Positions 1 to 64,000 of a stretch of DNA of 64,000 nucleotides are shown piece after piece (the stretch's first letter is position 1; each line of letters starts with the position of its first letter). This DNA comes from Planctomycetota bacterium (GTDB lineage: Bacteria; Planctomycetota; Phycisphaerae; Phycisphaerales; Phycisphaeraceae). Made by a program: the position numbers and the translations under genes. Where the stretch lies: assembly GCA_039025855.1 (NCBI GenBank), contig JBCCNL010000001.1, forward strand, positions 106,988-170,987, in the 5' to 3' direction. Below the pieces are notes generated by a model. That model was not told the DNA's origin. It made no database searches and saw only the letters and a program-made list of their open reading frames with translations.

Positions 1-722
1 GAGCCGGACTGCCCGAAGGAAGGCAGGGCCGAGGGTGCAGAGGGCGTCGCGGCATCGACGCCCGGGGCCGCCTCGATGAGGCTGGTAAAGGCTTGACCCG
101 CTGTCGTCTCATTAGGCTGATCGAAACGTGCCAAGCGGTCGTTGTAGTTGGCAAAGTAGGCGCGGAGCACGGCGTTGAGGATTAGCGCGGCCTCGTCCGG
201 ATCGGGGGCCTTGAAGCTGAGGATGACCGTCTCGTCTTCGTCATCGCCGCGGATATCCAGGCCTTCGCGGAGGAAGGTCAAGCGATCGTCGACATCGGCA
301 AACGTGACCGCGGAGGCGAGAGCGGGTTCGGCCAACGCACGGGTGAGCACGGCGGTCGACTTGAGCACGGAGGCCTGCGTTACGGGGTTCGCGGCGGCGA
401 CGCCGTCGTTCTTCAACCGGCCCGGGTCGTTGGTCGTGGACGGCCGGTCGATGTACACCACAGCCGAGCTTTCGTAGACACGCGGTGCCAGGAAGAAGTG
501 CATCAATCCCAATAGCAGTCCGACGCATGTCGCGAGGATCAGGAGCCTTCGGCCCCGCCAAGCGATCTCCACCGCCGATCGTTCCCACGACCCGGAGGCC
601 GTCGCGGCGTCTGCTTCTGTAACGCAGATATCCCGCAGCGCGTCGGCGGCCGACGGGAGGGTCGAAGCGGACTGTTCCTGGTTCTCAATGGTGATGATTT
701 TCTCCCTGCGGCGCGACTCCAA
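1..722 (-). CDS. Polysaccharide chain-length determinant (Wzz/GumC-like) protein, N-terminal part; gene runs off the left edge
   Basis: Not in the supplied ORF track because it is open to the window edge. My own minus-strand translation reads ...SAVEIAWRGRRLLILATCVGLLLGLMHFFLAPRVYESSAVVYIDRPS...VLKSTAVLTRAL...VILSFKAPDPDEAALILNAVLRAYFANYN... This is a basic stretch, one TM helix, then a Wzz-type periplasmic pattern. The start is uncertain: there is no ATG upstream of the TM helix, and candidates are TTG at 722 or GTG at 572. Confidence 0.5.
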   Translation of the reverse strand, partial: MESRRREKIITIENQEQSASTLPSAADALRDICVTEADAATASGSWERSAVEIAWRGRRLLILATCVGLLLGLMHFFLAPRVYESSAVVYIDRPSTTNDPGRLKNDGVAAANPVTQASVLKSTAVLTRALAEPALASAVTFADVDDRLTFLREGLDIRGDDEDETVILSFKAPDPDEAALILNAVLRAYFANYNDRLARFDQPNETTAGQAFTSLIEAAPGVDAATPSAPSALPSFGQSG

Positions 723-960
723 GGACGAACTCGCTCCGATCTTTCCAGCGGCCTATCTCTTGCCCCTCGGGCGACGCTACTTCACATTCTGTCGCCCTTG
801 CCCGAGTCTATGCCACGCGTGCTGTGCTCGGATCATGCGCAGTGCAAATGGCGATAAGCAGGCCCATACCAAAAGTAACCGCTAGCCAAGCACTGTCAAG
901 GGATTAAATCGTTCGTTTTCGTGGCTGGACCGACACGCCGTTGTTTGGGAGAGGTTTGGA

Positions 961-2268
961 TCAGGCGGTGGGTTGCGCTCCGTTTGGGCCGACCGCTTGG
1001 GGTCGAGCCACGGGAGCGCGGTCCAGGCCCACGACGGCGAGGATGACGCCGGCCGCGAGGGCCTGTGTGGCGTGAGCGATCAAGACGGCCAGAGCCATAC
1101 CCGGCAAGCCCAGCCAAGCGGTCAGGGGCAGGCCGACGGCGATCAGCACAAGCGCCCCCATAACGGCACAGGGCAGGACCCGATCGGGGCGTTCAGCGGC
1201 CTTGAAGGCGGCGTGCAGCGTGCTGTGGGCCGCCACCGCCACGGGCACCCCCGCGAGAAGCCAGAGCAGCCCCGCATCCTCCACGTATTTATCCCCGTAC
1301 AGCAACCCGGTCAGGGCACCCCCGGTGAGCCCGAGCAGCGGCCAGGCCAGCAGCGGCATCGCCGTGAGCAGGCCACCCACCATCACCAGCAACCGATAGA
1401 AGCCCGGCTCGCGCAGCCGGCGGACCAGCACGGGCTGGGCCAACGCCGAGACGGAATATGTCGCCATGATGAAGGGCATGGTCAGGTTGTTCAGAGCTTT
1501 GTAGGCGCCACCGTCGGCATAGCTCAGCATCAAGGGCAGCACCAGAAACGGGAACTGCTCCGGCACGAAACGGATCAGGTTGGTCGGGCCCGCCCAGAGC
1601 CCGTAGCGGACGTGACGGCTCTGCACGGCCCGGCGCTGGATCGCGGTGTGACCAGTCCGGCGCGGGATCGCCAACCGGACGGTCAGAAACGAGCCGGCCG
1701 TCAGGGCAGCACACCCCATGACACCGATCGCAGCCGGGATCGTCGCCGCCCCGGTACCCCACAGCACAGCAAGCCCCACCCCGATCACCGCGGCGTAAAG
1801 CATGCCCGACATGGCCGCCGTCTTCGGGTCCGCCCGTACGTAGCACGCATCCCGCAGCAACCAGGGCAGAAGCATGACCGGCTGTGCAAGGGCAAACGCG
1901 AGCAGGGCCGTGGCAAAGGTGTACTGCCCGAGCGCCCAGAAGACCGCAGCGGTGACCGCAAGACCAAGCGCCGCTATGCCCGTCAGCCGAAGGTGCGACC
2001 CCATCAGCACACGGAGGTACCGGGCAAACCGGCCTTGGTATCGCCCCGAACCAAAGACCACCATCGGCTCGGTCAGGAACGCGGTATGGGCCGCACCAAC
2101 GATCAGAAACACCGCAAAGCCCGCCGCAAACGCCCCGTAGTCGGACTCGGGCAGCAGCCGGGCCAGCACGAGGTGCACCGCGAAGTTCGCGCCGGCAAAG
2201 AAGACCTGGTCCAACATCGCCCACGCCCCCCGGCCCAGCCAACGACGCTTTGCTGTTCCACTGCTCAT
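961..2268 (-). CDS. Wzx-like polysaccharide flippase / polysaccharide biosynthesis membrane protein (MOP superfamily)
   Basis: Track ORF 961..2310. The protein is polytopic and hydrophobic, and its N-terminus (KRRWLGRGAWAMLDQVFFAGANFAVHLVLARLLPESDYGAFA) is typical of O-antigen/EPS flippases. I prefer the ATG at 2268 (MSSGTAKRRW). Confidence 0.7.
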   Translation of the reverse strand: MSSGTAKRRWLGRGAWAMLDQVFFAGANFAVHLVLARLLPESDYGAFAAGFAVFLIVGAAHTAFLTEPMVVFGSGRYQGRFARYLRVLMGSHLRLTGIAALGLAVTAAVFWALGQYTFATALLAFALAQPVMLLPWLLRDACYVRADPKTAAMSGMLYAAVIGVGLAVLWGTGAATIPAAIGVMGCAALTAGSFLTVRLAIPRRTGHTAIQRRAVQSRHVRYGLWAGPTNLIRFVPEQFPFLVLPLMLSYADGGAYKALNNLTMPFIMATYSVSALAQPVLVRRLREPGFYRLLVMVGGLLTAMPLLAWPLLGLTGGALTGLLYGDKYVEDAGLLWLLAGVPVAVAAHSTLHAAFKAAERPDRVLPCAVMGALVLIAVGLPLTAWLGLPGMALAVLIAHATQALAAGVILAVVGLDRAPVARPQAVGPNGAQPTA

Positions 2269-2540
2269 CAGACCGCCAGACTCCTCAACCACCGAACCAC
2301 ACCACCGCATCGGCCCCGATGTACCGCCTTAATCGCGTGTGCCGACCCTCCAACCGCACAAAAGCCGCCCCACCCAGAAGCTGACACACTCACAGACATC
2401 CGACTCTCTCCGCCTCTCTTCGAGGGCCACCGTTCAAGCCCAATGGGGCTGATCCCACTGGGACGCGATGTCCCTCCCGCGGTGCGAGTATCGCACACCG
2501 ATGCGCCACCATCAACAAATGGTCGTCCGCCCACCGCATC

Positions 2541-2560
2541 GCAGGAAGCATGCTTCCCGC
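2541..2560 (-). terminator. Near-perfect 20-bp palindrome (core GGAAGCATGCTTCC) 30-50 nt downstream of the beta-helix gene stop; possible terminator or operator
   Basis: Read directly: gcaGGAAGCATGCTTCCcgc. A second small hairpin, GTGCGA-gta-TCGCAC, lies at 2482-2496. No U-tract follows, so this is not a canonical intrinsic terminator. Confidence 0.25.
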
Positions 2561-2589
2561 TCCATGGCCATGGCCCCCCGCCTACCCGA

Positions 2590-4269
2590 TCAGGCGCGAT
2601 GCATTGATCGCCGACGCCCCCGCCCAACGACAGCCCATGCCAGCAAGCCGCCCACACCGACCAGGCCCAGCGCCCCCGGCTCCGGGATGACGGTGATCGT
2701 CCGCGTGTCGTACGCCACCCCGGCATCGCCATAAGCCAGCACGGTCACCGTGTACTCATCCGCCTTCGGGAACACCACCTCCACGCTCGACCCGAGCACC
2801 GGCACCCCATAACCCAGGTCCCACAAGACCGTCTGCGGCGCGAAGCCTGCCCCAGCAGTGACGCTCAAACGGATCGGCTGCCCCGCCACCACGTCTCCGA
2901 TCGCATCCAGACTCAGCTCGGGCACCCCGCTCGCAAACCCCTGAGACACGGGCTGGGCATCCGACCCGTTGTCCGCCACATCGTTCCCCAGCCACTGCAG
3001 GTCCGCCGGCAGACCGGAGACCTGCACCGGGTCGAACGCGTCCTTCTGGTTCTCGTGCACCGTGTTGCCCACAAACCGCAGCCGCTCGTTGTCCCCGGTC
3101 AGCGTGATCCCTCGGCCGGCATGGCCCGTCAGCTTGTTGCCAACCGCCAGCAGGTCCTGCACGTTGTCGTTCACCCGCAGCCCGTCCCCGAACCCCGACC
3201 CGACAAAACCATCCCCGCCGACCGCGTCGCTCAACGTGTTCTGCAACAACAACACCCCACGCAAGGCCCCGTCGCCATCGTCGCCGTCGTCACCCTGCAG
3301 CTGCGCCGAGAACGAGTTCGCCCCCCCAACCTGATTACGCGCAACGATCACCGACTCCGTCACGCCCTGCCCCGATAGCGACAGCCCCACATCCGCGTTG
3401 CCGTCCACGCGGTTGTCCGCCAGCACCACCCGATTCACGTCCACCAACTCCAGGCCCGCAAACTTGAACCCGGCACCCGGCACGCCGCCAATCACATTCC
3501 GCCTCACCGCCACCCGGTCCGAACCATCCACGCTCAGCCAGCTGTCCACCCGGTTGTCTTCCACCACCGACCCGTCCACCCCGGTGTGCAGCTCGATGCC
3601 CAAGCCTTGCGACCTCAGCCCCGACCCCGTCACCGTGTTGCCTCGGACCACCGCCTGACCCGAGTCATCATTGAAAAAAATCCCGCCGCGCCCCGTGTTC
3701 TTCACCTTGTTCCCCACCACCGTGTTCCGCACCGAGCCGTGAGCGATCCGTATCCCGCCGCCAAAGGTCGAGTCGACCCCGATCTCCGAGAACCGGCTCC
3801 CGGTAATCACCGAATCGGTCACCCCGCTCGAGAAGTACACCCCCAGCGGCCCAAACGCCGTCCCGCTCAGCCGGGTCACCTCGACCCGCTCCAGCCGATG
3901 CCCGCCCCCGTTCGACGCGACCACGCCATACGACAGCCCCGAACCCACCCCATCCATCGTGAACCCCCGCAGCGTCACATCACGCGTCCCCGCCAGATCA
4001 AAAAACCGGTCATGCCCCCCCGCCGCCCGCAGCACCGTCTGACCCATCCCCGCCCCCTCGATCGCCACCCCCGACTTCGCCCGCAACGGCCCATCCAGCA
4101 CGTAGTCCAGGTGCCCCGGCAGCTCCACCGTATCCCCCGCCGACGACGCATCGATCGCCGTCTGGATCGCCGCCCGCGTCCCCACCGCCACCGTCCGCGT
4201 CGTCCCCCCAGCCGCCGGCCAAGCCAGCAGCAACACGACCCACCCCGCGAACCAACCACGCTTGGTCAT
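2590..4269 (-). CDS. Secreted right-handed parallel beta-helix repeat protein with PKD-like domain and C-terminal PEP-CTERM sorting signal
   Basis: Signal peptide MTKRGWFAGWVVLLLAWPAAGG. Repetitive beta-helix turns (NTVVGNKVKNTGRGGIFFNDDSGQAVVRGNTVTGSG, NRVDGNADVGLSLSG...). A PKD-like segment precedes the C-terminus. The C-terminus VIPEPGALGLVGVGGLLAWAVVGRGRRR has the PEP motif, a TM helix and a basic tail. The track start is 4293; the ATG at 4269 gives a better signal peptide. Confidence 0.8.
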   Translation of the reverse strand: MTKRGWFAGWVVLLLAWPAAGGTTRTVAVGTRAAIQTAIDASSAGDTVELPGHLDYVLDGPLRAKSGVAIEGAGMGQTVLRAAGGHDRFFDLAGTRDVTLRGFTMDGVGSGLSYGVVASNGGGHRLERVEVTRLSGTAFGPLGVYFSSGVTDSVITGSRFSEIGVDSTFGGGIRIAHGSVRNTVVGNKVKNTGRGGIFFNDDSGQAVVRGNTVTGSGLRSQGLGIELHTGVDGSVVEDNRVDSWLSVDGSDRVAVRRNVIGGVPGAGFKFAGLELVDVNRVVLADNRVDGNADVGLSLSGQGVTESVIVARNQVGGANSFSAQLQGDDGDDGDGALRGVLLLQNTLSDAVGGDGFVGSGFGDGLRVNDNVQDLLAVGNKLTGHAGRGITLTGDNERLRFVGNTVHENQKDAFDPVQVSGLPADLQWLGNDVADNGSDAQPVSQGFASGVPELSLDAIGDVVAGQPIRLSVTAGAGFAPQTVLWDLGYGVPVLGSSVEVVFPKADEYTVTVLAYGDAGVAYDTRTITVIPEPGALGLVGVGGLLAWAVVGRGRRRSMHRA

Positions 4270-4400
4270 AGGGCTCACACATCCCATCGTCACCAGACTC
4301 CGCTCTGTTCCGTCAGGCCGCCGACCGTCTCACTCTATCAAGTCTCACCCCAGCCCCCCTACCCGTCCCCGTGATCGCCCCACCCCTTAGCCCCTAAAGC

Positions 4401-5744
4401 CTACCCCGCCCGCACCACCAGCCGCCGGTAGGCGTACGCCCGCACCGCCGTCCCCACGATCGACCCCGCCAGGACGATGTAGGCCGCCGACTCCACACCC
4501 AGACCCGCGCCCTGCCAACCCATGAACAGCCCCATCAAACCAGCCACCACCGCCAACTCCGCCACCCCCGCCGTAAACCCCCACGCCGGCCGACCCACCG
4601 CCACGATCCCGCTGTTCCAACCCATCCGCACCGCACGCACCGCCAACGCCACACCCAACACCGCCACCGCATGCCCCAGCCCCGCGTACGCCGAATCCCC
4701 CAACACCCACAGCAGCACCGGACCACCCACCAGACCCGCCACCGCCGCATACCCCACCATCACCAACGCCACCCCCCACGTCACCCGCCCCACCATCTGC
4801 CGCAGCGCCAACCCGCCGCCCTGCTTCCACGCCGCCGCCGTCCGCGGCGCCACCACCCCCCCCAGACCCAGCAACAACGGGTTCGCCGCCACCACCACCA
4901 GCCCCGCCGCCGCGAAACGCCCCGCCTCCCCAGAACCCGCCGCCGCCGCCAGGCCCCACGTCACCACCATCAACGTCACCGCCCGAGCCTGCTGACTCCC
5001 CAGCAACCAACGCCCGAACCGCCACGACCGCACCAGCCAAGTCCCCACCGCACGCCGGTCCCCGCCCACCCAATGCCGGTGAAACCAACACCACACCACA
5101 CCCCCCACCAGACCGGCCCCCCCCAACACCCCGATCGCCGCTTCCGCCGTCAGCCACCCCATCACACCCAGCCACACCACCAGCCCAACCTGCATCCCGC
5201 TCACCACCACATCCAACGCCAACGCCGACCCCGGCTCATCGTGAGCGTACGCCACACGCCGCGCCACCCCATGCACCATCACCCCCGGCCACGCCAACGC
5301 CAACACCAGCAACAACCGCCCCTCAGGCCCGCTCCCCACCATCCCCCAGGCTCCGCCCACCACCCCCAGCCCCGCGACCGCCACGCCCACCAGCACCCCC
5401 CAAACCACCAGCATGCTCCCCAACGCACGCCGCCGACGAAACGCCGACACCTGATTCCCCAGCACCGTGTAAGGCGTCAGCAACAACGACTCCTGCACCA
5501 CCATCCCGATCACCACCACCGCAAAACCCATCGCATACAGCCCCAACTCGTCCGCACCCGCCAGCCGACCGATCAACACCGTCAACGCAAACCGCCCCGC
5601 ACTCACCACCGCCTGGTCCAACACCGCCGCCCCCCCCCACCGCGCCGCCGACACCATCACCCCCGCACCACCACGCCACCACGTCCGCAGCCCCCCTTCC
5701 AAACGCCCAGCCCCCGCGACCACCCGCGCCGAACCCTTACTCAT
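4401..5744 (-). CDS. Second Wzx-like polysaccharide flippase / polysaccharide biosynthesis membrane protein
   Basis: The track ORF 4401..6044 is over-extended through a G-rich leader. The ATG at 5744 (MSKGSARVVAG...) overlaps the stop of the upstream ATP-grasp gene (ATGA). The body is polytopic: AAVLDQAVVSAGRFALTVLIGRLAGADELGLYAMGFAVVVIGMVVQESLLLTPY. Confidence 0.65.
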   Translation of the reverse strand: MSKGSARVVAGAGRLEGGLRTWWRGGAGVMVSAARWGGAAVLDQAVVSAGRFALTVLIGRLAGADELGLYAMGFAVVVIGMVVQESLLLTPYTVLGNQVSAFRRRRALGSMLVVWGVLVGVAVAGLGVVGGAWGMVGSGPEGRLLLVLALAWPGVMVHGVARRVAYAHDEPGSALALDVVVSGMQVGLVVWLGVMGWLTAEAAIGVLGGAGLVGGVVWCWFHRHWVGGDRRAVGTWLVRSWRFGRWLLGSQQARAVTLMVVTWGLAAAAGSGEAGRFAAAGLVVVAANPLLLGLGGVVAPRTAAAWKQGGGLALRQMVGRVTWGVALVMVGYAAVAGLVGGPVLLWVLGDSAYAGLGHAVAVLGVALAVRAVRMGWNSGIVAVGRPAWGFTAGVAELAVVAGLMGLFMGWQGAGLGVESAAYIVLAGSIVGTAVRAYAYRRLVVRAG

Positions 5745-7072
5745 CGTGCCCCCCCCACTGCCGCCCCGGAGGCCTCCGATGGACTCAACCGCCCCGCCGC
5801 CGTCGGCTTCGGGTCCACCGCCGCCGCCCGCGTCGCTCGCCGCCGAAGCGGCCGTGACATCTCCAGCAACGACGGCAGCGGGTCCCGCCAAGACCACGTG
5901 ATGTGCACCCCGCCCCGCAGCCCCGGCCACGCCGCACGCACACCCGCCCACCCCGCACGCCCCATCAACCGCGCTGCCCGACCCCAACCAATCACCCCCT
6001 GACGCCGCTCGAACCGGCACCCCGCCCACGCCCCGAACGTCCACGCAAACCGCAGCCCCCGCCGATACGCCAACGCATCCGCCGGCACCTCCAACCGCTC
6101 ACCCCCCGCCAGCCGCACCGCCAGCTCCGGCAGCCGAAGCCCCGCCCGATACACCACCGCGAAGTTCGCCCCCAGCCGCGGATTCAGCTCCAGAAAACAC
6201 CGCGACGACTCCTCCCCCTCGTACAGAAACTGCGCACACCCCACCCCGCGATAACCCAACGCCCCGACCAACGCCTCCGTGTCCGCGATCAACGCCGGCG
6301 TCGGCTCCACCGTCCGCCCCGACACCGCCAGACCCGTCCCGTCCACCCGGTCAGTCCGATCGATCCGCACCTCCACCGCCCCCACCAGCCGCCCCCCGTC
6401 CGCCGCGAAATACACGTTATGCCTCGGCCCCGCCGCATACCCCTGCACCATCAGCCGCCGCCCCGCCATCGCCCCGTCCCCCGCCAACGCCTCCGCCTCG
6501 CCCGCCTCCCGCACAATCTCCGCCTTCACCCCAAACCGCAGCGTCTCGTGGTCCATCGGCTTCACCACGCACGGCAGACCGACCCGCTCCATCGCGCCAC
6601 CCAGTTCATCTCCACCCACCACCTCGTAACCCGCGTGCGGCACCCCCGCCGACCGACACGCCTCCAGCATCCGCCCCTTGTCCAGACACGTCTCGACCGC
6701 TCCGGGATTCGCCACCGCCAACCCCACCCGCTCCCCGAACCTCGCCCCCATCTCCCCCCGCAGCCCATCCACCCGCCGCACCGCCGATTCATCCACCGGG
6801 AACACCACCCGTACCCAAGGCCGCGCCTCCAGAAACCGCATCAACTGCCCATCAAACGCCGACGGGTCGCCCTTCCACGACGCATGCCGCCACACCTCCG
6901 CCACACCCCGCGACCGGTACGCGTGGTAGTCCCGATCGTCTGCCTCATCCCGCCCAACCACGACCGCCCAGCCGTCCGACCGCAGCGCCCGGATCACCGT
7001 CAGGCTCTGCCGCCGGTTGCCCAGCAGGAGCACCCCACTCCGCCCGTCGGTACCCGCGCCGCTGCCGCTCAA
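5741..7072 (-). CDS. ATP-grasp domain carboxylate-amine ligase
   Basis: ATP-grasp pattern: VLLLGNRRQSLTVIRALR...DKGRMLEACRSAGVPHAGYEVV...GLPCVVKPMD...GVGCAQFLYEGEESSRCFLELNPRLG. The track start at 7072 is a TTG overlapping the upstream stop; GTG at 7036 is an alternative. Confidence 0.8.
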   Translation of the reverse strand: MSGSGAGTDGRSGVLLLGNRRQSLTVIRALRSDGWAVVVGRDEADDRDYHAYRSRGVAEVWRHASWKGDPSAFDGQLMRFLEARPWVRVVFPVDESAVRRVDGLRGEMGARFGERVGLAVANPGAVETCLDKGRMLEACRSAGVPHAGYEVVGGDELGGAMERVGLPCVVKPMDHETLRFGVKAEIVREAGEAEALAGDGAMAGRRLMVQGYAAGPRHNVYFAADGGRLVGAVEVRIDRTDRVDGTGLAVSGRTVEPTPALIADTEALVGALGYRGVGCAQFLYEGEESSRCFLELNPRLGANFAVVYRAGLRLPELAVRLAGGERLEVPADALAYRRGLRFAWTFGAWAGCRFERRQGVIGWGRAARLMGRAGWAGVRAAWPGLRGGVHITWSWRDPLPSLLEMSRPLRRRATRAAAVDPKPTAAGRLSPSEASGAAVGGAR

Positions 7073-8439
7073 GACCCCACCCCTTCAAGCACGTTCGCCT
7101 CCGCCGGTGTCGCCACCGCCCGACGCCCCAGAGCCGACACCACCGTCCGGTGCTTGCCCCCCGGCCGCGCCGGCAGCACATCCACCTCCCGAACCACCAA
7201 GCCAAAGCCCGGCACCAACGCCGCCAGCCTCCGCTCAATCGCGACCCGCAACCCCTCACCTAGCGTTTCGTGACACTCCAGCCAAACCGTCACCGCCCCC
7301 GACTCGTCCTGCTCCGCCCGCCAACGCCGCACCCCGTCGTACTTGTCCACCACGTCCTCAAACGCCTGGCCGTGCACCGCATCCCCCGCCGCATCCATCA
7401 CCAGATCGAAGTCACGCCCCCGCACCGCCGGCAACACCGCAAACCCCACCGCCGACCGATCAATCGGGCCGTCGCACACATCACCCAACCGATACCGCAG
7501 CAGCGGGAAATCGCCGTTGCCCAGCACCGACACCACCACGTCGTACGCCCCGTCCTCCCGCGGCAGCGTTTCGACAAACACCAAATCGTCCCGCACCCGA
7601 AGCCGACGGTCCCCGTCGTGCCCCGCCAGGAACTCGCACTCCGTGCAGCCATACTCCGCCACCGCCGGCACCCCGAGCGCCCGCTCCACCACCGCCACCG
7701 TCGCCGGACGCACCGGCTCGGCCGTCAACACCACCAGCCGCAGCGACGGGCACTGCCACCCCATCCGCTCCGCCTCTTCCGCCAACAGGTGAGCCGCCAT
7801 GCTGTGAGAATAAATCGCCCTCGGCTTGAACCGTGCGATCCGCTCCAGATACCCCCGCAGCGTCGACGCCCGCAGGTCATACGGCGACAGCCGCAACCGA
7901 CCCCGTGCCCAATCCATCACCGGCCCCCGGACCCGCTCCTTCAACCCCTGAATCCCCGGCGCCAACGCCCCCGCATTCCCCCACACAAACACCCACCGAT
8001 CGTAGAAGTCCACCCCCCAGGACTGATAGAACCGGTACTTCGCCCGCAGCGTCTCCCGATGCGCCGTCGCACCGTAATAAATCGACGTCCGCGACCCGCT
8101 CGACCCGCTGGTCCGGTGCCACTCCCCGCCCCCGTCCCGCCCCGCCCGGATCGAGCAGAACCGCTCCGGCGCATCCCGAACAGCACCCTTCTCCAACACG
8201 GGCATCAGGCGCGTAAACGCCTCCAACGACTCAAACCGCACCGGCAAGCCCAGCCGATCCCGCAACGCCCGGTAGTGCGTGGTCTCTTCAAAAGCCCGCT
8301 CCCAGACCGCGTTGAGACGCTCCAACTGGTACGCCTCCATCCGCTCGCGATGCCAGCCCTCACGCGCCGCCAGCTCCCGCATCGCCAGACGCGCGGCACG
8401 AAACCGCGGCAGATGTTTAAAGAGCCTTCTCATCGTCAA
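7069..8439 (-). CDS. Phenylacetate-CoA ligase-like adenylate-forming enzyme (CapK/PaaK/F390-synthetase family)
   Basis: N-terminal ...YQLERLNAVWERAFEETTHYRAL... is typical of the CapK family. The AMP-binding-like P-loop is HRTSGSSGSRTSIYYG. Located in an EPS context next to the ATP-grasp gene. Confidence 0.75.
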   Translation of the reverse strand: MTMRRLFKHLPRFRAARLAMRELAAREGWHRERMEAYQLERLNAVWERAFEETTHYRALRDRLGLPVRFESLEAFTRLMPVLEKGAVRDAPERFCSIRAGRDGGGEWHRTSGSSGSRTSIYYGATAHRETLRAKYRFYQSWGVDFYDRWVFVWGNAGALAPGIQGLKERVRGPVMDWARGRLRLSPYDLRASTLRGYLERIARFKPRAIYSHSMAAHLLAEEAERMGWQCPSLRLVVLTAEPVRPATVAVVERALGVPAVAEYGCTECEFLAGHDGDRRLRVRDDLVFVETLPREDGAYDVVVSVLGNGDFPLLRYRLGDVCDGPIDRSAVGFAVLPAVRGRDFDLVMDAAGDAVHGQAFEDVVDKYDGVRRWRAEQDESGAVTVWLECHETLGEGLRVAIERRLAALVPGFGLVVREVDVLPARPGGKHRTVVSALGRRAVATPAEANVLEGVGS

Positions 8440-8514
8440 CCTTCTCCCGACGCCTGTTCAGGATGTCACATCAACCCCTCCCAAGCAACCCGTAATCCCA
8501 AACAAACCGTCACG

Positions 8515-9702
8515 TCAGCCGCTGCCCCCGTCCTGCCCTCGCCTCACCCGGATCGCACGCTCGTAGAGCTCGATCAGCATCTGGTAGTTCCGCTCCGGCG
8601 TAAACGCCTCGGCATACCGCCGCCGCGCCGCCTCCCCCAGCCGGCGAGCCCGCGTGGGATCCGCAAACAGCCCCGCCGCGTGCGCCGCCAAACCCGCCGC
8701 GTCGTGCGGCTCATACAGCAGCCCCGTCCGGCCGTGGTCCACCAGCTCCGGCAGCGCCCCAATCCGCGCCGCAATCACCGGCGTGCCCCCCGCAAACGCC
8801 TCCACCACCGTCCGACCAAACACCTCGTACCACACCGACGGCACCACCACGAACGCTGCCCCCGCCATCAACTCCAACGCCCGCTCACGCTCGCACCGCC
8901 CCCACCACTCCACCCGCGCATCGCCCGTCTCCGCCTCCAGCCGCTCCCGCGCTGGACCATCACCCACAATCAGAAGCCGACCCAGCGACGGATCACGCGC
9001 CCACGCCTTGCACAGCACCTCCACACCCTTCTCTTCCGACACCCGCCCCACATACAACGCGTAATCCCGCGACGCCTCACGCGGCATAGGCGGCGCCTGC
9101 GTGAAGTTCGGCTTCACCACAATCCGCCGCGGATCAAAGCCCCCGTCCGCATACGCGTCACGCGTGAACTGCGACGGCGTCACGAACAGGTCCACCCCAC
9201 CACGCTTAACCGCCTGCCGCCGAACCGACAGCTGCGACAACGCCACCACCGCGCTCGACGCCCGGCTCCCCCGGTAGCAGGCGTGACGGACACCCGCGTG
9301 CGCAACCGCCGAACCCTGACACTTCGTGCAGACCCGGCCCTCCCGCAGGAACAACCCATTCACACACAAACCGCGGTAATTCCGCAGCGCCTGCACCACC
9401 GCCACGCCCCGTGAGCCGGCCTCCCGGTAAATCGATGGCGAGATCAGCGGGAAGATGTTGTTCGCGTGCAGCACGTCCGGGCGGTGCCGATCCAGCAGCG
9501 CCCCGACCGCCCGCGCCGAGCCCCGACTCCAGATCGTCTCCGCCGCGATGCCCAGCCGCGAGCGGTCCGCGATCTCATCGTTATGCCGGGTGTACCGGAT
9601 GACCGTGTGCCCCTGAGACTCAAGCACCGCCGCCTCAGCCTCGAAAGACTCATCCTCACCCCCACGCTGCCGGTAATAGGTATGGCACAGCAGAACCTTC
9701 AT
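8515..9702 (-). CDS. Glycosyltransferase family 4 (GT-B, GT1/RfaB-like)
   Basis: MKVLLCHTYYRQRGGEDESF...; C-terminal E-x7-E region YEVFGRTVVEAFAGGTPVIAARIGALPELVDHGRTGLLYEP. Confidence 0.85.
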   Translation of the reverse strand: MKVLLCHTYYRQRGGEDESFEAEAAVLESQGHTVIRYTRHNDEIADRSRLGIAAETIWSRGSARAVGALLDRHRPDVLHANNIFPLISPSIYREAGSRGVAVVQALRNYRGLCVNGLFLREGRVCTKCQGSAVAHAGVRHACYRGSRASSAVVALSQLSVRRQAVKRGGVDLFVTPSQFTRDAYADGGFDPRRIVVKPNFTQAPPMPREASRDYALYVGRVSEEKGVEVLCKAWARDPSLGRLLIVGDGPARERLEAETGDARVEWWGRCERERALELMAGAAFVVVPSVWYEVFGRTVVEAFAGGTPVIAARIGALPELVDHGRTGLLYEPHDAAGLAAHAAGLFADPTRARRLGEAARRRYAEAFTPERNYQMLIELYERAIRVRRGQDGGSG

Positions 9703-9854
9703 CGCTCAGTCTTACGCTCAACTCCCCAAGGTCCGCCGAAGTCTACCCGCGCCCACCGCTAAACCAAGCCGCACCCCTCAGGCCCGCCACCCAGCTGCCC
9801 CAAGCTCACCCGCAAAGTCAAGTCGCCTCTATTGCCTAATCTTCCCAATCGACT

Positions 9855-12800
9855 ATGTTGCGGGCTAGACATCCCACGAAGCGGTTCAACGCTCAGCCGA
9901 GGAGAGAAGGCCCCATGTCGTCGCCCCCCAAACGCCACGCCCTCACGCCACCCGTAAACGCGCCGCTCATCGAATCCCTGGAGCCCAGGGTCCTCCTCTC
10001 GGCGACCCCGTCGGGAGCCACCCCCGCCTTCACCGACAACCTCCCCTGGGCCGAGACCTTCGAGTCGCTGCCCAACGGCACCGACGTCGACACCGGCGAC
10101 ACCGCCTGGTCCATCGATCGTTCCAACGCCCGACCGACCGCGCTCATCGCCGTCAGCAACGGCGCCTTCCGCGCCCAAGGCACCGGCGGCGAAGCCGTCT
10201 GGTGTTCGGATACCCTCGACATCTCGCAGCGCACCGGCGTCGACCTCTCACTCGATCTCGACGGCGCCGGCACCCTCGAAAACGCCGGTGATTTCCTCGA
10301 CTACCTCCGCGTCTACGCCGTCATCGACGGCGGCCCCGAACAGCTACTCGCCGAACGCGTCGGTAACATCAACAACGGCCAACCCGAAACCCTCACCGTT
10401 AACGGCCTCGCAGGCTCCACCCTCCAGATCGTCATCCGCACCCTTACCACAGGCGCCACCGAAGCGTACCTCTGGGACAACCTCACCCTCACACCCAACC
10501 CAGACGACCCGCCACCGCCGCCGCCACCCCCGACCGGCGACGAACTGCCGTGGACCGAGACCTTTGGCGGGCTGCCCAACGGCACCACCACAGACACCGG
10601 TACCACGGCATGGACCACCGACGGGTCGAACCTCGGCGGATCAGCACAAGTCGGCGTCAGCAACGGCACCTTCCGTGCCCAAGGCACCGGCGGCGAAGCC
10701 GTCTGGCTTTCTGAAACCCTCGACATCTCGCAGCGCACCGGCGTCGATCTCTCCCTCGACCTCGACGGTGCCGGCACCCTCGAAAACGCAGGCGATTTCC
10801 TCGACTACCTCCGCGTCTACGCCATTATCGACGGCGGCCCCGAACAGCTCCTCGCCGAACGCCTCGGCAACGTCAACAACGGCCAACCCGAAACCCTCAC
10901 CGTCAACGACCTCGCGGGCTCCACCCTCCAGATCGTCATCCGCACCCTCACCACAGGCTCCACTGAAGCCTACCTCTGGGACAACCTCACCCTCACACCC
11001 AACCCGGACGACCCGCCGCCGCCACCACCCAACAACGACCCGATCGCCAACAACGACTCGGCCACCGTCAACGAAAACGGCTCCATCCTCATCCCCGTCC
11101 TCAGCAACGACACCGACCCCGACAACGACACCCTCGCCATCACCGGCGTCACCGTCGACCCCACCCAGGGCCAGGCCACCGTCGAGGGCAATGCGATCCG
11201 CTACACCCCAGACACCGACACCAACGGCAGCGACACCTTCACCTACGCCATCAGCGACGGTAATGGCGGCAACGCCTCCGCCACGGTCGCCCTCACCATC
11301 ACACCTGCACCGCCACCGCCGCCGCCACCGCCACCCAGCGGCCTGCCGTGGAGCGAAACCTTCGCCGGGCTCCCCAACGGCACCACTACCGACACCGGCG
11401 ACACCGCCTGGTCCGTCGACGATTCGCAGGCCGGCGGCGGCGCCACCATCGGCGTCGATGGCGGCTGGTTCGCCGTCCGCAACACCGATGGCTTGGTGAC
11501 CTGGAGCAGCGAGGTCATCGACTTCGGCGGCGCCGCCACCGTCGACCTCACCTTGGACATCCAAGGCCTCGGCGGCCTCGATAGCTCCGGCCGATTCGCC
11601 GACGCGCTCCGCGTCTACACCCGCGTCGACGGCGGCCCCGAAACGCTCATCGCCGAACGCCTCGGCCGATTCAACAGCAGCAACCCGCAGACCCTCACCG
11701 TCGACGGCATCACCGGCTCCAGCCTGCAGGTCATCGTCCGCGCTTCCAACACCGCCAACAACGAGACCTACCGCTGGGACAACCTCACCGTCACCACCGT
11801 CGTCCCGCCGCCCCCGCCCGACCCACAGCCGGGCACCCTCGCCCTGGCCAGCAGCCAGTTCGCGGTCAATGAAGACGCCGGCGTCGTCACCATCGGCGTG
11901 ACCCGCACCGGCGGCAGCGACGGCGTGGTCTCCATCGACTACCTCACCGCCGAGGGCTCCGCCACCGCCGGCGACGACTTCACCCCTGTCAGCGGCACCC
12001 TCGTCTTCGCCGACGGCCAGACCTTCGCCAGCTTCGACGTGCCCATCCTGCAGGACACCGACTTCGAGACCGAAGAGACCTTCGCCGTCTCGCTCAACCG
12101 CGTCGGCGGCGAGGCCAACCTCGCCCAGCCCCGCACCGCCACCGTCACCCTCGCCGACGACGACACCGACACACCCACCCCCGGCACCGGCGACGGGCTC
12201 GCCGCCGTCTACTTCGATCAGCTCGGGTTCGCCGGCCCGTCCGTCACCCGTATCGATCCCGACGTCAACTTCGACTGGGCCTCCGGCTCACCCGACCCCG
12301 CGATCGGCAACAACACCTTCTCCGCCCGCTGGACCGGCCAGATCGAAGCCCTCTACTCCGAACGCTACACCTTCACCACCACGGCCGACGACGGCATCCG
12401 CCTCTGGGTCGACGACCAGCTCATCATCGACCGCTGGAACGACCAGACGGCCACCAGCTTCACCGGCACCATCGACCTCACCGCAGGCCAACGCGTCAAC
12501 CTCCGCCTCGAGTACTACGAGAACGGCGGCGCCGCCGTCGCCCAACTCGCCTGGCAGAGCGCCTCCCAAGCCTTCGAAATCGTCCCCACAAGCCAGCTCT
12601 ACAGCACCGGCTACACCGGCGATGTCGATCCGCCCACCAGCCTCAACCTCTCCGCCGAAACCATCATCACCGGGCTCAACCAGCCCACCGCCCTCTCCTT
12701 CCTCCCCAACGGCACCGCCCTCGTCGCCCAGAAGAACGGCGTCGTCCGGGCCTACCAGAACGGCCAACTCCTCAGCACCCCCTTCATCGACCTCAGCGAA

Positions 12801-13886
12801 GAGGTCAACGGCGTCCGTGACCGCGGCCTGCTCGGGCTCGCCGTCCACCCCGACTTCGACAACAACCCCTACGTCTACCTCCTCTACACCTACGACCCGC
12901 CCGAAACCCAAGGCCAGGCCGGCTTCGCCGGGCCCGACGGCCGCGGCTCCCGTGTCTCCCGGCTCCTCCGCGTCACCGCCGACCCCGCCACCGACTTCGC
13001 CACCGCCATCGCCAACTCCGGCGTCGTCATCCTCGGCACCAACAGCACCTACGAGAACATCGGCGCGCCCGACCGCGGCCAGTCCATCAACAACCCCTAC
13101 GGTGGCCTCGACGAAAACGGCAACTACATCCAGGACGTCCTGCCCATCGACTCGGAGTCCCACACCATCGGCGGACTCGCCTTCCTCCCCGACGGCTCGC
13201 TCATCGTCTCCAGCGGCGACGGCACCTCCTACGGCGCGGTCGACCCTCAGTCCTCACGCGTCCAGGACCTCGACTCGCTCAACGGCAAGATCCTCCGCAT
13301 CGACCCCATCACCGGCGACGGGCTGGCCGACAACCCCTTCTACACCGGCGACCCCGACGCCAACGCCTCCAAGGTCTGGGCCCTGGGCTTCCGCAACCCC
13401 TTCCGCATCGCCGTCAACCCCACCAACGGCAAGCTCTACGTCGGCGACGTCGGCTGGACCCGATGGGAAGAGGTCAACGAGGTCGTCCGCGGCGGCAACT
13501 ACGGCTGGCCCTGGTTCGAGGGCGGCAACGGTGCCCCGATCCAGACCAACGGCTACCGCGACCTCCAGGACGCCCAGGACTTCTACGCCGCCGGCACCCC
13601 CGTCGAGCCCTCGCTCTTCGCCCGCTCTCATTCCGACGGCGGCGTGGCCGTCGTCGTCGGCGATGTCTACACCGGCACCGTCTACGACAGCAGCTACGAC
13701 AACGCCCTGTTCTTCACCGACTACGGCACAGGTGCGATCGAAGCCCTGGTCTTCGACGATGCCGGCGGACTCGTCGGCGTCAACACCGTCACCGACCGCA
13801 TCGGCGTCGTCGTCGAAATGACCATGGGCCCCGACGGCACCATGTGGTACGTCGACATCACCGGCAGCGTCGGTCGGCTCGTGTAA
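9855..13886 (+). CDS. Large secreted multidomain protein: three copies of an unassigned ~165-aa module, a cadherin-like/VCBS-type segment, Calx-beta, PA14, and a PQQ-type glucose/sorbosone dehydrogenase beta-propeller
   Basis: N-terminal LIESLEPRVLLSA motif. Modules follow LPW.ETF..LPNGT..DTG.TAW...YLWDNLT, separated by poly-Pro linkers. Cadherin-like segment: NNDSATVNENGSILIPVLSNDTDPDNDTL. Calx-beta: VVSIDYLTAEGSATAGDDFTPVSGTLVFADGQT. PA14: FSARWTGQIEALYSERYTFTTTADDGIRLWVDDQLIIDRW. SGDH: LNQPTALSFLPNGTALVAQKNGVVRAY...RGLLGLAVHPDF. An alternative start is the ATG at 9915. Confidence 0.85.
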   Translation: MLRARHPTKRFNAQPRREGPMSSPPKRHALTPPVNAPLIESLEPRVLLSATPSGATPAFTDNLPWAETFESLPNGTDVDTGDTAWSIDRSNARPTALIAVSNGAFRAQGTGGEAVWCSDTLDISQRTGVDLSLDLDGAGTLENAGDFLDYLRVYAVIDGGPEQLLAERVGNINNGQPETLTVNGLAGSTLQIVIRTLTTGATEAYLWDNLTLTPNPDDPPPPPPPPTGDELPWTETFGGLPNGTTTDTGTTAWTTDGSNLGGSAQVGVSNGTFRAQGTGGEAVWLSETLDISQRTGVDLSLDLDGAGTLENAGDFLDYLRVYAIIDGGPEQLLAERLGNVNNGQPETLTVNDLAGSTLQIVIRTLTTGSTEAYLWDNLTLTPNPDDPPPPPPNNDPIANNDSATVNENGSILIPVLSNDTDPDNDTLAITGVTVDPTQGQATVEGNAIRYTPDTDTNGSDTFTYAISDGNGGNASATVALTITPAPPPPPPPPPSGLPWSETFAGLPNGTTTDTGDTAWSVDDSQAGGGATIGVDGGWFAVRNTDGLVTWSSEVIDFGGAATVDLTLDIQGLGGLDSSGRFADALRVYTRVDGGPETLIAERLGRFNSSNPQTLTVDGITGSSLQVIVRASNTANNETYRWDNLTVTTVVPPPPPDPQPGTLALASSQFAVNEDAGVVTIGVTRTGGSDGVVSIDYLTAEGSATAGDDFTPVSGTLVFADGQTFASFDVPILQDTDFETEETFAVSLNRVGGEANLAQPRTATVTLADDDTDTPTPGTGDGLAAVYFDQLGFAGPSVTRIDPDVNFDWASGSPDPAIGNNTFSARWTGQIEALYSERYTFTTTADDGIRLWVDDQLIIDRWNDQTATSFTGTIDLTAGQRVNLRLEYYENGGAAVAQLAWQSASQAFEIVPTSQLYSTGYTGDVDPPTSLNLSAETIITGLNQPTALSFLPNGTALVAQKNGVVRAYQNGQLLSTPFIDLSEEVNGVRDRGLLGLAVHPDFDNNPYVYLLYTYDPPETQGQAGFAGPDGRGSRVSRLLRVTADPATDFATAIANSGVVILGTNSTYENIGAPDRGQSINNPYGGLDENGNYIQDVLPIDSESHTIGGLAFLPDGSLIVSSGDGTSYGAVDPQSSRVQDLDSLNGKILRIDPITGDGLADNPFYTGDPDANASKVWALGFRNPFRIAVNPTNGKLYVGDVGWTRWEEVNEVVRGGNYGWPWFEGGNGAPIQTNGYRDLQDAQDFYAAGTPVEPSLFARSHSDGGVAVVVGDVYTGTVYDSSYDNALFFTDYGTGAIEALVFDDAGGLVGVNTVTDRIGVVVEMTMGPDGTMWYVDITGSVGRLV
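10041..11030 (+). repeat. Intragenic tandem duplication, period 504 bp (168 codons), two highly similar copies; a third divergent copy starts at about 11343
   Basis: Copy 1 starts at ctcccctgggccgagacc (10041) and copy 2 at ctgccgtggaccgagacc (10545). Long stretches are identical between copies, for example ggcaccggcggcgaagccgtctgg...ctcgacatctcgcagcgcaccggcgtcga...gatttcctcgactacctccgcgtctacgcc. Confidence 0.85.
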
Positions 13887-14197
13887 GACCCGGTGGGTCC
13901 AAAGCCCACTGCGGAGCGCGTTGGCGGACAACCGCTGGCCCAACCCGCCGCCGAAGTCACACGCGCTAGCGTCCCTGCTCTTATGTTTGGCCACTATCGC
14001 CATAGCATCACATCACATCAACCCGCTGAACACCCGCCAGACCCAACGGCTCTGATCCAGCACCGCGTCGGCCCTACAGGGACCCCATAAAAACACACCA
14101 CCGCTTCTGCACTTGCGCATTAATCCTGCTTGCCTCACTCGGTGCGGCAGCCGACGACCGATGAAGCAATGGTCGACACCACGCCGGTTAAGTCGGG

Positions 14198-15544
14198 TCA
14201 GTTGTGAAGGGGGTAGCGGTGACCGATCGCGTGCAGGTAGGCACAGGCCGCGTCGCGTGTGGTCTGCTGGTTCTCGAGGATGCTCCAGCCGTCTCGGCCC
14301 GGGATCATGTTGCCCTTGGACTTCTGCCGCGCATGGAAGAAGTCGAGCAGCTTGAGCCGCCAACGCATGCTCAGCGGGATGTCGTCGAAGCGTCCGGACA
14401 AGACGGCGATGAGTGCCCGGTGGACGCCGAGCGGCCCTTTGCCCTGAAGCAGCAGTTCGCGGAACGGGTGGCTGTAGAAGAGATTGATGTAGTGCAACAT
14501 CAATCCTCGGCGTGCGGCGCCGCGCTCGAGGAAGTGCTGCTTTGCCCGTTGCGGGTTGTCGTTGCTCAGGACCTGGTCGGCGGCGTGGGCGGCGTCCAGC
14601 GCGCTGGCGATCGCGAGGCGCACGCCGGAGGAAAACACGGGGTCCAGGAAGGCCTCGGCATCGCCGACCATCAGGTAGCCGTCGCCGGCACCGGGTGAAC
14701 AGGTGTAGGAGAAGTCGGCCACCGACCACGTGGTCTCGGGGAAGGTCGCGTTGGCGGTGCGCTTGGCGAGCAGCGGGGTGCGTGCGATGGACCAGGCGAG
14801 TTCTTCGCCGGGCTTGACCCCCTGCTTGCGCATCGCGGTGCTGGCGGACTTATCGACGACCAGGCCGATGGAGGTGCGCTGGTCGTCGATGGGGATCACC
14901 CAGTACCAGGCCTCGTTGGCCATGACGACCGAGATGAAGCCCTCGGCGTCGCCGGCGAGGCGCTCGACGCCGGTGAAGTGCCCGACGAACGCGACCTTGC
15001 GGTGGTTCTCGAGAACCTTCTTCGTGCCGAGGTGTTTGCCGAGCACGGTGGCCTGTCCGGAACAGTCGATCACCATCCGGGCGTGCATCGGGCCAGCGGA
15101 CGTCTGCAGAGCGCAGTCGCCCTGGCTGAGCCTCTCGATGGACTGAACGCCGACACCTTGATGCAGCGTCACGCCCGGTTGCTCGGCCGCGAAGTCGAGC
15201 ACGGCCTTGTCGAAGACGCAGCGCTCGATGTTGAACGTCTCGGTCTGCCCCCACCGCTTGCCCGATTCGAAGTAGAGCATCGCGCCCTGGTCTTCTTGAC
15301 CGGCCGAGACGATCTCGGCGCCGCGCTTCGTGATCCTGGGCAGCTTCTGCAGCGTCTCGGTCAGGCCCAGGCTGTCGAGCATCGGGTTAACGCTCGGCAG
15401 CAAAGACTCGCCGACGTGGAAACGAGGGAAGTGCTCCCGCTCGATGATGTCGACGGTGTAGCCGCGGCGCGACAACGCGATCGCGGTGCACGCCCCCGCG
15501 GGCCCACCTCCAATGATCAATGCGTCGGCTGGCTTCTGTTTCAC
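14198..15544 (-). CDS. Flavin-dependent halogenase (tryptophan-halogenase-like FAD enzyme)
   Basis: FAD-binding ALIIGGGPAGACTA, plus the halogenase signature WxWxIP present as EAWYWVIPIDD. The GTG start overlaps the stop of the upstream gene (GTGA). Confidence 0.7.
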   Translation of the reverse strand: MKQKPADALIIGGGPAGACTAIALSRRGYTVDIIEREHFPRFHVGESLLPSVNPMLDSLGLTETLQKLPRITKRGAEIVSAGQEDQGAMLYFESGKRWGQTETFNIERCVFDKAVLDFAAEQPGVTLHQGVGVQSIERLSQGDCALQTSAGPMHARMVIDCSGQATVLGKHLGTKKVLENHRKVAFVGHFTGVERLAGDAEGFISVVMANEAWYWVIPIDDQRTSIGLVVDKSASTAMRKQGVKPGEELAWSIARTPLLAKRTANATFPETTWSVADFSYTCSPGAGDGYLMVGDAEAFLDPVFSSGVRLAIASALDAAHAADQVLSNDNPQRAKQHFLERGAARRGLMLHYINLFYSHPFRELLLQGKGPLGVHRALIAVLSGRFDDIPLSMRWRLKLLDFFHARQKSKGNMIPGRDGWSILENQQTTRDAACAYLHAIGHRYPLHN

Positions 15545-16455
15545 GAGGCGGCCTCGATCTCAAGACAGAGGTTGTTGCGGCAGATGTCCGATCGCATCAG
15601 TTCGATCGACACCCGCGAAGGGTAGGCCGATTCAATCCCCCGGGCTAACGCGGGCAGGTCTTCGGCATCGGTCGCGTAGATCCGGAAGTGACGCAGCCGA
15701 TCGTCCGGCTCACCGATGCCGGCCATCACCGCCCGCAGGTTGGCGAGGGTTTCGTCGAACTGGGCCTGCAGCTGGTTGGGGTGTTGGCTCTCTTCACCGA
15801 CGATGCTCGCGGTGCCGGAGACAAAGAGGTGCTGCCCGAAGCGCATGGCCCGGACGAAGACGGGCGGGCTCGGCCCGAAGCGCGGCGAGTAGCGGTAGGC
15901 CGGGGTTTGACGCGGGTTCTCCAGGGCCTCGCCGGGCTGCTCGCTGGCCAGGAGGTGGACCTGCAGGTGCTCGCCGAGGTGCCCAACGGCGGTCGCGGCC
16001 GGCGTGCGATGGGGCAGTTGGTCCTCGCCGAAGCGTTGGACGAACGCGGCGGTGCGCCCGGCGTTGAAGGCCATGTAGCGATCGAACGGCTCGTGTTCGG
16101 GGGCTTGAGATTCCCAGTCCGCGAGCTGGTCGGCGGGGGCGGTGATGGGCTGGACGATGCCGGGCAGCCCGTTCCAGAGGCGGAGCAGGTGGGGGTGCCC
16201 GGTCTGGTCGAGCAGGTCGAAGAGCCGGGTGTAGAGGTCCTCGACGGTGTCTTCGAGCTGACGGGCGTCCATGGTGCTGGCGTGGGGGAGCGCGGCGTGG
16301 ACCCGGAGCATGCCGTTCTGTGCGGCGTGGTTCAGGGTGGCATCGCCCGACGGCGCAGCGGGCGGCGGGCAGAGCGCGTCGAGCCAGGACGGGGCGAGCA
16401 GCTCGTCGTCGGGCAGCTGTCGGATGCGGGGCGTGTCAGTCGTCGGTGGGTGCAT
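15541..16455 (-). CDS. FkbO/Hyg5/XanB2-type chorismatase (hydroxybenzoate synthase), RidA/YjgF-like fold
   Basis: The C-terminal half, HLFVSGTASIVGEESQHPNQLQAQFDETLANLRAVM...LCLEIEAAS, fits the SGTASI-type chorismatase/RidA pattern. The gene sits between a KS and a halogenase, as in xanthomonadin clusters. Confidence 0.6.
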   Translation of the reverse strand: MHPPTTDTPRIRQLPDDELLAPSWLDALCPPPAAPSGDATLNHAAQNGMLRVHAALPHASTMDARQLEDTVEDLYTRLFDLLDQTGHPHLLRLWNGLPGIVQPITAPADQLADWESQAPEHEPFDRYMAFNAGRTAAFVQRFGEDQLPHRTPAATAVGHLGEHLQVHLLASEQPGEALENPRQTPAYRYSPRFGPSPPVFVRAMRFGQHLFVSGTASIVGEESQHPNQLQAQFDETLANLRAVMAGIGEPDDRLRHFRIYATDAEDLPALARGIESAYPSRVSIELMRSDICRNNLCLEIEAAS

Positions 16456-18640
16456 CGGGTCTGGATACGATAATGCTGCTGCGGAGTCCGGAGGGGCAGG
16501 CGGACGCGAGATTTGTAGACGGCGGACCTAGCTGGGCCAGGGTGTGGAGCAGCGCGAGGCCGGTGCCGAGGGCGAACCAGGGCCCGTGGGGGAAGGGCTG
16601 GTGCCCGGCGGTGCGGAGCGGTTGCTCTTGCCGCAGATCGGTCGGGCAGAACGCGGGGCTCGGGCGGCCCTGCGTGAAGAGCTCGGCCAAGGCTTCGGTC
16701 GGGTCGTGGTATGAAACGAGGCTCGGGTCGCTCAGGACGGCCACAGGCTTGCTGCTCGCGTCCAAACGCTGGAGCACCAGCGCGATCGCGCCTTCGTGTG
16801 GGGCCGCATCGGGTGCGATGTGGCCAAAGTCCGCGACGATCTGCCGCACCAACGGGTGATCCTCCTCGGCGATACAGACGATCGCGGTGGTCCACCGCCC
16901 CGAAGCGATCCGGGCGGTCGCTAAGGCGAGGGCGTCGAGGCCGCTGGTGTGCGTGCCGATGATGCTCTGGCTTGGGCCGTGCAGCTTGTAGACCATCGAG
17001 AGGTGCGCCGCCGGTGCGTTGGGCACACCCTCGGCGAAGAGCAGCGGGTTGGCGGCCTGATAGCCCTCTTCGATCAGCGGCTTGTAGTAGTCGAGCGCGT
17101 AGCTCGCGGACCCGTTGGCGGAGGCGACCAGGCAGGCGGGCCGGGCTTCGGCGGGCGCATCGAGCCCGGGCAGGTCGGCCGGGTCGATCCCCGCGCGGTG
17201 CAGGGCGAGGTCGGTGGCCTTGAGGGCCAGACGGGTCAGCGGGCTGAGCCTCCGGGTCTTGGCCCGGGGCATGCCGGTGTTGAGGTCTGCCGGTGCGATG
17301 GTGCCGGTCGCCCACAGCAAGTCTTGATCCGGTACGCCTTCGCAGACGATGCCCGGCAGCACCACGCCAACGCCCGTGATCGCGACGCCTTGTTGGTCTT
17401 GGCTGCCTTGGTGATCCGAATGGTGAACGGACTGGGGATCCGAGCCGGGCGCGGACTGGATCATGCCGACGTTGGCCCCGCCGAAGCCAAGCGAGCTGGA
17501 GAGGAAGTGCGGGATCGGCGTGGCCAGCTCGGGCGGCGTCCCGGTGGCGAGTTGGACGGGCTCGCCGACCTGCTCGGGCGTGACGCTGGCGGTGGTGGGG
17601 AGTCGCCCGGCATCGAGGCAGGCACGGGCGATACCCGCTTCGAGTGCGCCGCAAGCGCCGAGGGTGTGACCGATCCGGCTCTTGAGGGCCGCGACCCGCG
17701 GGCCTTGGTCGCCGAAGACCTGGTGCAGGGCTTTGGCTTCCGCGGCGTCGTTGTCGCGGGTTCCGGTCGCGTGTGCCATCGCCAGGCCGATCGATGCTGT
17801 GTTGAGCTGAGCGTCACGCACAGCGTCGGCCATCGCGGCCGCAGCCCCCCTGCCGTCGGGGTGGGGCTGGGTGAGGTGGTGAGCGTCGGAGGACTCGCCG
17901 ATCCCGCGGATCAAGGCCTGCACGCCTTGGCCACGCTGCTCAGCATGCCCAGCGCGTTCGAGCACGAACACGGCGTAACCCTCGGAGACCTGCATGCCCT
18001 GGCGGTCGGCGGCGAACGGGCGCAGCCGGTCCATCGTGACCACGCGGAGCGAGTGGAACCCCGCGACGGCGTACTCGCTCACCGGGTCGTACCCGCCACA
18101 CAGGACGATGTCTGCGTCGCCGGACTCGAGGAGTGCGCGGGCGTGGCCGACCGACGAGAACGCCGATGCACACGCTGATGAGCAGGTCACGCGTGCTCCG
18201 CCGACGGGCAGGCCCTCGAGTGCGTGCTGCATGACGTGACCGGCCTGGAACCACGCGAAGACCGCGGTCGGCGATCCGCGCAGCCACGCCCCCGCGGCGT
18301 TCATGCCGTGGAGGCTGGTCCCGAGCACGGCACTGATCCGCTCCGGCGGACAGGGTGGGGCGTCGGCGTCGATGCCCGCCGCTTCGATCGCTTCGCGGGC
18401 CGCGATCGCCAGCCCGCGCGCGGCGCGTTCGTGGATCGGCAGGCCGGCGAGGCTGGCGCACTCGCCCCCGCGGATGCCCTCGTCGGCGACCTGCTCCGCC
18501 AGCTCCATGTCGCGGTAGGGGCCGAGCCCGACGCCGTCCCGGCACAGTGCCTCGACCTGCGCAGCGACGCCCGCGCCCAGCGGGCTGATGCAGCCGAACC
18601 CGGTGATCACGGGCGTGTTGCTTGGGTCTGCCTGACTCAT
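16436..18640 (-). CDS. Fused beta-ketoacyl synthase plus chain-length-factor-like (KS-CLF) protein
   Basis: The N-terminal half carries the KS triad context: VTCSSACASAFS (Cys), MAHATGTRDNDAAE (His), SRIGHTLGACGALE (His). The C-terminal half is KS-fold but lacks the Cys (ACLVASANGSASY). I prefer the ATG at 18640 (MSQADPSNTPVITGFGCISPLG), which overlaps the upstream stop (ATGA). Confidence 0.8.
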   Translation of the reverse strand: MSQADPSNTPVITGFGCISPLGAGVAAQVEALCRDGVGLGPYRDMELAEQVADEGIRGGECASLAGLPIHERAARGLAIAAREAIEAAGIDADAPPCPPERISAVLGTSLHGMNAAGAWLRGSPTAVFAWFQAGHVMQHALEGLPVGGARVTCSSACASAFSSVGHARALLESGDADIVLCGGYDPVSEYAVAGFHSLRVVTMDRLRPFAADRQGMQVSEGYAVFVLERAGHAEQRGQGVQALIRGIGESSDAHHLTQPHPDGRGAAAAMADAVRDAQLNTASIGLAMAHATGTRDNDAAEAKALHQVFGDQGPRVAALKSRIGHTLGACGALEAGIARACLDAGRLPTTASVTPEQVGEPVQLATGTPPELATPIPHFLSSSLGFGGANVGMIQSAPGSDPQSVHHSDHQGSQDQQGVAITGVGVVLPGIVCEGVPDQDLLWATGTIAPADLNTGMPRAKTRRLSPLTRLALKATDLALHRAGIDPADLPGLDAPAEARPACLVASANGSASYALDYYKPLIEEGYQAANPLLFAEGVPNAPAAHLSMVYKLHGPSQSIIGTHTSGLDALALATARIASGRWTTAIVCIAEEDHPLVRQIVADFGHIAPDAAPHEGAIALVLQRLDASSKPVAVLSDPSLVSYHDPTEALAELFTQGRPSPAFCPTDLRQEQPLRTAGHQPFPHGPWFALGTGLALLHTLAQLGPPSTNLASACPSGLRSSIIVSRPDAPTDD

Positions 18641-19539
18641 GAAGGCGCGGGGTCTTTCAGTTCGTGCTGGTTCTCGATAAAGGCCCGTTGGAGCGTGTGC
18701 CATTGGCCGGGTTGACGGGCGATGATCCCGGAGAAGAACGCGGCGAGCCGGTGTCGGATCGAGTCCTTGTCGGGGTGTGGGTCGGCCTCGCTTGGACCGA
18801 TGGGCCGGTCGATATGGAGCAGGACGCGGCCGTCGGGCTGAACGCTACAGGCAATCGGGAGGATGGGGGCACCGGTGATCTGTGCGAGCTTGGCGGGGCC
18901 GTCGGGCATCTGCATGTGGCCGTGCAGGAAGGGGGTGGGCGTACCGGGCTGGCCGGGCATGCAGCGGTCGGCCTGGATCAGGACGGCGGCGCCACGGCAC
19001 AGCGCGTCGCGGAGCTGCATCCATGTCTCCAATCCGCCCTCGACCCGCGCTTCGGTCAGACGCAGCCGCCGGTGCAGCTCGCTACGCATCCGGTCAAACC
19101 CGCTGTCCTCGTCGCTCTGGAACAGGATGTGTGTCTCCGGCACCCGCTCGGCGACGGCCACGGCACCCACCTCGAAGTTGCCCACGTGGCAGGTCGCGAT
19201 GATCAGGCCACGCTCCATCTGGAGCGCCGCCTCGAAGTGGTCTCGGCCCTCGATGTCCGCGACGCGGCCGAGCATCTGAGCGGGGTCCATGACCCGGGCC
19301 TGTGCGAGATCGCCAACGAACCGCAGAAACTCGCAGACCACGGACCGCCCGTAGCGCGCGAGTGCCGCGTCGTCGGCGTCCGGCCCGAGCACCCAGCGCC
19401 CGTTGCTCTTGCAGACACGCCTGAGGTAGCCGGAGCCGAACCAGGCGATCGCCGCTAAGGCGTCGCGGTGCCGGACCAGCCAGCCCGGCCGAAGCGCGAC
19501 GGCACTGAACAGGAGCTTGAGAGTAAGGCGGTGAAGCAT
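18637..19539 (-). CDS. LpxL/HtrB-type lysophospholipid (lipid A-type) acyltransferase
   Basis: ...GLIIATCHVGNFEVGAVAVA... (H-x-G-N-x-E motif of the LPLAT/LpxL family), ...AVLIQADR...; the size and position match ApeD-like acyltransferases. Confidence 0.7.
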   Translation of the reverse strand: MLHRLTLKLLFSAVALRPGWLVRHRDALAAIAWFGSGYLRRVCKSNGRWVLGPDADDAALARYGRSVVCEFLRFVGDLAQARVMDPAQMLGRVADIEGRDHFEAALQMERGLIIATCHVGNFEVGAVAVAERVPETHILFQSDEDSGFDRMRSELHRRLRLTEARVEGGLETWMQLRDALCRGAAVLIQADRCMPGQPGTPTPFLHGHMQMPDGPAKLAQITGAPILPIACSVQPDGRVLLHIDRPIGPSEADPHPDKDSIRHRLAAFFSGIIARQPGQWHTLQRAFIENQHELKDPAPS

Positions 19540-19554
19540 GGTGCGGTCTGTCGT

Positions 19555-20295
19555 TCAGCGGCGGTTGTCCTGCTCGGAGTTCCCCTCCGGGTACTCGACG
19601 CGTGCATCGTCCGGCACGTCCAACGCGATCTCAGTGTCCGCCACCGTCTGGTTGATACGCACCTGCGAGAACTCCATATCGGTCCGGTCACCCGCCGCAT
19701 CGGTGGACGAGGCGCTGACGATCAGTCCCAGCATCGGGTCGAATCCCAGCGTGAGCGACTGCATGTGTTCGCGGACCGACTCACGGGGCTCGAGCGCGAG
19801 CGTGACCCGGCCGCTGCGTGGATCGGTCGACAGATCGGCAAGCCGGAAGTCCCTGGCGAGCGCTTCGGGGTCGGGTCGGCCCGTGGTCATCGCCATGCCG
19901 TTGGGGGGGATGCGGTAGACCTCGAGCACGTTGTCATCGGGGTAGTAGATGTGCATCTGCGTGGCGTTGAAATGCATCTCGACGGGCGACGGCGTGGTGA
20001 GCGACAAGCGTGCGGCCTCGCCCTTGGCGACGAAGCGGCCTCGCGAGACGACCGGCTCATCGAGCAGCAGGCTGGTGCGCTTCTGCGTGAACACGGCGCG
20101 GACCGACTCGGGCTTCGGCGACTGATCCAGCAACTGGCCGAGCTGCTTCCAACGCTCGGCCTCGGATGTTTCGTCGGGCTGGCTGGCGGACTCGGCGACG
20201 GCCGGCGCGGGGCAAGCGAGGATGACCGCCAGCATCAGGCAGCACCGGGCGGCCAGCGAGGTGACATATGTCCAGACTGAGACGGAGCAACGCAC
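19555..20295 (-). CDS. LolA-like outer-membrane lipoprotein-carrier family protein
   Basis: Signal peptide ...CCLMLAVILACPAPAVAES. The body, VRAVFTQKRTSLLLDEPVVSRGRFVAKGEAARLSLTTPSPVEMHFNATQMHIYYPDDNVLEVY, fits the LolA pattern, and the context is an aryl-polyene cluster. Confidence 0.6.
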   Translation of the reverse strand: MRCSVSVWTYVTSLAARCCLMLAVILACPAPAVAESASQPDETSEAERWKQLGQLLDQSPKPESVRAVFTQKRTSLLLDEPVVSRGRFVAKGEAARLSLTTPSPVEMHFNATQMHIYYPDDNVLEVYRIPPNGMAMTTGRPDPEALARDFRLADLSTDPRSGRVTLALEPRESVREHMQSLTLGFDPMLGLIVSASSTDAAGDRTDMEFSQVRINQTVADTEIALDVPDDARVEYPEGNSEQDNRR

Positions 20296-20302
20296 GGCCG
20301 AT

Positions 20303-20764
20303 TCAACCCTTGAGCACGTTGGTGAGGAGGATCTCGCCGCGGGCGATCAGCCGACCATCGACGTGTGCGGCGACGAGAAACGTGGTGATGCCGGCCGTGT
20401 CGCCTTGGGTCTCGGAGGACAAGTCGATCCGGGCGGGCGGGACGACCGGTCGCTTGAGGACGACGTCCGCCTTGACGATCCCGGCCTGCACCGGCTCGGC
20501 ACCCGGCTCGGCGTCAAAGTGGATCAGCCCGCTGAACTGCGCGAGTGCTTCGATCAGCAGCACGCCGGGCACGATCGGTCGGCCCGGGAAGTGGTCCTTA
20601 AAGAACGGCTCGTCGCCGCGGACCCGCCAGTGGCCCTTACCGTGGGTCGTCCCGTCCGGCGTCGATCCGCACTCATCGACGGCGGTTACAAAGCGGAAGC
20701 CGTCGCCGTGCGGCAGCGACGTCGGCGTGGGCAAATCCTGAGTGTTTCGCGTCTCTCCGGGCAC
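20303..20764 (-). CDS. FabZ/FabA-like (hotdog) 3-hydroxyacyl-ACP dehydratase
   Basis: Motif [23 protein letters not shown]. Confidence 0.8.
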
Positions 20765-20876
20765 GATTTAGACTATAGCAGCAGGCGTTGTTAGACTGCC
20801 TCTGATGTCGTTTGGCCGCGGCGGTACCACCGCCGGCCGCTTTCACCTCGCACAACTTTCGCCTTGGGGATTACCT

Positions 20877-21296
20877 ATGACTCGCGTCCTTCCGCTGCTT
20901 CTGGTTGCCACGCTCTGCCTGTCTGTCGCCGCCTGCCAATCCAGCGGTGTCAAGGGCACGCCGATGATTGAGCCCGCACCCGTGGACATCACGGGCCTGG
21001 ATAAAGACAAGGTCTCGAAGGCGGTCTTCGCCGCCGTCGAATCACGCGGCTTTATCTTCGAAAGCGGCACATCGACTTCCATGCAGGTCGGCTGGGCCCG
21101 CGGCAAGTACACCGCAACCTGGGAGATCGATTTTGCGGGCGACGAGGTCATCCTCAGCTACGTCGATAGCCAGGAGCTGTCGTACAACGAAGACGCCGAG
21201 GGCAACCCGTTCATCCACCGGACCTACAACACCTGGACCACCAACCTGCGGAGCGACATCGCCCGTGAGGTCGGCAAGCTGCGGTTCAGCAGCTGA
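20877..21296 (+). CDS. Small lipoprotein of unknown function
   Basis: MTRVLPLLLVATLCLSVAAC has a lipobox with Cys. The track ORF starts at 20805, but the ATG at 20877 gives a proper signal peptide. It is the only plus-strand gene inside the pigment cluster and looks slightly less GC-rich by eye. Confidence 0.6.
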   Translation: MTRVLPLLLVATLCLSVAACQSSGVKGTPMIEPAPVDITGLDKDKVSKAVFAAVESRGFIFESGTSTSMQVGWARGKYTATWEIDFAGDEVILSYVDSQELSYNEDAEGNPFIHRTYNTWTTNLRSDIAREVGKLRFSS

Positions 21297-21326
21297 GGCA
21301 ATCACCGAGCCGTCCGGGGTTGACGG

Positions 21327-21351
21327 GCCCAAACCGTCTTAGGGTTTGGGC
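21327..21351. terminator. Perfect 9-bp stem hairpin (GCCCAAACC-gtcttag-GGTTTGGGC) between convergent genes
   Basis: Read directly. The loop contains the methyltransferase stop codon and the right arm encodes its last residues (KPKP). It lies 31 nt after the lipoprotein stop. No U-tract. Confidence 0.4.
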
Positions 21352-22136
21352 TTGGTGCCCAGGTACTCCTTGAAGACGCTGAGCGTACTGTTGCAGCGCA
21401 CGTCCTCGAAGCCGGCCTCACGCATCGCGTTCATGATGGCCTCGGAGTCGATGCAGGTCTGGATCGTGTCCCAGTAGTAGCGCCAGAGCGTGCCGACCTC
21501 TTTGCGCTCGCCGGTGAGCCGGGCCAGGAGCGGAACGACCCGCCGGATGTAGAGCCCACCGAGCCAGCCGGTCAGTCGGCCGCGCGGCTTGGTGATCTCC
21601 ATCAGGCAGACCTGGCCGCCGGGCTTGAGCACCCGCAGGTATTCGCCGAACGCCTGCTCCAGGCTGCTGAGGTGCCGCAGCGCGTACCCCATCGTGACCA
21701 GGTCGAACCGGTCGTCGTCTAGCGGGATCGACTCGGCGTAGCCCTCGATGACCTCGACGTCGAGCTTCTGCTTCGCCTCGGCGAGCATGCCCGGTGAGGG
21801 GTCGAGCCCGACAAGGACGCCGCCGGGCAGGTTCAGCTTCTGGATCTCGACCGCCACCAGCCCCGTCCCCATCGCGACATCCAGCACGTCGTCGCCGGGC
21901 TTGAGCCCCATGCGTCTGAGCACCCGCCTGCGGTACCACGGCCCGACGCCCAGCCCTGTCAACGCCTCGGCCTTGTCGTAGCCCGCCGCCCCGGCGTCGA
22001 ACATCTCACGCGTCCGGTCACGGCGCTGCGCTTCACTCTCGTAGTAGCGCTCCAGGCCCGCACCCTCCACCAGCGGGGTGTCGGCACCACCGATGGTGGA
22101 CTCGCTCGGCAGGCTCGGTGCGGTGCTCGGCATCAC
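21339..22136 (-). CDS. Class I SAM-dependent methyltransferase (UbiE/MenG-like)
   Basis: Motif I DVLDVAMGTGLVA, then LVTMGYALRHL, VLKPGG. The start (GTG 22136 or ATG 22133) overlaps the GT2 stop. Confidence 0.85.
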   Translation of the reverse strand: MMPSTAPSLPSESTIGGADTPLVEGAGLERYYESEAQRRDRTREMFDAGAAGYDKAEALTGLGVGPWYRRRVLRRMGLKPGDDVLDVAMGTGLVAVEIQKLNLPGGVLVGLDPSPGMLAEAKQKLDVEVIEGYAESIPLDDDRFDLVTMGYALRHLSSLEQAFGEYLRVLKPGGQVCLMEITKPRGRLTGWLGGLYIRRVVPLLARLTGERKEVGTLWRYYWDTIQTCIDSEAIMNAMREAGFEDVRCNSTLSVFKEYLGTKPKP

Positions 22137-23458
22137 GCCACCCCCGCGGGGCTCGTGGCTGGTCGGTGATCGACACGCGTCAGGGCCAACGCCCGGTGGT
22201 GCAGCGTGGTCTGAGCGAACAGCACCGTGACGAACGGGACCATGCCCGTCAGCGCCGCACCCGTCGGCCGCAGCAGGATGCCCATGAAGACAGCCAGAAC
22301 CGAGACGCCGGCGATCACCCAGGCGTCGCCCCGGTTCGAGGCTTCCGGCACCCGGTCGACCCCCAACAGCCAGCCCGGCCGAAACACCGCGAGCATCACA
22401 CAGACCGCAGCGACCCAGAGGTGCAGCGCGAGCTCCTGCAGCTGGCCGTAGCTGTTATGGATCAGCGGATAGAACGCGGTGCCCTGCGATAGAACGCCCA
22501 GCGAGCCCAGCAAGAGGAACATGAACGACGCGGCGGGCAGCGGCTGGTAGCCGAGTCGCAGGCGTCGCCACAGCGCGATCACGATGAGGCTGAGCGTGCC
22601 ACCGACGAGGAAGGCCGGGTGCCAGCGCGGCTCGGGCTCAAGCCCCATCCGGACCAGCCCGACGATCAGGAACACCGACAGCGGCAGGTAGAGCAGTTGG
22701 TGCCGCAGCCACTTGTTCAGGAAGACCGCGGGCCGCGGATGGTCCTTGAGAACTGCAGCGTGCATCGCCAGGCTGTGCAGCGAGTCGCGGAGCGGTTTGA
22801 AGTGGCTGATCCGCTGGGCTCTGGGCGAGTAGTGCGAGTCGATCGGCACCGTGGTCACGCCGACGCCAGCCCTCCCGGCACGGATGAGCACCTCGGTCTC
22901 GAAAGCGAACCGAGAGAACACGCAGTCCAGCTTCTCGACGACGGCGAGCGGGTAGACACGGAAGCCGGTCTGCGAATCGCTGACCCGGACGCCGGACTGC
23001 AAGGAGATCAGACGGTTCGACACACGCCGGCCCACGGTCGATCGCCACGGCGTGCCGCCCTCCGCCTTGGCAGGGCGCTCGCCCAGGATTAGGTCCCCGG
23101 GGTACCGGACCGCGGCGTCCCACAGCAGGCCGATCTGCTGTGGGTCGTGCTGGCCGTCGGCATCGAGCGTGATGGCGTGGGAGTAGCCCAGCGCCCGGGC
23201 CCGGTCGAACCCGGTCATCAACGCCGCGGCCTTGCCCCGGTTGGCCGGGTGCTTCTCCAGGTGGAGCGAGGCGTCCGGATCGTCGGCTCGCAATTGGGCC
23301 AGCGTCTGATCCGTGCCGTCGGTGCTCCCGTCGTCCACCACGATGCAGGCCCAGCCCGCGTCGAGCACCGCCCGGGCGATCGTGCAGACGGTCGAGCCGT
23401 TCTGGTAGGTCGGCACAACGATGACCGGTCGGATCGCGGTGTCAGTGGCGGGTGGCAT
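22133..23458 (-). CDS. Family 2 glycosyltransferase fused to a C-terminal polytopic membrane domain
   Basis: VIVVPTYQNGSTV...CIVVDDGSTDGT...ITLDADGQHD (DxD). The C-terminal ~180 aa are hydrophobic helices. Confidence 0.8.
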   Translation of the reverse strand: MPPATDTAIRPVIVVPTYQNGSTVCTIARAVLDAGWACIVVDDGSTDGTDQTLAQLRADDPDASLHLEKHPANRGKAAALMTGFDRARALGYSHAITLDADGQHDPQQIGLLWDAAVRYPGDLILGERPAKAEGGTPWRSTVGRRVSNRLISLQSGVRVSDSQTGFRVYPLAVVEKLDCVFSRFAFETEVLIRAGRAGVGVTTVPIDSHYSPRAQRISHFKPLRDSLHSLAMHAAVLKDHPRPAVFLNKWLRHQLLYLPLSVFLIVGLVRMGLEPEPRWHPAFLVGGTLSLIVIALWRRLRLGYQPLPAASFMFLLLGSLGVLSQGTAFYPLIHNSYGQLQELALHLWVAAVCVMLAVFRPGWLLGVDRVPEASNRGDAWVIAGVSVLAVFMGILLRPTGAALTGMVPFVTVLFAQTTLHHRALALTRVDHRPATSPAGVA

Positions 23459-23490
23459 GGGGTGGAGTTGAGGGTGGGGCGGGGTTGTAG

Positions 23491-23751
23491 TTAGGCCATC
23501 CGGGTCTGGAGATAGGTCGCCAGCGTTCGGAGGTCACGCATCGTCTCAGGCCCCATCTCGTCGGGACTGAGCTTGATGCCGTACTTCTTTTCAATGCTGG
23601 TGATAAGCATGAGGTAGTCCAGCGAGTCGAACCCGATGTCCTCGGAAGCGAACGAAGTGGTTGGGGTCAGCTCGACGTCGCCGAGCTTCAGGTCCCGCCG
23701 GATGATCTCGATCAGAGCCCCCTCCAGTTCCTCAACATTCACCACTTTCAT
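23491..23751 (-). CDS. Acyl carrier protein
   Basis: 86 aa, with the phosphopantetheine site in DIGFDSLDYLMLITSIE. Confidence 0.8.
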   Translation of the reverse strand: MKVVNVEELEGALIEIIRRDLKLGDVELTPTTSFASEDIGFDSLDYLMLITSIEKKYGIKLSPDEMGPETMRDLRTLATYLQTRMA

Positions 23752-23778
23752 GGCCTCCGACTATACCAGTGCAAGGGC

Positions 23779-24465
23779 CTACTCGCGATAGGCGTGGCGG
23801 CGTCGCGTCGCGCACTGATCCTCGGGAATCCCCATCTCCTCGAGCAGGTCCCGGTGCAGGCCGCGGATGCGGTCGGCCAGCTCGGCTTCGTACCGCCGGA
23901 GGCCCTCGGGGCCGGACCGTTTGTCCGGCGGCGGCATCGGTTCGCCAAAAGCAATCCCGTAGCGGGCCTGGTTCGGAAACCATGCGCTCCAACGTGCAAA
24001 GGTCAGCGAGTCCTCGATCGCACAGGGGATCATCGGGGCCTTGCCCAGCCGGGCGATCCCGCCGATCCCTGGCACGAGGCTCCCGCCGTGCAGCACCGAC
24101 TTGTCCTGAAAACTCAGCGCCCCCTCAGGGAAGACACCCACGCTCCGGCCCTGCTTCAGCCGCGCCACAATGTCACGCACCGTCTTCGGGTCCGGCTTCG
24201 ACTGATCCAACGGCATCGCATTACACATCCGATACAGCCAGCCCGCACGGGAGTTGATGATCTCCGTCGTCGAAACGAAGTCGATCTTGACCGGCATGTA
24301 GTACATCAGGATCGCGATGTCGTAAGGGCTCGTGTGGTTCGAGGCCACCATCAGCGGTCCCTCGAGACCCTTGAGGTGATCGAGACCCAACGCCGTCGGC
24401 TTGTGGCAGATCACGAAACCGGGCCAACAGATTCCGTAAACGACGTTGTAAAAAAGATCGGACAT
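23779..24465 (-). CDS. PlsC-type 1-acyl-sn-glycerol-3-phosphate acyltransferase family protein
   Basis: HX4D motif as NHTSPYDIAIL, plus VGVFPEGAL. Confidence 0.8.
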   Translation of the reverse strand: MSDLFYNVVYGICWPGFVICHKPTALGLDHLKGLEGPLMVASNHTSPYDIAILMYYMPVKIDFVSTTEIINSRAGWLYRMCNAMPLDQSKPDPKTVRDIVARLKQGRSVGVFPEGALSFQDKSVLHGGSLVPGIGGIARLGKAPMIPCAIEDSLTFARWSAWFPNQARYGIAFGEPMPPPDKRSGPEGLRRYEAELADRIRGLHRDLLEEMGIPEDQCATRRRHAYRE

Positions 24466-24469
24466 CGGT

Positions 24470-25237
24470 CTAGGTCTGAGCCGTGGCGTGGGGTGGGTGG
24501 AGAGCGCTACCCGCTGCGGCGTGGGGATCGACTTTAACGAGACTGGGGTCGTCCGGCTCGCCGGGGCTCAGGTCGTGGCGGTCGTCCACGCCGTCGAACT
24601 GGAGCAGCCGCTTGTACATCGCCGGGTAGGACGCGCGGAGCCGATCGCCGAGGGCTCGGCGTTGTTCACGACGCCCGCGGTGGTCGTTGTGCAGCGGTTC
24701 GGGGTGGATCGGCTCACCGACCGCGACATGGACCGCCGCGTGCCGGAACGGCCGCCAGGTCGTAGCCCGGTTCATGGCGTGTGTCCCGATGAGCGCGATC
24801 GGGATGATCGGCACCTGGCCGTGCATCGCGAGGAAGCACGCCCCCTGCTTGATCGGGCCGCCGCGCATGGCCGAGTACTGGCGACGCGACACCCCGGCCT
24901 CGGGGAACACGCCAACGCGTTCACCCTCCGCCAACAGCTCAAGCCCGCGGCGCAGCGCCGGCCGTGGGTAGCCCTGCCGATGGACCGGGAACGCCCGAAC
25001 CGCACGAAGCGCCCAGGCCAGCAGGCGGGACTTGTAGAACTCAGTCCGCGCCATCCACCGCACCTCGTCGCGTAGCAGGATGCCGAGGACCAGCGGGTCC
25101 AGGTGCGAGATGTGCGTCGGCGCGATGATGCAAGGCCCGTCGACCCCGAGGTGCTCCGGGTTCAGGATGGTCGTGGGCATCGTGCACCACGTGATCGGCT
25201 TCACCAGCCAGCGTGCGGTTTGATAAGCCAGGGTCAT
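24470..25237 (-). CDS. Second PlsC-type acyltransferase
   Basis: The track ORF 24470..25681 is over-extended. The ATG at 25237 (MTLAYQTARWLVKP) overlaps the MMPL stop (ATGA). HX4D motif as THISHLDPLVL, plus VGVFPEAGV. Confidence 0.75.
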   Translation of the reverse strand: MTLAYQTARWLVKPITWCTMPTTILNPEHLGVDGPCIIAPTHISHLDPLVLGILLRDEVRWMARTEFYKSRLLAWALRAVRAFPVHRQGYPRPALRRGLELLAEGERVGVFPEAGVSRRQYSAMRGGPIKQGACFLAMHGQVPIIPIALIGTHAMNRATTWRPFRHAAVHVAVGEPIHPEPLHNDHRGRREQRRALGDRLRASYPAMYKRLLQFDGVDDRHDLSPGEPDDPSLVKVDPHAAAGSALHPPHATAQT

Positions 25238-27702
25238 CGGTCTTGCCCTTCGACCAGTAGAGAGCCCGCGTTGCGTCGCCCGACCGAGAGCCCGAGCAGC
25301 CAGGTCGTCACGAGGACCGCGACGAGCCCGGCGGTGACCATCCACCCCAACTCGCGCACCGCCGGGATCGACGTCCACATGAGCGAGCCAAACCCGATAA
25401 AGGTCGTCACGAACGTCAGGTGGATGCCCGTCAATCGGCTTCGGATTGTAACCACACACCCCCGCGCGACGGCATCGCCCAGCAGCAGGCTCGCATCGAC
25501 CCCGATCCCCAGCAGCAGCGGCACCGCCGCCAGCGTGACCACGTTCCATTGACCCGACCCCAGCCGCTGCACGAGCAGCGCCGCGAGCAGACCCATCGCC
25601 GGCGGCAGCACCGTCACCACCACACGCCCAACCCGCCGGAGGCTCACCAGCAGCACCAGCCCGATCGGGATCACCGACCACGCGAACGCCCGCAGCAGGT
25701 CACGACGCAGCTGCTTCCGCATCTGCTCGCTGATCAGGTCGAGCCCGGTGGCTTGGAACCCGTCAAGCCCCGACAGCGCTTCACGCAGCCCGTCGAGGTC
25801 TTCACGCCGGTCCGACTCCCGCGCCCACGAACGCGTCGGTACCAGCAGCGCCACCGTGGCCGGCGCGTCGGCATCGAACGGGCTCGGGAAGAACAGCCCC
25901 CCCGCACCGGACCGGGCCAACGCCTCAAGCCCCGGCGACGGCGTCGCCAAAAACCCCGCCAAAAAATCCCCGGCCGGCTCGAACACCGCAGGCCGAAACC
26001 CGGCCTGTCCAGCCGCCTCCAGCAACAAACGCTTGACCTCGACCGGATCGATGTCAGCGAGCAACGCGCTGTTGCGCACGTCGGCCCCAGCCTCGGGCAG
26101 CAGGCTCAGCGCGCTGGCCTTCTCAAACGGGGTATCGAGCCCATGCAGCCGATCCAACCGCTCGTACAGCTGCCCCGCGTCTTCAGCCTCGATCAGCACC
26201 AGCACAGAACCCTGGCGTTGGCCGAACGACCGCTCCATCCGCTGCTGAGCCTCGAGCGTCGGGTTGGGCTGCGGGTGCAGGTTGTACAAGGTCAGTGCGC
26301 TGTCATCCCCGCGGATCAGCACGGCACTCAAGATCATCACCAGGACAAAGGCGATGCCCGCGACGCGTAGCCACGTCGAGTGCGCGAGCGCCCAAACGAG
26401 CAGACGATGAGGCGTTGCGCTGGTCCGGGGAGTCACCGTCTTGCACAGCCCAGTCAACGTGGGCAGAAGGGTCAGCGAGGCGATCGCCGCGCAGGCCAGC
26501 GCCAGACCGCCGAGCACCGCGAGCTGCTTCAGTGCGGTCGGCTCGGTGGCAAGCAGCGCCAGGAAGCCGCACGTCGTGGTGATGCACGCCGTCGCGATCG
26601 GCCGGGCCAGCGTCCGCGCCGCCGACCACGCCCGCTGCACCGGGGTCGTGCCGTCGGGCGCGGCACGCCGCACCTCCGTGAGCAGATGGATCCCGTAGTC
26701 CACGCCCAGCCCCGCGAGCATGCCGCCAGACAATGCCGCGAGCGGCGACAGCCTCATCCCGGTCAGGCCAAAAAGCCCGAACGCGGTGAACATCGCCACT
26801 AGGGTCGTCGTCAACAGCAACACGATCGGCGTCAGCCGCCGCCACACGATCAGGAACACCCCGACCAGCCCGACCGACGCGAACAGCACCGACCCCTTGA
26901 TGTCGTCCCGCACCCGGCCCGCCGCCTCGGCCGCCATCATGTGCCCCCCCACCGCCTCGAACCGCAGCGTCGGATAGTCCCGGCCCAGCGGTGCCAACAC
27001 CCCGTTCAAGGCTTCGGACAATTCAACCGAACGCGCGTGGTCACTCGGAGCAAACGGCACCGCGAGCGTGAGGGACCACGCCGTGCCGGACGCGCTAAAC
27101 CGCCCAGCCAGCGGATTGGTCGGTGCGCTCCATTCCGTCTCATCAATACCCGGCGCGGACGGCGTGTCTGCACCCAGCCGTTCCGCAAAGTCGCGCGGCA
27201 CGAGCTCGCGGAGCCCCAGCGGGTCGCGCAGCATCTGCCGTGTGACCTCCGCCGGCTGCGGCGTAGCGAGGCGTTGCTTGTGGCGCTGCAGCCTCGCCCG
27301 GATCGACTCGGGCTCCAGCCGGGCGCGCAGTTCCACCACCGCCTCTTCGCTGAGCCAGGCCCGGCCACGCGGGACCTGCTGAATCACCCAATCACGGGCC
27401 TGCAACTCGGCCACGGCCTGCGCCTCGACACCAAGCTCCTCAAGCCCCTGCGAATCACGGATCGCATCACGCAGCTGATCGATCGCTTCGATCGGGAGCG
27501 GCGTGGCATCATCACGCGAGCTGACCAAGACGTGCGCCGTACCACCGATGCGAAACCGCTCGTTGATCTGCACCATCGCATCGACCGCGGGGAAGCCCTG
27601 GCCAAGCGTGTTCTCGACCGACGGGTCGAGCTCGAGCCGCGTCCAGCCGATGCACGCCAGCACGAACAGCGCCGGCCACAGGTAGAGGGAAAGGCGTCGC
27701 AT
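25234..27702 (-). CDS. MMPL/RND-superfamily exporter
   Basis: 822 aa with two blocks of about 6 TM helices, each preceded by a large soluble loop. The position equals that of the ApeM-like exporter in aryl-polyene clusters. Confidence 0.75.
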   Translation of the reverse strand: MRRLSLYLWPALFVLACIGWTRLELDPSVENTLGQGFPAVDAMVQINERFRIGGTAHVLVSSRDDATPLPIEAIDQLRDAIRDSQGLEELGVEAQAVAELQARDWVIQQVPRGRAWLSEEAVVELRARLEPESIRARLQRHKQRLATPQPAEVTRQMLRDPLGLRELVPRDFAERLGADTPSAPGIDETEWSAPTNPLAGRFSASGTAWSLTLAVPFAPSDHARSVELSEALNGVLAPLGRDYPTLRFEAVGGHMMAAEAAGRVRDDIKGSVLFASVGLVGVFLIVWRRLTPIVLLLTTTLVAMFTAFGLFGLTGMRLSPLAALSGGMLAGLGVDYGIHLLTEVRRAAPDGTTPVQRAWSAARTLARPIATACITTTCGFLALLATEPTALKQLAVLGGLALACAAIASLTLLPTLTGLCKTVTPRTSATPHRLLVWALAHSTWLRVAGIAFVLVMILSAVLIRGDDSALTLYNLHPQPNPTLEAQQRMERSFGQRQGSVLVLIEAEDAGQLYERLDRLHGLDTPFEKASALSLLPEAGADVRNSALLADIDPVEVKRLLLEAAGQAGFRPAVFEPAGDFLAGFLATPSPGLEALARSGAGGLFFPSPFDADAPATVALLVPTRSWARESDRREDLDGLREALSGLDGFQATGLDLISEQMRKQLRRDLLRAFAWSVIPIGLVLLVSLRRVGRVVVTVLPPAMGLLAALLVQRLGSGQWNVVTLAAVPLLLGIGVDASLLLGDAVARGCVVTIRSRLTGIHLTFVTTFIGFGSLMWTSIPAVRELGWMVTAGLVAVLVTTWLLGLSVGRRNAGSLLVEGQDR

Positions 27703-27705
27703 GGG

Positions 27706-28497
27706 TCAATCGGGGCCGAACGCGAGGCTGAGCCGAGTCGCAAGACCGAGCCGGCGGCTTCCGGGCACCGGCTTGAAGTGGGCCGGCGTCAGTGATGGAT
27801 TGGGCTGGAACGCGTCAACAAGGAACTCCACAACCGGCTCCCCGCCCAGGCTCAGCCGCAGCGCGTCCACATGCGGCGCCGGCTCACCACTTCGATAACG
27901 CAGCTCGGTCGTCACCGGGCCATCGGGGCTCTGAACCAAGACCCGGTGAGTCGTCCGAGTGCTGCGGTGGACCCAGACCTCAGCGGGATGCTCGCCGATG
28001 AGGTCAGTCGTGTTGAACACTAGGTGATCGTCGGCCGACCGATCGAAGACCAGCGACTCGCTGCGGATCAATGCGAGCGGCAGTTCGATCGGTGCAGCGT
28101 CCGTCGCATCACCACCCGCGTCGTCGGCACGGCTCCGGGTCCAGACCCACGCCTCCCCGTCGGCATACACCAGGTCAATCGCGTTGCGACCGAGCTTGCT
28201 CGCGCGCAGCCGCAGGCGGGGTGATTCAGTCTCGAGCGCATCGATCAGCATGATCCCGTCCAGCCTTGTGGTTCGGCCTTCCCGCGACAGCAACACCGTG
28301 CCGACCGCCCGCCACGACGTGAGCCCCGCATCACGCTCCTGCATCGCCGCAAGCACCGCCTCGGGCGCCGCGTCTTCGTACACCGGCAGATCAACACCGG
28401 GGTGGTCGTACACACCGCCGCGCTGGAGACACCCCTGCCCGAGCACCGCGAACGCGGGCATCAACCACGCCCACGCCGAAAACACCCGGCCCGTCAC
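27706..28497 (-). CDS. Putative lipoprotein (DUF3261/LolB-like, ApeN-position)
   Basis: The track ORF extends to 28602, overlapping the ligase gene. The GTG at 28497 overlaps the ligase stop (GTGA) and gives VTGRVFSAWAWLMPAFAVLGQGC, a signal peptide with Cys. There is no diagnostic motif, so the assignment is by position and size only. Confidence 0.45.
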   Translation of the reverse strand: MTGRVFSAWAWLMPAFAVLGQGCLQRGGVYDHPGVDLPVYEDAAPEAVLAAMQERDAGLTSWRAVGTVLLSREGRTTRLDGIMLIDALETESPRLRLRASKLGRNAIDLVYADGEAWVWTRSRADDAGGDATDAAPIELPLALIRSESLVFDRSADDHLVFNTTDLIGEHPAEVWVHRSTRTTHRVLVQSPDGPVTTELRYRSGEPAPHVDALRLSLGGEPVVEFLVDAFQPNPSLTPAHFKPVPGSRRLGLATRLSLAFGPD

Positions 28498-29960
28498 GAG
28501 GGCACCGCCGACAACGCCTCGTCTGGCTGGGCGTGCCGGATCACTTTGCCCAACGCCGTGCGCGGCAGGTGTTCGCAGGCGAAGGTGCGCGGCACCTTCC
28601 ACGGCGCAAGGTGGTGCCGGCAGTGGCGTCGCAGTTCGGCCGCCGTCGGCGGGGCGTCGTCGTCGGTCGGCTCGATCACCGCGTTGAGCCGACTGATCGT
28701 GTGGTTCAGCCGCTCCTCACCGACGAGCGCTTCGCGGACGCCGGGGTGCAGCCGAAGGATGGCCTCGACCTCCATCGGGTTGACCTTGTTCGCACCGACA
28801 TCGATCAGCAGCTTCCGCCGTGCGACAAACCGGAAGTGCCCGTCGCGCCCGCGCACCCCCAGGTCGCCCGTCAGGAAACATCGCCGCCCCGCGATCTCAG
28901 TAAATGGAGGCTCGTGCTCGGCCTCGCCCAACGCGTCGATGTAGCCCGTCATCAGCGACGGGGCATCGACCGCGATCTCGCCCGTCATGCCGTCCGAGAC
29001 CGGCACCCGGCTGTCCGGATCCACGATGTGCATCGCCACCCCCGGCATCGGCCGCCCCAACCACCCGGCATCGTGCCCCGGCTCATGTGGGTCCGCCAAA
29101 CAGACCGAGCCCATCTCCGTCGCCCCGTAGTAGTTCGCCGCTTCAAGCCCGAGCTTGTCCCGGCAGGCATACCACAGCGGCTCGGGCAGCGTCGCACCCG
29201 CACAAAGCAGGCGACGCAGCGTCGGGAACGCCGGCTCACCCGGTTCGCCGCGGTGCATCTGCACGAGCATGTCGACCATGGCCGGGACCGCCGGCAGGAT
29301 CGTCGCACCGGTCTCATGGATCCGCTGCGCCAACCGGTCCGGCGTGAACGCGTTCTCCAGCTCGACACGCGACCCCGCCAACAGCGGCGCAAGCAGCCCC
29401 GCCTCCAGCCCATACGCATGGGTCAACGGCACCGCCGCAAACACGGTGTCGCCAGCCAGGTACCCCACCGACGTGCAGACCTGACACGCCACCGCGTCCA
29501 CCGCCGCCGCCTCCCGCCGCACCACCTTCGAACCGCCAGTCGTGCCCGATGACGGCAGCGCCAGCCAGCCGCGTAGTTCGACCGGTCCATCCGTCCGCTG
29601 CGTGTCCAACGAGGCCCCCTCCGCCACCGACTCCTCCACACGCACCGTCACCCCAACACCCGCCTGCTGCGCCACGCGCCGACGCTCCGCGTCCGGCAAG
29701 CGATCCGACATCGGCAACACCCCATACCCCAGATGCCACAACGCAAACAGGTGCACCACCATCCCCGGCGTCGAGCCGCCCACCAGCCCGACGGGCCGCG
29801 CCGCGTCCGGCCCGGGCAGCTCCGACGCCAACCGCTCCGCGCAGCCCAGCACCAGGCCCGGCAGCTCCCCGTAGCTCACCTCCACCTCACCCAGCCGCAG
29901 CAGAACCCCGGACGGCGACCGCTGCGCGTGCTGTTGAATCGCCTGACTGATCCCTTGCAT
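28494..29960 (-). CDS. AMP-dependent synthetase/ligase (aryl/acyl adenylating enzyme)
   Basis: Motifs LPSSGTTGGSKVV, NYYGATEMG, FLTGDLG, KLLIDVGANKVNPMEVE, PRTALGKVIR. I prefer the ATG at 29960 (MQGISQAIQQ). Confidence 0.85.
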   Translation of the reverse strand: MQGISQAIQQHAQRSPSGVLLRLGEVEVSYGELPGLVLGCAERLASELPGPDAARPVGLVGGSTPGMVVHLFALWHLGYGVLPMSDRLPDAERRRVAQQAGVGVTVRVEESVAEGASLDTQRTDGPVELRGWLALPSSGTTGGSKVVRREAAAVDAVACQVCTSVGYLAGDTVFAAVPLTHAYGLEAGLLAPLLAGSRVELENAFTPDRLAQRIHETGATILPAVPAMVDMLVQMHRGEPGEPAFPTLRRLLCAGATLPEPLWYACRDKLGLEAANYYGATEMGSVCLADPHEPGHDAGWLGRPMPGVAMHIVDPDSRVPVSDGMTGEIAVDAPSLMTGYIDALGEAEHEPPFTEIAGRRCFLTGDLGVRGRDGHFRFVARRKLLIDVGANKVNPMEVEAILRLHPGVREALVGEERLNHTISRLNAVIEPTDDDAPPTAAELRRHCRHHLAPWKVPRTFACEHLPRTALGKVIRHAQPDEALSAVPS

Positions 29961-30266
29961 AGCTCTACTGTTGAAGCGAACCGGAGGCCGCCCCCAGAAT
30001 ATGGCAGAGCAGCGTTTTCCGCCAAATCGCCATGGCCCACCCAGTACAGCACGCAAACGCCCCGCAACCCCCAGCAGGCCCCGCAAAGCCCCAGAAACGC
30101 CTGAATGACCCCTGTTCGTGTCAGACGTGCAACAGAGGGGTCTGCTAGATTGATCCGCGGCAGAGGGGGGGCCTCCCCCCAGCCGATTGACGGATGTTCA
30201 ACCCGTTCCGCGGGTTCTCAGGTCGATCACCGCGTCCCTGCCGCGCCCGCTCCGGAGAGGTGTCCC

Positions 30267-30917
30267 ATGGCCGACTTCATCACAGCCTGCACGCAGAGCC
30301 CCACCAACCTCGTGTTGTCCGTGCTCCTGGTGCTCATCATGCTGTACTGGATCGTCGTCATCATCGGGGCCGTCGGCATGGACAGCCTCGACTTCGATTT
30401 CGACTTCGACGGCGATGTCGACCTCGCCCTCGACGGCCACACCAGCCTCTTCGGCGCAGGCATCGGCCTCTCGTTCCTCCGGTTCTTCCACGTCGGCACC
30501 GTGCCGCTGCTCATCCTGGTCTCCGTCTTCGTCCTCATGATGTGGGCCATCGGCGTGATCAGCTACCCGCTCATTGGCAACTGGGGCATCCTCCTCCAAC
30601 TGCTCATGCTGGTCCCCTTCGCGATCGGCGCAATCCTCCTGACCAAAGTCCTCACGCTGCCGCTTCGTGTCTTCTTCGACAAGCTCAAAGCCCAGGAAGC
30701 CGCCGAGCAAAGCGTCAACCTCATCGGCCAACGCTGCGAAGTCGTCTCCCTCACCGCCACCCACCGGCACGGGCAGGTCAAGGTCGCCACCGACGGCTCC
30801 CCCCTGCTGCTTAACGTCGTAACCCCCGACGAATCGATCACCCTGAACAAGGGCGACGAAGCCGTATTGATCTCCCAGGACGCCGACTCAAGCGTCTTCA
30901 CCATCCAGGGGTTTTAA
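30267..30917 (+). CDS. YqiJ/NfeD-like membrane protein (TM helices, acidic loop, C-terminal OB-like domain)
   Basis: MADFITACTQSPTNLVLSVLLVLIMLYWIVVIIGAVGMDSLDFDFDFDGDVDLALDGH..., then three more TM helices. The C-terminus, LIGQRCEVVSLTATHRHGQVKVATDGSPLLLNVV, resembles an NfeD-type OB fold. The gene lies immediately upstream of a flotillin gene. The track start is 30105; I prefer the ATG at 30267. Confidence 0.6.
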   Translation: MADFITACTQSPTNLVLSVLLVLIMLYWIVVIIGAVGMDSLDFDFDFDGDVDLALDGHTSLFGAGIGLSFLRFFHVGTVPLLILVSVFVLMMWAIGVISYPLIGNWGILLQLLMLVPFAIGAILLTKVLTLPLRVFFDKLKAQEAAEQSVNLIGQRCEVVSLTATHRHGQVKVATDGSPLLLNVVTPDESITLNKGDEAVLISQDADSSVFTIQGF

Positions 30918-30941
30918 ACCCCCGCTCCGGAGCACACTGCC

Positions 30942-33059
30942 ATGCTGCAACTCCTACCAACCCTCGGCCTCGCCACGCAGACGATGTTCGTCCTCGTTGT
31001 GGCCGGCATCGTCGGCTTCATCCTCGTCGTCGCGATCGTCGCCACCGTCGCCAAGTTCTACGTCAAGGTCGAGCCCGGGACCGCACTGGTCCGCCGCGGC
31101 CAGGGCGGCGGCCAGGTGTCCTTCAACGGCAAGCTGGTCATCCCCATCGCCCACCGCGCCGACATCATGGACATCTCCGTCCGGCGTATCGAGATCTACC
31201 GGCACGGCTCAGAGGGCCTGATCTGTAAAGACAACGTCCGCGCCGACATCAAGGTCGCCTTCTTCGTCCGCGTCAACAACGTCGACAAAGACGTCCTCCA
31301 GGTCGCCGACTCCATCGGCGTCAAGCGTGCGTCCCAGCTCGACGCCCTCGTCGAGCTCTTCGACGCCAAGTTCTCCGAAGCCCTGAAAACCGTCGGTAAG
31401 AAGTTCGACTTCACCGAGCTCTACACCGAACGCGAACGCTTCAAAGACGCCATCCTCGAACACCTCGGCACCGACCTCAACGGCTACGTCCTAGACGACG
31501 CCGCGATCGACTACCTCGAACAGACCGAACTCGGCAAGCTCGACCCCAAGAACATCCTCGACGCCGAGGGCATCAAGAAGATCACCGACCTCACGGCACG
31601 CGAAGCGATCCTTGCCAACGACATCTCCCGCGAGAAAGAAAAGACGATCACCAAGCAGGACGTCGAGGCCCGCGAGGCGATCCTCGAGCTCGAGCGCCAG
31701 CAGGCCGAGGCCGAGGCCAAGCAGGCCCGCGAGATCGCCACCGTCCAGGCCCGCGAGCAGGCCGAGTCCCAGAAAGTCGAAGAGGAGGAGCGGTACAAGT
31801 CGGAGAAGGCCCGCATCGCAACCGAAGAAGAGCTCGGTATCGCCGAAGAAAACAAGCTGCGGCAGATCCTCGTCGCCCAGCGGGCCAAGGAACGCACCGA
31901 CGCGGTCGAGACCGAGCGTGTCCAGCGTGAGCAGGGCCTCGAGATGACCGAACGCGAGCGCGTCGTGGAACTGGCCCGGATCGAGAAGGAGACCGCCCTT
32001 GAGGTCGAACGCAAGAAGATCCAGGACGTCATCCGCGAACGCGTGGTGGTCGAGCGGGCGGTGGTCGAGGAAGAGCAGAAGATCAAGGACACCGAAGAGA
32101 TCATGACTGCCGAGCGGGCCAAGAGCGTGCAGGTCACCACGGCCACGGCACAGGCGGAAGAAGAGAAGATCAAGGAAGTGAAGAAGGCCGAGGCCGCGAA
32201 GCTGGCGAGCCAGTTCGAGGCCGACGAGATCCTGATCGAGGCCGAGGCCAAGCGGGCCGCGGCTGAGAAGGAAGCGCTGGCCAAGATGAAGCTGGCCGAG
32301 GCCCGTCAGGCCGAAGCCGCCGCGGACGGCCTCGCCGAGGCCGAGGTCATGGACGCCAAGGCCGGGGCCGTTGAGAAGTACGGCACCGCCGAGGCCGAGG
32401 TCGTCCAACGCAAGCTCGAAGCCGAGGCCAAGGGCGACTTCGCCAAGGCCGAGGCCATCAAGGCCAAGGGCAGCGCCGAGGCCGACGTCATGCAGGCCAA
32501 GTACGCCGCCGAGGCCGACGGTGTCGCCGGCAAGGCCGAGGCCATGAAGAAGCTCGACGGTGTCGGCAAAGAACACGAAGAGTTCAAGCTCAACCTCGAC
32601 AAACAGCTCCAGGTCGAGCTCAAGCAGATCGACATCCACAAGGACATCGCGGCCGAACAGGCCAAGGTGCTCGGCGAAGCGCTCAAGTCCGCCAACATCG
32701 ACATCGTCGGCGGCGAGTCCGAGTTCTTCGACACCATCATCCACGCGATCACCAAGGGCAAACAGGTCGACCGGCTCGTCGACAACTCCGACCACCTCGC
32801 CCGGCTGTCCGACTCGCTCCTGTCCAGCAACGGCGACGGCACCACCCTCGCCGACCGTATCGGCGACTTCGTCTCCCGCTCCGGTATCGACAGCGACGAC
32901 GTCAAGAACCTCTCGATCGCCGCGCTCATCGGCAAGATGATCGCCGACTCCAGCGACCAGGGCGTCGTCAACGAGCTCAAGAACCTGCTGAGCCTGTCCA
33001 AAGCCGCCGGGTATGCCGACCAGAAACTCGCCAGCCTCGGCGTCAAGGCCCGCGCCTGA
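30942..33059 (+). CDS. Flotillin-like SPFH/Band-7 protein (YqiK-like) with long Glu/Ala-rich coiled coil
   Basis: N-terminal TM helix, then an SPFH pattern: KFYVKVEPGTALVRRGQGGGQVSFNGKLVIPIAHRADIMDISVRRIEIYRHGSEGLICKDNVRADIKVAFFVRV. The EA-rich flotillin-type coiled coil spans about 31.6-32.55 kb. Confidence 0.85.
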   Translation: MLQLLPTLGLATQTMFVLVVAGIVGFILVVAIVATVAKFYVKVEPGTALVRRGQGGGQVSFNGKLVIPIAHRADIMDISVRRIEIYRHGSEGLICKDNVRADIKVAFFVRVNNVDKDVLQVADSIGVKRASQLDALVELFDAKFSEALKTVGKKFDFTELYTERERFKDAILEHLGTDLNGYVLDDAAIDYLEQTELGKLDPKNILDAEGIKKITDLTAREAILANDISREKEKTITKQDVEAREAILELERQQAEAEAKQAREIATVQAREQAESQKVEEEERYKSEKARIATEEELGIAEENKLRQILVAQRAKERTDAVETERVQREQGLEMTERERVVELARIEKETALEVERKKIQDVIRERVVVERAVVEEEQKIKDTEEIMTAERAKSVQVTTATAQAEEEKIKEVKKAEAAKLASQFEADEILIEAEAKRAAAEKEALAKMKLAEARQAEAAADGLAEAEVMDAKAGAVEKYGTAEAEVVQRKLEAEAKGDFAKAEAIKAKGSAEADVMQAKYAAEADGVAGKAEAMKKLDGVGKEHEEFKLNLDKQLQVELKQIDIHKDIAAEQAKVLGEALKSANIDIVGGESEFFDTIIHAITKGKQVDRLVDNSDHLARLSDSLLSSNGDGTTLADRIGDFVSRSGIDSDDVKNLSIAALIGKMIADSSDQGVVNELKNLLSLSKAAGYADQKLASLGVKARA

Positions 33060-33114
33060 CCCGGCCGTTCTTCACGCATCCGCTGAGCTGCACCCGCCGT
33101 GCCCAGAGTAATCG

Positions 33115-36100
33115 ATGGCTGAAACTCCAGAAGCCACATCCGAGGCCCTGCCGGAGGACCCCACCCCGTCCCAGGGTCCGAGCCACGACCAGATCGACCA
33201 GGGCGCCTACGAGGTCATCCGACGCCGGCTCGACACGCACGGCCGGGACCTCCGCACCCGCCTCGATCAGCTCAACGCCCGCCGCAAAGAAGTCTTCGGG
33301 TCCATCGACTTCAAGCTGATCGACAACGAGCGGATCACCACGGGCAACAACTGCGTCCCCCGCGACATCGCCGCCGTCGGCGACCGCTTCCTGATGGGCT
33401 TCAACGTCCACTTCGGGCTCAAATCCCACGTCGAGCTCGACGACGTCTTCGCGATCTACCGGTTCGACGGCAGCACCTTCCACGCCGACGACCTTTCGCT
33501 CCTCGATAACGAAGACTTCGCCAAGGACTTCACCGACCTGTTCCGTTTTTACAAGAACGCCAAGTTCGCCAAGTTCTTCCGCGAAGGCCCGCACGTCTAT
33601 ATGAAGTTCCACGTCGGGCGCGACGTCGATGACTTCAAGGCCTTCAAGTGGGCCATCGAGGGCGAGTCCCTCCGCTACATGGGCAACCGCTCCGACCACG
33701 AGGTCCGCTACCCCGAGCAACACGACTTCACCTGGACCCGCGCGACCCGCGAGATGCAGACCCAGGGCGCGTTCCCGCACTACTCGATCGAAGACATCGT
33801 CTTCGTCGAAGCGACAGGTGGCGACTTCACCATCAAGGTCGAAGACAACAGCAACACCGGCGAGGGCATCTACGTCGAGCCGGTCGAGAACGCCGACCAG
33901 TCCCTCGACGACGCCGAGATCCACTACTGCGTCGTCGGGCACATCGTCCTGCTCAAGGTTCGGCCCTATCAGGAACGCAACTTCCGGTACTACATCTTCA
34001 ACGCCAAGCTCCAGCAGGTGCACCGCGAAGACAGCCTCGGCGAGGCCTGCGTCCTCCTCCCCGAGAGCCACGGCCTAGTCTTCTCCCGCGGCTACTACCT
34101 CGCCTCCGGCAAATACCAACGCTTCCCCGGCATCCCCGACGACCTCATCTTCGAACGCAAGATCTCCGCGCCCAACGGCGAAGACTTCGCCTTCCTCTTC
34201 TATCACCGCCGGCAGGGCATCTACGTCATCCTCGCCTACAACCTGATCGACCAGTCGATCGACACCCCGCTGGTCACCAACGGCTACGCATTCTTCGGCG
34301 ACGGCCGCGTCGTGTTCTTCAAGACCCCCGAAGACGCCGAACCCCAGAAACACCACGCGATCCAGGTCTGGCAGACCCCCTTCGTCGGGCCCAACTACGT
34401 CGCGCCGCCCGGCGAGGAGTCCTACCTCTCGAAGATCGGCAACCGCGACATTGTGCGTGGCATGGCCGAGTGCGTTGAGGTCCTCGAACTGCTCTCCCGC
34501 GAAGACCTCTACTCCGACCTCTACGTCGATCTGGTCAAGACCACCTCCGACCTGCTCGACGCCTACTTCTGGCTCGACCACGACGAGTCAGCCAACCTCG
34601 CCGAGCCCCTGGGCGAGATCAAGACCGCCGCCGAAGCCGCGATCGGCGAGTACGAAAAGGTCACCCGGATCCGCCGAAACACCGAGCGGCAGATCGCTGC
34701 CGTGACCCGCGAGGCCGAAGACCTGGTCAACACCAACGCGACCCGGATCTACGACAACATCCTCGTCTACGTCGAAGCCCTCGCGTCGCTCCGAGAAGTC
34801 CGGGGCAAGACCATCGCGCTCAAGGAGCTGCGTTACGCCGACCTCAAGCACATCGACGAACTCGAAGAGCGGGTCAAGGACCAGACCGCGTCACTGTCGC
34901 AGCGCTGCGTGGACTTCCTGCTCGACGAGAAGTCGCTCACGCCCTACCAGGCCGCCGCCGAGGAGCACGACGCAAAGATCGACAGCCTGACCAAGGCGAC
35001 CGACGCGAAGGAGCTCGCCGAGCTGGTCCAGAAGAGCGCCGACGAGCTCGAGATGCTGATCGAGATCGTCGGCAACCTCCGCATCGAAGACACGACCCAC
35101 CGCACCGAGATCGTCGACAACATCTCAGCGATCTTCGGCCAGCTCAACGCCACCCGCACCCGCCTCCGCAACAAGCAGCAGGAGCTCGGCCGGGCCGAGG
35201 GCGTCTCCGAGTTCAACTCCCAGCTCAAGCTGCTGAACCAGTCTGTCGTCAACTACCTCGACCTGTCCGACGACCCGGAGAAGACCGAGCAGTACCTCAC
35301 GAAGGTGATGGTGCAGATCGAAGAGCTCGAGGGCCGGTTCGCCGAGTTCGACGAATTCGTGATCCAGCTCACCGAGAAGCGGGACGAGGTGTACACCGCG
35401 TTCGAGAACCGCAAGCTCCAGCTGGTCGAGAAGCGGAACAAGCGGGCCGACGCACTCGGCCAAGCGGCGGGCCGCATCCTCAGCAGCATCAAGTCCCGGG
35501 TCGACGGGATGGAGCAGATCAACGCGATCAACAGCTACTTCGCCAGCGACCTGATGATCGACAAGGTCCGCGACATCTGCGAACAGCTGGCCGAGCTCGA
35601 CGACACGGTCCGGGTCGACGACATCCAGTCCCGGCTCAAGGCGATCCGCGAGGACGCTGTCCGCCAGCTCAAGGACCGCCAGGACCTCCAGGCCGACGGC
35701 CGAAACACCATCCGCTTCGGGCGACACGTCTTCTCGGTCAACAACCAGGCCGTCGACCTCACCACGATCACCCGCGGCGGCGAGATGAAGCTGCACCTAA
35801 CCGGCACGCAGTTCTTCGAAGCCATCGAAGACCAGCAGCTGCTGGAAACACAAGACGTCTGGTCGCAGGAGGTCGTCTCGGAAGACACCACGGTCTACCG
35901 CGCCGAGTACCTCGCCTACCTCATGCACGAGCAGCTCACACGCGGCGAACCCGCCGAGCTGCAGGCCTTGCTAAAGGAGACCGACGACGACAGCGACCCG
36001 ATCCTCGACGCGGTGCGGTCCTTCATGGGGCCACGTTACAGCGAGGGCTACACCAAGGGCGTCCACGACGCCGACGCCGCCGTCCTCCTGCGGGCCCTGC

Positions 36101-38661
36101 TCGAGATGCACGGCTCTGTCGGCCTGCTCCGCTACCGCAGCGCCGCCCGGGCCATGGCCGGCTACTGGTGGGCCACGCTCGAAGACCGCCGGCTCCGCGA
36201 ACGCCTCACCCATCAGCTCGCCGGCTTCGGCACCGTCGGCGACGTCTTCGCCTCCGCCACCCAGCAACGCGCCTACATCGACGAGCTGTCCCAACACCTC
36301 CACCGCTTCGCCGAAGGCCTCGACCTTTTCGACGCATCGCTCTCATCAGAAGCGGGCGAGTACCTCTTCTATGAGCTGACCGAACCCAAAGACGGGCTCG
36401 TGGTCAGCCCCGAAGCGGCCGAGCTGTTCGACGCCTTCAACAACCACCTCCGCGGCAACCGCTCGCTGAAAAAGTTCCGCGACTCGATCGAAGCCCTCAA
36501 CGACGCCTGGCTCGCCCGCTTCGGCCTCATCCGCGACTGGGCCCACGCCTTCCTCAGCGAGAGCGACGACTTCCCGTCCGACATCTACCGCCACTACGCC
36601 GACGAGTTGGCCCTGCTCCTGCTGCACGGCAAGCCCCCGACCGACCGCATCCACACCGCGAGCGTCCGCCGTGAGCTCGACGGGCTCATCGGCTCACACG
36701 CCGTGATCGATCAGGGCCAATACAGCCTGGACTACAACGAGTTCCTCGCCCGCCTCCGCCACTTTGCCGGCCACACCGTCCCCCGCTTCGAGGCCTACAC
36801 CCACCTGAAACAACAGCTGCTTGATGCTGCCCGCGACGAGATGCGGCTGGACGAGTTCAAGCCCAAGGTCCTCACGTCCTTCGTCCGCAACCAGCTCATC
36901 GACAAGGTCTTCCTCCCACTGATCGGCGACAACCTCGCCAAGCAGATGGGCACCGCCGGGACGGACACCCGCACCGACCGCATGGGCCTGCTCCTGCTCA
37001 TCTCCCCGCCCGGCTACGGCAAGACCACCCTCATGGAGTACATCGCCAACCGCCTCGGCGTCATCTTCATGAAGATCAACGGCCCCGCGATCGGCCACTC
37101 CGTCACCTCCATCGACCCCGCCGAGGCCACCAACGCCGCCGCCCGCGAAGAGCTCGAAAAACTCAACCTCGCCTTCGAGATGGGCGACAACGTCGTGATC
37201 TACGTCGACGACATCCAGCACACCCACCCCGAGTTCCTGCAGAAGTTCATCAGCCTGTGTGACGCCCAGCGGCGCATCGAGGGCGTGTACAAGGGCAAGA
37301 CGCGGACCTACGACTTCCGCGGGCGGAAGGTCGCCGTGGTCATGGCGGGCAACCCGTACACCGAGTCGGGCGAGCGGTTCGCGATCCCCGACATGCTCGC
37401 CAACCGGGCCGACACCTACAACCTCGGCGACATCATCGGCGACCACGCCGAGGCCTTCAAGATGTCGTACCTCGAGAACTGCCTCACCTCAAACCCCGCG
37501 CTCAACGCCCTCGCGTCCCGCAGCCAGAAAGACGTCTATGGCGTGATCAAGATCGCGGAGACCGACAGCCGCGACGGCGTCGAGTTCGAGGGCAACTACG
37601 GCCGGGACGAGCTCGACGAAATGGTCAACGTGATGAAGAAGCTCATCACCGTCCGCGACGTCATCCTGAAGGTCAACCTGCAGTACATCGCCTCGGCCGG
37701 GCAGGAAGACGCCTACCGCACCGAACCCCCCTTCCAACTCCAGGGCTCGTACCGGAACATGAACCGCATCGCCGAGCGGGTGGTCCCCGTGATGAACGAC
37801 GCGGAACTGCAAACGCTCATCTCCTCGAGCTACGAGCAGGACGCGCAGACCCTGACAACCGGTGCCGAGGCCAACCTGCTCAAGCTCCGCGAGATGTTGG
37901 GCTGGATCACCGATGAGGAGGCCGAGCGTTGGGACGACATCAAGCGGACATTTGTCCGCAACAACTCGGTCAACGCGCTAGGCGGTGACGACAAGACGGC
38001 CGCGGTGCTGACGCAGATGGCCGGCCTCAATCAGGGCCTCGGCGACATCGGCAGCGCACTGTCGACCGGCCTCGATGCTTTGAAAGATGCGGATGCATCA
38101 ACGGATGAGGCGGAACCGATCGCGATCGATCTCGCCCCGCTCGCCGAGCAGATGGCGTCGTTCGCCCAGGGGCTCACGGGTATCCGCGAAGCCATGGCGA
38201 CTGTCGCCGAACGCGCCGCGGCGCCAGTCCCACAAGCACCCAAGCCCGTACCGCAGAACGGCCCCGTCGAAGCACGTTTCGACCAGGGCACGCTCGACGC
38301 GATCCAGGCCCTCACCCAGCAGATGGCCGAGCAGGCCCGGGCCGCGCCGCACTCGCCCGCTATCAACGGCGAAGTACCCGTCTCGAACCGCCCCACCGAC
38401 GAACCGGACGACCCCCCGCACGAGATCCGCGTGATCAACAAGATCCCCGCGACGTTCCTCTACGTGATGAAGGAGCAGTTCAAGCTGATGCAGGCCTGGA
38501 TGGAGCCGCTGACCCGGATCACCGCCGACCAGGACGACCAACTCAAGCAGATGCGGGGCTCCATCCAGCAGATCGTCTCGCGGTACGACGACATGATCCA
38601 ACGGCTCGAGAAGAAGCGGGCGTCCGCCGGAGACGAGATCGATGACGACGCCGATGCTTAG
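33115..38661 (+). CDS. 1,848-aa protein: N-terminal beta-rich domain, long coiled coil, MoxR/AAA_5-type AAA+ ATPase core, helical C-terminal region
   Basis: Walker A LLLISPPGYGKTTLMEY (about 37006-37029). Walker B VVIYVDDIQH. The MoxR-like segment is VAVVMAGNPYTESGERFAIPDMLANRADTYNLGD. Heptad-rich sequence runs about 34.6-35.7 kb. Clean codon bias throughout. Confidence 0.85.
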   Translation: MAETPEATSEALPEDPTPSQGPSHDQIDQGAYEVIRRRLDTHGRDLRTRLDQLNARRKEVFGSIDFKLIDNERITTGNNCVPRDIAAVGDRFLMGFNVHFGLKSHVELDDVFAIYRFDGSTFHADDLSLLDNEDFAKDFTDLFRFYKNAKFAKFFREGPHVYMKFHVGRDVDDFKAFKWAIEGESLRYMGNRSDHEVRYPEQHDFTWTRATREMQTQGAFPHYSIEDIVFVEATGGDFTIKVEDNSNTGEGIYVEPVENADQSLDDAEIHYCVVGHIVLLKVRPYQERNFRYYIFNAKLQQVHREDSLGEACVLLPESHGLVFSRGYYLASGKYQRFPGIPDDLIFERKISAPNGEDFAFLFYHRRQGIYVILAYNLIDQSIDTPLVTNGYAFFGDGRVVFFKTPEDAEPQKHHAIQVWQTPFVGPNYVAPPGEESYLSKIGNRDIVRGMAECVEVLELLSREDLYSDLYVDLVKTTSDLLDAYFWLDHDESANLAEPLGEIKTAAEAAIGEYEKVTRIRRNTERQIAAVTREAEDLVNTNATRIYDNILVYVEALASLREVRGKTIALKELRYADLKHIDELEERVKDQTASLSQRCVDFLLDEKSLTPYQAAAEEHDAKIDSLTKATDAKELAELVQKSADELEMLIEIVGNLRIEDTTHRTEIVDNISAIFGQLNATRTRLRNKQQELGRAEGVSEFNSQLKLLNQSVVNYLDLSDDPEKTEQYLTKVMVQIEELEGRFAEFDEFVIQLTEKRDEVYTAFENRKLQLVEKRNKRADALGQAAGRILSSIKSRVDGMEQINAINSYFASDLMIDKVRDICEQLAELDDTVRVDDIQSRLKAIREDAVRQLKDRQDLQADGRNTIRFGRHVFSVNNQAVDLTTITRGGEMKLHLTGTQFFEAIEDQQLLETQDVWSQEVVSEDTTVYRAEYLAYLMHEQLTRGEPAELQALLKETDDDSDPILDAVRSFMGPRYSEGYTKGVHDADAAVLLRALLEMHGSVGLLRYRSAARAMAGYWWATLEDRRLRERLTHQLAGFGTVGDVFASATQQRAYIDELSQHLHRFAEGLDLFDASLSSEAGEYLFYELTEPKDGLVVSPEAAELFDAFNNHLRGNRSLKKFRDSIEALNDAWLARFGLIRDWAHAFLSESDDFPSDIYRHYADELALLLLHGKPPTDRIHTASVRRELDGLIGSHAVIDQGQYSLDYNEFLARLRHFAGHTVPRFEAYTHLKQQLLDAARDEMRLDEFKPKVLTSFVRNQLIDKVFLPLIGDNLAKQMGTAGTDTRTDRMGLLLLISPPGYGKTTLMEYIANRLGVIFMKINGPAIGHSVTSIDPAEATNAAAREELEKLNLAFEMGDNVVIYVDDIQHTHPEFLQKFISLCDAQRRIEGVYKGKTRTYDFRGRKVAVVMAGNPYTESGERFAIPDMLANRADTYNLGDIIGDHAEAFKMSYLENCLTSNPALNALASRSQKDVYGVIKIAETDSRDGVEFEGNYGRDELDEMVNVMKKLITVRDVILKVNLQYIASAGQEDAYRTEPPFQLQGSYRNMNRIAERVVPVMNDAELQTLISSSYEQDAQTLTTGAEANLLKLREMLGWITDEEAERWDDIKRTFVRNNSVNALGGDDKTAAVLTQMAGLNQGLGDIGSALSTGLDALKDADASTDEAEPIAIDLAPLAEQMASFAQGLTGIREAMATVAERAAAPVPQAPKPVPQNGPVEARFDQGTLDAIQALTQQMAEQARAAPHSPAINGEVPVSNRPTDEPDDPPHEIRVINKIPATFLYVMKEQFKLMQAWMEPLTRITADQDDQLKQMRGSIQQIVSRYDDMIQRLEKKRASAGDEIDDDADA

Positions 38662-38771
38662 GCCCACCGCTGCCCGCGGGGCTGTCGGCCTCGTGCGTCC
38701 GTGCCCTGCGAGCCGATATAGAATGCGTCCGCAAAACACCCTGCGGTTGCCTTGTTGATAGGAGCTCGAAC

Positions 38772-39593
38772 ATGTTCAAAGCCATCGGCCGATACTTCCG
38801 TGCACTGGGTTACCTCGTCACCGGCCGTATCGACGCCGCCCGCAGCGCCCTGTCCACCAGCCCCCACGTGGTCAACGCGACCTACGACCAGATCATCGAC
38901 GACAAGAAGAAGTCGATCCAGCAATACAAAGACGCCATCGCCCGGCTGATCGTGCAGCACGAGGGCAAGATGTCCAAGATCAAGGACGAGAGCGACTCGC
39001 TCAACCGCCTCGAACAGATGAAGGAAGGCGCCGCCGCCAAGGCCCGCTCCGTGGTGGCCGAGATGAAGGCCACCGGCGCGACGCTCGAGCAGATCAAGGC
39101 CGGCGAGGACTACCAGAAGTGCATGCTCGCCTACCAGGACTTCTCCTCGAAGATCGAAGAGAAGACCCCGCGGATCGCTGAGCTCGAATCCGATGTGAAG
39201 GAGATGGACGCGACGATCTCGGGGCACAAGCTGCAGCTCACCGAGATGCTGCGGGAGATCGAAAACCTCCGCGGCGAGCAGGCCGAGGCGGTCGCCGAGA
39301 TCATCACCGCCAAGGAGACCGCCGAGCTGAACGACATGCTCTCGGGCATCAGCAAGGACCGCACGTCGCGTGAGCTGGCCGACATGCGTCAGCTCCGCGA
39401 GGAGATGAAGGCCAAGGCCAAGGTCTCCAAGGAGCTGGCCGGCACCGACACGAAGGTGCAGGAGGACGAGTTCGTCCGGTATGCCCAGGAGAGCAAGACC
39501 TCCGATGAGTTCGACGCGTTGATCGGGCTGGCTGAAGAAGCGGACAACGCGACCCCCGACAACCCAGAGCGCGAGCCCCGGCTGCCGGAGTAG
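38772..39593 (+). CDS. PspA/IM30-family (ESCRT-III-like) protein
   Basis: N-terminal amphipathic helix MFKAIGRYFRALGYLV followed by about 230 aa of coiled coil organised like PspA (DQIIDDKKKSIQQYKDAIARLIVQHEGKMSKIK...LQLTEMLREIENLRGEQAEAVAEIITAKE). An AGGAG Shine-Dalgarno-like sequence lies 8 nt upstream of the ATG. Confidence 0.7.
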   Translation: MFKAIGRYFRALGYLVTGRIDAARSALSTSPHVVNATYDQIIDDKKKSIQQYKDAIARLIVQHEGKMSKIKDESDSLNRLEQMKEGAAAKARSVVAEMKATGATLEQIKAGEDYQKCMLAYQDFSSKIEEKTPRIAELESDVKEMDATISGHKLQLTEMLREIENLRGEQAEAVAEIITAKETAELNDMLSGISKDRTSRELADMRQLREEMKAKAKVSKELAGTDTKVQEDEFVRYAQESKTSDEFDALIGLAEEADNATPDNPEREPRLPE

Positions 39594-39648
39594 ACCACCA
39601 CTGGTCCAACTCCAGCGGGTGACGCGTGGTGCCTTTGTCCGGTCGTCG

Positions 39649-41436
39649 ATGAATACTCCCCCGCCACAACACGCCTTCTTCAGCGACCTCGCCCGCATGC
39701 TCAACGCCGGGCAGTCGCGCAGTGTCATGCTGACCGGCGAGGTCCACGACCTGTTCTACCTTGAGGCCGCCGACCGCTACGTCCCGCTGGTCCCCTACCT
39801 CTGCCGGCGATGCTCGGTCGAGGGCGTCGTCCCCCTGGTCTACGAGCTCAACGGCCCGATCCGCTGCACCAACGCCGGCGACCGCAGAACCCTCAAAGAA
39901 GCATGGGTCCGCTGGAAGACCGGCCAATCCCTCGACCAGCTCATCCTCCAATCGCTCAACGACGAGTCGGCCCGCCAGCGCCGCGAGTCCCTCGAAGAAC
40001 AGTTCGACCGACTCACCGCCGAGGCCGCCGGCCGACCCACCGCCGCCCTCGAGATGCTTCGGCAACTCACGCTCTGCTCCCGCGCACAAGCGGCACTCGG
40101 CGGCAAGCGGTTCCGGCTGCTCATCCTGGTCGAGGCCGCCGATATGCTCCTCCCCGCGGCCGACGGCGACATCACTCGGCTCAGCGCCAGCGACCGCCAG
40201 CGCGTCGCCATCTGCCAAGACTGGTTCAGCGATCCCGCCTTCATGGAGGGCGACGACAGCGTGGTACTCCTCGCCGAGTCCCGCAGCGCCATCCACCCCC
40301 GCGTCACCCGCCTGCCCCAGATGCTCACCGTCGAGGTCCCTGCCCCCGACGAGGCCCGGCGTGCCTTCTACATCGAACGCTTCACCCGCGACCGCCCGGT
40401 CAAAATCGACATGGGCACCGACGGCCTCGCCCGCCTCTCCGCCGGGCTTTCGCTGCACGCGTTGCGTCAGCTCCTGGTCGCCTCCGCCCACACCGGCACA
40501 TCCATCACCCACCACGCGGTCATCGACCTCGTCGAGCACCACATCACCAGCGCCCTCGGCGAGGGCGTCGTCGAGTTCAGCAAACCCTCGCACACCCTCG
40601 ACGATGTCGTGGGTCACCGCCGGCTGCGCGCGTTCCTCAACGACGAGCTGATCCCCCGCATCAAGTCGACCGGCGAAGACGCCCTGCCCGGCGCCGCGAT
40701 CGCCGGCCCAATCGGCTCGGGCAAGACCTTCGTCTTCGAGGCCGTCGCGGGCGGGCTCGGCCTCCCCGTCCTCGTGCTCAAGAACATCCGCAGCCAATAC
40801 TTCGGGCAGACCGACGTCATCTTCGAGAAGCTCCGACGCGTCCTCGAAGCGCTCGGCAAGGTCATCCTGTTTGTCGACGAGGCCGACACCCAGTTCGGCG
40901 GCGTCGGCGGCGACGCCCACCCCACCGAACGCCGGCTCACCGGCAAAATCCAGGCTTTGATGAGCGACCCCAAGCTCCGCGGCCGAGTCGTCTGGCTGCT
41001 CATGACCGCACGCATCGAACGCCTCAGCCCCGACATCCGACGCCCCGGCCGAGTGGGCGACCTCATCATCCCCGTGCTCGACCCCGCCCCGGGCAGCGAC
41101 GATCGCCGCGACTTCCTCCGCTGGGTCCTCAAGGGCGTCTTCGACCACCCCGACGACGCACTCCTCAATGAACTCGACCAGCTCACCCCCGGCTACTCCG
41201 CCGCCGCCTTCGCCGCCCTCCGCTCACTGCTCAAAGCCAAGGCCGCCGCGCAAGGCCAGCTCGACGCCGCCACCATCCGTGAGGTCGTCGCCGACGTCAT
41301 CCCCGCCGACATCGGCGACCAACGCGAACGCCAGACCCTCCAGGCCCTGCTCAACTGCACCCGCCGATCACTCCTGCCCGACCCGGACATCGACGAGTCC
41401 ACCCGCGAGGCGTGGCGGCGAGCCCTCGGCCAGTGA
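39649..41436 (+). CDS. Tandem AAA+ ATPase: degenerate N-terminal module plus classical-clade C-terminal AAA module
   Basis: C-terminal module: Walker A IAGPIGSGKTFV (about 40705-40728), Walker B VILFVDEAD (about 40861-40887), and second region of homology SPDIRRPGRVGDLIIPVLDP. The N-terminal module has a Walker-B-like FRLLILVEAADML but no GKT P-loop (VMLTGEVHD). The track start GTG is at 39619; I prefer the ATG at 39649. Confidence 0.85.
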   Translation: MNTPPPQHAFFSDLARMLNAGQSRSVMLTGEVHDLFYLEAADRYVPLVPYLCRRCSVEGVVPLVYELNGPIRCTNAGDRRTLKEAWVRWKTGQSLDQLILQSLNDESARQRRESLEEQFDRLTAEAAGRPTAALEMLRQLTLCSRAQAALGGKRFRLLILVEAADMLLPAADGDITRLSASDRQRVAICQDWFSDPAFMEGDDSVVLLAESRSAIHPRVTRLPQMLTVEVPAPDEARRAFYIERFTRDRPVKIDMGTDGLARLSAGLSLHALRQLLVASAHTGTSITHHAVIDLVEHHITSALGEGVVEFSKPSHTLDDVVGHRRLRAFLNDELIPRIKSTGEDALPGAAIAGPIGSGKTFVFEAVAGGLGLPVLVLKNIRSQYFGQTDVIFEKLRRVLEALGKVILFVDEADTQFGGVGGDAHPTERRLTGKIQALMSDPKLRGRVVWLLMTARIERLSPDIRRPGRVGDLIIPVLDPAPGSDDRRDFLRWVLKGVFDHPDDALLNELDQLTPGYSAAAFAALRSLLKAKAAAQGQLDAATIREVVADVIPADIGDQRERQTLQALLNCTRRSLLPDPDIDESTREAWRRALGQ

Positions 41437-41545
41437 TCACGACCGGTTCAATCCCTCAACCGCACTTCCGCAGCGCACCGGCCACCACCCCACCGCCGGC
41501 GACAAGTCTGCCATGATGTAGCGTCCTCTCCTCAGGACTCTTCCC

Positions 41546-42712
41546 ATGAAAATCACCGATGTCAAAGTCTGGCTCGTCCGCGGCGTCAAATACAACTGGA
41601 CCCTCCTCAAGGTCTACACCGACACCGGACACACCGGCGTCGGCGAAGCCACCAACTGGCCCGGCTCACCCATCATCGAGGCCGCCGCTAAGCACGTCGG
41701 GCAGCGCGTCATCGGGCTCGACCCCATGCGCACCGACTTCATCTGGACCAAGCTCTACCGCGACCTCAACTGGATCGGGCCCTACGGCGCCAGCCTCTGC
41801 GCCATCTCCGGCCTCGACATGGCCCTGCTCGACCTCAAGGGCAAAGTCCTCGGCACCCCCTGCTACCAACTCCTCGGCGGTGCCTACCGCACCGAGCTCC
41901 TGCTCTACGCCAACTACTGGTTCGATCGCGGCGAACACACCCCCGAGGACTACGCCAAGCAGGCCCAGGCCGTGGTCGACGCCGGCTTCACCGGGCTCAA
42001 GTTCGACCCCTTCGCCCACACCAACTACCTCTACGGCGACCACCTCTCCGACAACCTCACCCTCACCCCCGCACAACAAGACCTCGCCTACAACCTCACC
42101 GCCGCCGTCCGCGAAACCGTCGGCCCCGACTTCGAGATGATGATCGAGACCCACGCCATGCTCAACGGTGACATCGCCGTCAAGATGGCCGAACGCCTCG
42201 GGCCCCTCGGCGTCACCTGGTACGAAGAACCCGCCGGCCCCGAGAGCGCCGAGACCCTCGCCGCCCTCCGAAGGCGCCTGCCCAGCAATATCCCCATCAC
42301 CGTCGGCGAACGCCACTACACCCGCCACGCCTTCCGACCCATCTTCGAGAAGCACGTCTGCGATGTCGTCATGCCCGACGTCACCCGCTGCGGCGGTCCC
42401 TCCGAACTCAAGCGCATCGCCACCATGGCTGAGGCCTACAACGTCCTCATCGCTCCGCACAACCCCAACGGCCCGCTCTGCACCCTCGCCAGCGCCCACG
42501 TCTGCGCGTCGATCCCCAACTTCTTCCGCTGCGAGTTCATGTTCATGGACGTCCCGTGGCGCGACACCGTCATCGACCACCCCCTCGACGTCCGCGACGG
42601 CAAGCTCCACCTCTCCGATCGCCCGGGCCTCGGCGTCGACCTCGTCGAAGACGAGATGGAAAAACACCCCGGCGTCCGCGACGTCAGCGAGATCCACAAC
42701 TTCTACGTCTGA
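41546..42712 (+). CDS. Enolase-superfamily enzyme (mandelate racemase/muconate lactonizing family; sugar-acid dehydratase or cycloisomerase-like)
   Basis: MKITDVKVWLV...LLKVYTDTGHTGVGEAT...ISGLDMALLDLKGKVLGTPCYQLLGG...MIETHA...WYEEP... Confidence 0.85.
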   Translation: MKITDVKVWLVRGVKYNWTLLKVYTDTGHTGVGEATNWPGSPIIEAAAKHVGQRVIGLDPMRTDFIWTKLYRDLNWIGPYGASLCAISGLDMALLDLKGKVLGTPCYQLLGGAYRTELLLYANYWFDRGEHTPEDYAKQAQAVVDAGFTGLKFDPFAHTNYLYGDHLSDNLTLTPAQQDLAYNLTAAVRETVGPDFEMMIETHAMLNGDIAVKMAERLGPLGVTWYEEPAGPESAETLAALRRRLPSNIPITVGERHYTRHAFRPIFEKHVCDVVMPDVTRCGGPSELKRIATMAEAYNVLIAPHNPNGPLCTLASAHVCASIPNFFRCEFMFMDVPWRDTVIDHPLDVRDGKLHLSDRPGLGVDLVEDEMEKHPGVRDVSEIHNFYV

Positions 42713-42715
42713 CCC

Positions 42716-44794
42716 TCAGAAACTCAACCGCTCCGCGTGCTCTTCATCGCGCACCAACACCTGCCGCCGCTGGTGCGTCGCCATGCGTCCCGCCCGACGC
42801 TGCGCCGCCCGGAACAGCCACCCCAACACCCACCCCGGTAGACGCACCGGCACCGACTTCAACAGCCGCCGACGCACCGGCGTGAACTTCACCAGCAGCG
42901 GATCGTCCAGGCTCGTGATCACCGTCGCCGTCCCCGGCTCGCCCTGCCGTGCGCTGCGACCTTCAAGCTGCCGATCTACCCGGCGTGACTCGTGACGATC
43001 CGTCGCAATCACCGCCAGCCCGCCCCGCTCGACCACGCCCTCAGGCAGCTTGATGTCCGTCCCCCGACCCGCCATGTTCGTCGCCACCGTCACCCGCCCC
43101 AGCTGCCCCGCCTCCGCGACAATCGCCGCCTCCTGCTCGTGCAGGTGCGCGTTTAGCACCGCATGCGGAACGCCCGCGCCCGTCAGCCGAACGCTCAGGC
43201 TCTGGCTGTCATCCACACTCCGCGTGCCCACCAGCACGGGCCGACCCGCAGCGTGCATTTCCCTCGTCAGCTCTGTCACCGCGTCCCACTTGGCATCCAA
43301 CGTCGGCAGCGGCCGAACAGTCTGGGTCTCGCGGCGGCATACCCGGTGCGTCGGGATCCGCACCGTCTGCATCCGATAGGTCCGCCAAAGCTCCGCCCGT
43401 TCTCCCCACGCGGTCCCGGTCATCCCGCTCAGCCGGCGGTACAGCCGGAAGAACCGCTGGAAGCTGATCGCCGCCAGCGTGTGGTTCAGGTCGCTGACCT
43501 CCAGGCCCTCCTTCGACTCGACCGCCTGGTGCAGCCCCGCCTGCCACGTGCGGTCGGGCATCAGCCGGCCCGTGCTCTCGTCCACAATCACCACCTTGCC
43601 ATCCTGCACCACGTACTGGTCGTCGCGCAGATACAGGTACTGCGCCACCAACGCCTGATACACCCGCTCTTCCAGGCGACGCACCGGGCTACGGTCCGCA
43701 TCGCCTCTCGAACCCACCAACCGCTTGATGTGTTGCCGACCCGCCTGCGTCAGGCGCAGGTCCCGGTGCCGCCGATCCAGCCGGAAGTCGCGGTCGGGCT
43801 GCAGCCGCGCCGCCAACGCCGTGGCGTCCCGATACGTGAACTCCCGGGCGTCGCCGCCCGGTGCCGTATCCGCCTTCGGCCCCGAAATAATCAACGGCGT
43901 CGTCGACTCATCAAGCAAGATCGAGTCGGCCTCGTCAATGATCGCCGCCTCACCGCGGAAGAACCGGCCCTGCGACCGCGTCGACTCACCCGTCAGGTTC
44001 CGGGCCAGAACCGAAGCGAGCGGCATCGACGCACGATCGGTCTGCGCCTGTTCCTGCAGCAGGTCACGCAGGTAGTCCGCGGCCGCCTCCTTGTGCGTCG
44101 TGTACGTGATGTCGGCCGCATACGCGCTGCCCCGATCGTGAGGCGGCGTGCCACCCGTGATGTAAGCCACGCGCAGCCCCGCGCCGCCAAACAACGGCTT
44201 GGCCCACTGGGCGTCCCGTTTAGCCAGGTAGTCGTTCACGGTGAAGACGTGACAACCCCGGCCGTGCCACCCGACCAGGCAGGCGGCCAGCGCCGCCACC
44301 AGCGTCTTGCCCTCGCCCGTCGCCATCTCCGTCATCCGGCCATCCAGCAACGCCGCGGCCGCCGCGACCTGCACGCGGTACGCATTGAGCCCCAGGGTCC
44401 GCCGCGCCGCCTCCCGGATCAGCGCGAGCGCTTCAACCCGCTGCTCGACCGTGACCGACCCTCGCCGAAACACCGCACGCTGCTCCGCCAGCCGCCCGCT
44501 CAACGCATCGATGTGCAACTCCCTGCACACCGCCTCCTGCGCGAGCACGCGGTCCGCCAAACGCAGATAACGACGCACCGAACACCGCCCCGCAACCAGG
44601 TGCGACGCGACCCACTCGTACACCGCATCGGCATGCCGACGCGGCTTCGCCGGCTGCCGGTTATGCGATCGGCTCCGCCACGCCTCCCCATCACGCCACA
44701 GCTTCGCCAGCGCCGGCGTCTGCAACTCACCCGGCCGCGCTACGCCCACGGGCTGGTTCGGGTCAGACGGGAACAGCGTGGTCAGGCTCGACAT
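42716..44794 (-). CDS. SecA-like DEAD-motor ATPase lacking the canonical SecA C-terminal scaffold, wing and CTL domains
   Basis: Colinear with the SecA NBD1-PPXD-NBD2 region: TEMATGEGKTLVAALAA (about 44298-44326), HVFTVNDYLAKRDAQW, AIIDEADSILLDESTTPLIISGP, NMAGRGTDIKL, GGLAVIATDRHESRRVDRQLEGRSARQGEPG. Only about 50 aa follow NBD2. The ATG at 44794 shares 1 nt with the upstream stop (TGATG). The track start is 44881. Confidence 0.8.
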   Translation of the reverse strand: MSSLTTLFPSDPNQPVGVARPGELQTPALAKLWRDGEAWRSRSHNRQPAKPRRHADAVYEWVASHLVAGRCSVRRYLRLADRVLAQEAVCRELHIDALSGRLAEQRAVFRRGSVTVEQRVEALALIREAARRTLGLNAYRVQVAAAAALLDGRMTEMATGEGKTLVAALAACLVGWHGRGCHVFTVNDYLAKRDAQWAKPLFGGAGLRVAYITGGTPPHDRGSAYAADITYTTHKEAAADYLRDLLQEQAQTDRASMPLASVLARNLTGESTRSQGRFFRGEAAIIDEADSILLDESTTPLIISGPKADTAPGGDAREFTYRDATALAARLQPDRDFRLDRRHRDLRLTQAGRQHIKRLVGSRGDADRSPVRRLEERVYQALVAQYLYLRDDQYVVQDGKVVIVDESTGRLMPDRTWQAGLHQAVESKEGLEVSDLNHTLAAISFQRFFRLYRRLSGMTGTAWGERAELWRTYRMQTVRIPTHRVCRRETQTVRPLPTLDAKWDAVTELTREMHAAGRPVLVGTRSVDDSQSLSVRLTGAGVPHAVLNAHLHEQEAAIVAEAGQLGRVTVATNMAGRGTDIKLPEGVVERGGLAVIATDRHESRRVDRQLEGRSARQGEPGTATVITSLDDPLLVKFTPVRRRLLKSVPVRLPGWVLGWLFRAAQRRAGRMATHQRRQVLVRDEEHAERLSF

Positions 44795-47031
44795 CAGAGA
44801 CTCAGCCCCAGCGGGGACGCGTTCGGATCGCCCGGCACCTGGAACCGCCGCTGCAACACCTGCCGCGCCGAGCGGTACCACTGCTGCAGCAGCGGCTTGT
44901 CCGGCAGGCTGAAACGCACCACCACCGTCTGCCCGTGCTGCATCGCCCAGGCGACCTGCTCCGCATCCGCCGCCTCACCCAGCTCGGGTTCGATCACGAT
45001 CTCGAAGTACGGCTCGGCCGCGGTCGTCCCCTGCGGGTCCGTCGGGTCGGTCGCGATCTGCCCCCCCGCCGCCTCCGACAACGCCGCCGAAGGCAGCCGA
45101 CGCTGACCCGCGGGCATCGCCTGCACCACCCGGCCCGAAAAACCACGGTCGGGCTGATCGGTCGGACGCACCTCCACCCGGTGATCCGCCTGCAACAAAC
45201 GCGGCCCCTCAAACTGATCCGCCGCCACCCGCACCGTCAGCCGACCCGTCTCCGCCAACACGCCAACCGGTTCACCCCGCCGCACATAGTGCCCCTGCAC
45301 ATCGTCATCCAGTGCCGGCGTCCACGTCCCCGCGAATCCCGCCGTCATCACCAGCGACGCCCGCCGCTCCCGCGCCTTCGCCAGAAGGTCCCGTGTCGCC
45401 GCCAGCTGCTCCGCAATCACCTGCCGCTGGATCGGCTCCTCCACCACCGCCCGGCGATACCGCGCTTCCAGCAACGCCTGCCGCGCCTCCAGCTCCAACA
45501 CCTCCGCGTCCAGCCGGGGGTTCGCCGCCGACACCAGCACCCCCCCCGCCGACACCTCCGCATCCGACCCCGCGATCGATTCCACAAACCCCTCCGCCTC
45601 GGCATGCACCGTCACCAGCCGTGCCGGCTCCAACACCCCCAGCGCCCTCGGCCGGTCCGGCACCGGCACCCACCCCAACACCAGCAACGGCCCGCCGATC
45701 ATCAACACCGTCGCCAGCACCGCCCGCCCACGCACCCGCGCCGGCTCCGGCGACGCGCTCAGGTAATGCACCAGCTTGATCGACGGGATCACCAGATACC
45801 CCACCAACGCCAAGATCACAAAGATCGCCCCAATGAAGAACAGCTTGTCCGCCACAAACATGATGATCACCACGCCAAGGAACAGCCGGTACGCCAACGA
45901 CGCCAGCCCGAACACCACAAACCAGAAGCGCTCCTTGAGGTTCCCACCCGCCGCCGGATTGATCAGCTGCCGCACCCCGTAGACATACCGCCGGATTAGG
46001 TACGTCATGTACTGCTGCGCACGCTGATACAGGTTCGGCGTCTCGATGACATCGGACAGGATGTAGTAACCATCAAACTTGATCAGTGGGTTCGCGTTGA
46101 ACAGGATCGTCGACACACCAGCGATGAAGATCAGGTTGTAAGCCAACGCGTGGGCCAGCGTCCCGTCCGCCGTCTGCGACCAGACCACCGCCGCCACCGC
46201 CGCCACCGCGAGCTCGGCATACATCCCCGCCGCCCCCACAAACGCCCGCTGCCATTTGCTCGGAAGCGTCCACGCACTCGTCGCATCGACATACGGCACC
46301 GGCGTCAACACCATCAGCATGATCCCCACCGTGTGCACCTCGCCCTGCCCGTGACGCCGACGCCCGAACCGCTTGCACGCAAACGCATGCCCCAACTCGT
46401 GCAGCAGCTTGATCCCCACCAGACACACGTAAAGCCAAATCAAGTTCTGCGGCGCAAGCACATTCCCCGTCTGCGCCCACAGCTCATCAAACCGCCCCAG
46501 CAACGACCACCCACCCAGCACCAGCAGCCCGGCCCACAGCACCCAGCCCACCGGCCCAAACAACCAGGCCACCGCCGGCAGCCAACGATTCAAAAACCGG
46601 TCCGGGTCCCAGATCGGCACCCGCGCAAACAACAGGTTCTTGAGATACCCACCCACCTCCTTGCGGATCCGCTTCTGCCGCCGTTCAAACATCCGCCCCG
46701 CGTCCGGTGACAGCTCGTGGTCCAACAAGTTGCTCGTGTGCAGCTGCCCGATCAGCCGCAGCGCCTCGCCCTGTGTTGGCGCCTCGTCCTCGAGCTGTTC
46801 CTGTACCGCTTCCCACGCGTCCTGGATGCTCCGACGCCCGTCGAGCAGCCCGACAAACCGATACCCCGCTGCGCTCAGCCGGAAGTGCTGGTTGTTCGAC
46901 GGGTCCATCACCACGTACCACTGCCTACCGCGATATTGCTGACGACCGCACTGCACCGTCGAGCGCAGCCTCGGCTTCGTCTCCGCAATGCGGTGCCAGG
47001 AGTCGTCGTAGGTCGGCCGTTCAAACGCCAA
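44794..47031 (-). CDS. Fusion protein: PqqD-like (RRE-like) N-terminal domain, M50 (site-2-protease-type) membrane metalloprotease, C-terminal HlyD-type adaptor
   Basis: N-terminus: FRLSAAGYRFVGLLDGRRSIQDAWEAVQEQLEDEAPTQGEALRLIGQLHTSNLL (PqqD-like pattern). HExxH in a TM helix: IKLLHELGHAFACKRFG (about 46381-46401). C-terminus: barrel-sandwich, coiled-coil hairpin and beta-barrel MFP pattern (LVTVHAEAEGFVESI...VLELEARQALLEARYRRA...). Confidence 0.75.
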   Translation of the reverse strand: MAFERPTYDDSWHRIAETKPRLRSTVQCGRQQYRGRQWYVVMDPSNNQHFRLSAAGYRFVGLLDGRRSIQDAWEAVQEQLEDEAPTQGEALRLIGQLHTSNLLDHELSPDAGRMFERRQKRIRKEVGGYLKNLLFARVPIWDPDRFLNRWLPAVAWLFGPVGWVLWAGLLVLGGWSLLGRFDELWAQTGNVLAPQNLIWLYVCLVGIKLLHELGHAFACKRFGRRRHGQGEVHTVGIMLMVLTPVPYVDATSAWTLPSKWQRAFVGAAGMYAELAVAAVAAVVWSQTADGTLAHALAYNLIFIAGVSTILFNANPLIKFDGYYILSDVIETPNLYQRAQQYMTYLIRRYVYGVRQLINPAAGGNLKERFWFVVFGLASLAYRLFLGVVIIMFVADKLFFIGAIFVILALVGYLVIPSIKLVHYLSASPEPARVRGRAVLATVLMIGGPLLVLGWVPVPDRPRALGVLEPARLVTVHAEAEGFVESIAGSDAEVSAGGVLVSAANPRLDAEVLELEARQALLEARYRRAVVEEPIQRQVIAEQLAATRDLLAKARERRASLVMTAGFAGTWTPALDDDVQGHYVRRGEPVGVLAETGRLTVRVAADQFEGPRLLQADHRVEVRPTDQPDRGFSGRVVQAMPAGQRRLPSAALSEAAGGQIATDPTDPQGTTAAEPYFEIVIEPELGEAADAEQVAWAMQHGQTVVVRFSLPDKPLLQQWYRSARQVLQRRFQVPGDPNASPLGLSL

Positions 47032-47057
47032 TGCAGAACCTCAATCGTCAATCGGCG

Positions 47058-49073
47058 TCAGAGCCAGAGCTGCATCCGCACCCAGTTCACCGCGTCCCGC
47101 GTCCACAACCAGAGGTGGCTCGACTCGCCCGCATCCAGCCGGGCCGCGCCCGTCATCCCCGGCCGAAGCCAGACCGGCTGACGGTCCAGCTCCACCTCCG
47201 CCGCGAACACGTTCCGCCCCTCGTGCACCTTCGCCTGAGGCTCGATCGACCGCACCGTGAAGCCCACCCGCTGATCCGGGTAACTCGTCGTCGCCAGCTC
47301 GCCCCGCATCCCCAGCGTCACCTCTCCCGCCCGGTCCTCCGGGATATAAAGCTCCGCCCGCAGCGCCTCCACGGGCGCGACCTCAAAGAGCGTGTCGCCC
47401 TCCGTCACCGCCTTCCCGATCTCACGCTTCAGGTCGCCCGCCATCACCATCCCGCCCAGCGACGACCGCAGTGCCGCCATCTCGATCTGCCGTTCAATCA
47501 AGCGGCGCTTCGCCGCCGTCGCCTCCGCCTCCGCCATCGACACCTGAACGCCCGACATGTCCGACTCCCGCCGCGCCGCCTCCGCCTGCTTCCGCTGCGC
47601 CGTCTCCTGCGCCCAGAGCTCCGCCGCCTGCAACCGGAGCTCCGCCGTATCCAGCTCCGCCAACACCGTCGCCCCCGCCTGCACCGCATCGCCCGGCCCA
47701 ACATGCACCGACTTCAGATACCCCGCGAACGGCGCCGTCACCAGCTGCCGCTGCGTCGCCTCAATCACAAAGCTCGACTCCACATGGTCCGTCCCCTTGC
47801 CCAGCGTCAACCACAGCACCAACGCCAAGAGCCCGACCGCTGCGACCTTCGCCCAGGTGTACTGCGTGCCCAGCGCTTTGCCGAGCACCCGTGTGCTCCC
47901 GTCCTTGAGCCGACCCCCCACCCAACGGTCACGCTGCCGCAGCGGCACCAGCAACGGCGTCGCCAACTCACCAATCAACCGCAACCGCGTCAACCGCTGC
48001 GCCGTCTCCGCGGCGTCCTTCGGCAGCTCGTTCCACTCCAGCGTCAGCACCGCCACCACCCCGCCCTCCCGTCCCTGCTCCGACTCGCCGCTCACCTCGC
48101 CCTTCGCCCCGCCCACGTGACGCAGCGGAAGCGACACCGCACACGCCGAGCCGTGCTGCTTCGTCAACGCCTGATGGTCTCGGCTCACCACCGGCACCTC
48201 GGGCGGCGCGGGCCACACCACCTCGATGTCCTGATCCAGACACTCGTGCATCGCCGACTCCAGGTCCTGCACCAGCTTCATCCGCCGGTTCAGCCGCTCG
48301 GTCCGGCTCATCGCGATCAGCTTGAGCGCCTCCCGCTGCGGCTCCACCCAACCCAGGCTCACCCGCTCCGCCCCGTGCCGCGACGCCAGCTCGTTGCACA
48401 ACCCCATGGCCGCCTCACGGAACCGCCGACAACGCCCCAGCGCCGCCAAGACATCCACCGATTCCGTCAGCCGATCGATCCCGCCCTGCTTCTGGTGCAG
48501 CTGCGCCCGCGCGTCATACGCCCCGAGCAACCCAAGCGTCAGCTCCACCTGCTGCGCCGCCCGATCCACCTCGCCCCGCGACACGCCCTGAAGCCCCAGC
48601 GCCACCATGAACCGTCCTTCCCCGCCATCCAACCCGACCGACTGCGGCAGGCCCAACAACACCAAGAACTGCTCACTCGCCGACTCCGGCGGCGCAGTCG
48701 TTGCGGTCGCATTCTCAGCCGGGACGGACTGACGGATCCCCATCACCACCGGCGTCGACCGCGCAAACACCCGCTCCGCCTGCTCCGCCGCGAACCGCAC
48801 CCAGGGCGGTGGCAACCGATCCGGGTGCGGGTTGTAGTCCGCCACCACCGCCGGCCCGGACTGCGGCATAAACCGGATCACCACCCCGTGGTCCGCGCCC
48901 GTCAGCCGGCCCTGAAGCGTCACCAACCGCTGCAGGAACTCCGGAGCCGGGCCATCGAACCGCGCCAGCATCTCCACGACCGTCGGCCGCTTCGCGTCGG
49001 CCGCCGGCTGCTGCCCCAAGCCCCCACCCGACAGCCCCGCACCACCCGAAGAAGATCGACCTGATTCATCCAT
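47058..49073 (-). CDS. HlyD-family adaptor with large cytoplasmic N-terminal region (two GAF-like modules), one TM helix and a periplasmic MFP domain
   Basis: TM helix KVAAVGLLALVLWLTLG. The MFP part reads LVTAPFAGYLKSVHVGPGDAVQAGATVLAELDTAELRLQAAELWAQE...GMTGAARLDAG. Calling the N-terminal ~330 aa GAF-like is a pattern-level, low-certainty call. Confidence 0.65.
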   Translation of the reverse strand: MDESGRSSSGGAGLSGGGLGQQPAADAKRPTVVEMLARFDGPAPEFLQRLVTLQGRLTGADHGVVIRFMPQSGPAVVADYNPHPDRLPPPWVRFAAEQAERVFARSTPVVMGIRQSVPAENATATTAPPESASEQFLVLLGLPQSVGLDGGEGRFMVALGLQGVSRGEVDRAAQQVELTLGLLGAYDARAQLHQKQGGIDRLTESVDVLAALGRCRRFREAAMGLCNELASRHGAERVSLGWVEPQREALKLIAMSRTERLNRRMKLVQDLESAMHECLDQDIEVVWPAPPEVPVVSRDHQALTKQHGSACAVSLPLRHVGGAKGEVSGESEQGREGGVVAVLTLEWNELPKDAAETAQRLTRLRLIGELATPLLVPLRQRDRWVGGRLKDGSTRVLGKALGTQYTWAKVAAVGLLALVLWLTLGKGTDHVESSFVIEATQRQLVTAPFAGYLKSVHVGPGDAVQAGATVLAELDTAELRLQAAELWAQETAQRKQAEAARRESDMSGVQVSMAEAEATAAKRRLIERQIEMAALRSSLGGMVMAGDLKREIGKAVTEGDTLFEVAPVEALRAELYIPEDRAGEVTLGMRGELATTSYPDQRVGFTVRSIEPQAKVHEGRNVFAAEVELDRQPVWLRPGMTGAARLDAGESSHLWLWTRDAVNWVRMQLWL

Positions 49074-49085
49074 CGCCGATCCTTT

Positions 49086-49952
49086 TCAATTCGCCACCGC
49101 CGTCGGCTCCGCGTCCGCTTCCTGAACCAAAGCCTCCGCCTCCCGCGGCAGCCACACCAGGAACCCAGCCGGCAGCGACAGGTCGCTGTTGTCAATCGCA
49201 AACACACACCGGAACGTCTGACTCGCCGGGTCGATCATCGGGTCCACCCACTTCAGCTCCGCCCGCAAGCCCCGCCCCACCGGTGCCCCCGCCTGCAGCT
49301 CGTACCGCTGACCCACCTCCATCTGCCCGTACCGCGCGACCGGCAAAAACAGCTCGGCCTTGAGTTCCGTCAACGACGCAAACACCGCCACCGGATCGCC
49401 CTGGTCCACCGTCGCACCCGGCTGCGCCTCCAGCTTCATCACCCGCCCATCGAACGGCGCCTTCAGTGCAAACCGTTCCAGACGCGCCTGCTCCAGATCA
49501 AACTGCAGCGCCGCCGCATCACGATCCTGCTTCGCGATCGCCAGGTCGATCTTCGAGAGCTCCAGCTGCACCCGAGCCTGACGGACCTCCCAGTCCGTCC
49601 CCGCGTCCTGCTTCACCATGTCCTTCGCCTGCTCCAGCCGGAGCTGCAACTCGTTGACCGCCTCGACCGCACGACGCACCGACAGGTCGCTCTCCGACCG
49701 CATCTGCGCCAACGCCACCGCCTCCGCCTGACCCCGATCCGCCAGCCTTGCGATCAACTCACCCGCCGACCGGGCCTCGCCCTCCGCCGCCAACTCACCC
49801 GGGATCACCTGGCCCACCGCCTCGGCCCGCAGCACCACGTACCGCGTCGGCTTCACGATGCCTTGATCCAGCATCGCGTCCTGCGCCGCCACAACACCCG
49901 CAGCACCAACGCTCACAAACGCAAAAATTGACCGTTTCAGGAGTTCTTTCAC
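49086..49952 (-). CDS. HlyD-family periplasmic adaptor (membrane fusion protein), signal-peptide form
   Basis: Signal peptide MKELLKRSIFAFVSVGAAGVVAAQD, a coiled-coil hairpin, and RFALKAPFDGRVMKLEAQPGATVDQGDPVAVF. Confidence 0.75.
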   Translation of the reverse strand: MKELLKRSIFAFVSVGAAGVVAAQDAMLDQGIVKPTRYVVLRAEAVGQVIPGELAAEGEARSAGELIARLADRGQAEAVALAQMRSESDLSVRRAVEAVNELQLRLEQAKDMVKQDAGTDWEVRQARVQLELSKIDLAIAKQDRDAAALQFDLEQARLERFALKAPFDGRVMKLEAQPGATVDQGDPVAVFASLTELKAELFLPVARYGQMEVGQRYELQAGAPVGRGLRAELKWVDPMIDPASQTFRCVFAIDNSDLSLPAGFLVWLPREAEALVQEADAEPTAVAN

Positions 49953-50056
49953 CCACTGAGACTACCGCCCGCCATCGACGTACACAAGAGATACTTCGCG
50001 CCGATTCAGGCCCGACCACGACGCCTTGTCAAGAGCACACTAAGTAATTCCGTAGA

Positions 50057-50199
50057 AACCGTTAACGAGTCTTCGAAAACCCGCCGCAGGGGCGATAAAC
50101 CACGCCCGGATCAAGGCCAGTCCCGCCCCGCTCCGACGCCCCATCAAATGGGCCGCTCGTGGTTGTTTCCGTCCCAACGGCCGATTATTGTTAACGGTT
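50057..50199. promoter_or_regulatory. 10-bp inverted repeat pair AACCGTTAAC (50057-50066) and GTTAACGGTT (50190-50199) in a divergent intergenic region
   Basis: Read directly. Both arms contain the AT-rich palindrome GTTAAC (the first is CGTTAACG), which is conspicuous in GC-rich DNA. The second arm abuts a TTGACA hexamer (50198-50203). Confidence 0.25.
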
Positions 50200-50376
50200 G
50201 ACAATCATCGCGACGATCCAGTCCCCCAAGCACGCGGCCCCTCGTTGTTTTCACCTCGTCGTGACACGGACCGCCAGGACGCACCGCTCACCCAGCGCGC
50301 CGCTCAGCCCGGCGACCAACCCCGCCATCTCCCCGCCGACTCCCCCCGCTCCTCCCGTCTCCAGAAAGCCCACGCC

Positions 50377-52053
50377 ATGAAGACCCCCACGCCGCTGCTT
50401 CTGATCCTGCTCCTGGCAATGACCAGCCTCGCCTGCACCGGCCCCAGCCCCACCGCCAAGGCCGACGGCCACAACCCGCCCGCACCCCCCAACATCATCT
50501 TCATCATCACCGATGACCAGGAGCGCCGAGAGCTCGGCTTCCTCGAAAACCAATCCCACACCCCCCACCTCGACGCCCTCGCCGCAGGCGGCACCTACTT
50601 CAGCAACTGCTACGTCAACTCCAGCGTCTGCACCCCCAGCCGCTACGGCGTCATGACCGGCCAATACGCCAGCCGAAGCGAAACCGACTTCTTCAAGCGG
50701 CACACCAGCGCAGAGGGCGTCACCCAGGTCGTCTGGAACCCCGGCCTCATGCCCGACCAGCCCACCCTCCCCTCGGTCCTCAAAGAAGCCGGCTACGCCA
50801 CCGGCTTCGTCGGCAAGTGGCACATCGGCAGCCTCAAACGCGCCCCGGGCCCCAAGCTCGAGCAAGGCGCCGACCCCGCCGACCAGGCCACCATCGCCCG
50901 CCTCAAAGCCAACCAAGCCTCCTTCGCCGAAGACCTCCGCACCAAAGGCTTCGACTTCGCCGACGCCATCTACTCCGGCAACCCCGACGACGACCAGGAA
51001 CTCAAACGCGTCGGCCTCAACGTCCACCACCAGGAGTGGGTCACCCGCGGCGGCCTCAATTTCATCGATCAGTCCGTCGCCCAGGACAAGCCCTTTTTCC
51101 TCTACTTCTCGACCACGCTCACCCACGTCCCCAAGCCGCTCGAATCCCTCAAGCTCGACCCCCGCGTCTCACCCATCGGCATGCTCGACGCACCCATCGA
51201 AGGCGTCCAACCCTCCCGCGCCGACGTCATCGCCCGCGGCCAACAACTCGGCATCCCCGAAGAACTCTGGGGCTCGATGTGGCTTGACGACGGTATCGGC
51301 GCCCTCACCGCCAAGCTCCGCGAACATGGCATCGAAGACAACACCCTCATCGTCTACTTCGTCGATCACGGCATGGAGTTCCGCAGCAAAGGCACCTCCT
51401 ATCAAGGCGGCCTCATCTCCCCAACCCTCTTCTTCTGGCCCGGCCAAGTCCCCGCGGGCAAGACCCAGGACGCCCTGATCCAGAACATCGACTTCGCCCC
51501 CACCTTCCTCGAACTCGCCGGTGCCACCCCGCCCGCAAGCATGGTGATCGACGGTAAGTCGCTCGTCGAACTCATCCGCGGCAGCGACGCCCCCGTCCGC
51601 AAGTCCGTCTTCAGCGAGCTCGGCCTCACCCGCACCGTCGTCACCGCCGACGGCTGGAAGTACCTCGCCTTCCACGTCCCGCCCAGCCTCCAACGCACGA
51701 CCGAAGAGCGTCTGGCCGACCACAAAAAGCGCCTCAGTGAGATCCACACCAAACACCCGTGGACCCGCAACAACCCGCACTACGCGCTCGACCCCGAAGC
51801 CAAGTACTTCCAGCTCGGCATGGCCGCCGGCGGCAACGTCTTCGAGCGCAACCAGCTCGCCGGCAATGTGCCTTTCCGAGCCCACTACTTCGACGCGCAT
51901 CAGCTCTTCAACCTCAACGCCGACCCGGACGAGACGACCAACCTCGCGGACGACCCGAAATACGCCGACAAGCTCGCCGAGATGCAGGCCGAGCTCACGG
52001 TCTACCTCGACAGCCTCCCCGGCACGTACGGCGACCTCAAGCCCAGCGAGTAA
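50377..52053 (+). CDS. Secreted sulfatase (formylglycine-dependent, S1 family)
   Basis: Signal/lipoprotein-like MKTPTPLLLILLLAMTSLACTG. NIIFIITDDQ. Active-site motif SSVCTPSRYGVMTG (CxPxR). The track ORF starts at 50188; I prefer the ATG at 50377. Confidence 0.85.
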   Translation: MKTPTPLLLILLLAMTSLACTGPSPTAKADGHNPPAPPNIIFIITDDQERRELGFLENQSHTPHLDALAAGGTYFSNCYVNSSVCTPSRYGVMTGQYASRSETDFFKRHTSAEGVTQVVWNPGLMPDQPTLPSVLKEAGYATGFVGKWHIGSLKRAPGPKLEQGADPADQATIARLKANQASFAEDLRTKGFDFADAIYSGNPDDDQELKRVGLNVHHQEWVTRGGLNFIDQSVAQDKPFFLYFSTTLTHVPKPLESLKLDPRVSPIGMLDAPIEGVQPSRADVIARGQQLGIPEELWGSMWLDDGIGALTAKLREHGIEDNTLIVYFVDHGMEFRSKGTSYQGGLISPTLFFWPGQVPAGKTQDALIQNIDFAPTFLELAGATPPASMVIDGKSLVELIRGSDAPVRKSVFSELGLTRTVVTADGWKYLAFHVPPSLQRTTEERLADHKKRLSEIHTKHPWTRNNPHYALDPEAKYFQLGMAAGGNVFERNQLAGNVPFRAHYFDAHQLFNLNADPDETTNLADDPKYADKLAEMQAELTVYLDSLPGTYGDLKPSE

Positions 52054-52068
52054 TCACCGAGACCTCTC

Positions 52069-52986
52069 ATGCCCATCGCCTCACGCCCTGTCACCCAAGC
52101 GGTCTGCATTTTCATTATGGCTCTAACCTCTTCCTTCACGTCCGGCTGCGCCGGCGACGGCTCGCCCACCACGGGCCCGTTCCTCTTGCCCGGAACCGAC
52201 ACCGACGCCGAGGCCCTGCGCTGGTCCCCGGTTGACAACATGTCCGACGAGTTCGACGGCAACACCGTCGACGCCACCAAGTGGCAGACCGAGCCCTTCG
52301 AGAACGGCTGGGTCTGGATCGGCCGACCTCCCGGGCTGTTCAAATCCGAAAACATCAGCGTCGCCGACGGCTCACTCAACGTCACCGTCAGCGGCCTGCC
52401 GGAAACGTTCGAGAAGAACGGCCGGACCTACGACTACCAGGGCGGCATCGTCCGCTCCCTCCACGCCGGACAGCCCGGCTGGTACTACGAGACCCGCATG
52501 AAGGCCAACGCGACCGTCATGTCCTCCACCTTCTGGCTCATGACCTCGAACCGATCGGCCAGCAAGAAGAAGCTCGAGCTCGACATCCAGGAGTGCGTCG
52601 GGCTCACCACCGACCTCACCTTCGACTGGGCCCGCACCTGGGACCAGATCTACCACTCCAACATGATCCACCGCGTCAACCAGTACAACCCAGAGCCGGT
52701 GCAGCACCAGAAATCCGTCCCCACGGAGACCAAGAACCACGAGCGCTACTACGTCTACGCCGCCTGGTGGAAGTCACCCGAAGAAGTCCGGTTCTACCTC
52801 GACGGGGCCTACGTCTACTCCATCACCCCACCGATCACCTGGGACGTCCCCGCCTTCCTCCAGATGGCCATCGAGACCTACGACTGGAACCCCGTCCCCG
52901 AGGACGGCGGGCTGATCACCACCGGCACGCTCGACCAACGCACCACCCGCTACGACTGGGTTCGCGTCTGGAAACCCGAACAGTAG
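52069..52986 (+). CDS. Glycoside hydrolase family 16 (agarase/porphyranase/carrageenase-type)
   Basis: GH16 catalytic motif ExDxxE present as KKLELDIQECVG. Lipoprotein-like signal ...IMALTSSFTSGC. Beta-jelly-roll pattern WVWIGRPPGLFKSENISVADGSLNVTV. Confidence 0.75.
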   Translation: MPIASRPVTQAVCIFIMALTSSFTSGCAGDGSPTTGPFLLPGTDTDAEALRWSPVDNMSDEFDGNTVDATKWQTEPFENGWVWIGRPPGLFKSENISVADGSLNVTVSGLPETFEKNGRTYDYQGGIVRSLHAGQPGWYYETRMKANATVMSSTFWLMTSNRSASKKKLELDIQECVGLTTDLTFDWARTWDQIYHSNMIHRVNQYNPEPVQHQKSVPTETKNHERYYVYAAWWKSPEEVRFYLDGAYVYSITPPITWDVPAFLQMAIETYDWNPVPEDGGLITTGTLDQRTTRYDWVRVWKPEQ

Positions 52987-53108
52987 ACACAGCCCGATCA
53001 CCCGCCCGACGCCGGCGGTCAACAGCGAGCCGGGGCGTGTCGCCCCGGTCCAACCAACCCGCCGCTCCCGCCCCCCACCACCCCCCACCGCCCCCACCGA
53101 GCCACCCG

Positions 53109-54500
53109 ATGCCTCAATCGACCGCCGACCGACCGGCGTCCGCCGCTACCGCCCCATTCAAAGAACACTGGACCTCGCTCCGCCAACACCGCACCCCCGA
53201 CTGGCTCGCCGACGCCAAGTTCGGCATCTACTGCCACTGGGGCATCAATACCATCTGGTACCAGCCCGAATACGCCGACCTCTCCGCCGAAGAGGCCGTT
53301 GACAAGTGGACCGCCGACGCGTTCGACCCCGACGGCTGGGCCGAACTCTTCCAACGAGCCGGCGCCCGCTTCGGCGGCCCGATCGCCCTGCACTCCGAAC
53401 CCTTCCCCTACTGGGACAGCGCCCTCACCGACTTTAACTGCGTCAAGCGCAACCCCCACACCGACATCCTCGGCCGGGTCAGCGACGCCCTCAAACGCCG
53501 TGGCCTCAAGGTCATGACCAGCTTCCACCAGTGCAACGACACCACCTGCTTCGCCCGTGCCCGGGAAGTCATCGACAAATACCTGCCCGACCTGCTCTGG
53601 TTCGACGCGAGCTTCGGCGGCACCAAGGCCGCCCACCATCAGAAGATCCTCAAGCACTCCCGCTTCCTCGGCACAACCGACCAAACGCAAGACGAACCCG
53701 ACCTCGGCGGCGGCGACCCTCAAGCCCACATCGAGCAGGTCTCCGACCGTGAACAACGCAAGCTCCTCGCCTACTACTACAACCGCGCCGCAGAGGCCGG
53801 CCGCGACGTCGAGGTCGTCTACAAGTCCCACGACCTCCCGCCCGGCGTCGCCATGCGCGACCTCGAAAACGGGCTCATGCCCGATACCGCTTACGACGTC
53901 TGGATGAGCGACATCGACATCACCGTCGTCCCCGACTGGAAGACGCACGGCTGGTTCTACCGCGAAGGCATCCCCTTCCGCTCGGCCGGCAACATCGTCC
54001 ACCTCCTCGCCGACATCACCAGCAAGAACGGCATCCTCCTGCTCAACGTCCCCCCCAAAGCCGACGGCTCCTTCACCGACGAGACCCACCGCACCCTCGG
54101 CCAAGTCGGCGACTGGCTCCAGACCCACGGCGAAGCCATCTACAGCACCGCCCCGTGGTGCTACAGCGGCGAAGGCCCCACCGAGATCGGCACCTGGACC
54201 GACGTCCTCCACCACAACGACCACTTCGGCAAGATCCGGTTCACCCCCGAAGACATCCGCTTCACTACCCGCGACGACAAGCTCTATGCCATCTGCCTCG
54301 GGCCCATCGCCAACCAAGTCCACATCCGCGCCTTCTCAACGGACCACCGCCTCATGGCCGGCCAGGCCAAGCACGTCGAACTGGTCGGCTCCGACGCCCC
54401 CCTCGACTGGCAGCACACACCCCACGGCATGACCATCACCCTCCCCGACAGCGTCACCCCCGACCCGCTCGCCAGCGTCTTCCGCGTCACCGTCGACTAA
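53109..54500 (+). CDS. Alpha-L-fucosidase (GH29-like)
   Basis: WLADAKFGIYCHWGINT (FG-I-x-HWG hallmark), ...PDLLWFD... The track ORF 52281..54500 is over-extended; I prefer the ATG at 53109. Confidence 0.7.
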   Translation: MPQSTADRPASAATAPFKEHWTSLRQHRTPDWLADAKFGIYCHWGINTIWYQPEYADLSAEEAVDKWTADAFDPDGWAELFQRAGARFGGPIALHSEPFPYWDSALTDFNCVKRNPHTDILGRVSDALKRRGLKVMTSFHQCNDTTCFARAREVIDKYLPDLLWFDASFGGTKAAHHQKILKHSRFLGTTDQTQDEPDLGGGDPQAHIEQVSDREQRKLLAYYYNRAAEAGRDVEVVYKSHDLPPGVAMRDLENGLMPDTAYDVWMSDIDITVVPDWKTHGWFYREGIPFRSAGNIVHLLADITSKNGILLLNVPPKADGSFTDETHRTLGQVGDWLQTHGEAIYSTAPWCYSGEGPTEIGTWTDVLHHNDHFGKIRFTPEDIRFTTRDDKLYAICLGPIANQVHIRAFSTDHRLMAGQAKHVELVGSDAPLDWQHTPHGMTITLPDSVTPDPLASVFRVTVD

Positions 54501-54535
54501 ACCACCCCACCCAGCACCGAACCAGGAACCGCGCC

Positions 54536-54904
54536 ATGAGCCAGCACGTCGTCATGTACAACGAACCCCACGGTGCAACCCTCGCCACGCAGCCCGCACC
54601 CATCGCCGAGGGCGTCGACTACGCCGGCTGGTCCATCATGACCACCGAGTCAGCGGGCGTCTCCGTGATCGTGCTCAAGGGCGAACCCGATGCCGTCGAG
54701 TTCCCGATGCACGCGGTCCCCGACGCCTACTTCGGCTACGTCGTTGCCGGGCAGGTCATCATCCACGCCGGCAACGCCGACGGCGAAAAGCTCGACGAAA
54801 CCACCCTCACCGCCGGCGACCTGCTCACCCTCGAACCCGACACGCAGCACGCCTGGGTTAACACCGGCGGCCCCGCCGAGATCATCTTCACCAAACCGGC
54901 CTAA
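54536..54904 (+). CDS. Cupin-domain protein
   Basis: 122 aa with a two-motif cupin-like pattern (PMHAVPDAYFGYVVAGQVIIH...GDLLTLEPDTQHAW). I prefer the ATG at 54536. Confidence 0.55.
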   Translation: MSQHVVMYNEPHGATLATQPAPIAEGVDYAGWSIMTTESAGVSVIVLKGEPDAVEFPMHAVPDAYFGYVVAGQVIIHAGNADGEKLDETTLTAGDLLTLEPDTQHAWVNTGGPAEIIFTKPA

Positions 54905-54919
54905 GCCAATCGGCCACCG

Positions 54920-57418
54920 TCACAGCGCGTTGTCGATCTCGGTCTCGACCTTCTCTTGCTCCGTCGCCTCGTCCAGCGACGCGATCCACGGCAACGGCTC
55001 GCACGCCGCCGCCCGCAGACTCAGCGTCGCGTCACGCATCCCCTCCGCACGCGCCCGCAGCACGACCTCGCCCGGCTCACGCGTCGCCTGCACCAACACC
55101 TGCGCCAGCCCGTTGAACAACCGCCGGTGGTCCGCCTTGTCCGGCTCATGGCTCGCCGGGTCGCCATTACCCACGCCCAACAACACCGCCGGCCCCGTGA
55201 CCTCGAAGTGGATCATGTCGTCCGCGACCGGCACCGGGTTGCCGTCCGCGTCCTCCGCCGACACCGTCACGACCGCCACGTCTCGGCCGTCTGCATCGAT
55301 GTGCGTTCGCTCACAACTCAGCGTCACTGCCGCAGGCGCACCCGCTGTCACATGCCGCTGCCGCAACACCTCTTTGCCGTCCGCGCTGTACCCCACCGCC
55401 TCGATCACCCCCGGCTCGAACGGCACCGCCCACTCCACATGCCGATACGTCGGCATCGCCTGACGCCCCAGCGATCTCCCGTTCAACGACAACTCCACCT
55501 CGGCACAGGCCGCATAGCACCACACATCGATCACCTCGCCATCGTGCCCGCTCCACGACCAGTGCGGGAACAGGTGCATGCCCGGCTCCTCGTTCCAGTG
55601 CACACGGTAGTAGTGATACGCGTCCTTCCCAAACCCGCACAGGTCCGTCAACCCGTAACACGTCACCACGTTCGGCCAATCCGCCGGATAGATCTCACCC
55701 CGGTAGTCCATCCCCGTCCACAAGAACGTCCCGCACATAAACGGCCGCTCCAAACAATCAATCCAAGTCTGCTCGACCGAGTAGCCCCACGGCGTACACG
55801 TCTCCCCATACGCACTCACAAACGTCTCACGCTTCGGCTCACGCATCCACGGCTTCAGATGCGTCTCGCCCGGGCTCAACGGCGCCGAGTCCTGATGCGG
55901 CAGATACAAGCCACGCGTCGACGCACTCCCCCCCGTCTCGCTCCCGAGCATCGGCCAGTCCGGGAACCGCTCGTGGAAGGCGTCGTACATCCGCCCGTCC
56001 ACCTCGTAGCCCTTGTAACAAACATAATTCCCGCCGAACACATCGAAGCGGAAGCCCTGCTCGTCATGGAACACGCTGACCCGGTCCCACCCCGCGTTCA
56101 TCGCGTACGTCACCTTCCGCGTCGGGTCGAGCTGGTGACAGCGGTGCTGCATCCGACGGAACACCCGGATGCCCACCGCGAACGGCTGCAGCTTCGCCTC
56201 CTCGTTCCCCACCGACCAAAGAAACACACACGCATGATTCCGGTCCCGAAGGATCAGGTCTTCCAACTGCCCCAGCGCCTCTTCCGACGTCCCCGGCATC
56301 CGCACCTCGTCCATCACCAGCACGCCCAGCTCGTCACACAACTCCAGCAGCTGCGGCGACGGCGGGTTGTGGCTCGTCCGGATCGCGTTGACCCCCATCG
56401 CCTTCATCACGTCCACGCGGTAACGCTCCACCGCCTCGGGGATCGCGACCCCCACCCCCGCGTGGTCCTGATGCTGGCACACACCCTTGAGCTTCACCGA
56501 TTCGCCGTTGAGATAGAACCCCGTGTCCGCATCGAAACGGAAGCTCCGCACGCCAAACGGCGTCTCCGTCTGATCGACCACCTCGCCGGCCCGGAGCACC
56601 GTCGTCCGCAGCGTGTACCGGTGCGGGTCATCGCACGACCACAGCCGCGGCTTGTCAAGCCGGCCCGTCAGCGTGCTCACCGCTTCGCCAAACGCGTCAA
56701 CCTCAAGCCCGCCTTCCAACGACAACACCACCGCGTCGCCGTTCAGCACCTCAGCCCGCACGGTGCAACGCACCGCGTCGAACGCGTCGTTCTTCACCGT
56801 CGTATCCACCACCACCCCGGCCGACGTGTGATCGTCCGAAAGCTCGGCCCGCACGAACGTGCCCCAGTGCCCGACGTGCACCGGGTCGGTCTTCACCAGC
56901 CGGACATCGCGGTAGATGCCGCCGCCCTCATAGCTCCAGAGCTCGAACAGCGTCGCGTCGGCCCGCACCGCGATCGAGTTCGCCTCGCCGTAGTTCAGCA
57001 GGTCGGTGATGTCGTAGGCGAACCCGGTGTAGCCCGAGAGATGACGACCCGCGAAGTGGCCGTTGACCCAGACCTGGCTGTCGCGGAACACGCCATCGAA
57101 CTCGAGCGACAGCCGCTTGCCCTCGTCCTCGGCCGGCACATGGAACGTCTTGCGGTACCAGCCCACACCGGTCGGCAGCGACCCATGGATGCGGTTGTGT
57201 TCCTCCCGGTAGTCGCCGGTCTCGTGGATGAAGTCGTGCGGCAGGTCGACGCGACGCCAGTCTTCATCCGGATACCCCACCATCGCAGCGCCGTTGTTCC
57301 CCGCCTTGATCCATTCGGTGACGTCGAACCGGCCGCCGTGCACCGCGTTGAAGTTCCGCTCGGCCAGGTCGCCGAAGTGGAACCGCCAGCCGTCGTTCAT
57401 CAAAAAAGTCTCACGCAT
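54920..57418 (-). CDS. Glycoside hydrolase family 2 (beta-galactosidase-like)
   Basis: MNDGWRFHFGD..., sugar-binding GWYRKTFHVPAEDEGKRLSLEFDGVFRDSQVWVNGHFAG, and acid/base region ACVFLWSVGNEE. Confidence 0.85.
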   Translation of the reverse strand: MRETFLMNDGWRFHFGDLAERNFNAVHGGRFDVTEWIKAGNNGAAMVGYPDEDWRRVDLPHDFIHETGDYREEHNRIHGSLPTGVGWYRKTFHVPAEDEGKRLSLEFDGVFRDSQVWVNGHFAGRHLSGYTGFAYDITDLLNYGEANSIAVRADATLFELWSYEGGGIYRDVRLVKTDPVHVGHWGTFVRAELSDDHTSAGVVVDTTVKNDAFDAVRCTVRAEVLNGDAVVLSLEGGLEVDAFGEAVSTLTGRLDKPRLWSCDDPHRYTLRTTVLRAGEVVDQTETPFGVRSFRFDADTGFYLNGESVKLKGVCQHQDHAGVGVAIPEAVERYRVDVMKAMGVNAIRTSHNPPSPQLLELCDELGVLVMDEVRMPGTSEEALGQLEDLILRDRNHACVFLWSVGNEEAKLQPFAVGIRVFRRMQHRCHQLDPTRKVTYAMNAGWDRVSVFHDEQGFRFDVFGGNYVCYKGYEVDGRMYDAFHERFPDWPMLGSETGGSASTRGLYLPHQDSAPLSPGETHLKPWMREPKRETFVSAYGETCTPWGYSVEQTWIDCLERPFMCGTFLWTGMDYRGEIYPADWPNVVTCYGLTDLCGFGKDAYHYYRVHWNEEPGMHLFPHWSWSGHDGEVIDVWCYAACAEVELSLNGRSLGRQAMPTYRHVEWAVPFEPGVIEAVGYSADGKEVLRQRHVTAGAPAAVTLSCERTHIDADGRDVAVVTVSAEDADGNPVPVADDMIHFEVTGPAVLLGVGNGDPASHEPDKADHRRLFNGLAQVLVQATREPGEVVLRARAEGMRDATLSLRAAACEPLPWIASLDEATEQEKVETEIDNAL

Positions 57419-57560
57419 CGTTTCTCTCGCAGGCTCGGTCGCTCGGGCACGACATCTCGAAGACGGGCATTGTAAATTGTTGGCTTTTCGGCGGCGTCAA
57501 CCCCCACACGTCTCCCACTACCCCTTACCAACCCCCACCACCTCCCCGAGACTTGCAACC

Positions 57561-59096
57561 ATGCGGATCATCTACCTCGACCTCGACGCCCTCAACCCCG
57601 ACCACCTGTCCTGCTACGGCTACGCCCGCCAAACCTCGCCCATGATCGACCAGATCGCCGCTGAGGGCCTCCGCTGCACCAACACCTACTGCTCCGACGC
57701 CCCCTGCCTCCCCTCACGCACCGCCTTCTACCAAGGCCGGTTCGGCATCCAGACCGGCGTCGTCGGGCACGGGGGCACCGCCGCCGACCCCAAACGCGAG
57801 GGCTACCGCCGCGGCTTCCGCTCCTGCTATGAAGAACAGTCACTGGCCCGCAAGCTCCAGCTCGCCGGCTACCACACCGCGATGATCTCGCCCTTCGGCC
57901 AACGCCACGCCGCCCACCACTTCTACGCCGGCTTCAACGAGATGTACAACACCGGCGACGGCGGCATGGAGTCCGCCGAGGTCGTCACGCCGGTCATCGA
58001 CAAGTGGCTCGGCGACAACGCCGAGCGCGACGACTGGTACCTCCACATCAATTTCTGGGACATCCACACGCCCTACCGCGTCCCCGCCTCATTCGGCGAC
58101 CCGTTCGCCGACACCGAGCTGCCCCTGCAGATGTCTGACGAACAGCTCGCCGACGACGTCGCCCGCTGCGGCCCGCACTCCGCCCAGGAGCTCGTCACCT
58201 ACAGCGTCAACAACACCGACCGGTTCCCCCGCCTCCCCGAGAGCATCACCGACCGCGCCTCCCTCAAGAAGTGGTTCGACGCCTACGACACCACCATCCT
58301 CTACACCGACCAAGCGATCGCCCGCATCGTCGATCAGCTCAAAGCCGCCGGCGTCTACGACGACACCGCGATCATCATCTCGGCCGACCACGGCGAAAAC
58401 CAAGCCCACCTCGGGATCTACGGCGAGCACGGCACCGCCGATCACGGCACCTGCCACATCCCCTTCATCGTCAAGTGGCCTGGCACCCCCGCCGGCCAGG
58501 TCGACGACGGCCTCCACTACAACGTCGACTGGGCGCCCACCCTCATGGACATGATCGGCAAGCCCGAGCTCACCCCCGACCTCTGGGACGGCAAGAGCTT
58601 CGCCGAAACTCTCACCTCCGGTACCCCCGCCGGGCAGGACGAGCTCATCGTCAGCCAGTGCGCCCACATCTGCCAACGCTCGGTCCGCTTCGACGAGGGC
58701 GACCACCGCTGGATCTACATCCGCACCTACCACGACGGGTTCCAGCCGTTCCCCGACCACATGCTCTTCGACCTCGCAACCGACCCGTACGAACGCCACA
58801 ACCTCGCCGAAGCCCACCCCGACGTCGTGCTCCGCGCCGCGTTCAAGCTAACCGAGTGGCACAACAACCAGATGTACAAGATGGCCAAGTACTGCAGCGA
58901 CGTGGTCGACCCGCTGTGGACCGTGATGTCCGAGGGGGGGCCGCAGCACGCCGGGCTGATGCCGTACCGGCAGCCGGGTGAGGCCGGTTTCCAGCAGTAC
59001 CTGAAACAGCTCGAAGACAGCGGCCGCAGCGAAGGCGCCGCCGCCCTGCGGGAGCAGTACGCCGACGGGCACCTCACCCGCAACCGCCGGGCGTGA
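57561..59096 (+). CDS. Sulfatase (S1 family), apparently without signal peptide
   Basis: MRIIYLDLDAL..., active-site context YCSDAPCLPSRTAFYQG (CxPxR), ...IIISADHGE... I prefer the ATG at 57561. Confidence 0.8.
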   Translation: MRIIYLDLDALNPDHLSCYGYARQTSPMIDQIAAEGLRCTNTYCSDAPCLPSRTAFYQGRFGIQTGVVGHGGTAADPKREGYRRGFRSCYEEQSLARKLQLAGYHTAMISPFGQRHAAHHFYAGFNEMYNTGDGGMESAEVVTPVIDKWLGDNAERDDWYLHINFWDIHTPYRVPASFGDPFADTELPLQMSDEQLADDVARCGPHSAQELVTYSVNNTDRFPRLPESITDRASLKKWFDAYDTTILYTDQAIARIVDQLKAAGVYDDTAIIISADHGENQAHLGIYGEHGTADHGTCHIPFIVKWPGTPAGQVDDGLHYNVDWAPTLMDMIGKPELTPDLWDGKSFAETLTSGTPAGQDELIVSQCAHICQRSVRFDEGDHRWIYIRTYHDGFQPFPDHMLFDLATDPYERHNLAEAHPDVVLRAAFKLTEWHNNQMYKMAKYCSDVVDPLWTVMSEGGPQHAGLMPYRQPGEAGFQQYLKQLEDSGRSEGAAALREQYADGHLTRNRRA

Positions 59097-59112
59097 GACC
59101 GATACGTTTCCC

Positions 59113-60585
59113 TCAGCCGTGGCTGAGATAAACCGTGCGTTTCTGCAGGTAGCCCTCGATGCCGTGCACGCCGTCCTCGCCGCCGAGGCCGCTGTGCTTG
59201 TGCCCGGTGTGGTAGCCCTGGATGTAGCCGCAGATGCCCTTGTTGACAAAGACGGTGCCGGTCTGCAGGTGCTTGGTCGCGTGCATGATCGTCTTGAAGT
59301 TCTGCGTCCACAGGTAGGCCGAGAGGCCCTCGCTGCGGGAGTTGACCATGTCGAGGGCTTCTTCGTAGCCGGAGATCTTCACGATCGGCAGCACGGGGCC
59401 GAACAGCTCCTGCTCGACCGCGGCCATGTCACGCGTGACGTTGGTCAGCACCGTCGGCTCGTACCAGTTGCCGCCGGCAAACGCGTCGCCATCCGGCCGC
59501 TTGCCGCCCAGCGCCAACTCCGCACCCTGCCCGATCGTGTCCTTCACGATGCTGTCGAACCGCTCCAGTCCAACGGCTGTCGTGTACGGCCCCATCGTCG
59601 TGCCCGCCGCCCCCGGGTCGCCCACGGTGATCTGCTTCGTCCGGGCGATGAACTTCTCGGTGAACTCGTCGACGATGCCCTCGTGCACCAACGCCATCTC
59701 GTTGCAGATGCACACTTGCCCGCAGTTGGCGTAACGCGCGATCACCGCCGCCTCGACAACCTCGTCGACGTCCACATCATCGAGCACAATGAACGGGGCC
59801 TTGCCGCCCAGCTCCAGCGACATCTGCGTGATGTTCTTCGCCCCCGCCGCGTAGATCGCTCGGCCCGCGGGGATGCTCCCCGTCACCGTCACCAGCTGCG
59901 TGACCGGGCTCTCCACCAGCGTGCTCCCGACCTCGGCCACCGACCCGGTCACCATGTTGCACACGCCCGGCGGCAGCCCCGCCTCATCCACCAACCGGCA
60001 GAACTCGCTCGCCGTCACCGGCGTCACGTCGTGCGGCTTGAGGATCATCGTGTTGCCCGTCACCAGCGCCGGTCCGAGCTTGCGCCCGATCAGCGCCAAC
60101 GGGTAGTTGAACGCGCACAGCCCGATCGTCACGCCATACGGCACCTTCGTGATCCACAGCGACTCGTTGGCCATGTCCGACGGGAAGATCTGCCCCTCCA
60201 GCCGACGCGCCGCCTCGGCCGCGTAGCTCATGTACCGCATCGTGTCCGTCACCTCGCCCCGGGCCTCGGCGATCGGCTTGCCCTGCTCCTTCACCAACAG
60301 CTCGGCGAAGAACTCCTGCTCCGCCTCCAGCCGCTTGACAATCTTCATGATGTGGTCGGCCCGCTCCTGCGCCGGCAGCGCGGCCCACCCCGGCTGCGCC
60401 CGGCTCGAAGATTCGAGCGCCTGCTCCGCCTGGCTCTTGGAACAGGCCGGCACCGTGGCCCACACCTCGCCCGTCGCCGGGTTCTCGACCTCGATGTGCT
60501 GGCCGGAATCCGAATCGATCCATTGGCCATCGATGTAACAGCGGTAGGTACTCACAGCGGGCGAGATGGTGGTCGTTGTGGTCAT
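59113..60585 (-). CDS. NAD(P)-dependent aldehyde dehydrogenase
   Basis: [24 protein letters not shown] (catalytic Cys), EEALDMVN. I prefer the ATG at 60585 ([11 protein letters not shown]). Confidence 0.9.
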
Positions 60586-60602
60586 AGCGAACCTTCTAGG
60601 GT

Positions 60603-61424
60603 CTAAGGGTTTTGGGGAGCGGTCGTCAGGTCGAGGGGGCGTTGGCCGGTGAACACCGGCGGTCGTTTTTCGGCAAACGCCTGCAGCCCCTCGGCGGCGT
60701 CCGCTGAATCGTAAAGCGCATCCACACACTCGGACTCGAGCGCGAGCGCATCATCGACAGAAAGGTCGGCCCCCCGATACAAACAACGCTTGATCGCCGC
60801 GATCGCCTCGGCCGGGCCGTGCACAAGAGCTTGGGCGTAATCGGTAGCCGATTGTTCCAGCTCACTCGGTGGCAGCAGCCGATCAAGCAGGCCAATGCGG
60901 TGAGCCTCAGCCGGACCGATCGACGCACCGGTGACCAACAGATCGAGCGCCCGGCTCATCCCCACCAGACGCGGCAACCGGACCGCCCCGCCGTTGCCGG
61001 GCATCAGGCCCAGACGCACCTCGGGCAGCCCGAGCTGGTACTCGCCCTTGGCCGCGAACCGCAGGTCGCAGCCCATCGCCAGTTCCAACCCACCGCCGAG
61101 CGCATGCCCGGCGATCACCGCGATGAAGACCTTGCCGGAGTCTTCTATCGCGGCCAGCACCGCCCGTGCATCCAAAACCAACGCACGGTTCGCATCGGTC
61201 GAGTTGCGGGCGAACGCCTTGACGTCCGCACCGCCGCTGAAGAACCGCGGCAGCGCACTGCGGATGAGCACTACGCGCACCGCCGGGTCGGCGTCGGCGG
61301 CCCTCACGGTTTCCAGCAACCGGGCCATGAACGCCGGGTCGTAGGCGTTGGCCTTCGGCCGATTCAGCGTGATCGTGCCGACGCCTTCCTTGGCTTCAAA
61401 ATGGACCTCCAAGCCGTCGCTCAT
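60603..61424 (-). CDS. Enoyl-CoA hydratase/isomerase (crotonase) family protein
   Basis: [44 protein letters not shown]. Confidence 0.85.
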
Positions 61425-61432
61425 CTCACTCC

Positions 61433-63334
61433 TTATTCAGCGTCTGCCTGTGCGACGCCGCCGGGGGTTACGCGGTCCACGCGGAGTACGACCGCGGCGA
61501 CCTTGCCGCCGGTGTCGGGGAAGGTCATCTCGACCTCGACGGTGTCGGTGAGCAGTTCGCCGGGGACATGCACTTCGATCATGCCGAAGAACGTGGGCCG
61601 GCCTACCTGCTTACTGCCGGACCAGTCGGTCGGGACTTCCAGTTCATGGCCGGCGATCTTGACGACCGGCTGAAGCGACAGGCCGGGCACACGCCCGATC
61701 GACATCCGCAGCACGCCGTCGCCCTCGCCACCGGGCACGTCTTCAAACTTGAACGTGATCGGCTTGTCGGCCTCAATGTCCTTCAGATACTCCGTGGCGT
61801 AAACGCGCGTCTCAAGGATCGTCTGCTCTGCGGGGTATTCGTGACGCAGGTCCATCATGACCAGCGCGGTCTGGCCGGGCTCGAGCGTGAGCTCTTCGGG
61901 CACGCCGAACAGCGTCTGTTCGGACAGGATCGGGACCTCGCCGTGCGTCGTGAGCGAGCGCAGGGTGACCTTGGTGATGTCCAGGTCATTGACGCCGCTG
62001 AGCTTCACCACGCGTGCCACGTCGTCCATGTTGTGCATCACCGCGGTGTGCCGGAGCCCGTCCGCAAAATAGTGGCAACGCACATCGGGATCCGTCGCGG
62101 TCATGATGCGGCGTTCGCCGTTGACACCCTTCCACAAGCGATAAAACTTGTCGAGCTCGGTCGTCACGTAGTTGTCGCCAGCCCGCCGGAACAGCAGGAA
62201 CGAGGACGGAATGTCTTCAGTGCTGCGCATGCCACCCTGCGTGTTGTAGGTCCAACTCGCCACGCCCAGGATGTACGGGACCGTCTTGATCAGCCGGTCG
62301 GGGTGGTCTATGTACATCATCAGCATACCGTTGAAAGAGCTCAGGAGACCGCCCATCCGCCGCATCCGATCGGGGACCACGCGGTTATCCGGGGACCTGT
62401 CGATCCGGCCATACTCCGTGATGGACTGCGGCTTGGCGACGCCGAACTTGATGAAGCTGTAGGCATCGATCAGATCGATGTTGGCCACGACGTTGCTGCC
62501 CGTGCGCTCGGCGTGCGTACCCTTGACGTTGATGCCGTCGTAGAGGTGGATTGAGAAGAAGTCCATCTCGTGGCCGGCCACATCCATGAACATCTTCTGC
62601 CAGCCATTCCAGTGGGAGAAGTTGCGGGCCTCGACCTCGGCCCAAGCCGCAGAGTAGCCACCGATCATGATGTCGTCGTCGGGCAGCAGCTCGCGGATCC
62701 GGCGGGCGGTGATCACGTGTTGTTCGGCCATCGCCCGGGCAGTCGTGCCCAGGTCTCTGGCTTTGATGAAGGGCTCGTTGAAGACTTCGTAATACTGCGG
62801 CCGGGATTCGTCGGTGTAGTAGTGCTTGAGGAATTGAGCGGCGAACTCGGCGGCAGCCTCGGGCGTCTTCGGCCCGAACGGGGCGAAGTCGTTGCCTTCC
62901 AGCCCCATCATCCACTCGGGGTGGGTGCACAGCACGACTTCGCGGAGCACCTCGGGGCGGAATCGCTCCGGACGCTCCGCACGCGCAGCCTGAAACGCAG
63001 CGCCCGCTCGACGCATGTGCTCCACGTCGGGCATCCCCGGGTTATCCGGGTCGGCGGGGGTCGATCGGAGCTGACCCGACTGAATCCCGCCGTCACGCCC
63101 GAAGTAGGCTTCGAGCTCTTCTTCGATGTAGCGAAACTTCGCATCATCGGTATCGCCATCGTCGGGCGACGCGTGGATCACGATGTATTTCTCACGCTCG
63201 AACGTGCTGATCCCGCCGATCGAACGGACCGTCGCGGGGTCCATGCTCACCTCGACGTGGTCGTCGGCAAGCGCCCCCGGGACGGTCAAACCAGACGCTA
63301 GACACAGGGCCAGGGTAGATAAGCGGTTTTTCAT
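61433..63334 (-). CDS. Secreted clan GH-A-type (TIM-barrel) glycoside hydrolase, family unassigned (GH86/GH50 agarase/porphyranase-like is a guess)
   Basis: Signal peptide MKNRLSTLALCLASGLTVPGALA. Candidate acid/base YYEVFNEP (Glu 187) and nucleophile SITEYG (Glu 307), spaced as in 4/7-superfamily enzymes. The C-terminal ~250 aa are beta-rich. Confidence 0.55.
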   Translation of the reverse strand: MKNRLSTLALCLASGLTVPGALADDHVEVSMDPATVRSIGGISTFEREKYIVIHASPDDGDTDDAKFRYIEEELEAYFGRDGGIQSGQLRSTPADPDNPGMPDVEHMRRAGAAFQAARAERPERFRPEVLREVVLCTHPEWMMGLEGNDFAPFGPKTPEAAAEFAAQFLKHYYTDESRPQYYEVFNEPFIKARDLGTTARAMAEQHVITARRIRELLPDDDIMIGGYSAAWAEVEARNFSHWNGWQKMFMDVAGHEMDFFSIHLYDGINVKGTHAERTGSNVVANIDLIDAYSFIKFGVAKPQSITEYGRIDRSPDNRVVPDRMRRMGGLLSSFNGMLMMYIDHPDRLIKTVPYILGVASWTYNTQGGMRSTEDIPSSFLLFRRAGDNYVTTELDKFYRLWKGVNGERRIMTATDPDVRCHYFADGLRHTAVMHNMDDVARVVKLSGVNDLDITKVTLRSLTTHGEVPILSEQTLFGVPEELTLEPGQTALVMMDLRHEYPAEQTILETRVYATEYLKDIEADKPITFKFEDVPGGEGDGVLRMSIGRVPGLSLQPVVKIAGHELEVPTDWSGSKQVGRPTFFGMIEVHVPGELLTDTVEVEMTFPDTGGKVAAVVLRVDRVTPGGVAQADAE

Positions 63335-63356
63335 TGGATTACTCCAGGTTTACAAA

Positions 63357-64000
63357 TCAGACAGAGACTTCGAGGACCGCGTCAGACGACGCGGGGATAC
63401 AGGACAACGCAACACACGCATCGGCCAGCCCTTCTGCTCGACAGAGCACGGTGGTTTCAATCTCACTAACACCCGCCTGCACGATCAGCAATGCCCGGCC
63501 CTGGTGTGTGACCAAGCGGTTGGACTGGAAGGGCTGCACGTTGTCCGCCGCGCCGTTGTCGACACCCAGAACCCGCAGGCCTTCGCCAACGTCGAAGACG
63601 ACCTCGTTTTCTTGAGCCTGTACCGGCCGGCCCTCGGCATCCACAACCTGTGCCGTGATATGCGCGACATCACCGGGGCCCAGTTCCAGTTCGGTTTCGT
63701 CCACCGACAACGCGATCGCTGCGGCCTTCCCCGGCGTGACCACGCGGTGCTTGGTGTCGCTGCCGTCGATCCGCACGCACAGCTCGCCGGGCTCGAACGG
63801 CACCAGCCACTTACAAACATGGTCGTCCTGCTCGGCGAGCACTCGGGAACCCAGGTCCTTGCCATTGAGCGTCAGCGTCGCCGAGGCGCCGTTGATGTAT
63901 GCCTCGACCACAACGGGCGTCCCCGCCTCGTAATCCCAGTGCGGGTAGAGATCGTGCCAGAACCACAGGCGGTGTTCGTGTGATCCGGGCTTCTTCTCTA
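63357..64000 (-). CDS. C-terminal part of a second GH2-like glycoside hydrolase; gene continues beyond the right edge
   Basis: The frame stays open upstream of the track start to the window end (...HEHRLWFWHDLYPHWDYEAGTPVVVEAYINGASATLTLNGKDLG...). This parallels [38 protein letters not shown] of the GH2 at 54920-57418. Confidence 0.6.
   Translation of the reverse strand, partial: EKKPGSHEHRLWFWHDLYPHWDYEAGTPVVVEAYINGASATLTLNGKDLGSRVLAEQDDHVCKWLVPFEPGELCVRIDGSDTKHRVVTPGKAAAIALSVDETELELGPGDVAHITAQVVDAEGRPVQAQENEVVFDVGEGLRVLGVDNGAADNVQPFQSNRLVTHQGRALLIVQAGVSEIETTVLCRAEGLADACVALSCIPASSDAVLEVSV

Follow-up and report, generated by a model that had tools for sequence, protein, structure and literature searches.

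The closest described counterpart of the locus analysed here is the secondary SecA_DEAD/Peptidase_M50/GAF/HlyD module of Kamneva, Poudel and Ward (2015, PLoS One; PMC4452313). These authors proposed T1SS-like secretion, in which the SecA-like protein supplies the ATPase and the membrane component is the M50 protein; they also noted the loss of the wing/scaffold in the SecA-like protein and termed the M50 similarity weak. Neither a PqqD/RRE domain nor DUF3467 nor a substrate is mentioned in that paper. Fusions of a RiPP recognition element (RRE) to a site-2 protease (S2P) remove leaders in daptide biosynthesis, and EpeP is thought to cut and export the epipeptide product. On the substrate side, the LExRxLL motif has been viewed as a new kind of export signal on the surface proteins of planctomycetes, with its machinery unexplained since 2004, and the LEPR-XLL motif has been noted on giant proteins of the Chlorochromatium symbiosis. 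In the literature we found no paper that combines PqqD, M50 and HlyD, and none that ties the LEPR-XLL motif to RRE-S2P or SecA-like machinery.

The window, i.e., the whole 64-kb stretch of DNA that was analysed, carries a contiguous four-gene operon on the minus strand (49952-42716). The first gene encodes a small membrane-fusion protein (MFP) of 288 aa, whose N-terminus bears a signal or anchor (49086..49952; HlyD_3, HlyD_D23, RND_mfp). It is followed by the gene for a 671-aa protein, GAF-MFP, made up of a cytoplasmic GAF-like domain, a single membrane helix and an MFP part (47058..49073; HlyD_3, HlyD_D23), by the RRE-S2P-MFP fusion gene (44794..47031; 745-aa product, TTG start) and by the gene for a 693-aa SecA-like ATPase (42716..44797; Pfam SecA_DEAD, SecA_PP_bind and P-loop_SecA). 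The stop codon of the fusion gene shares ATGA with the ATG of the next gene. The GAF call relies on faint matches in orthologues. Thus GAF-HlyD, Peptidase_M50-HlyD, a wing/scaffold-less SecA_DEAD and a small HlyD are colinear in the window, matching the module of Kamneva et al. (2015) in all four gene families and in their order. In comparison with that work, the RRE, the catalytic motifs and the fold are newly established here, and we put forward a candidate class of substrates. The operon is flanked by sulfatase and enolase-family genes. No match to the PADLOC defence models was found among the four operon proteins, and a promoter/terminator scan of the operon gave no signal exceeding background.

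Analysis of the fusion protein confirmed that an RRE, an intact S2P zinc protease and an MFP are united in a single chain. The preliminary description had placed a PqqD-like domain at about residues 40-105; a PF05402 match and the fold both support it, at residues 20-103 (46723..46974, minus strand). The Pfam match reaches 27.6 bits against a cutoff of 23.4 and covers model positions 2-67 of 67, and 28 of the 60 distant relatives match PF05402 at E ≤ 0.01. The domain, predicted to be cytoplasmic, adopts a winged-helix fold (three strands, then three helices), resembling the RREs of lasso, sacti- and cyanobactin enzymes. It is detectable by profile and fold only; a phmmer search of residues 1-141 against the PDB returned zero matches. 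In RREs, strand 3 and helix 3 form the site along which a precursor or leader peptide binds. In the fusion family, R51 of strand 3 and T86, Q87, E89, L94, Q96 and L97 of helix 3 are invariant or nearly so. The RRE is also the best-conserved segment of the family (majority frequency of 0.76-0.77 vs. 0.52 for the MFP), and this holds between phyla, which is the pattern expected if its ligand is conserved. The N-termini of the operon partners were considered as such a ligand and rejected, as those of the SecA-like protein and of GAF-MFP are not conserved.

The membrane core of the protein (residues 144-426; 45754..46602, minus strand) has the S2P (M50) fold, with six helices and a re-entrant beta-hairpin. 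The HELGHAF sequence pointed out earlier contains the zinc-binding and catalytic HExxH motif, H211-E212-L-G-H215 (46387..46401, minus strand), situated within the helix formed by residues 194-225. The second motif, for which the preliminary description had called, was found as N312-A-N-P-L-I-K-F-D320-G (46069..46098, minus strand); it fits NxxPxxxxDG and provides Asp as the third zinc ligand. In alignments of 94 close and 60 distant relatives, H211, E212, N312, N314, P315 and D320 are invariant, while H215 is invariant in the first set and reaches at least 90% conservation in the second. With the M50 metal-ligand residues complete and the catalytic motifs intact, the alternative of a pseudo-protease, raised at the outset, is dismissed as far as can be read from sequence. 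A seventh membrane helix (residues 434-454; 45670..45732, minus strand) was recognised from AF2 secondary structure and hydropathy. In the topology that we predict, this helix would take the chain to the periplasm and anchor the MFP module (residues 456-730; 44842..45666, minus strand). Here, too, the preliminary description proved accurate: the MFP-type C-terminus is complete, with lipoyl domain, alpha-hairpin (505-558) and beta-barrel.

The SecA-like ATPase comprises NBD1, the preprotein cross-linking domain (PPXD) and NBD2, and retains Walker A and the DEAD motif. It stops after NBD2, without the wing/scaffold and the two-helix finger, and aligns solely to residues 15-553 of Bacillus subtilis SecA. 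The gene order around the fusion is strongly kept in related loci. The immediate upstream neighbour of the fusion gene is the GAF-MFP gene in 61/66 loci, and its immediate downstream neighbour is the SecA-like gene in 58/65; the small MFP also recurs beside the module. The full order reads small MFP, sometimes DUF3467, GAF-MFP, fusion, SecA-like ATPase, sometimes TolC. Alphaproteobacteria keep an identical order, some with TolC, and a Thalassospira operon is without the SecA-like gene. Of 82 related loci, 11 have an OEP/TolC gene, as do two alphaproteobacterial operons; none was found within the 64-kb window. DUF3467 is found directly upstream of GAF-MFP in 25/61 loci and also in alphaproteobacterial operons, and is missing from the window and from the operons of its closest relatives. 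Its N-terminus bears a semi-conserved acidic, Gln-rich stretch. For DUF3467, neither a profile search of the PDB nor a phmmer search gave anything meaningful. The idea that DUF3467 is a SecB-like chaperone was dropped at an hhalign probability of 0.25% against SecB of E. coli.

A known counterpart in domain anatomy is the daptide leader peptidase MpaP/DapP, in which an N-terminal RRE precedes the S2P core as in the fusion and which removes the leader. In contrast to the fusion, MpaP has neither the seventh helix nor the MFP module, and it occurs in different phyla. YydH/EpeP/LiaK, TglG, TmoG and TmcP are membrane proteins of the M50/S2P clan, to which the fusion core also belongs, and process ribosomal peptides, but they lack a fused RRE or MFP and a SecA-like partner. 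The export side would be analogous to PCAT, HlyB-HlyD-TolC and giant RTX adhesin export, which link leader removal to ATP-driven export through an MFP-TolC duct; in the case of giant RTX adhesins, giant repetitive calcium-binding substrates are encoded beside the exporter, as putative ones are beside the module. This is an analogy and not membership: no ABC transporter was found in the window operon or in related loci, and the SecA-like ATPase stands in its place. The module further differs in having no C39 peptidase and instead a SecA-derived ATPase, a zinc S2P, a putative signal at the N-terminus and three distinct MFPs.

The preliminary description had read the fusion as processing of a ribosomal peptide coupled to export. 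The logic of recognition, cleavage and export fits both the anatomy of the protein and the operon, which brings two further MFPs, a SecA-like ATPase and, at some loci, TolC; the ribosomal-peptide part found no support. A leader peptidase/exporter maturing a small modified peptide, daptide- or epipeptide-like, would agree with the best NCBIfam match of the fusion protein, which is to NF041824 (daptide intramembrane metalloprotease; residues 20-417, E 6.6e-52), with the lesser similarity to YydH/LiaK (NF058609), with an RRE fold as in lasso, sacti- and cyanobactin enzymes, and with the service of M50 proteases in several RiPP classes. Yet both scores fall below the family cutoffs (176.9 bits vs. 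the equivalog cutoff of 300, and 29.6 vs. 225), and the RRE, in contrast to class-specific RiPP RREs, is the best-conserved part of the protein and is unusually conserved between phyla. The daptide context (precursor, DUF-RRE, dehydrogenase, aminotransferase and methyltransferase) is absent from the flanks in the window, where sulfatase and enolase-family genes lie instead, and from related loci. We also compared all ORFs of at least 30 aa in 84 loci all against all, with frames overlapping the core genes masked. The short ORFs with conserved leaders that had been anticipated did not recur, DUF3467 and OEP being the sole recurrent extras, and neither a conserved precursor nor a tailoring enzyme was found across 82 PVC and 8 alphaproteobacterial loci. 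In the light of the missing precursor and tailoring genes, the sub-cutoff daptide score and the high conservation of the RRE, this reading is unsupported and we regard it as distinctly unlikely.

The genomic context points instead to large or giant proteins with an N-terminal LEPR-XLL tag. In plasmid loci of cultured Alphaproteobacteria, all six cases with readable upstream sequence have a gene of 12-39 kb directly upstream of the module on the same strand. Five of these six giants carry LEPR-XLL at the N-terminus, either by NF012209 (29.7-34.1 bits, cutoff of 17) or by PGAP name; the giant of Alisedimentitalea has no tag at its annotated start. With a giant gene in 6/6 loci, five of them tagged, chance is hard to invoke. 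LEPR-type proteins are also encoded directly upstream in two planctomycete loci (L019 and L016), and two lie nearby in a third (L062). A general adjacency of LEPR-type or giant ORFs to the module in PVC genomes was rejected: just four LEPR-motif ORFs were found across 84 PVC loci, and an ORF of at least 900 aa lies directly upstream in just 5/54. The giant neighbours in PVC loci are heterogeneous and adhesin-like, without a common family. In the window, a 1343-aa protein encoded at 9855..13886 on the plus strand carries the tag (NF012209, 26.2 bits against the cutoff of 17, and motif scan) at residues 38-58 (nt 9966-10028, ...IESLEPRVLLSATP...), together with tandem-95, Calx-beta-like and beta-propeller regions. 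It thus shares with the module-adjacent giants the motif described as LEPR-XLL (NF012209 'LEPR-8K') and Planc_extracel (PF07595). The gene lies 31 kb from the operon, and its product may be a substrate of it. The tag is about 24 residues long and, unlike classical S2P substrates, has no hydrophobic segment.

Building on what is shown here, namely which domains are present, that the catalytic motifs are intact, that the gene order is kept and that LEPR-XLL giants adjoin the module, we propose that the fusion is the central inner-membrane subunit of an envelope-spanning export module; its binding, cleavage, translocation path and stoichiometry we infer. The cytoplasmic RRE would capture a short N-terminal substrate sequence, most likely the LEPR-XLL or planctomycete 'LExRxLLS' tag, and the S2P active site, at the cytoplasmic face of the membrane, would cut it off. 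The SecA-like motor, which has kept the polypeptide clamp and lost the SecY-inserting parts, may feed the unfolded chain, while all three MFPs, the fused one included, would build a periplasmic duct to a TolC-type channel. The working principle would be that of a peptidase-containing type I exporter assembled from other parts. From gene context, we rate the chances as about even that the substrates are indeed LEPR-XLL-tagged large or giant surface proteins, with the RRE binding and the protease removing the tag and the motor and MFPs exporting the protein. The wider proposal is more tentative, although a serious possibility: an unrecognised secretion pathway in which the RRE is the LEPR-XLL receptor, the S2P is the signal peptidase dedicated to it and may also form part of the passage across the inner membrane, and the SecA-derived ATPase threads giants of up to >10,000 aa through a hetero-oligomeric MFP duct to TolC.

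The same apparatus might serve another substrate, either the co-encoded DUF3467 protein or unmodified peptides or proteins from unlinked genes, with the giants coincidental or co-regulated. The position of DUF3467 directly before GAF-MFP, its acidic N-terminus and the return of three independent DUF3467 look-ups, each to the module operon, speak for this, as does the fact that LEPR genes seldom adjoin PVC loci. Still, the window and its closest relatives lack DUF3467 while their RRE is equally conserved, and the giants upstream in every readable alphaproteobacterial locus have to be accounted for; we find this rather unlikely. It is very unlikely, in our estimate, that the fusion acts in signalling by intramembrane proteolysis of a regulator, e.g., an anti-sigma factor, with the RRE as gate, the GAF domain as sensor and the MFPs as scaffold. 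S2P enzymes are classic in such cascades, the partner has a GAF-like sensor domain, and in one locus (L003) the gene after the SecA-like one encodes a sigma-70 factor. That is the only checked locus with a sigma factor gene, no conserved regulator lies nearby, and transport is indicated by the three MFPs, the SecA-like motor and the TolC of 11 loci.

If the link between the module and the LEPR-XLL giants holds, it would explain the exit of proteins that are among the longest in bacteria and the reading of a planctomycete-specific N-terminal export signal. The RRE, regarded as a hallmark of RiPP biosynthesis, would then have been recruited as a secretion-signal receptor, and a machinery would be assigned to giant proteins of several symbioses. 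Genetically tractable rhizobia with the complete cassette on plasmids would allow a direct test. The family is very large: at E ≤ 1e-30 it forms 4,112 clusters at 50% identity, and at least 583 species genomes contain relatives. It ranges over Planctomycetota, Verrucomicrobiota, Desulfobacterales and many cultured Alphaproteobacteria. For genome mining, the annotation 'PqqD family peptide modification chaperone' on such proteins does not flag RiPP clusters; the JGI label for the family is 'putative peptide zinc metalloprotease protein'.

The fusion protein, which joins a PqqD-like RiPP recognition element (RRE), a site-2 protease (S2P, family M50) and a membrane-fusion protein (MFP) in 745 aa, is encoded on the minus strand of the window (47031-44794, TTG start) as the third of four genes in a tight operon. 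Upstream lie a 288-aa small MFP (49952-49086, minus strand) and a 671-aa protein (49073-47058, minus strand) that combines an MFP part with a GAF-like region in the cytoplasm and a single membrane helix (GAF-MFP). The fourth gene codes for a 693-aa SecA-like protein (44797-42716, minus strand), and its ATG overlaps the fusion stop codon. A sulfatase gene flanks the operon in divergent orientation and an enolase-superfamily gene in convergent orientation; the wider window, with a G+C content of about 67%, is rich in polysaccharide-degradation genes.

The preliminary description had read the protein as a PqqD/RRE-like domain followed by an M50 intramembrane protease and a C-terminal HlyD/MFP module, and this layout was borne out. 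Pfam PqqD matches residues 39-103 along its full model length and exceeds its cutoff, Peptidase_M50 matches residues 201-285 just over its cutoff, and HlyD_3 at 577-641 stays just under its own. An AlphaFold2 model built from 94 aligned relatives (46-76% identity) was confident (pLDDT 89.7, pTM 0.72). Three strands and three helices (residues 27-99) come first in it, and six long helices then form an S2P-like bundle that has a β-hairpin at 235-248. A seventh helix spans 434-454, and residues 456-730 make up a lipoyl/α-hairpin/β-barrel MFP. For a separate model of residues 1-140 the top fold match was TbiB1 with its leader, followed by the RiPP RREs SuiB, CteB and LynD, and the family profile matches EmrA and MacA in the PDB by sequence. 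The predicted topology, in agreement with the hydropathy profile, places the N-terminus in the cytoplasm and, after seven membrane helices, the MFP in the periplasm. The protein carries HELGHAF at 211-217 and also the second S2P motif, which reads N312-A-N-P-L-I-K-F-D320-G. H211, E212, H215, N312, N314, P315 and D320 are invariant in the alignment of 94, and among 60 distant representatives (32-46% identity) only H215 falls, to at least 90%. With its metal-site motifs thus kept, the protein is, as judged from sequence, not a pseudo-protease.

The family is large, with more than 6,200 matches among scored candidates of the 90%-identity set, 4,112 clusters at 50% identity in an exhaustive search (E<=1e-30) and relatives in at least 583 species genomes. 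Nearly all of the best 150 clusters share one architecture of 715-740 aa. Pfam detected M50 in 53, HlyD_3 in 35 and PqqD in 28 of 60 diverse members, so that all three domains are family-wide. Gene neighbourhoods were counted in 82 non-redundant loci from Phycisphaerae, other Planctomycetota, Verrucomicrobiota and Desulfobacterales. Where enough flank was available, the GAF-MFP gene lies directly upstream of the fusion gene on the same strand in 61 of 66 loci and the SecA-like gene directly downstream, also on the same strand, in 58 of 65; an OEP/TolC gene occurs within 11 of the 82 loci. Apart from these genes and the one for DUF3467 (see below), no recurrent gene family was found beside this module in the related loci when frames overlapping the core genes were masked. 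In a few loci the fusion gene has no adjoining SecA-like gene (L041, L062, L068): an unannotated 582-aa ORF takes its place in L041, and in L068 the fusion gene stands alone.

The RRE is the best conserved part of the chain, with a mean majority-residue frequency of 0.76-0.77 over residues 1-103, compared with 0.71 in the protease core and 0.52 in the MFP. RRE sequences in RiPP systems are normally highly variable. Conservation of this strength therefore suggests a ligand that has itself been kept from phylum to phylum. Neither the SecA-like protein nor the GAF-MFP has a conserved N-terminus, and both N-termini are poor candidates for this ligand.

The SecA-like protein matches B. subtilis SecA residues 15-553, i.e., NBD1, the preprotein cross-linking domain and NBD2, with Walker A (MATGEGKT), the DEAD-type motif and TNMAGRGTDI all intact. 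Because the chain ends shortly past NBD2, it lacks the scaffold and wing domains and the SecY-inserting two-helix finger. Kamneva et al. (2015; PMC4452313), who described this module, noted the loss of the wing and scaffold and put forward a part in type-I-like secretion, in which the M50 protein might form the membrane pore; PqqD is not mentioned there. We found no literature joining PqqD, M50 and HlyD. A database protein 100% identical to the fusion, from a Planctomycetota MAG, is named 'PqqD family peptide modification chaperone'. The fusion is thus annotated yet uncharacterised, and the logic of its three domains has gone undiscussed. It belongs to a known but uncharacterised module, putatively for leader-peptidase-coupled export; new here are the family-wide, hyper-conserved RRE and a proposed link to giant proteins carrying the LEPR-XLL tag, a 24-residue N-terminal sequence (NF012209, cutoff 17 bits).

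This link comes from cultured Alphaproteobacteria, in which tblastn against plasmids recovered full-length orthologues, annotated variously as 'site-2 protease family protein', 'peptidase M50' or 'PqqD family peptide modification chaperone'. At 30-36% overall identity their RRE is still recognisably conserved, and annotated neighbourhoods contain the same cassette. Its SecA-like genes in Pseudosulfitobacter (L088, 15050-17074) and Methylosinus (L090, 14204-16120) are 44-47% identical to that of the window over about 600 residues; their RefSeq name, 'prepilin peptidase', is probably a misannotation. In all six alphaproteobacterial loci with a readable upstream region, a giant gene lies right upstream of the cassette on the same strand. 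Four giants carry an N-terminal LEPR-XLL tag: those of Pseudosulfitobacter (38.7 kb; 32.5 bits, ...EALEPRFLLSADP...), Pontibrevibacter (31.8 kb; 29.7 bits), Mesorhizobium ciceri (31.5 kb; 34.1 bits) and Methylosinus (26.5 kb; 29.9 bits). The Thalassospira giant (12.1 kb) is LEPR-XLL by its PGAP name, and that of Alisedimentitalea (24.4 kb) has no tag at the annotated start. The Thalassospira marina plasmid operon reads LEPR-XLL gene, DUF3467, HlyD, fusion, MFP, TolC; it has no SecA-like gene, and within the alphaproteobacterial set its RRE diverges most. Matches to the fusion at E<=1e-10 also came from 17 Escherichia and 8 Citrobacter plasmid records, none of them among the 15 best-scoring records.

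In the planctomycete/verrucomicrobial set adjacency is not the rule, with a large upstream ORF in only 5 of 54 loci. A LEPR-type protein lies right upstream of the module in two planctomycete loci, L019 (22 bits) and L016 (motif only), and L062 has two more. The window itself encodes a 1343-aa LEPR-XLL protein (9855-13886, plus strand; tag at residues 38-58, ...IESLEPRVLLSATP..., 26.2 bits) with extracellular-type repeats; a tandem-95 repeat is present in it together with a Calx-beta-like region, and so is a PQQ-dehydrogenase-like propeller. This protein, encoded 31 kb away from the operon, is a candidate substrate of the module. The RRLxxExLExRxLLA motif (PF07595), found on 8 of the 10 longest Tuwongella proteins, is presumed in the literature to be a new kind of N-terminal signal for the export of surface proteins in planctomycetes, with no machinery assigned to it. 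A 2026 preprint describes a 24-aa LEPRxLL domain on Chlorochromatium symbiosis proteins of 20,647 and 36,806 aa, with a SapC gene (Cag_662) beside the giant genes, and proposes TolC, SapC and HlyD for their export, leaving an M50/PqqD component unmentioned. The Pseudosulfitobacter operon, too, has a SapC family gene (L088, 14236-15057), placed between its fusion and SecA-like genes. ORFs of >3,500 and >7,000 aa flank the module in two Phycisphaerae contigs (L084 and L086), and in L021, L022 and L063 its neighbours are heterogeneous adhesin-like giants (Ig, LRR, PKD, lectin and dockerin domains); the N-termini of all these lie outside the DNA examined or show no clear tag.

Starting from the observed folds, intact motifs, synteny and adjacency of giants, we give an even chance to a mechanism in which the LEPR-XLL tag would be captured by the cytoplasmic RRE and cut off at the S2P site. 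The unfolded chain would then be driven by the SecA-like motor, which retains the polypeptide clamp, through a duct to TolC made of the fused MFP, the GAF-MFP and the small MFP. Tag binding, cleavage, translocation route and stoichiometry we infer from gene context. As a working likeness, and not as membership, this mode resembles a peptidase-containing type I exporter, although the module has neither an ABC transporter nor a C39 domain. Against it stand the tag itself, which is not hydrophobic, unlike classical S2P substrates, the rarity of adjacent giants in planctomycete/verrucomicrobial genomes, the untagged Alisedimentitalea protein and the one operon without a SecA-like gene.

Distinctly less probable, in our estimate, is that the same apparatus serves another substrate, such as DUF3467. 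This protein of about 120 aa is encoded right before the GAF-MFP in 25 of 61 loci (e.g., L003 7572-7964, L041 7576-7935, L084 8001-8393) and in 5 of 8 alphaproteobacterial operons examined, and three look-ups begun from DUF3467 proteins each reached the same five-gene operon. A semi-conserved [IL]-[ED]-[EQ]-Q-A-[RK]-[EQ]-Q-x-G stretch precedes its folded domain. We found neither a PDB relative of the protein nor any detectable similarity to SecB; it may be an adaptor, a chaperone or a substrate, and its gene is absent from the window. The preliminary description had proposed RiPP processing coupled to export. Daptides were found via an RRE fused N-terminally to an intramembrane S2P, and MpaP takes off their leader; M50/S2P-clan proteases also mature epipeptides, pearlins and TMcin, and EpeP is thought to cut and export. 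The best NCBIfam match of the fusion is indeed the daptide intramembrane metalloprotease (residues 20-417, E 6.6e-52), yet its 176.9 bits stay below the cutoff of 300. Neither a short precursor family nor a RiPP tailoring enzyme recurs in the related loci, and the RRE is conserved. Of that proposal, leader recognition, cleavage and export fit but a RiPP substrate does not, and a true RiPP leader peptidase and exporter seems unlikely. Lower still we place a signalling device acting by regulated proteolysis, against which three MFPs, TolC and a translocation ATPase argue.

Elsewhere in the window, a group of genes at 30105-41436 could be an uncharacterised ATPase system. Two unannotated ORFs (30105-30917, 30942-33059) precede a 1848-aa protein (33115-38661, plus strand) in which an AAA domain accompanies DUF3686 ('ATPase involved in DNA repair') and DUF7902, and a 605-aa AAA protein (39619-41436, plus strand) follows. 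GC skew is strongly negative (-0.25 to -0.49) over long stretches at 2000-14000 and 40000-58000.
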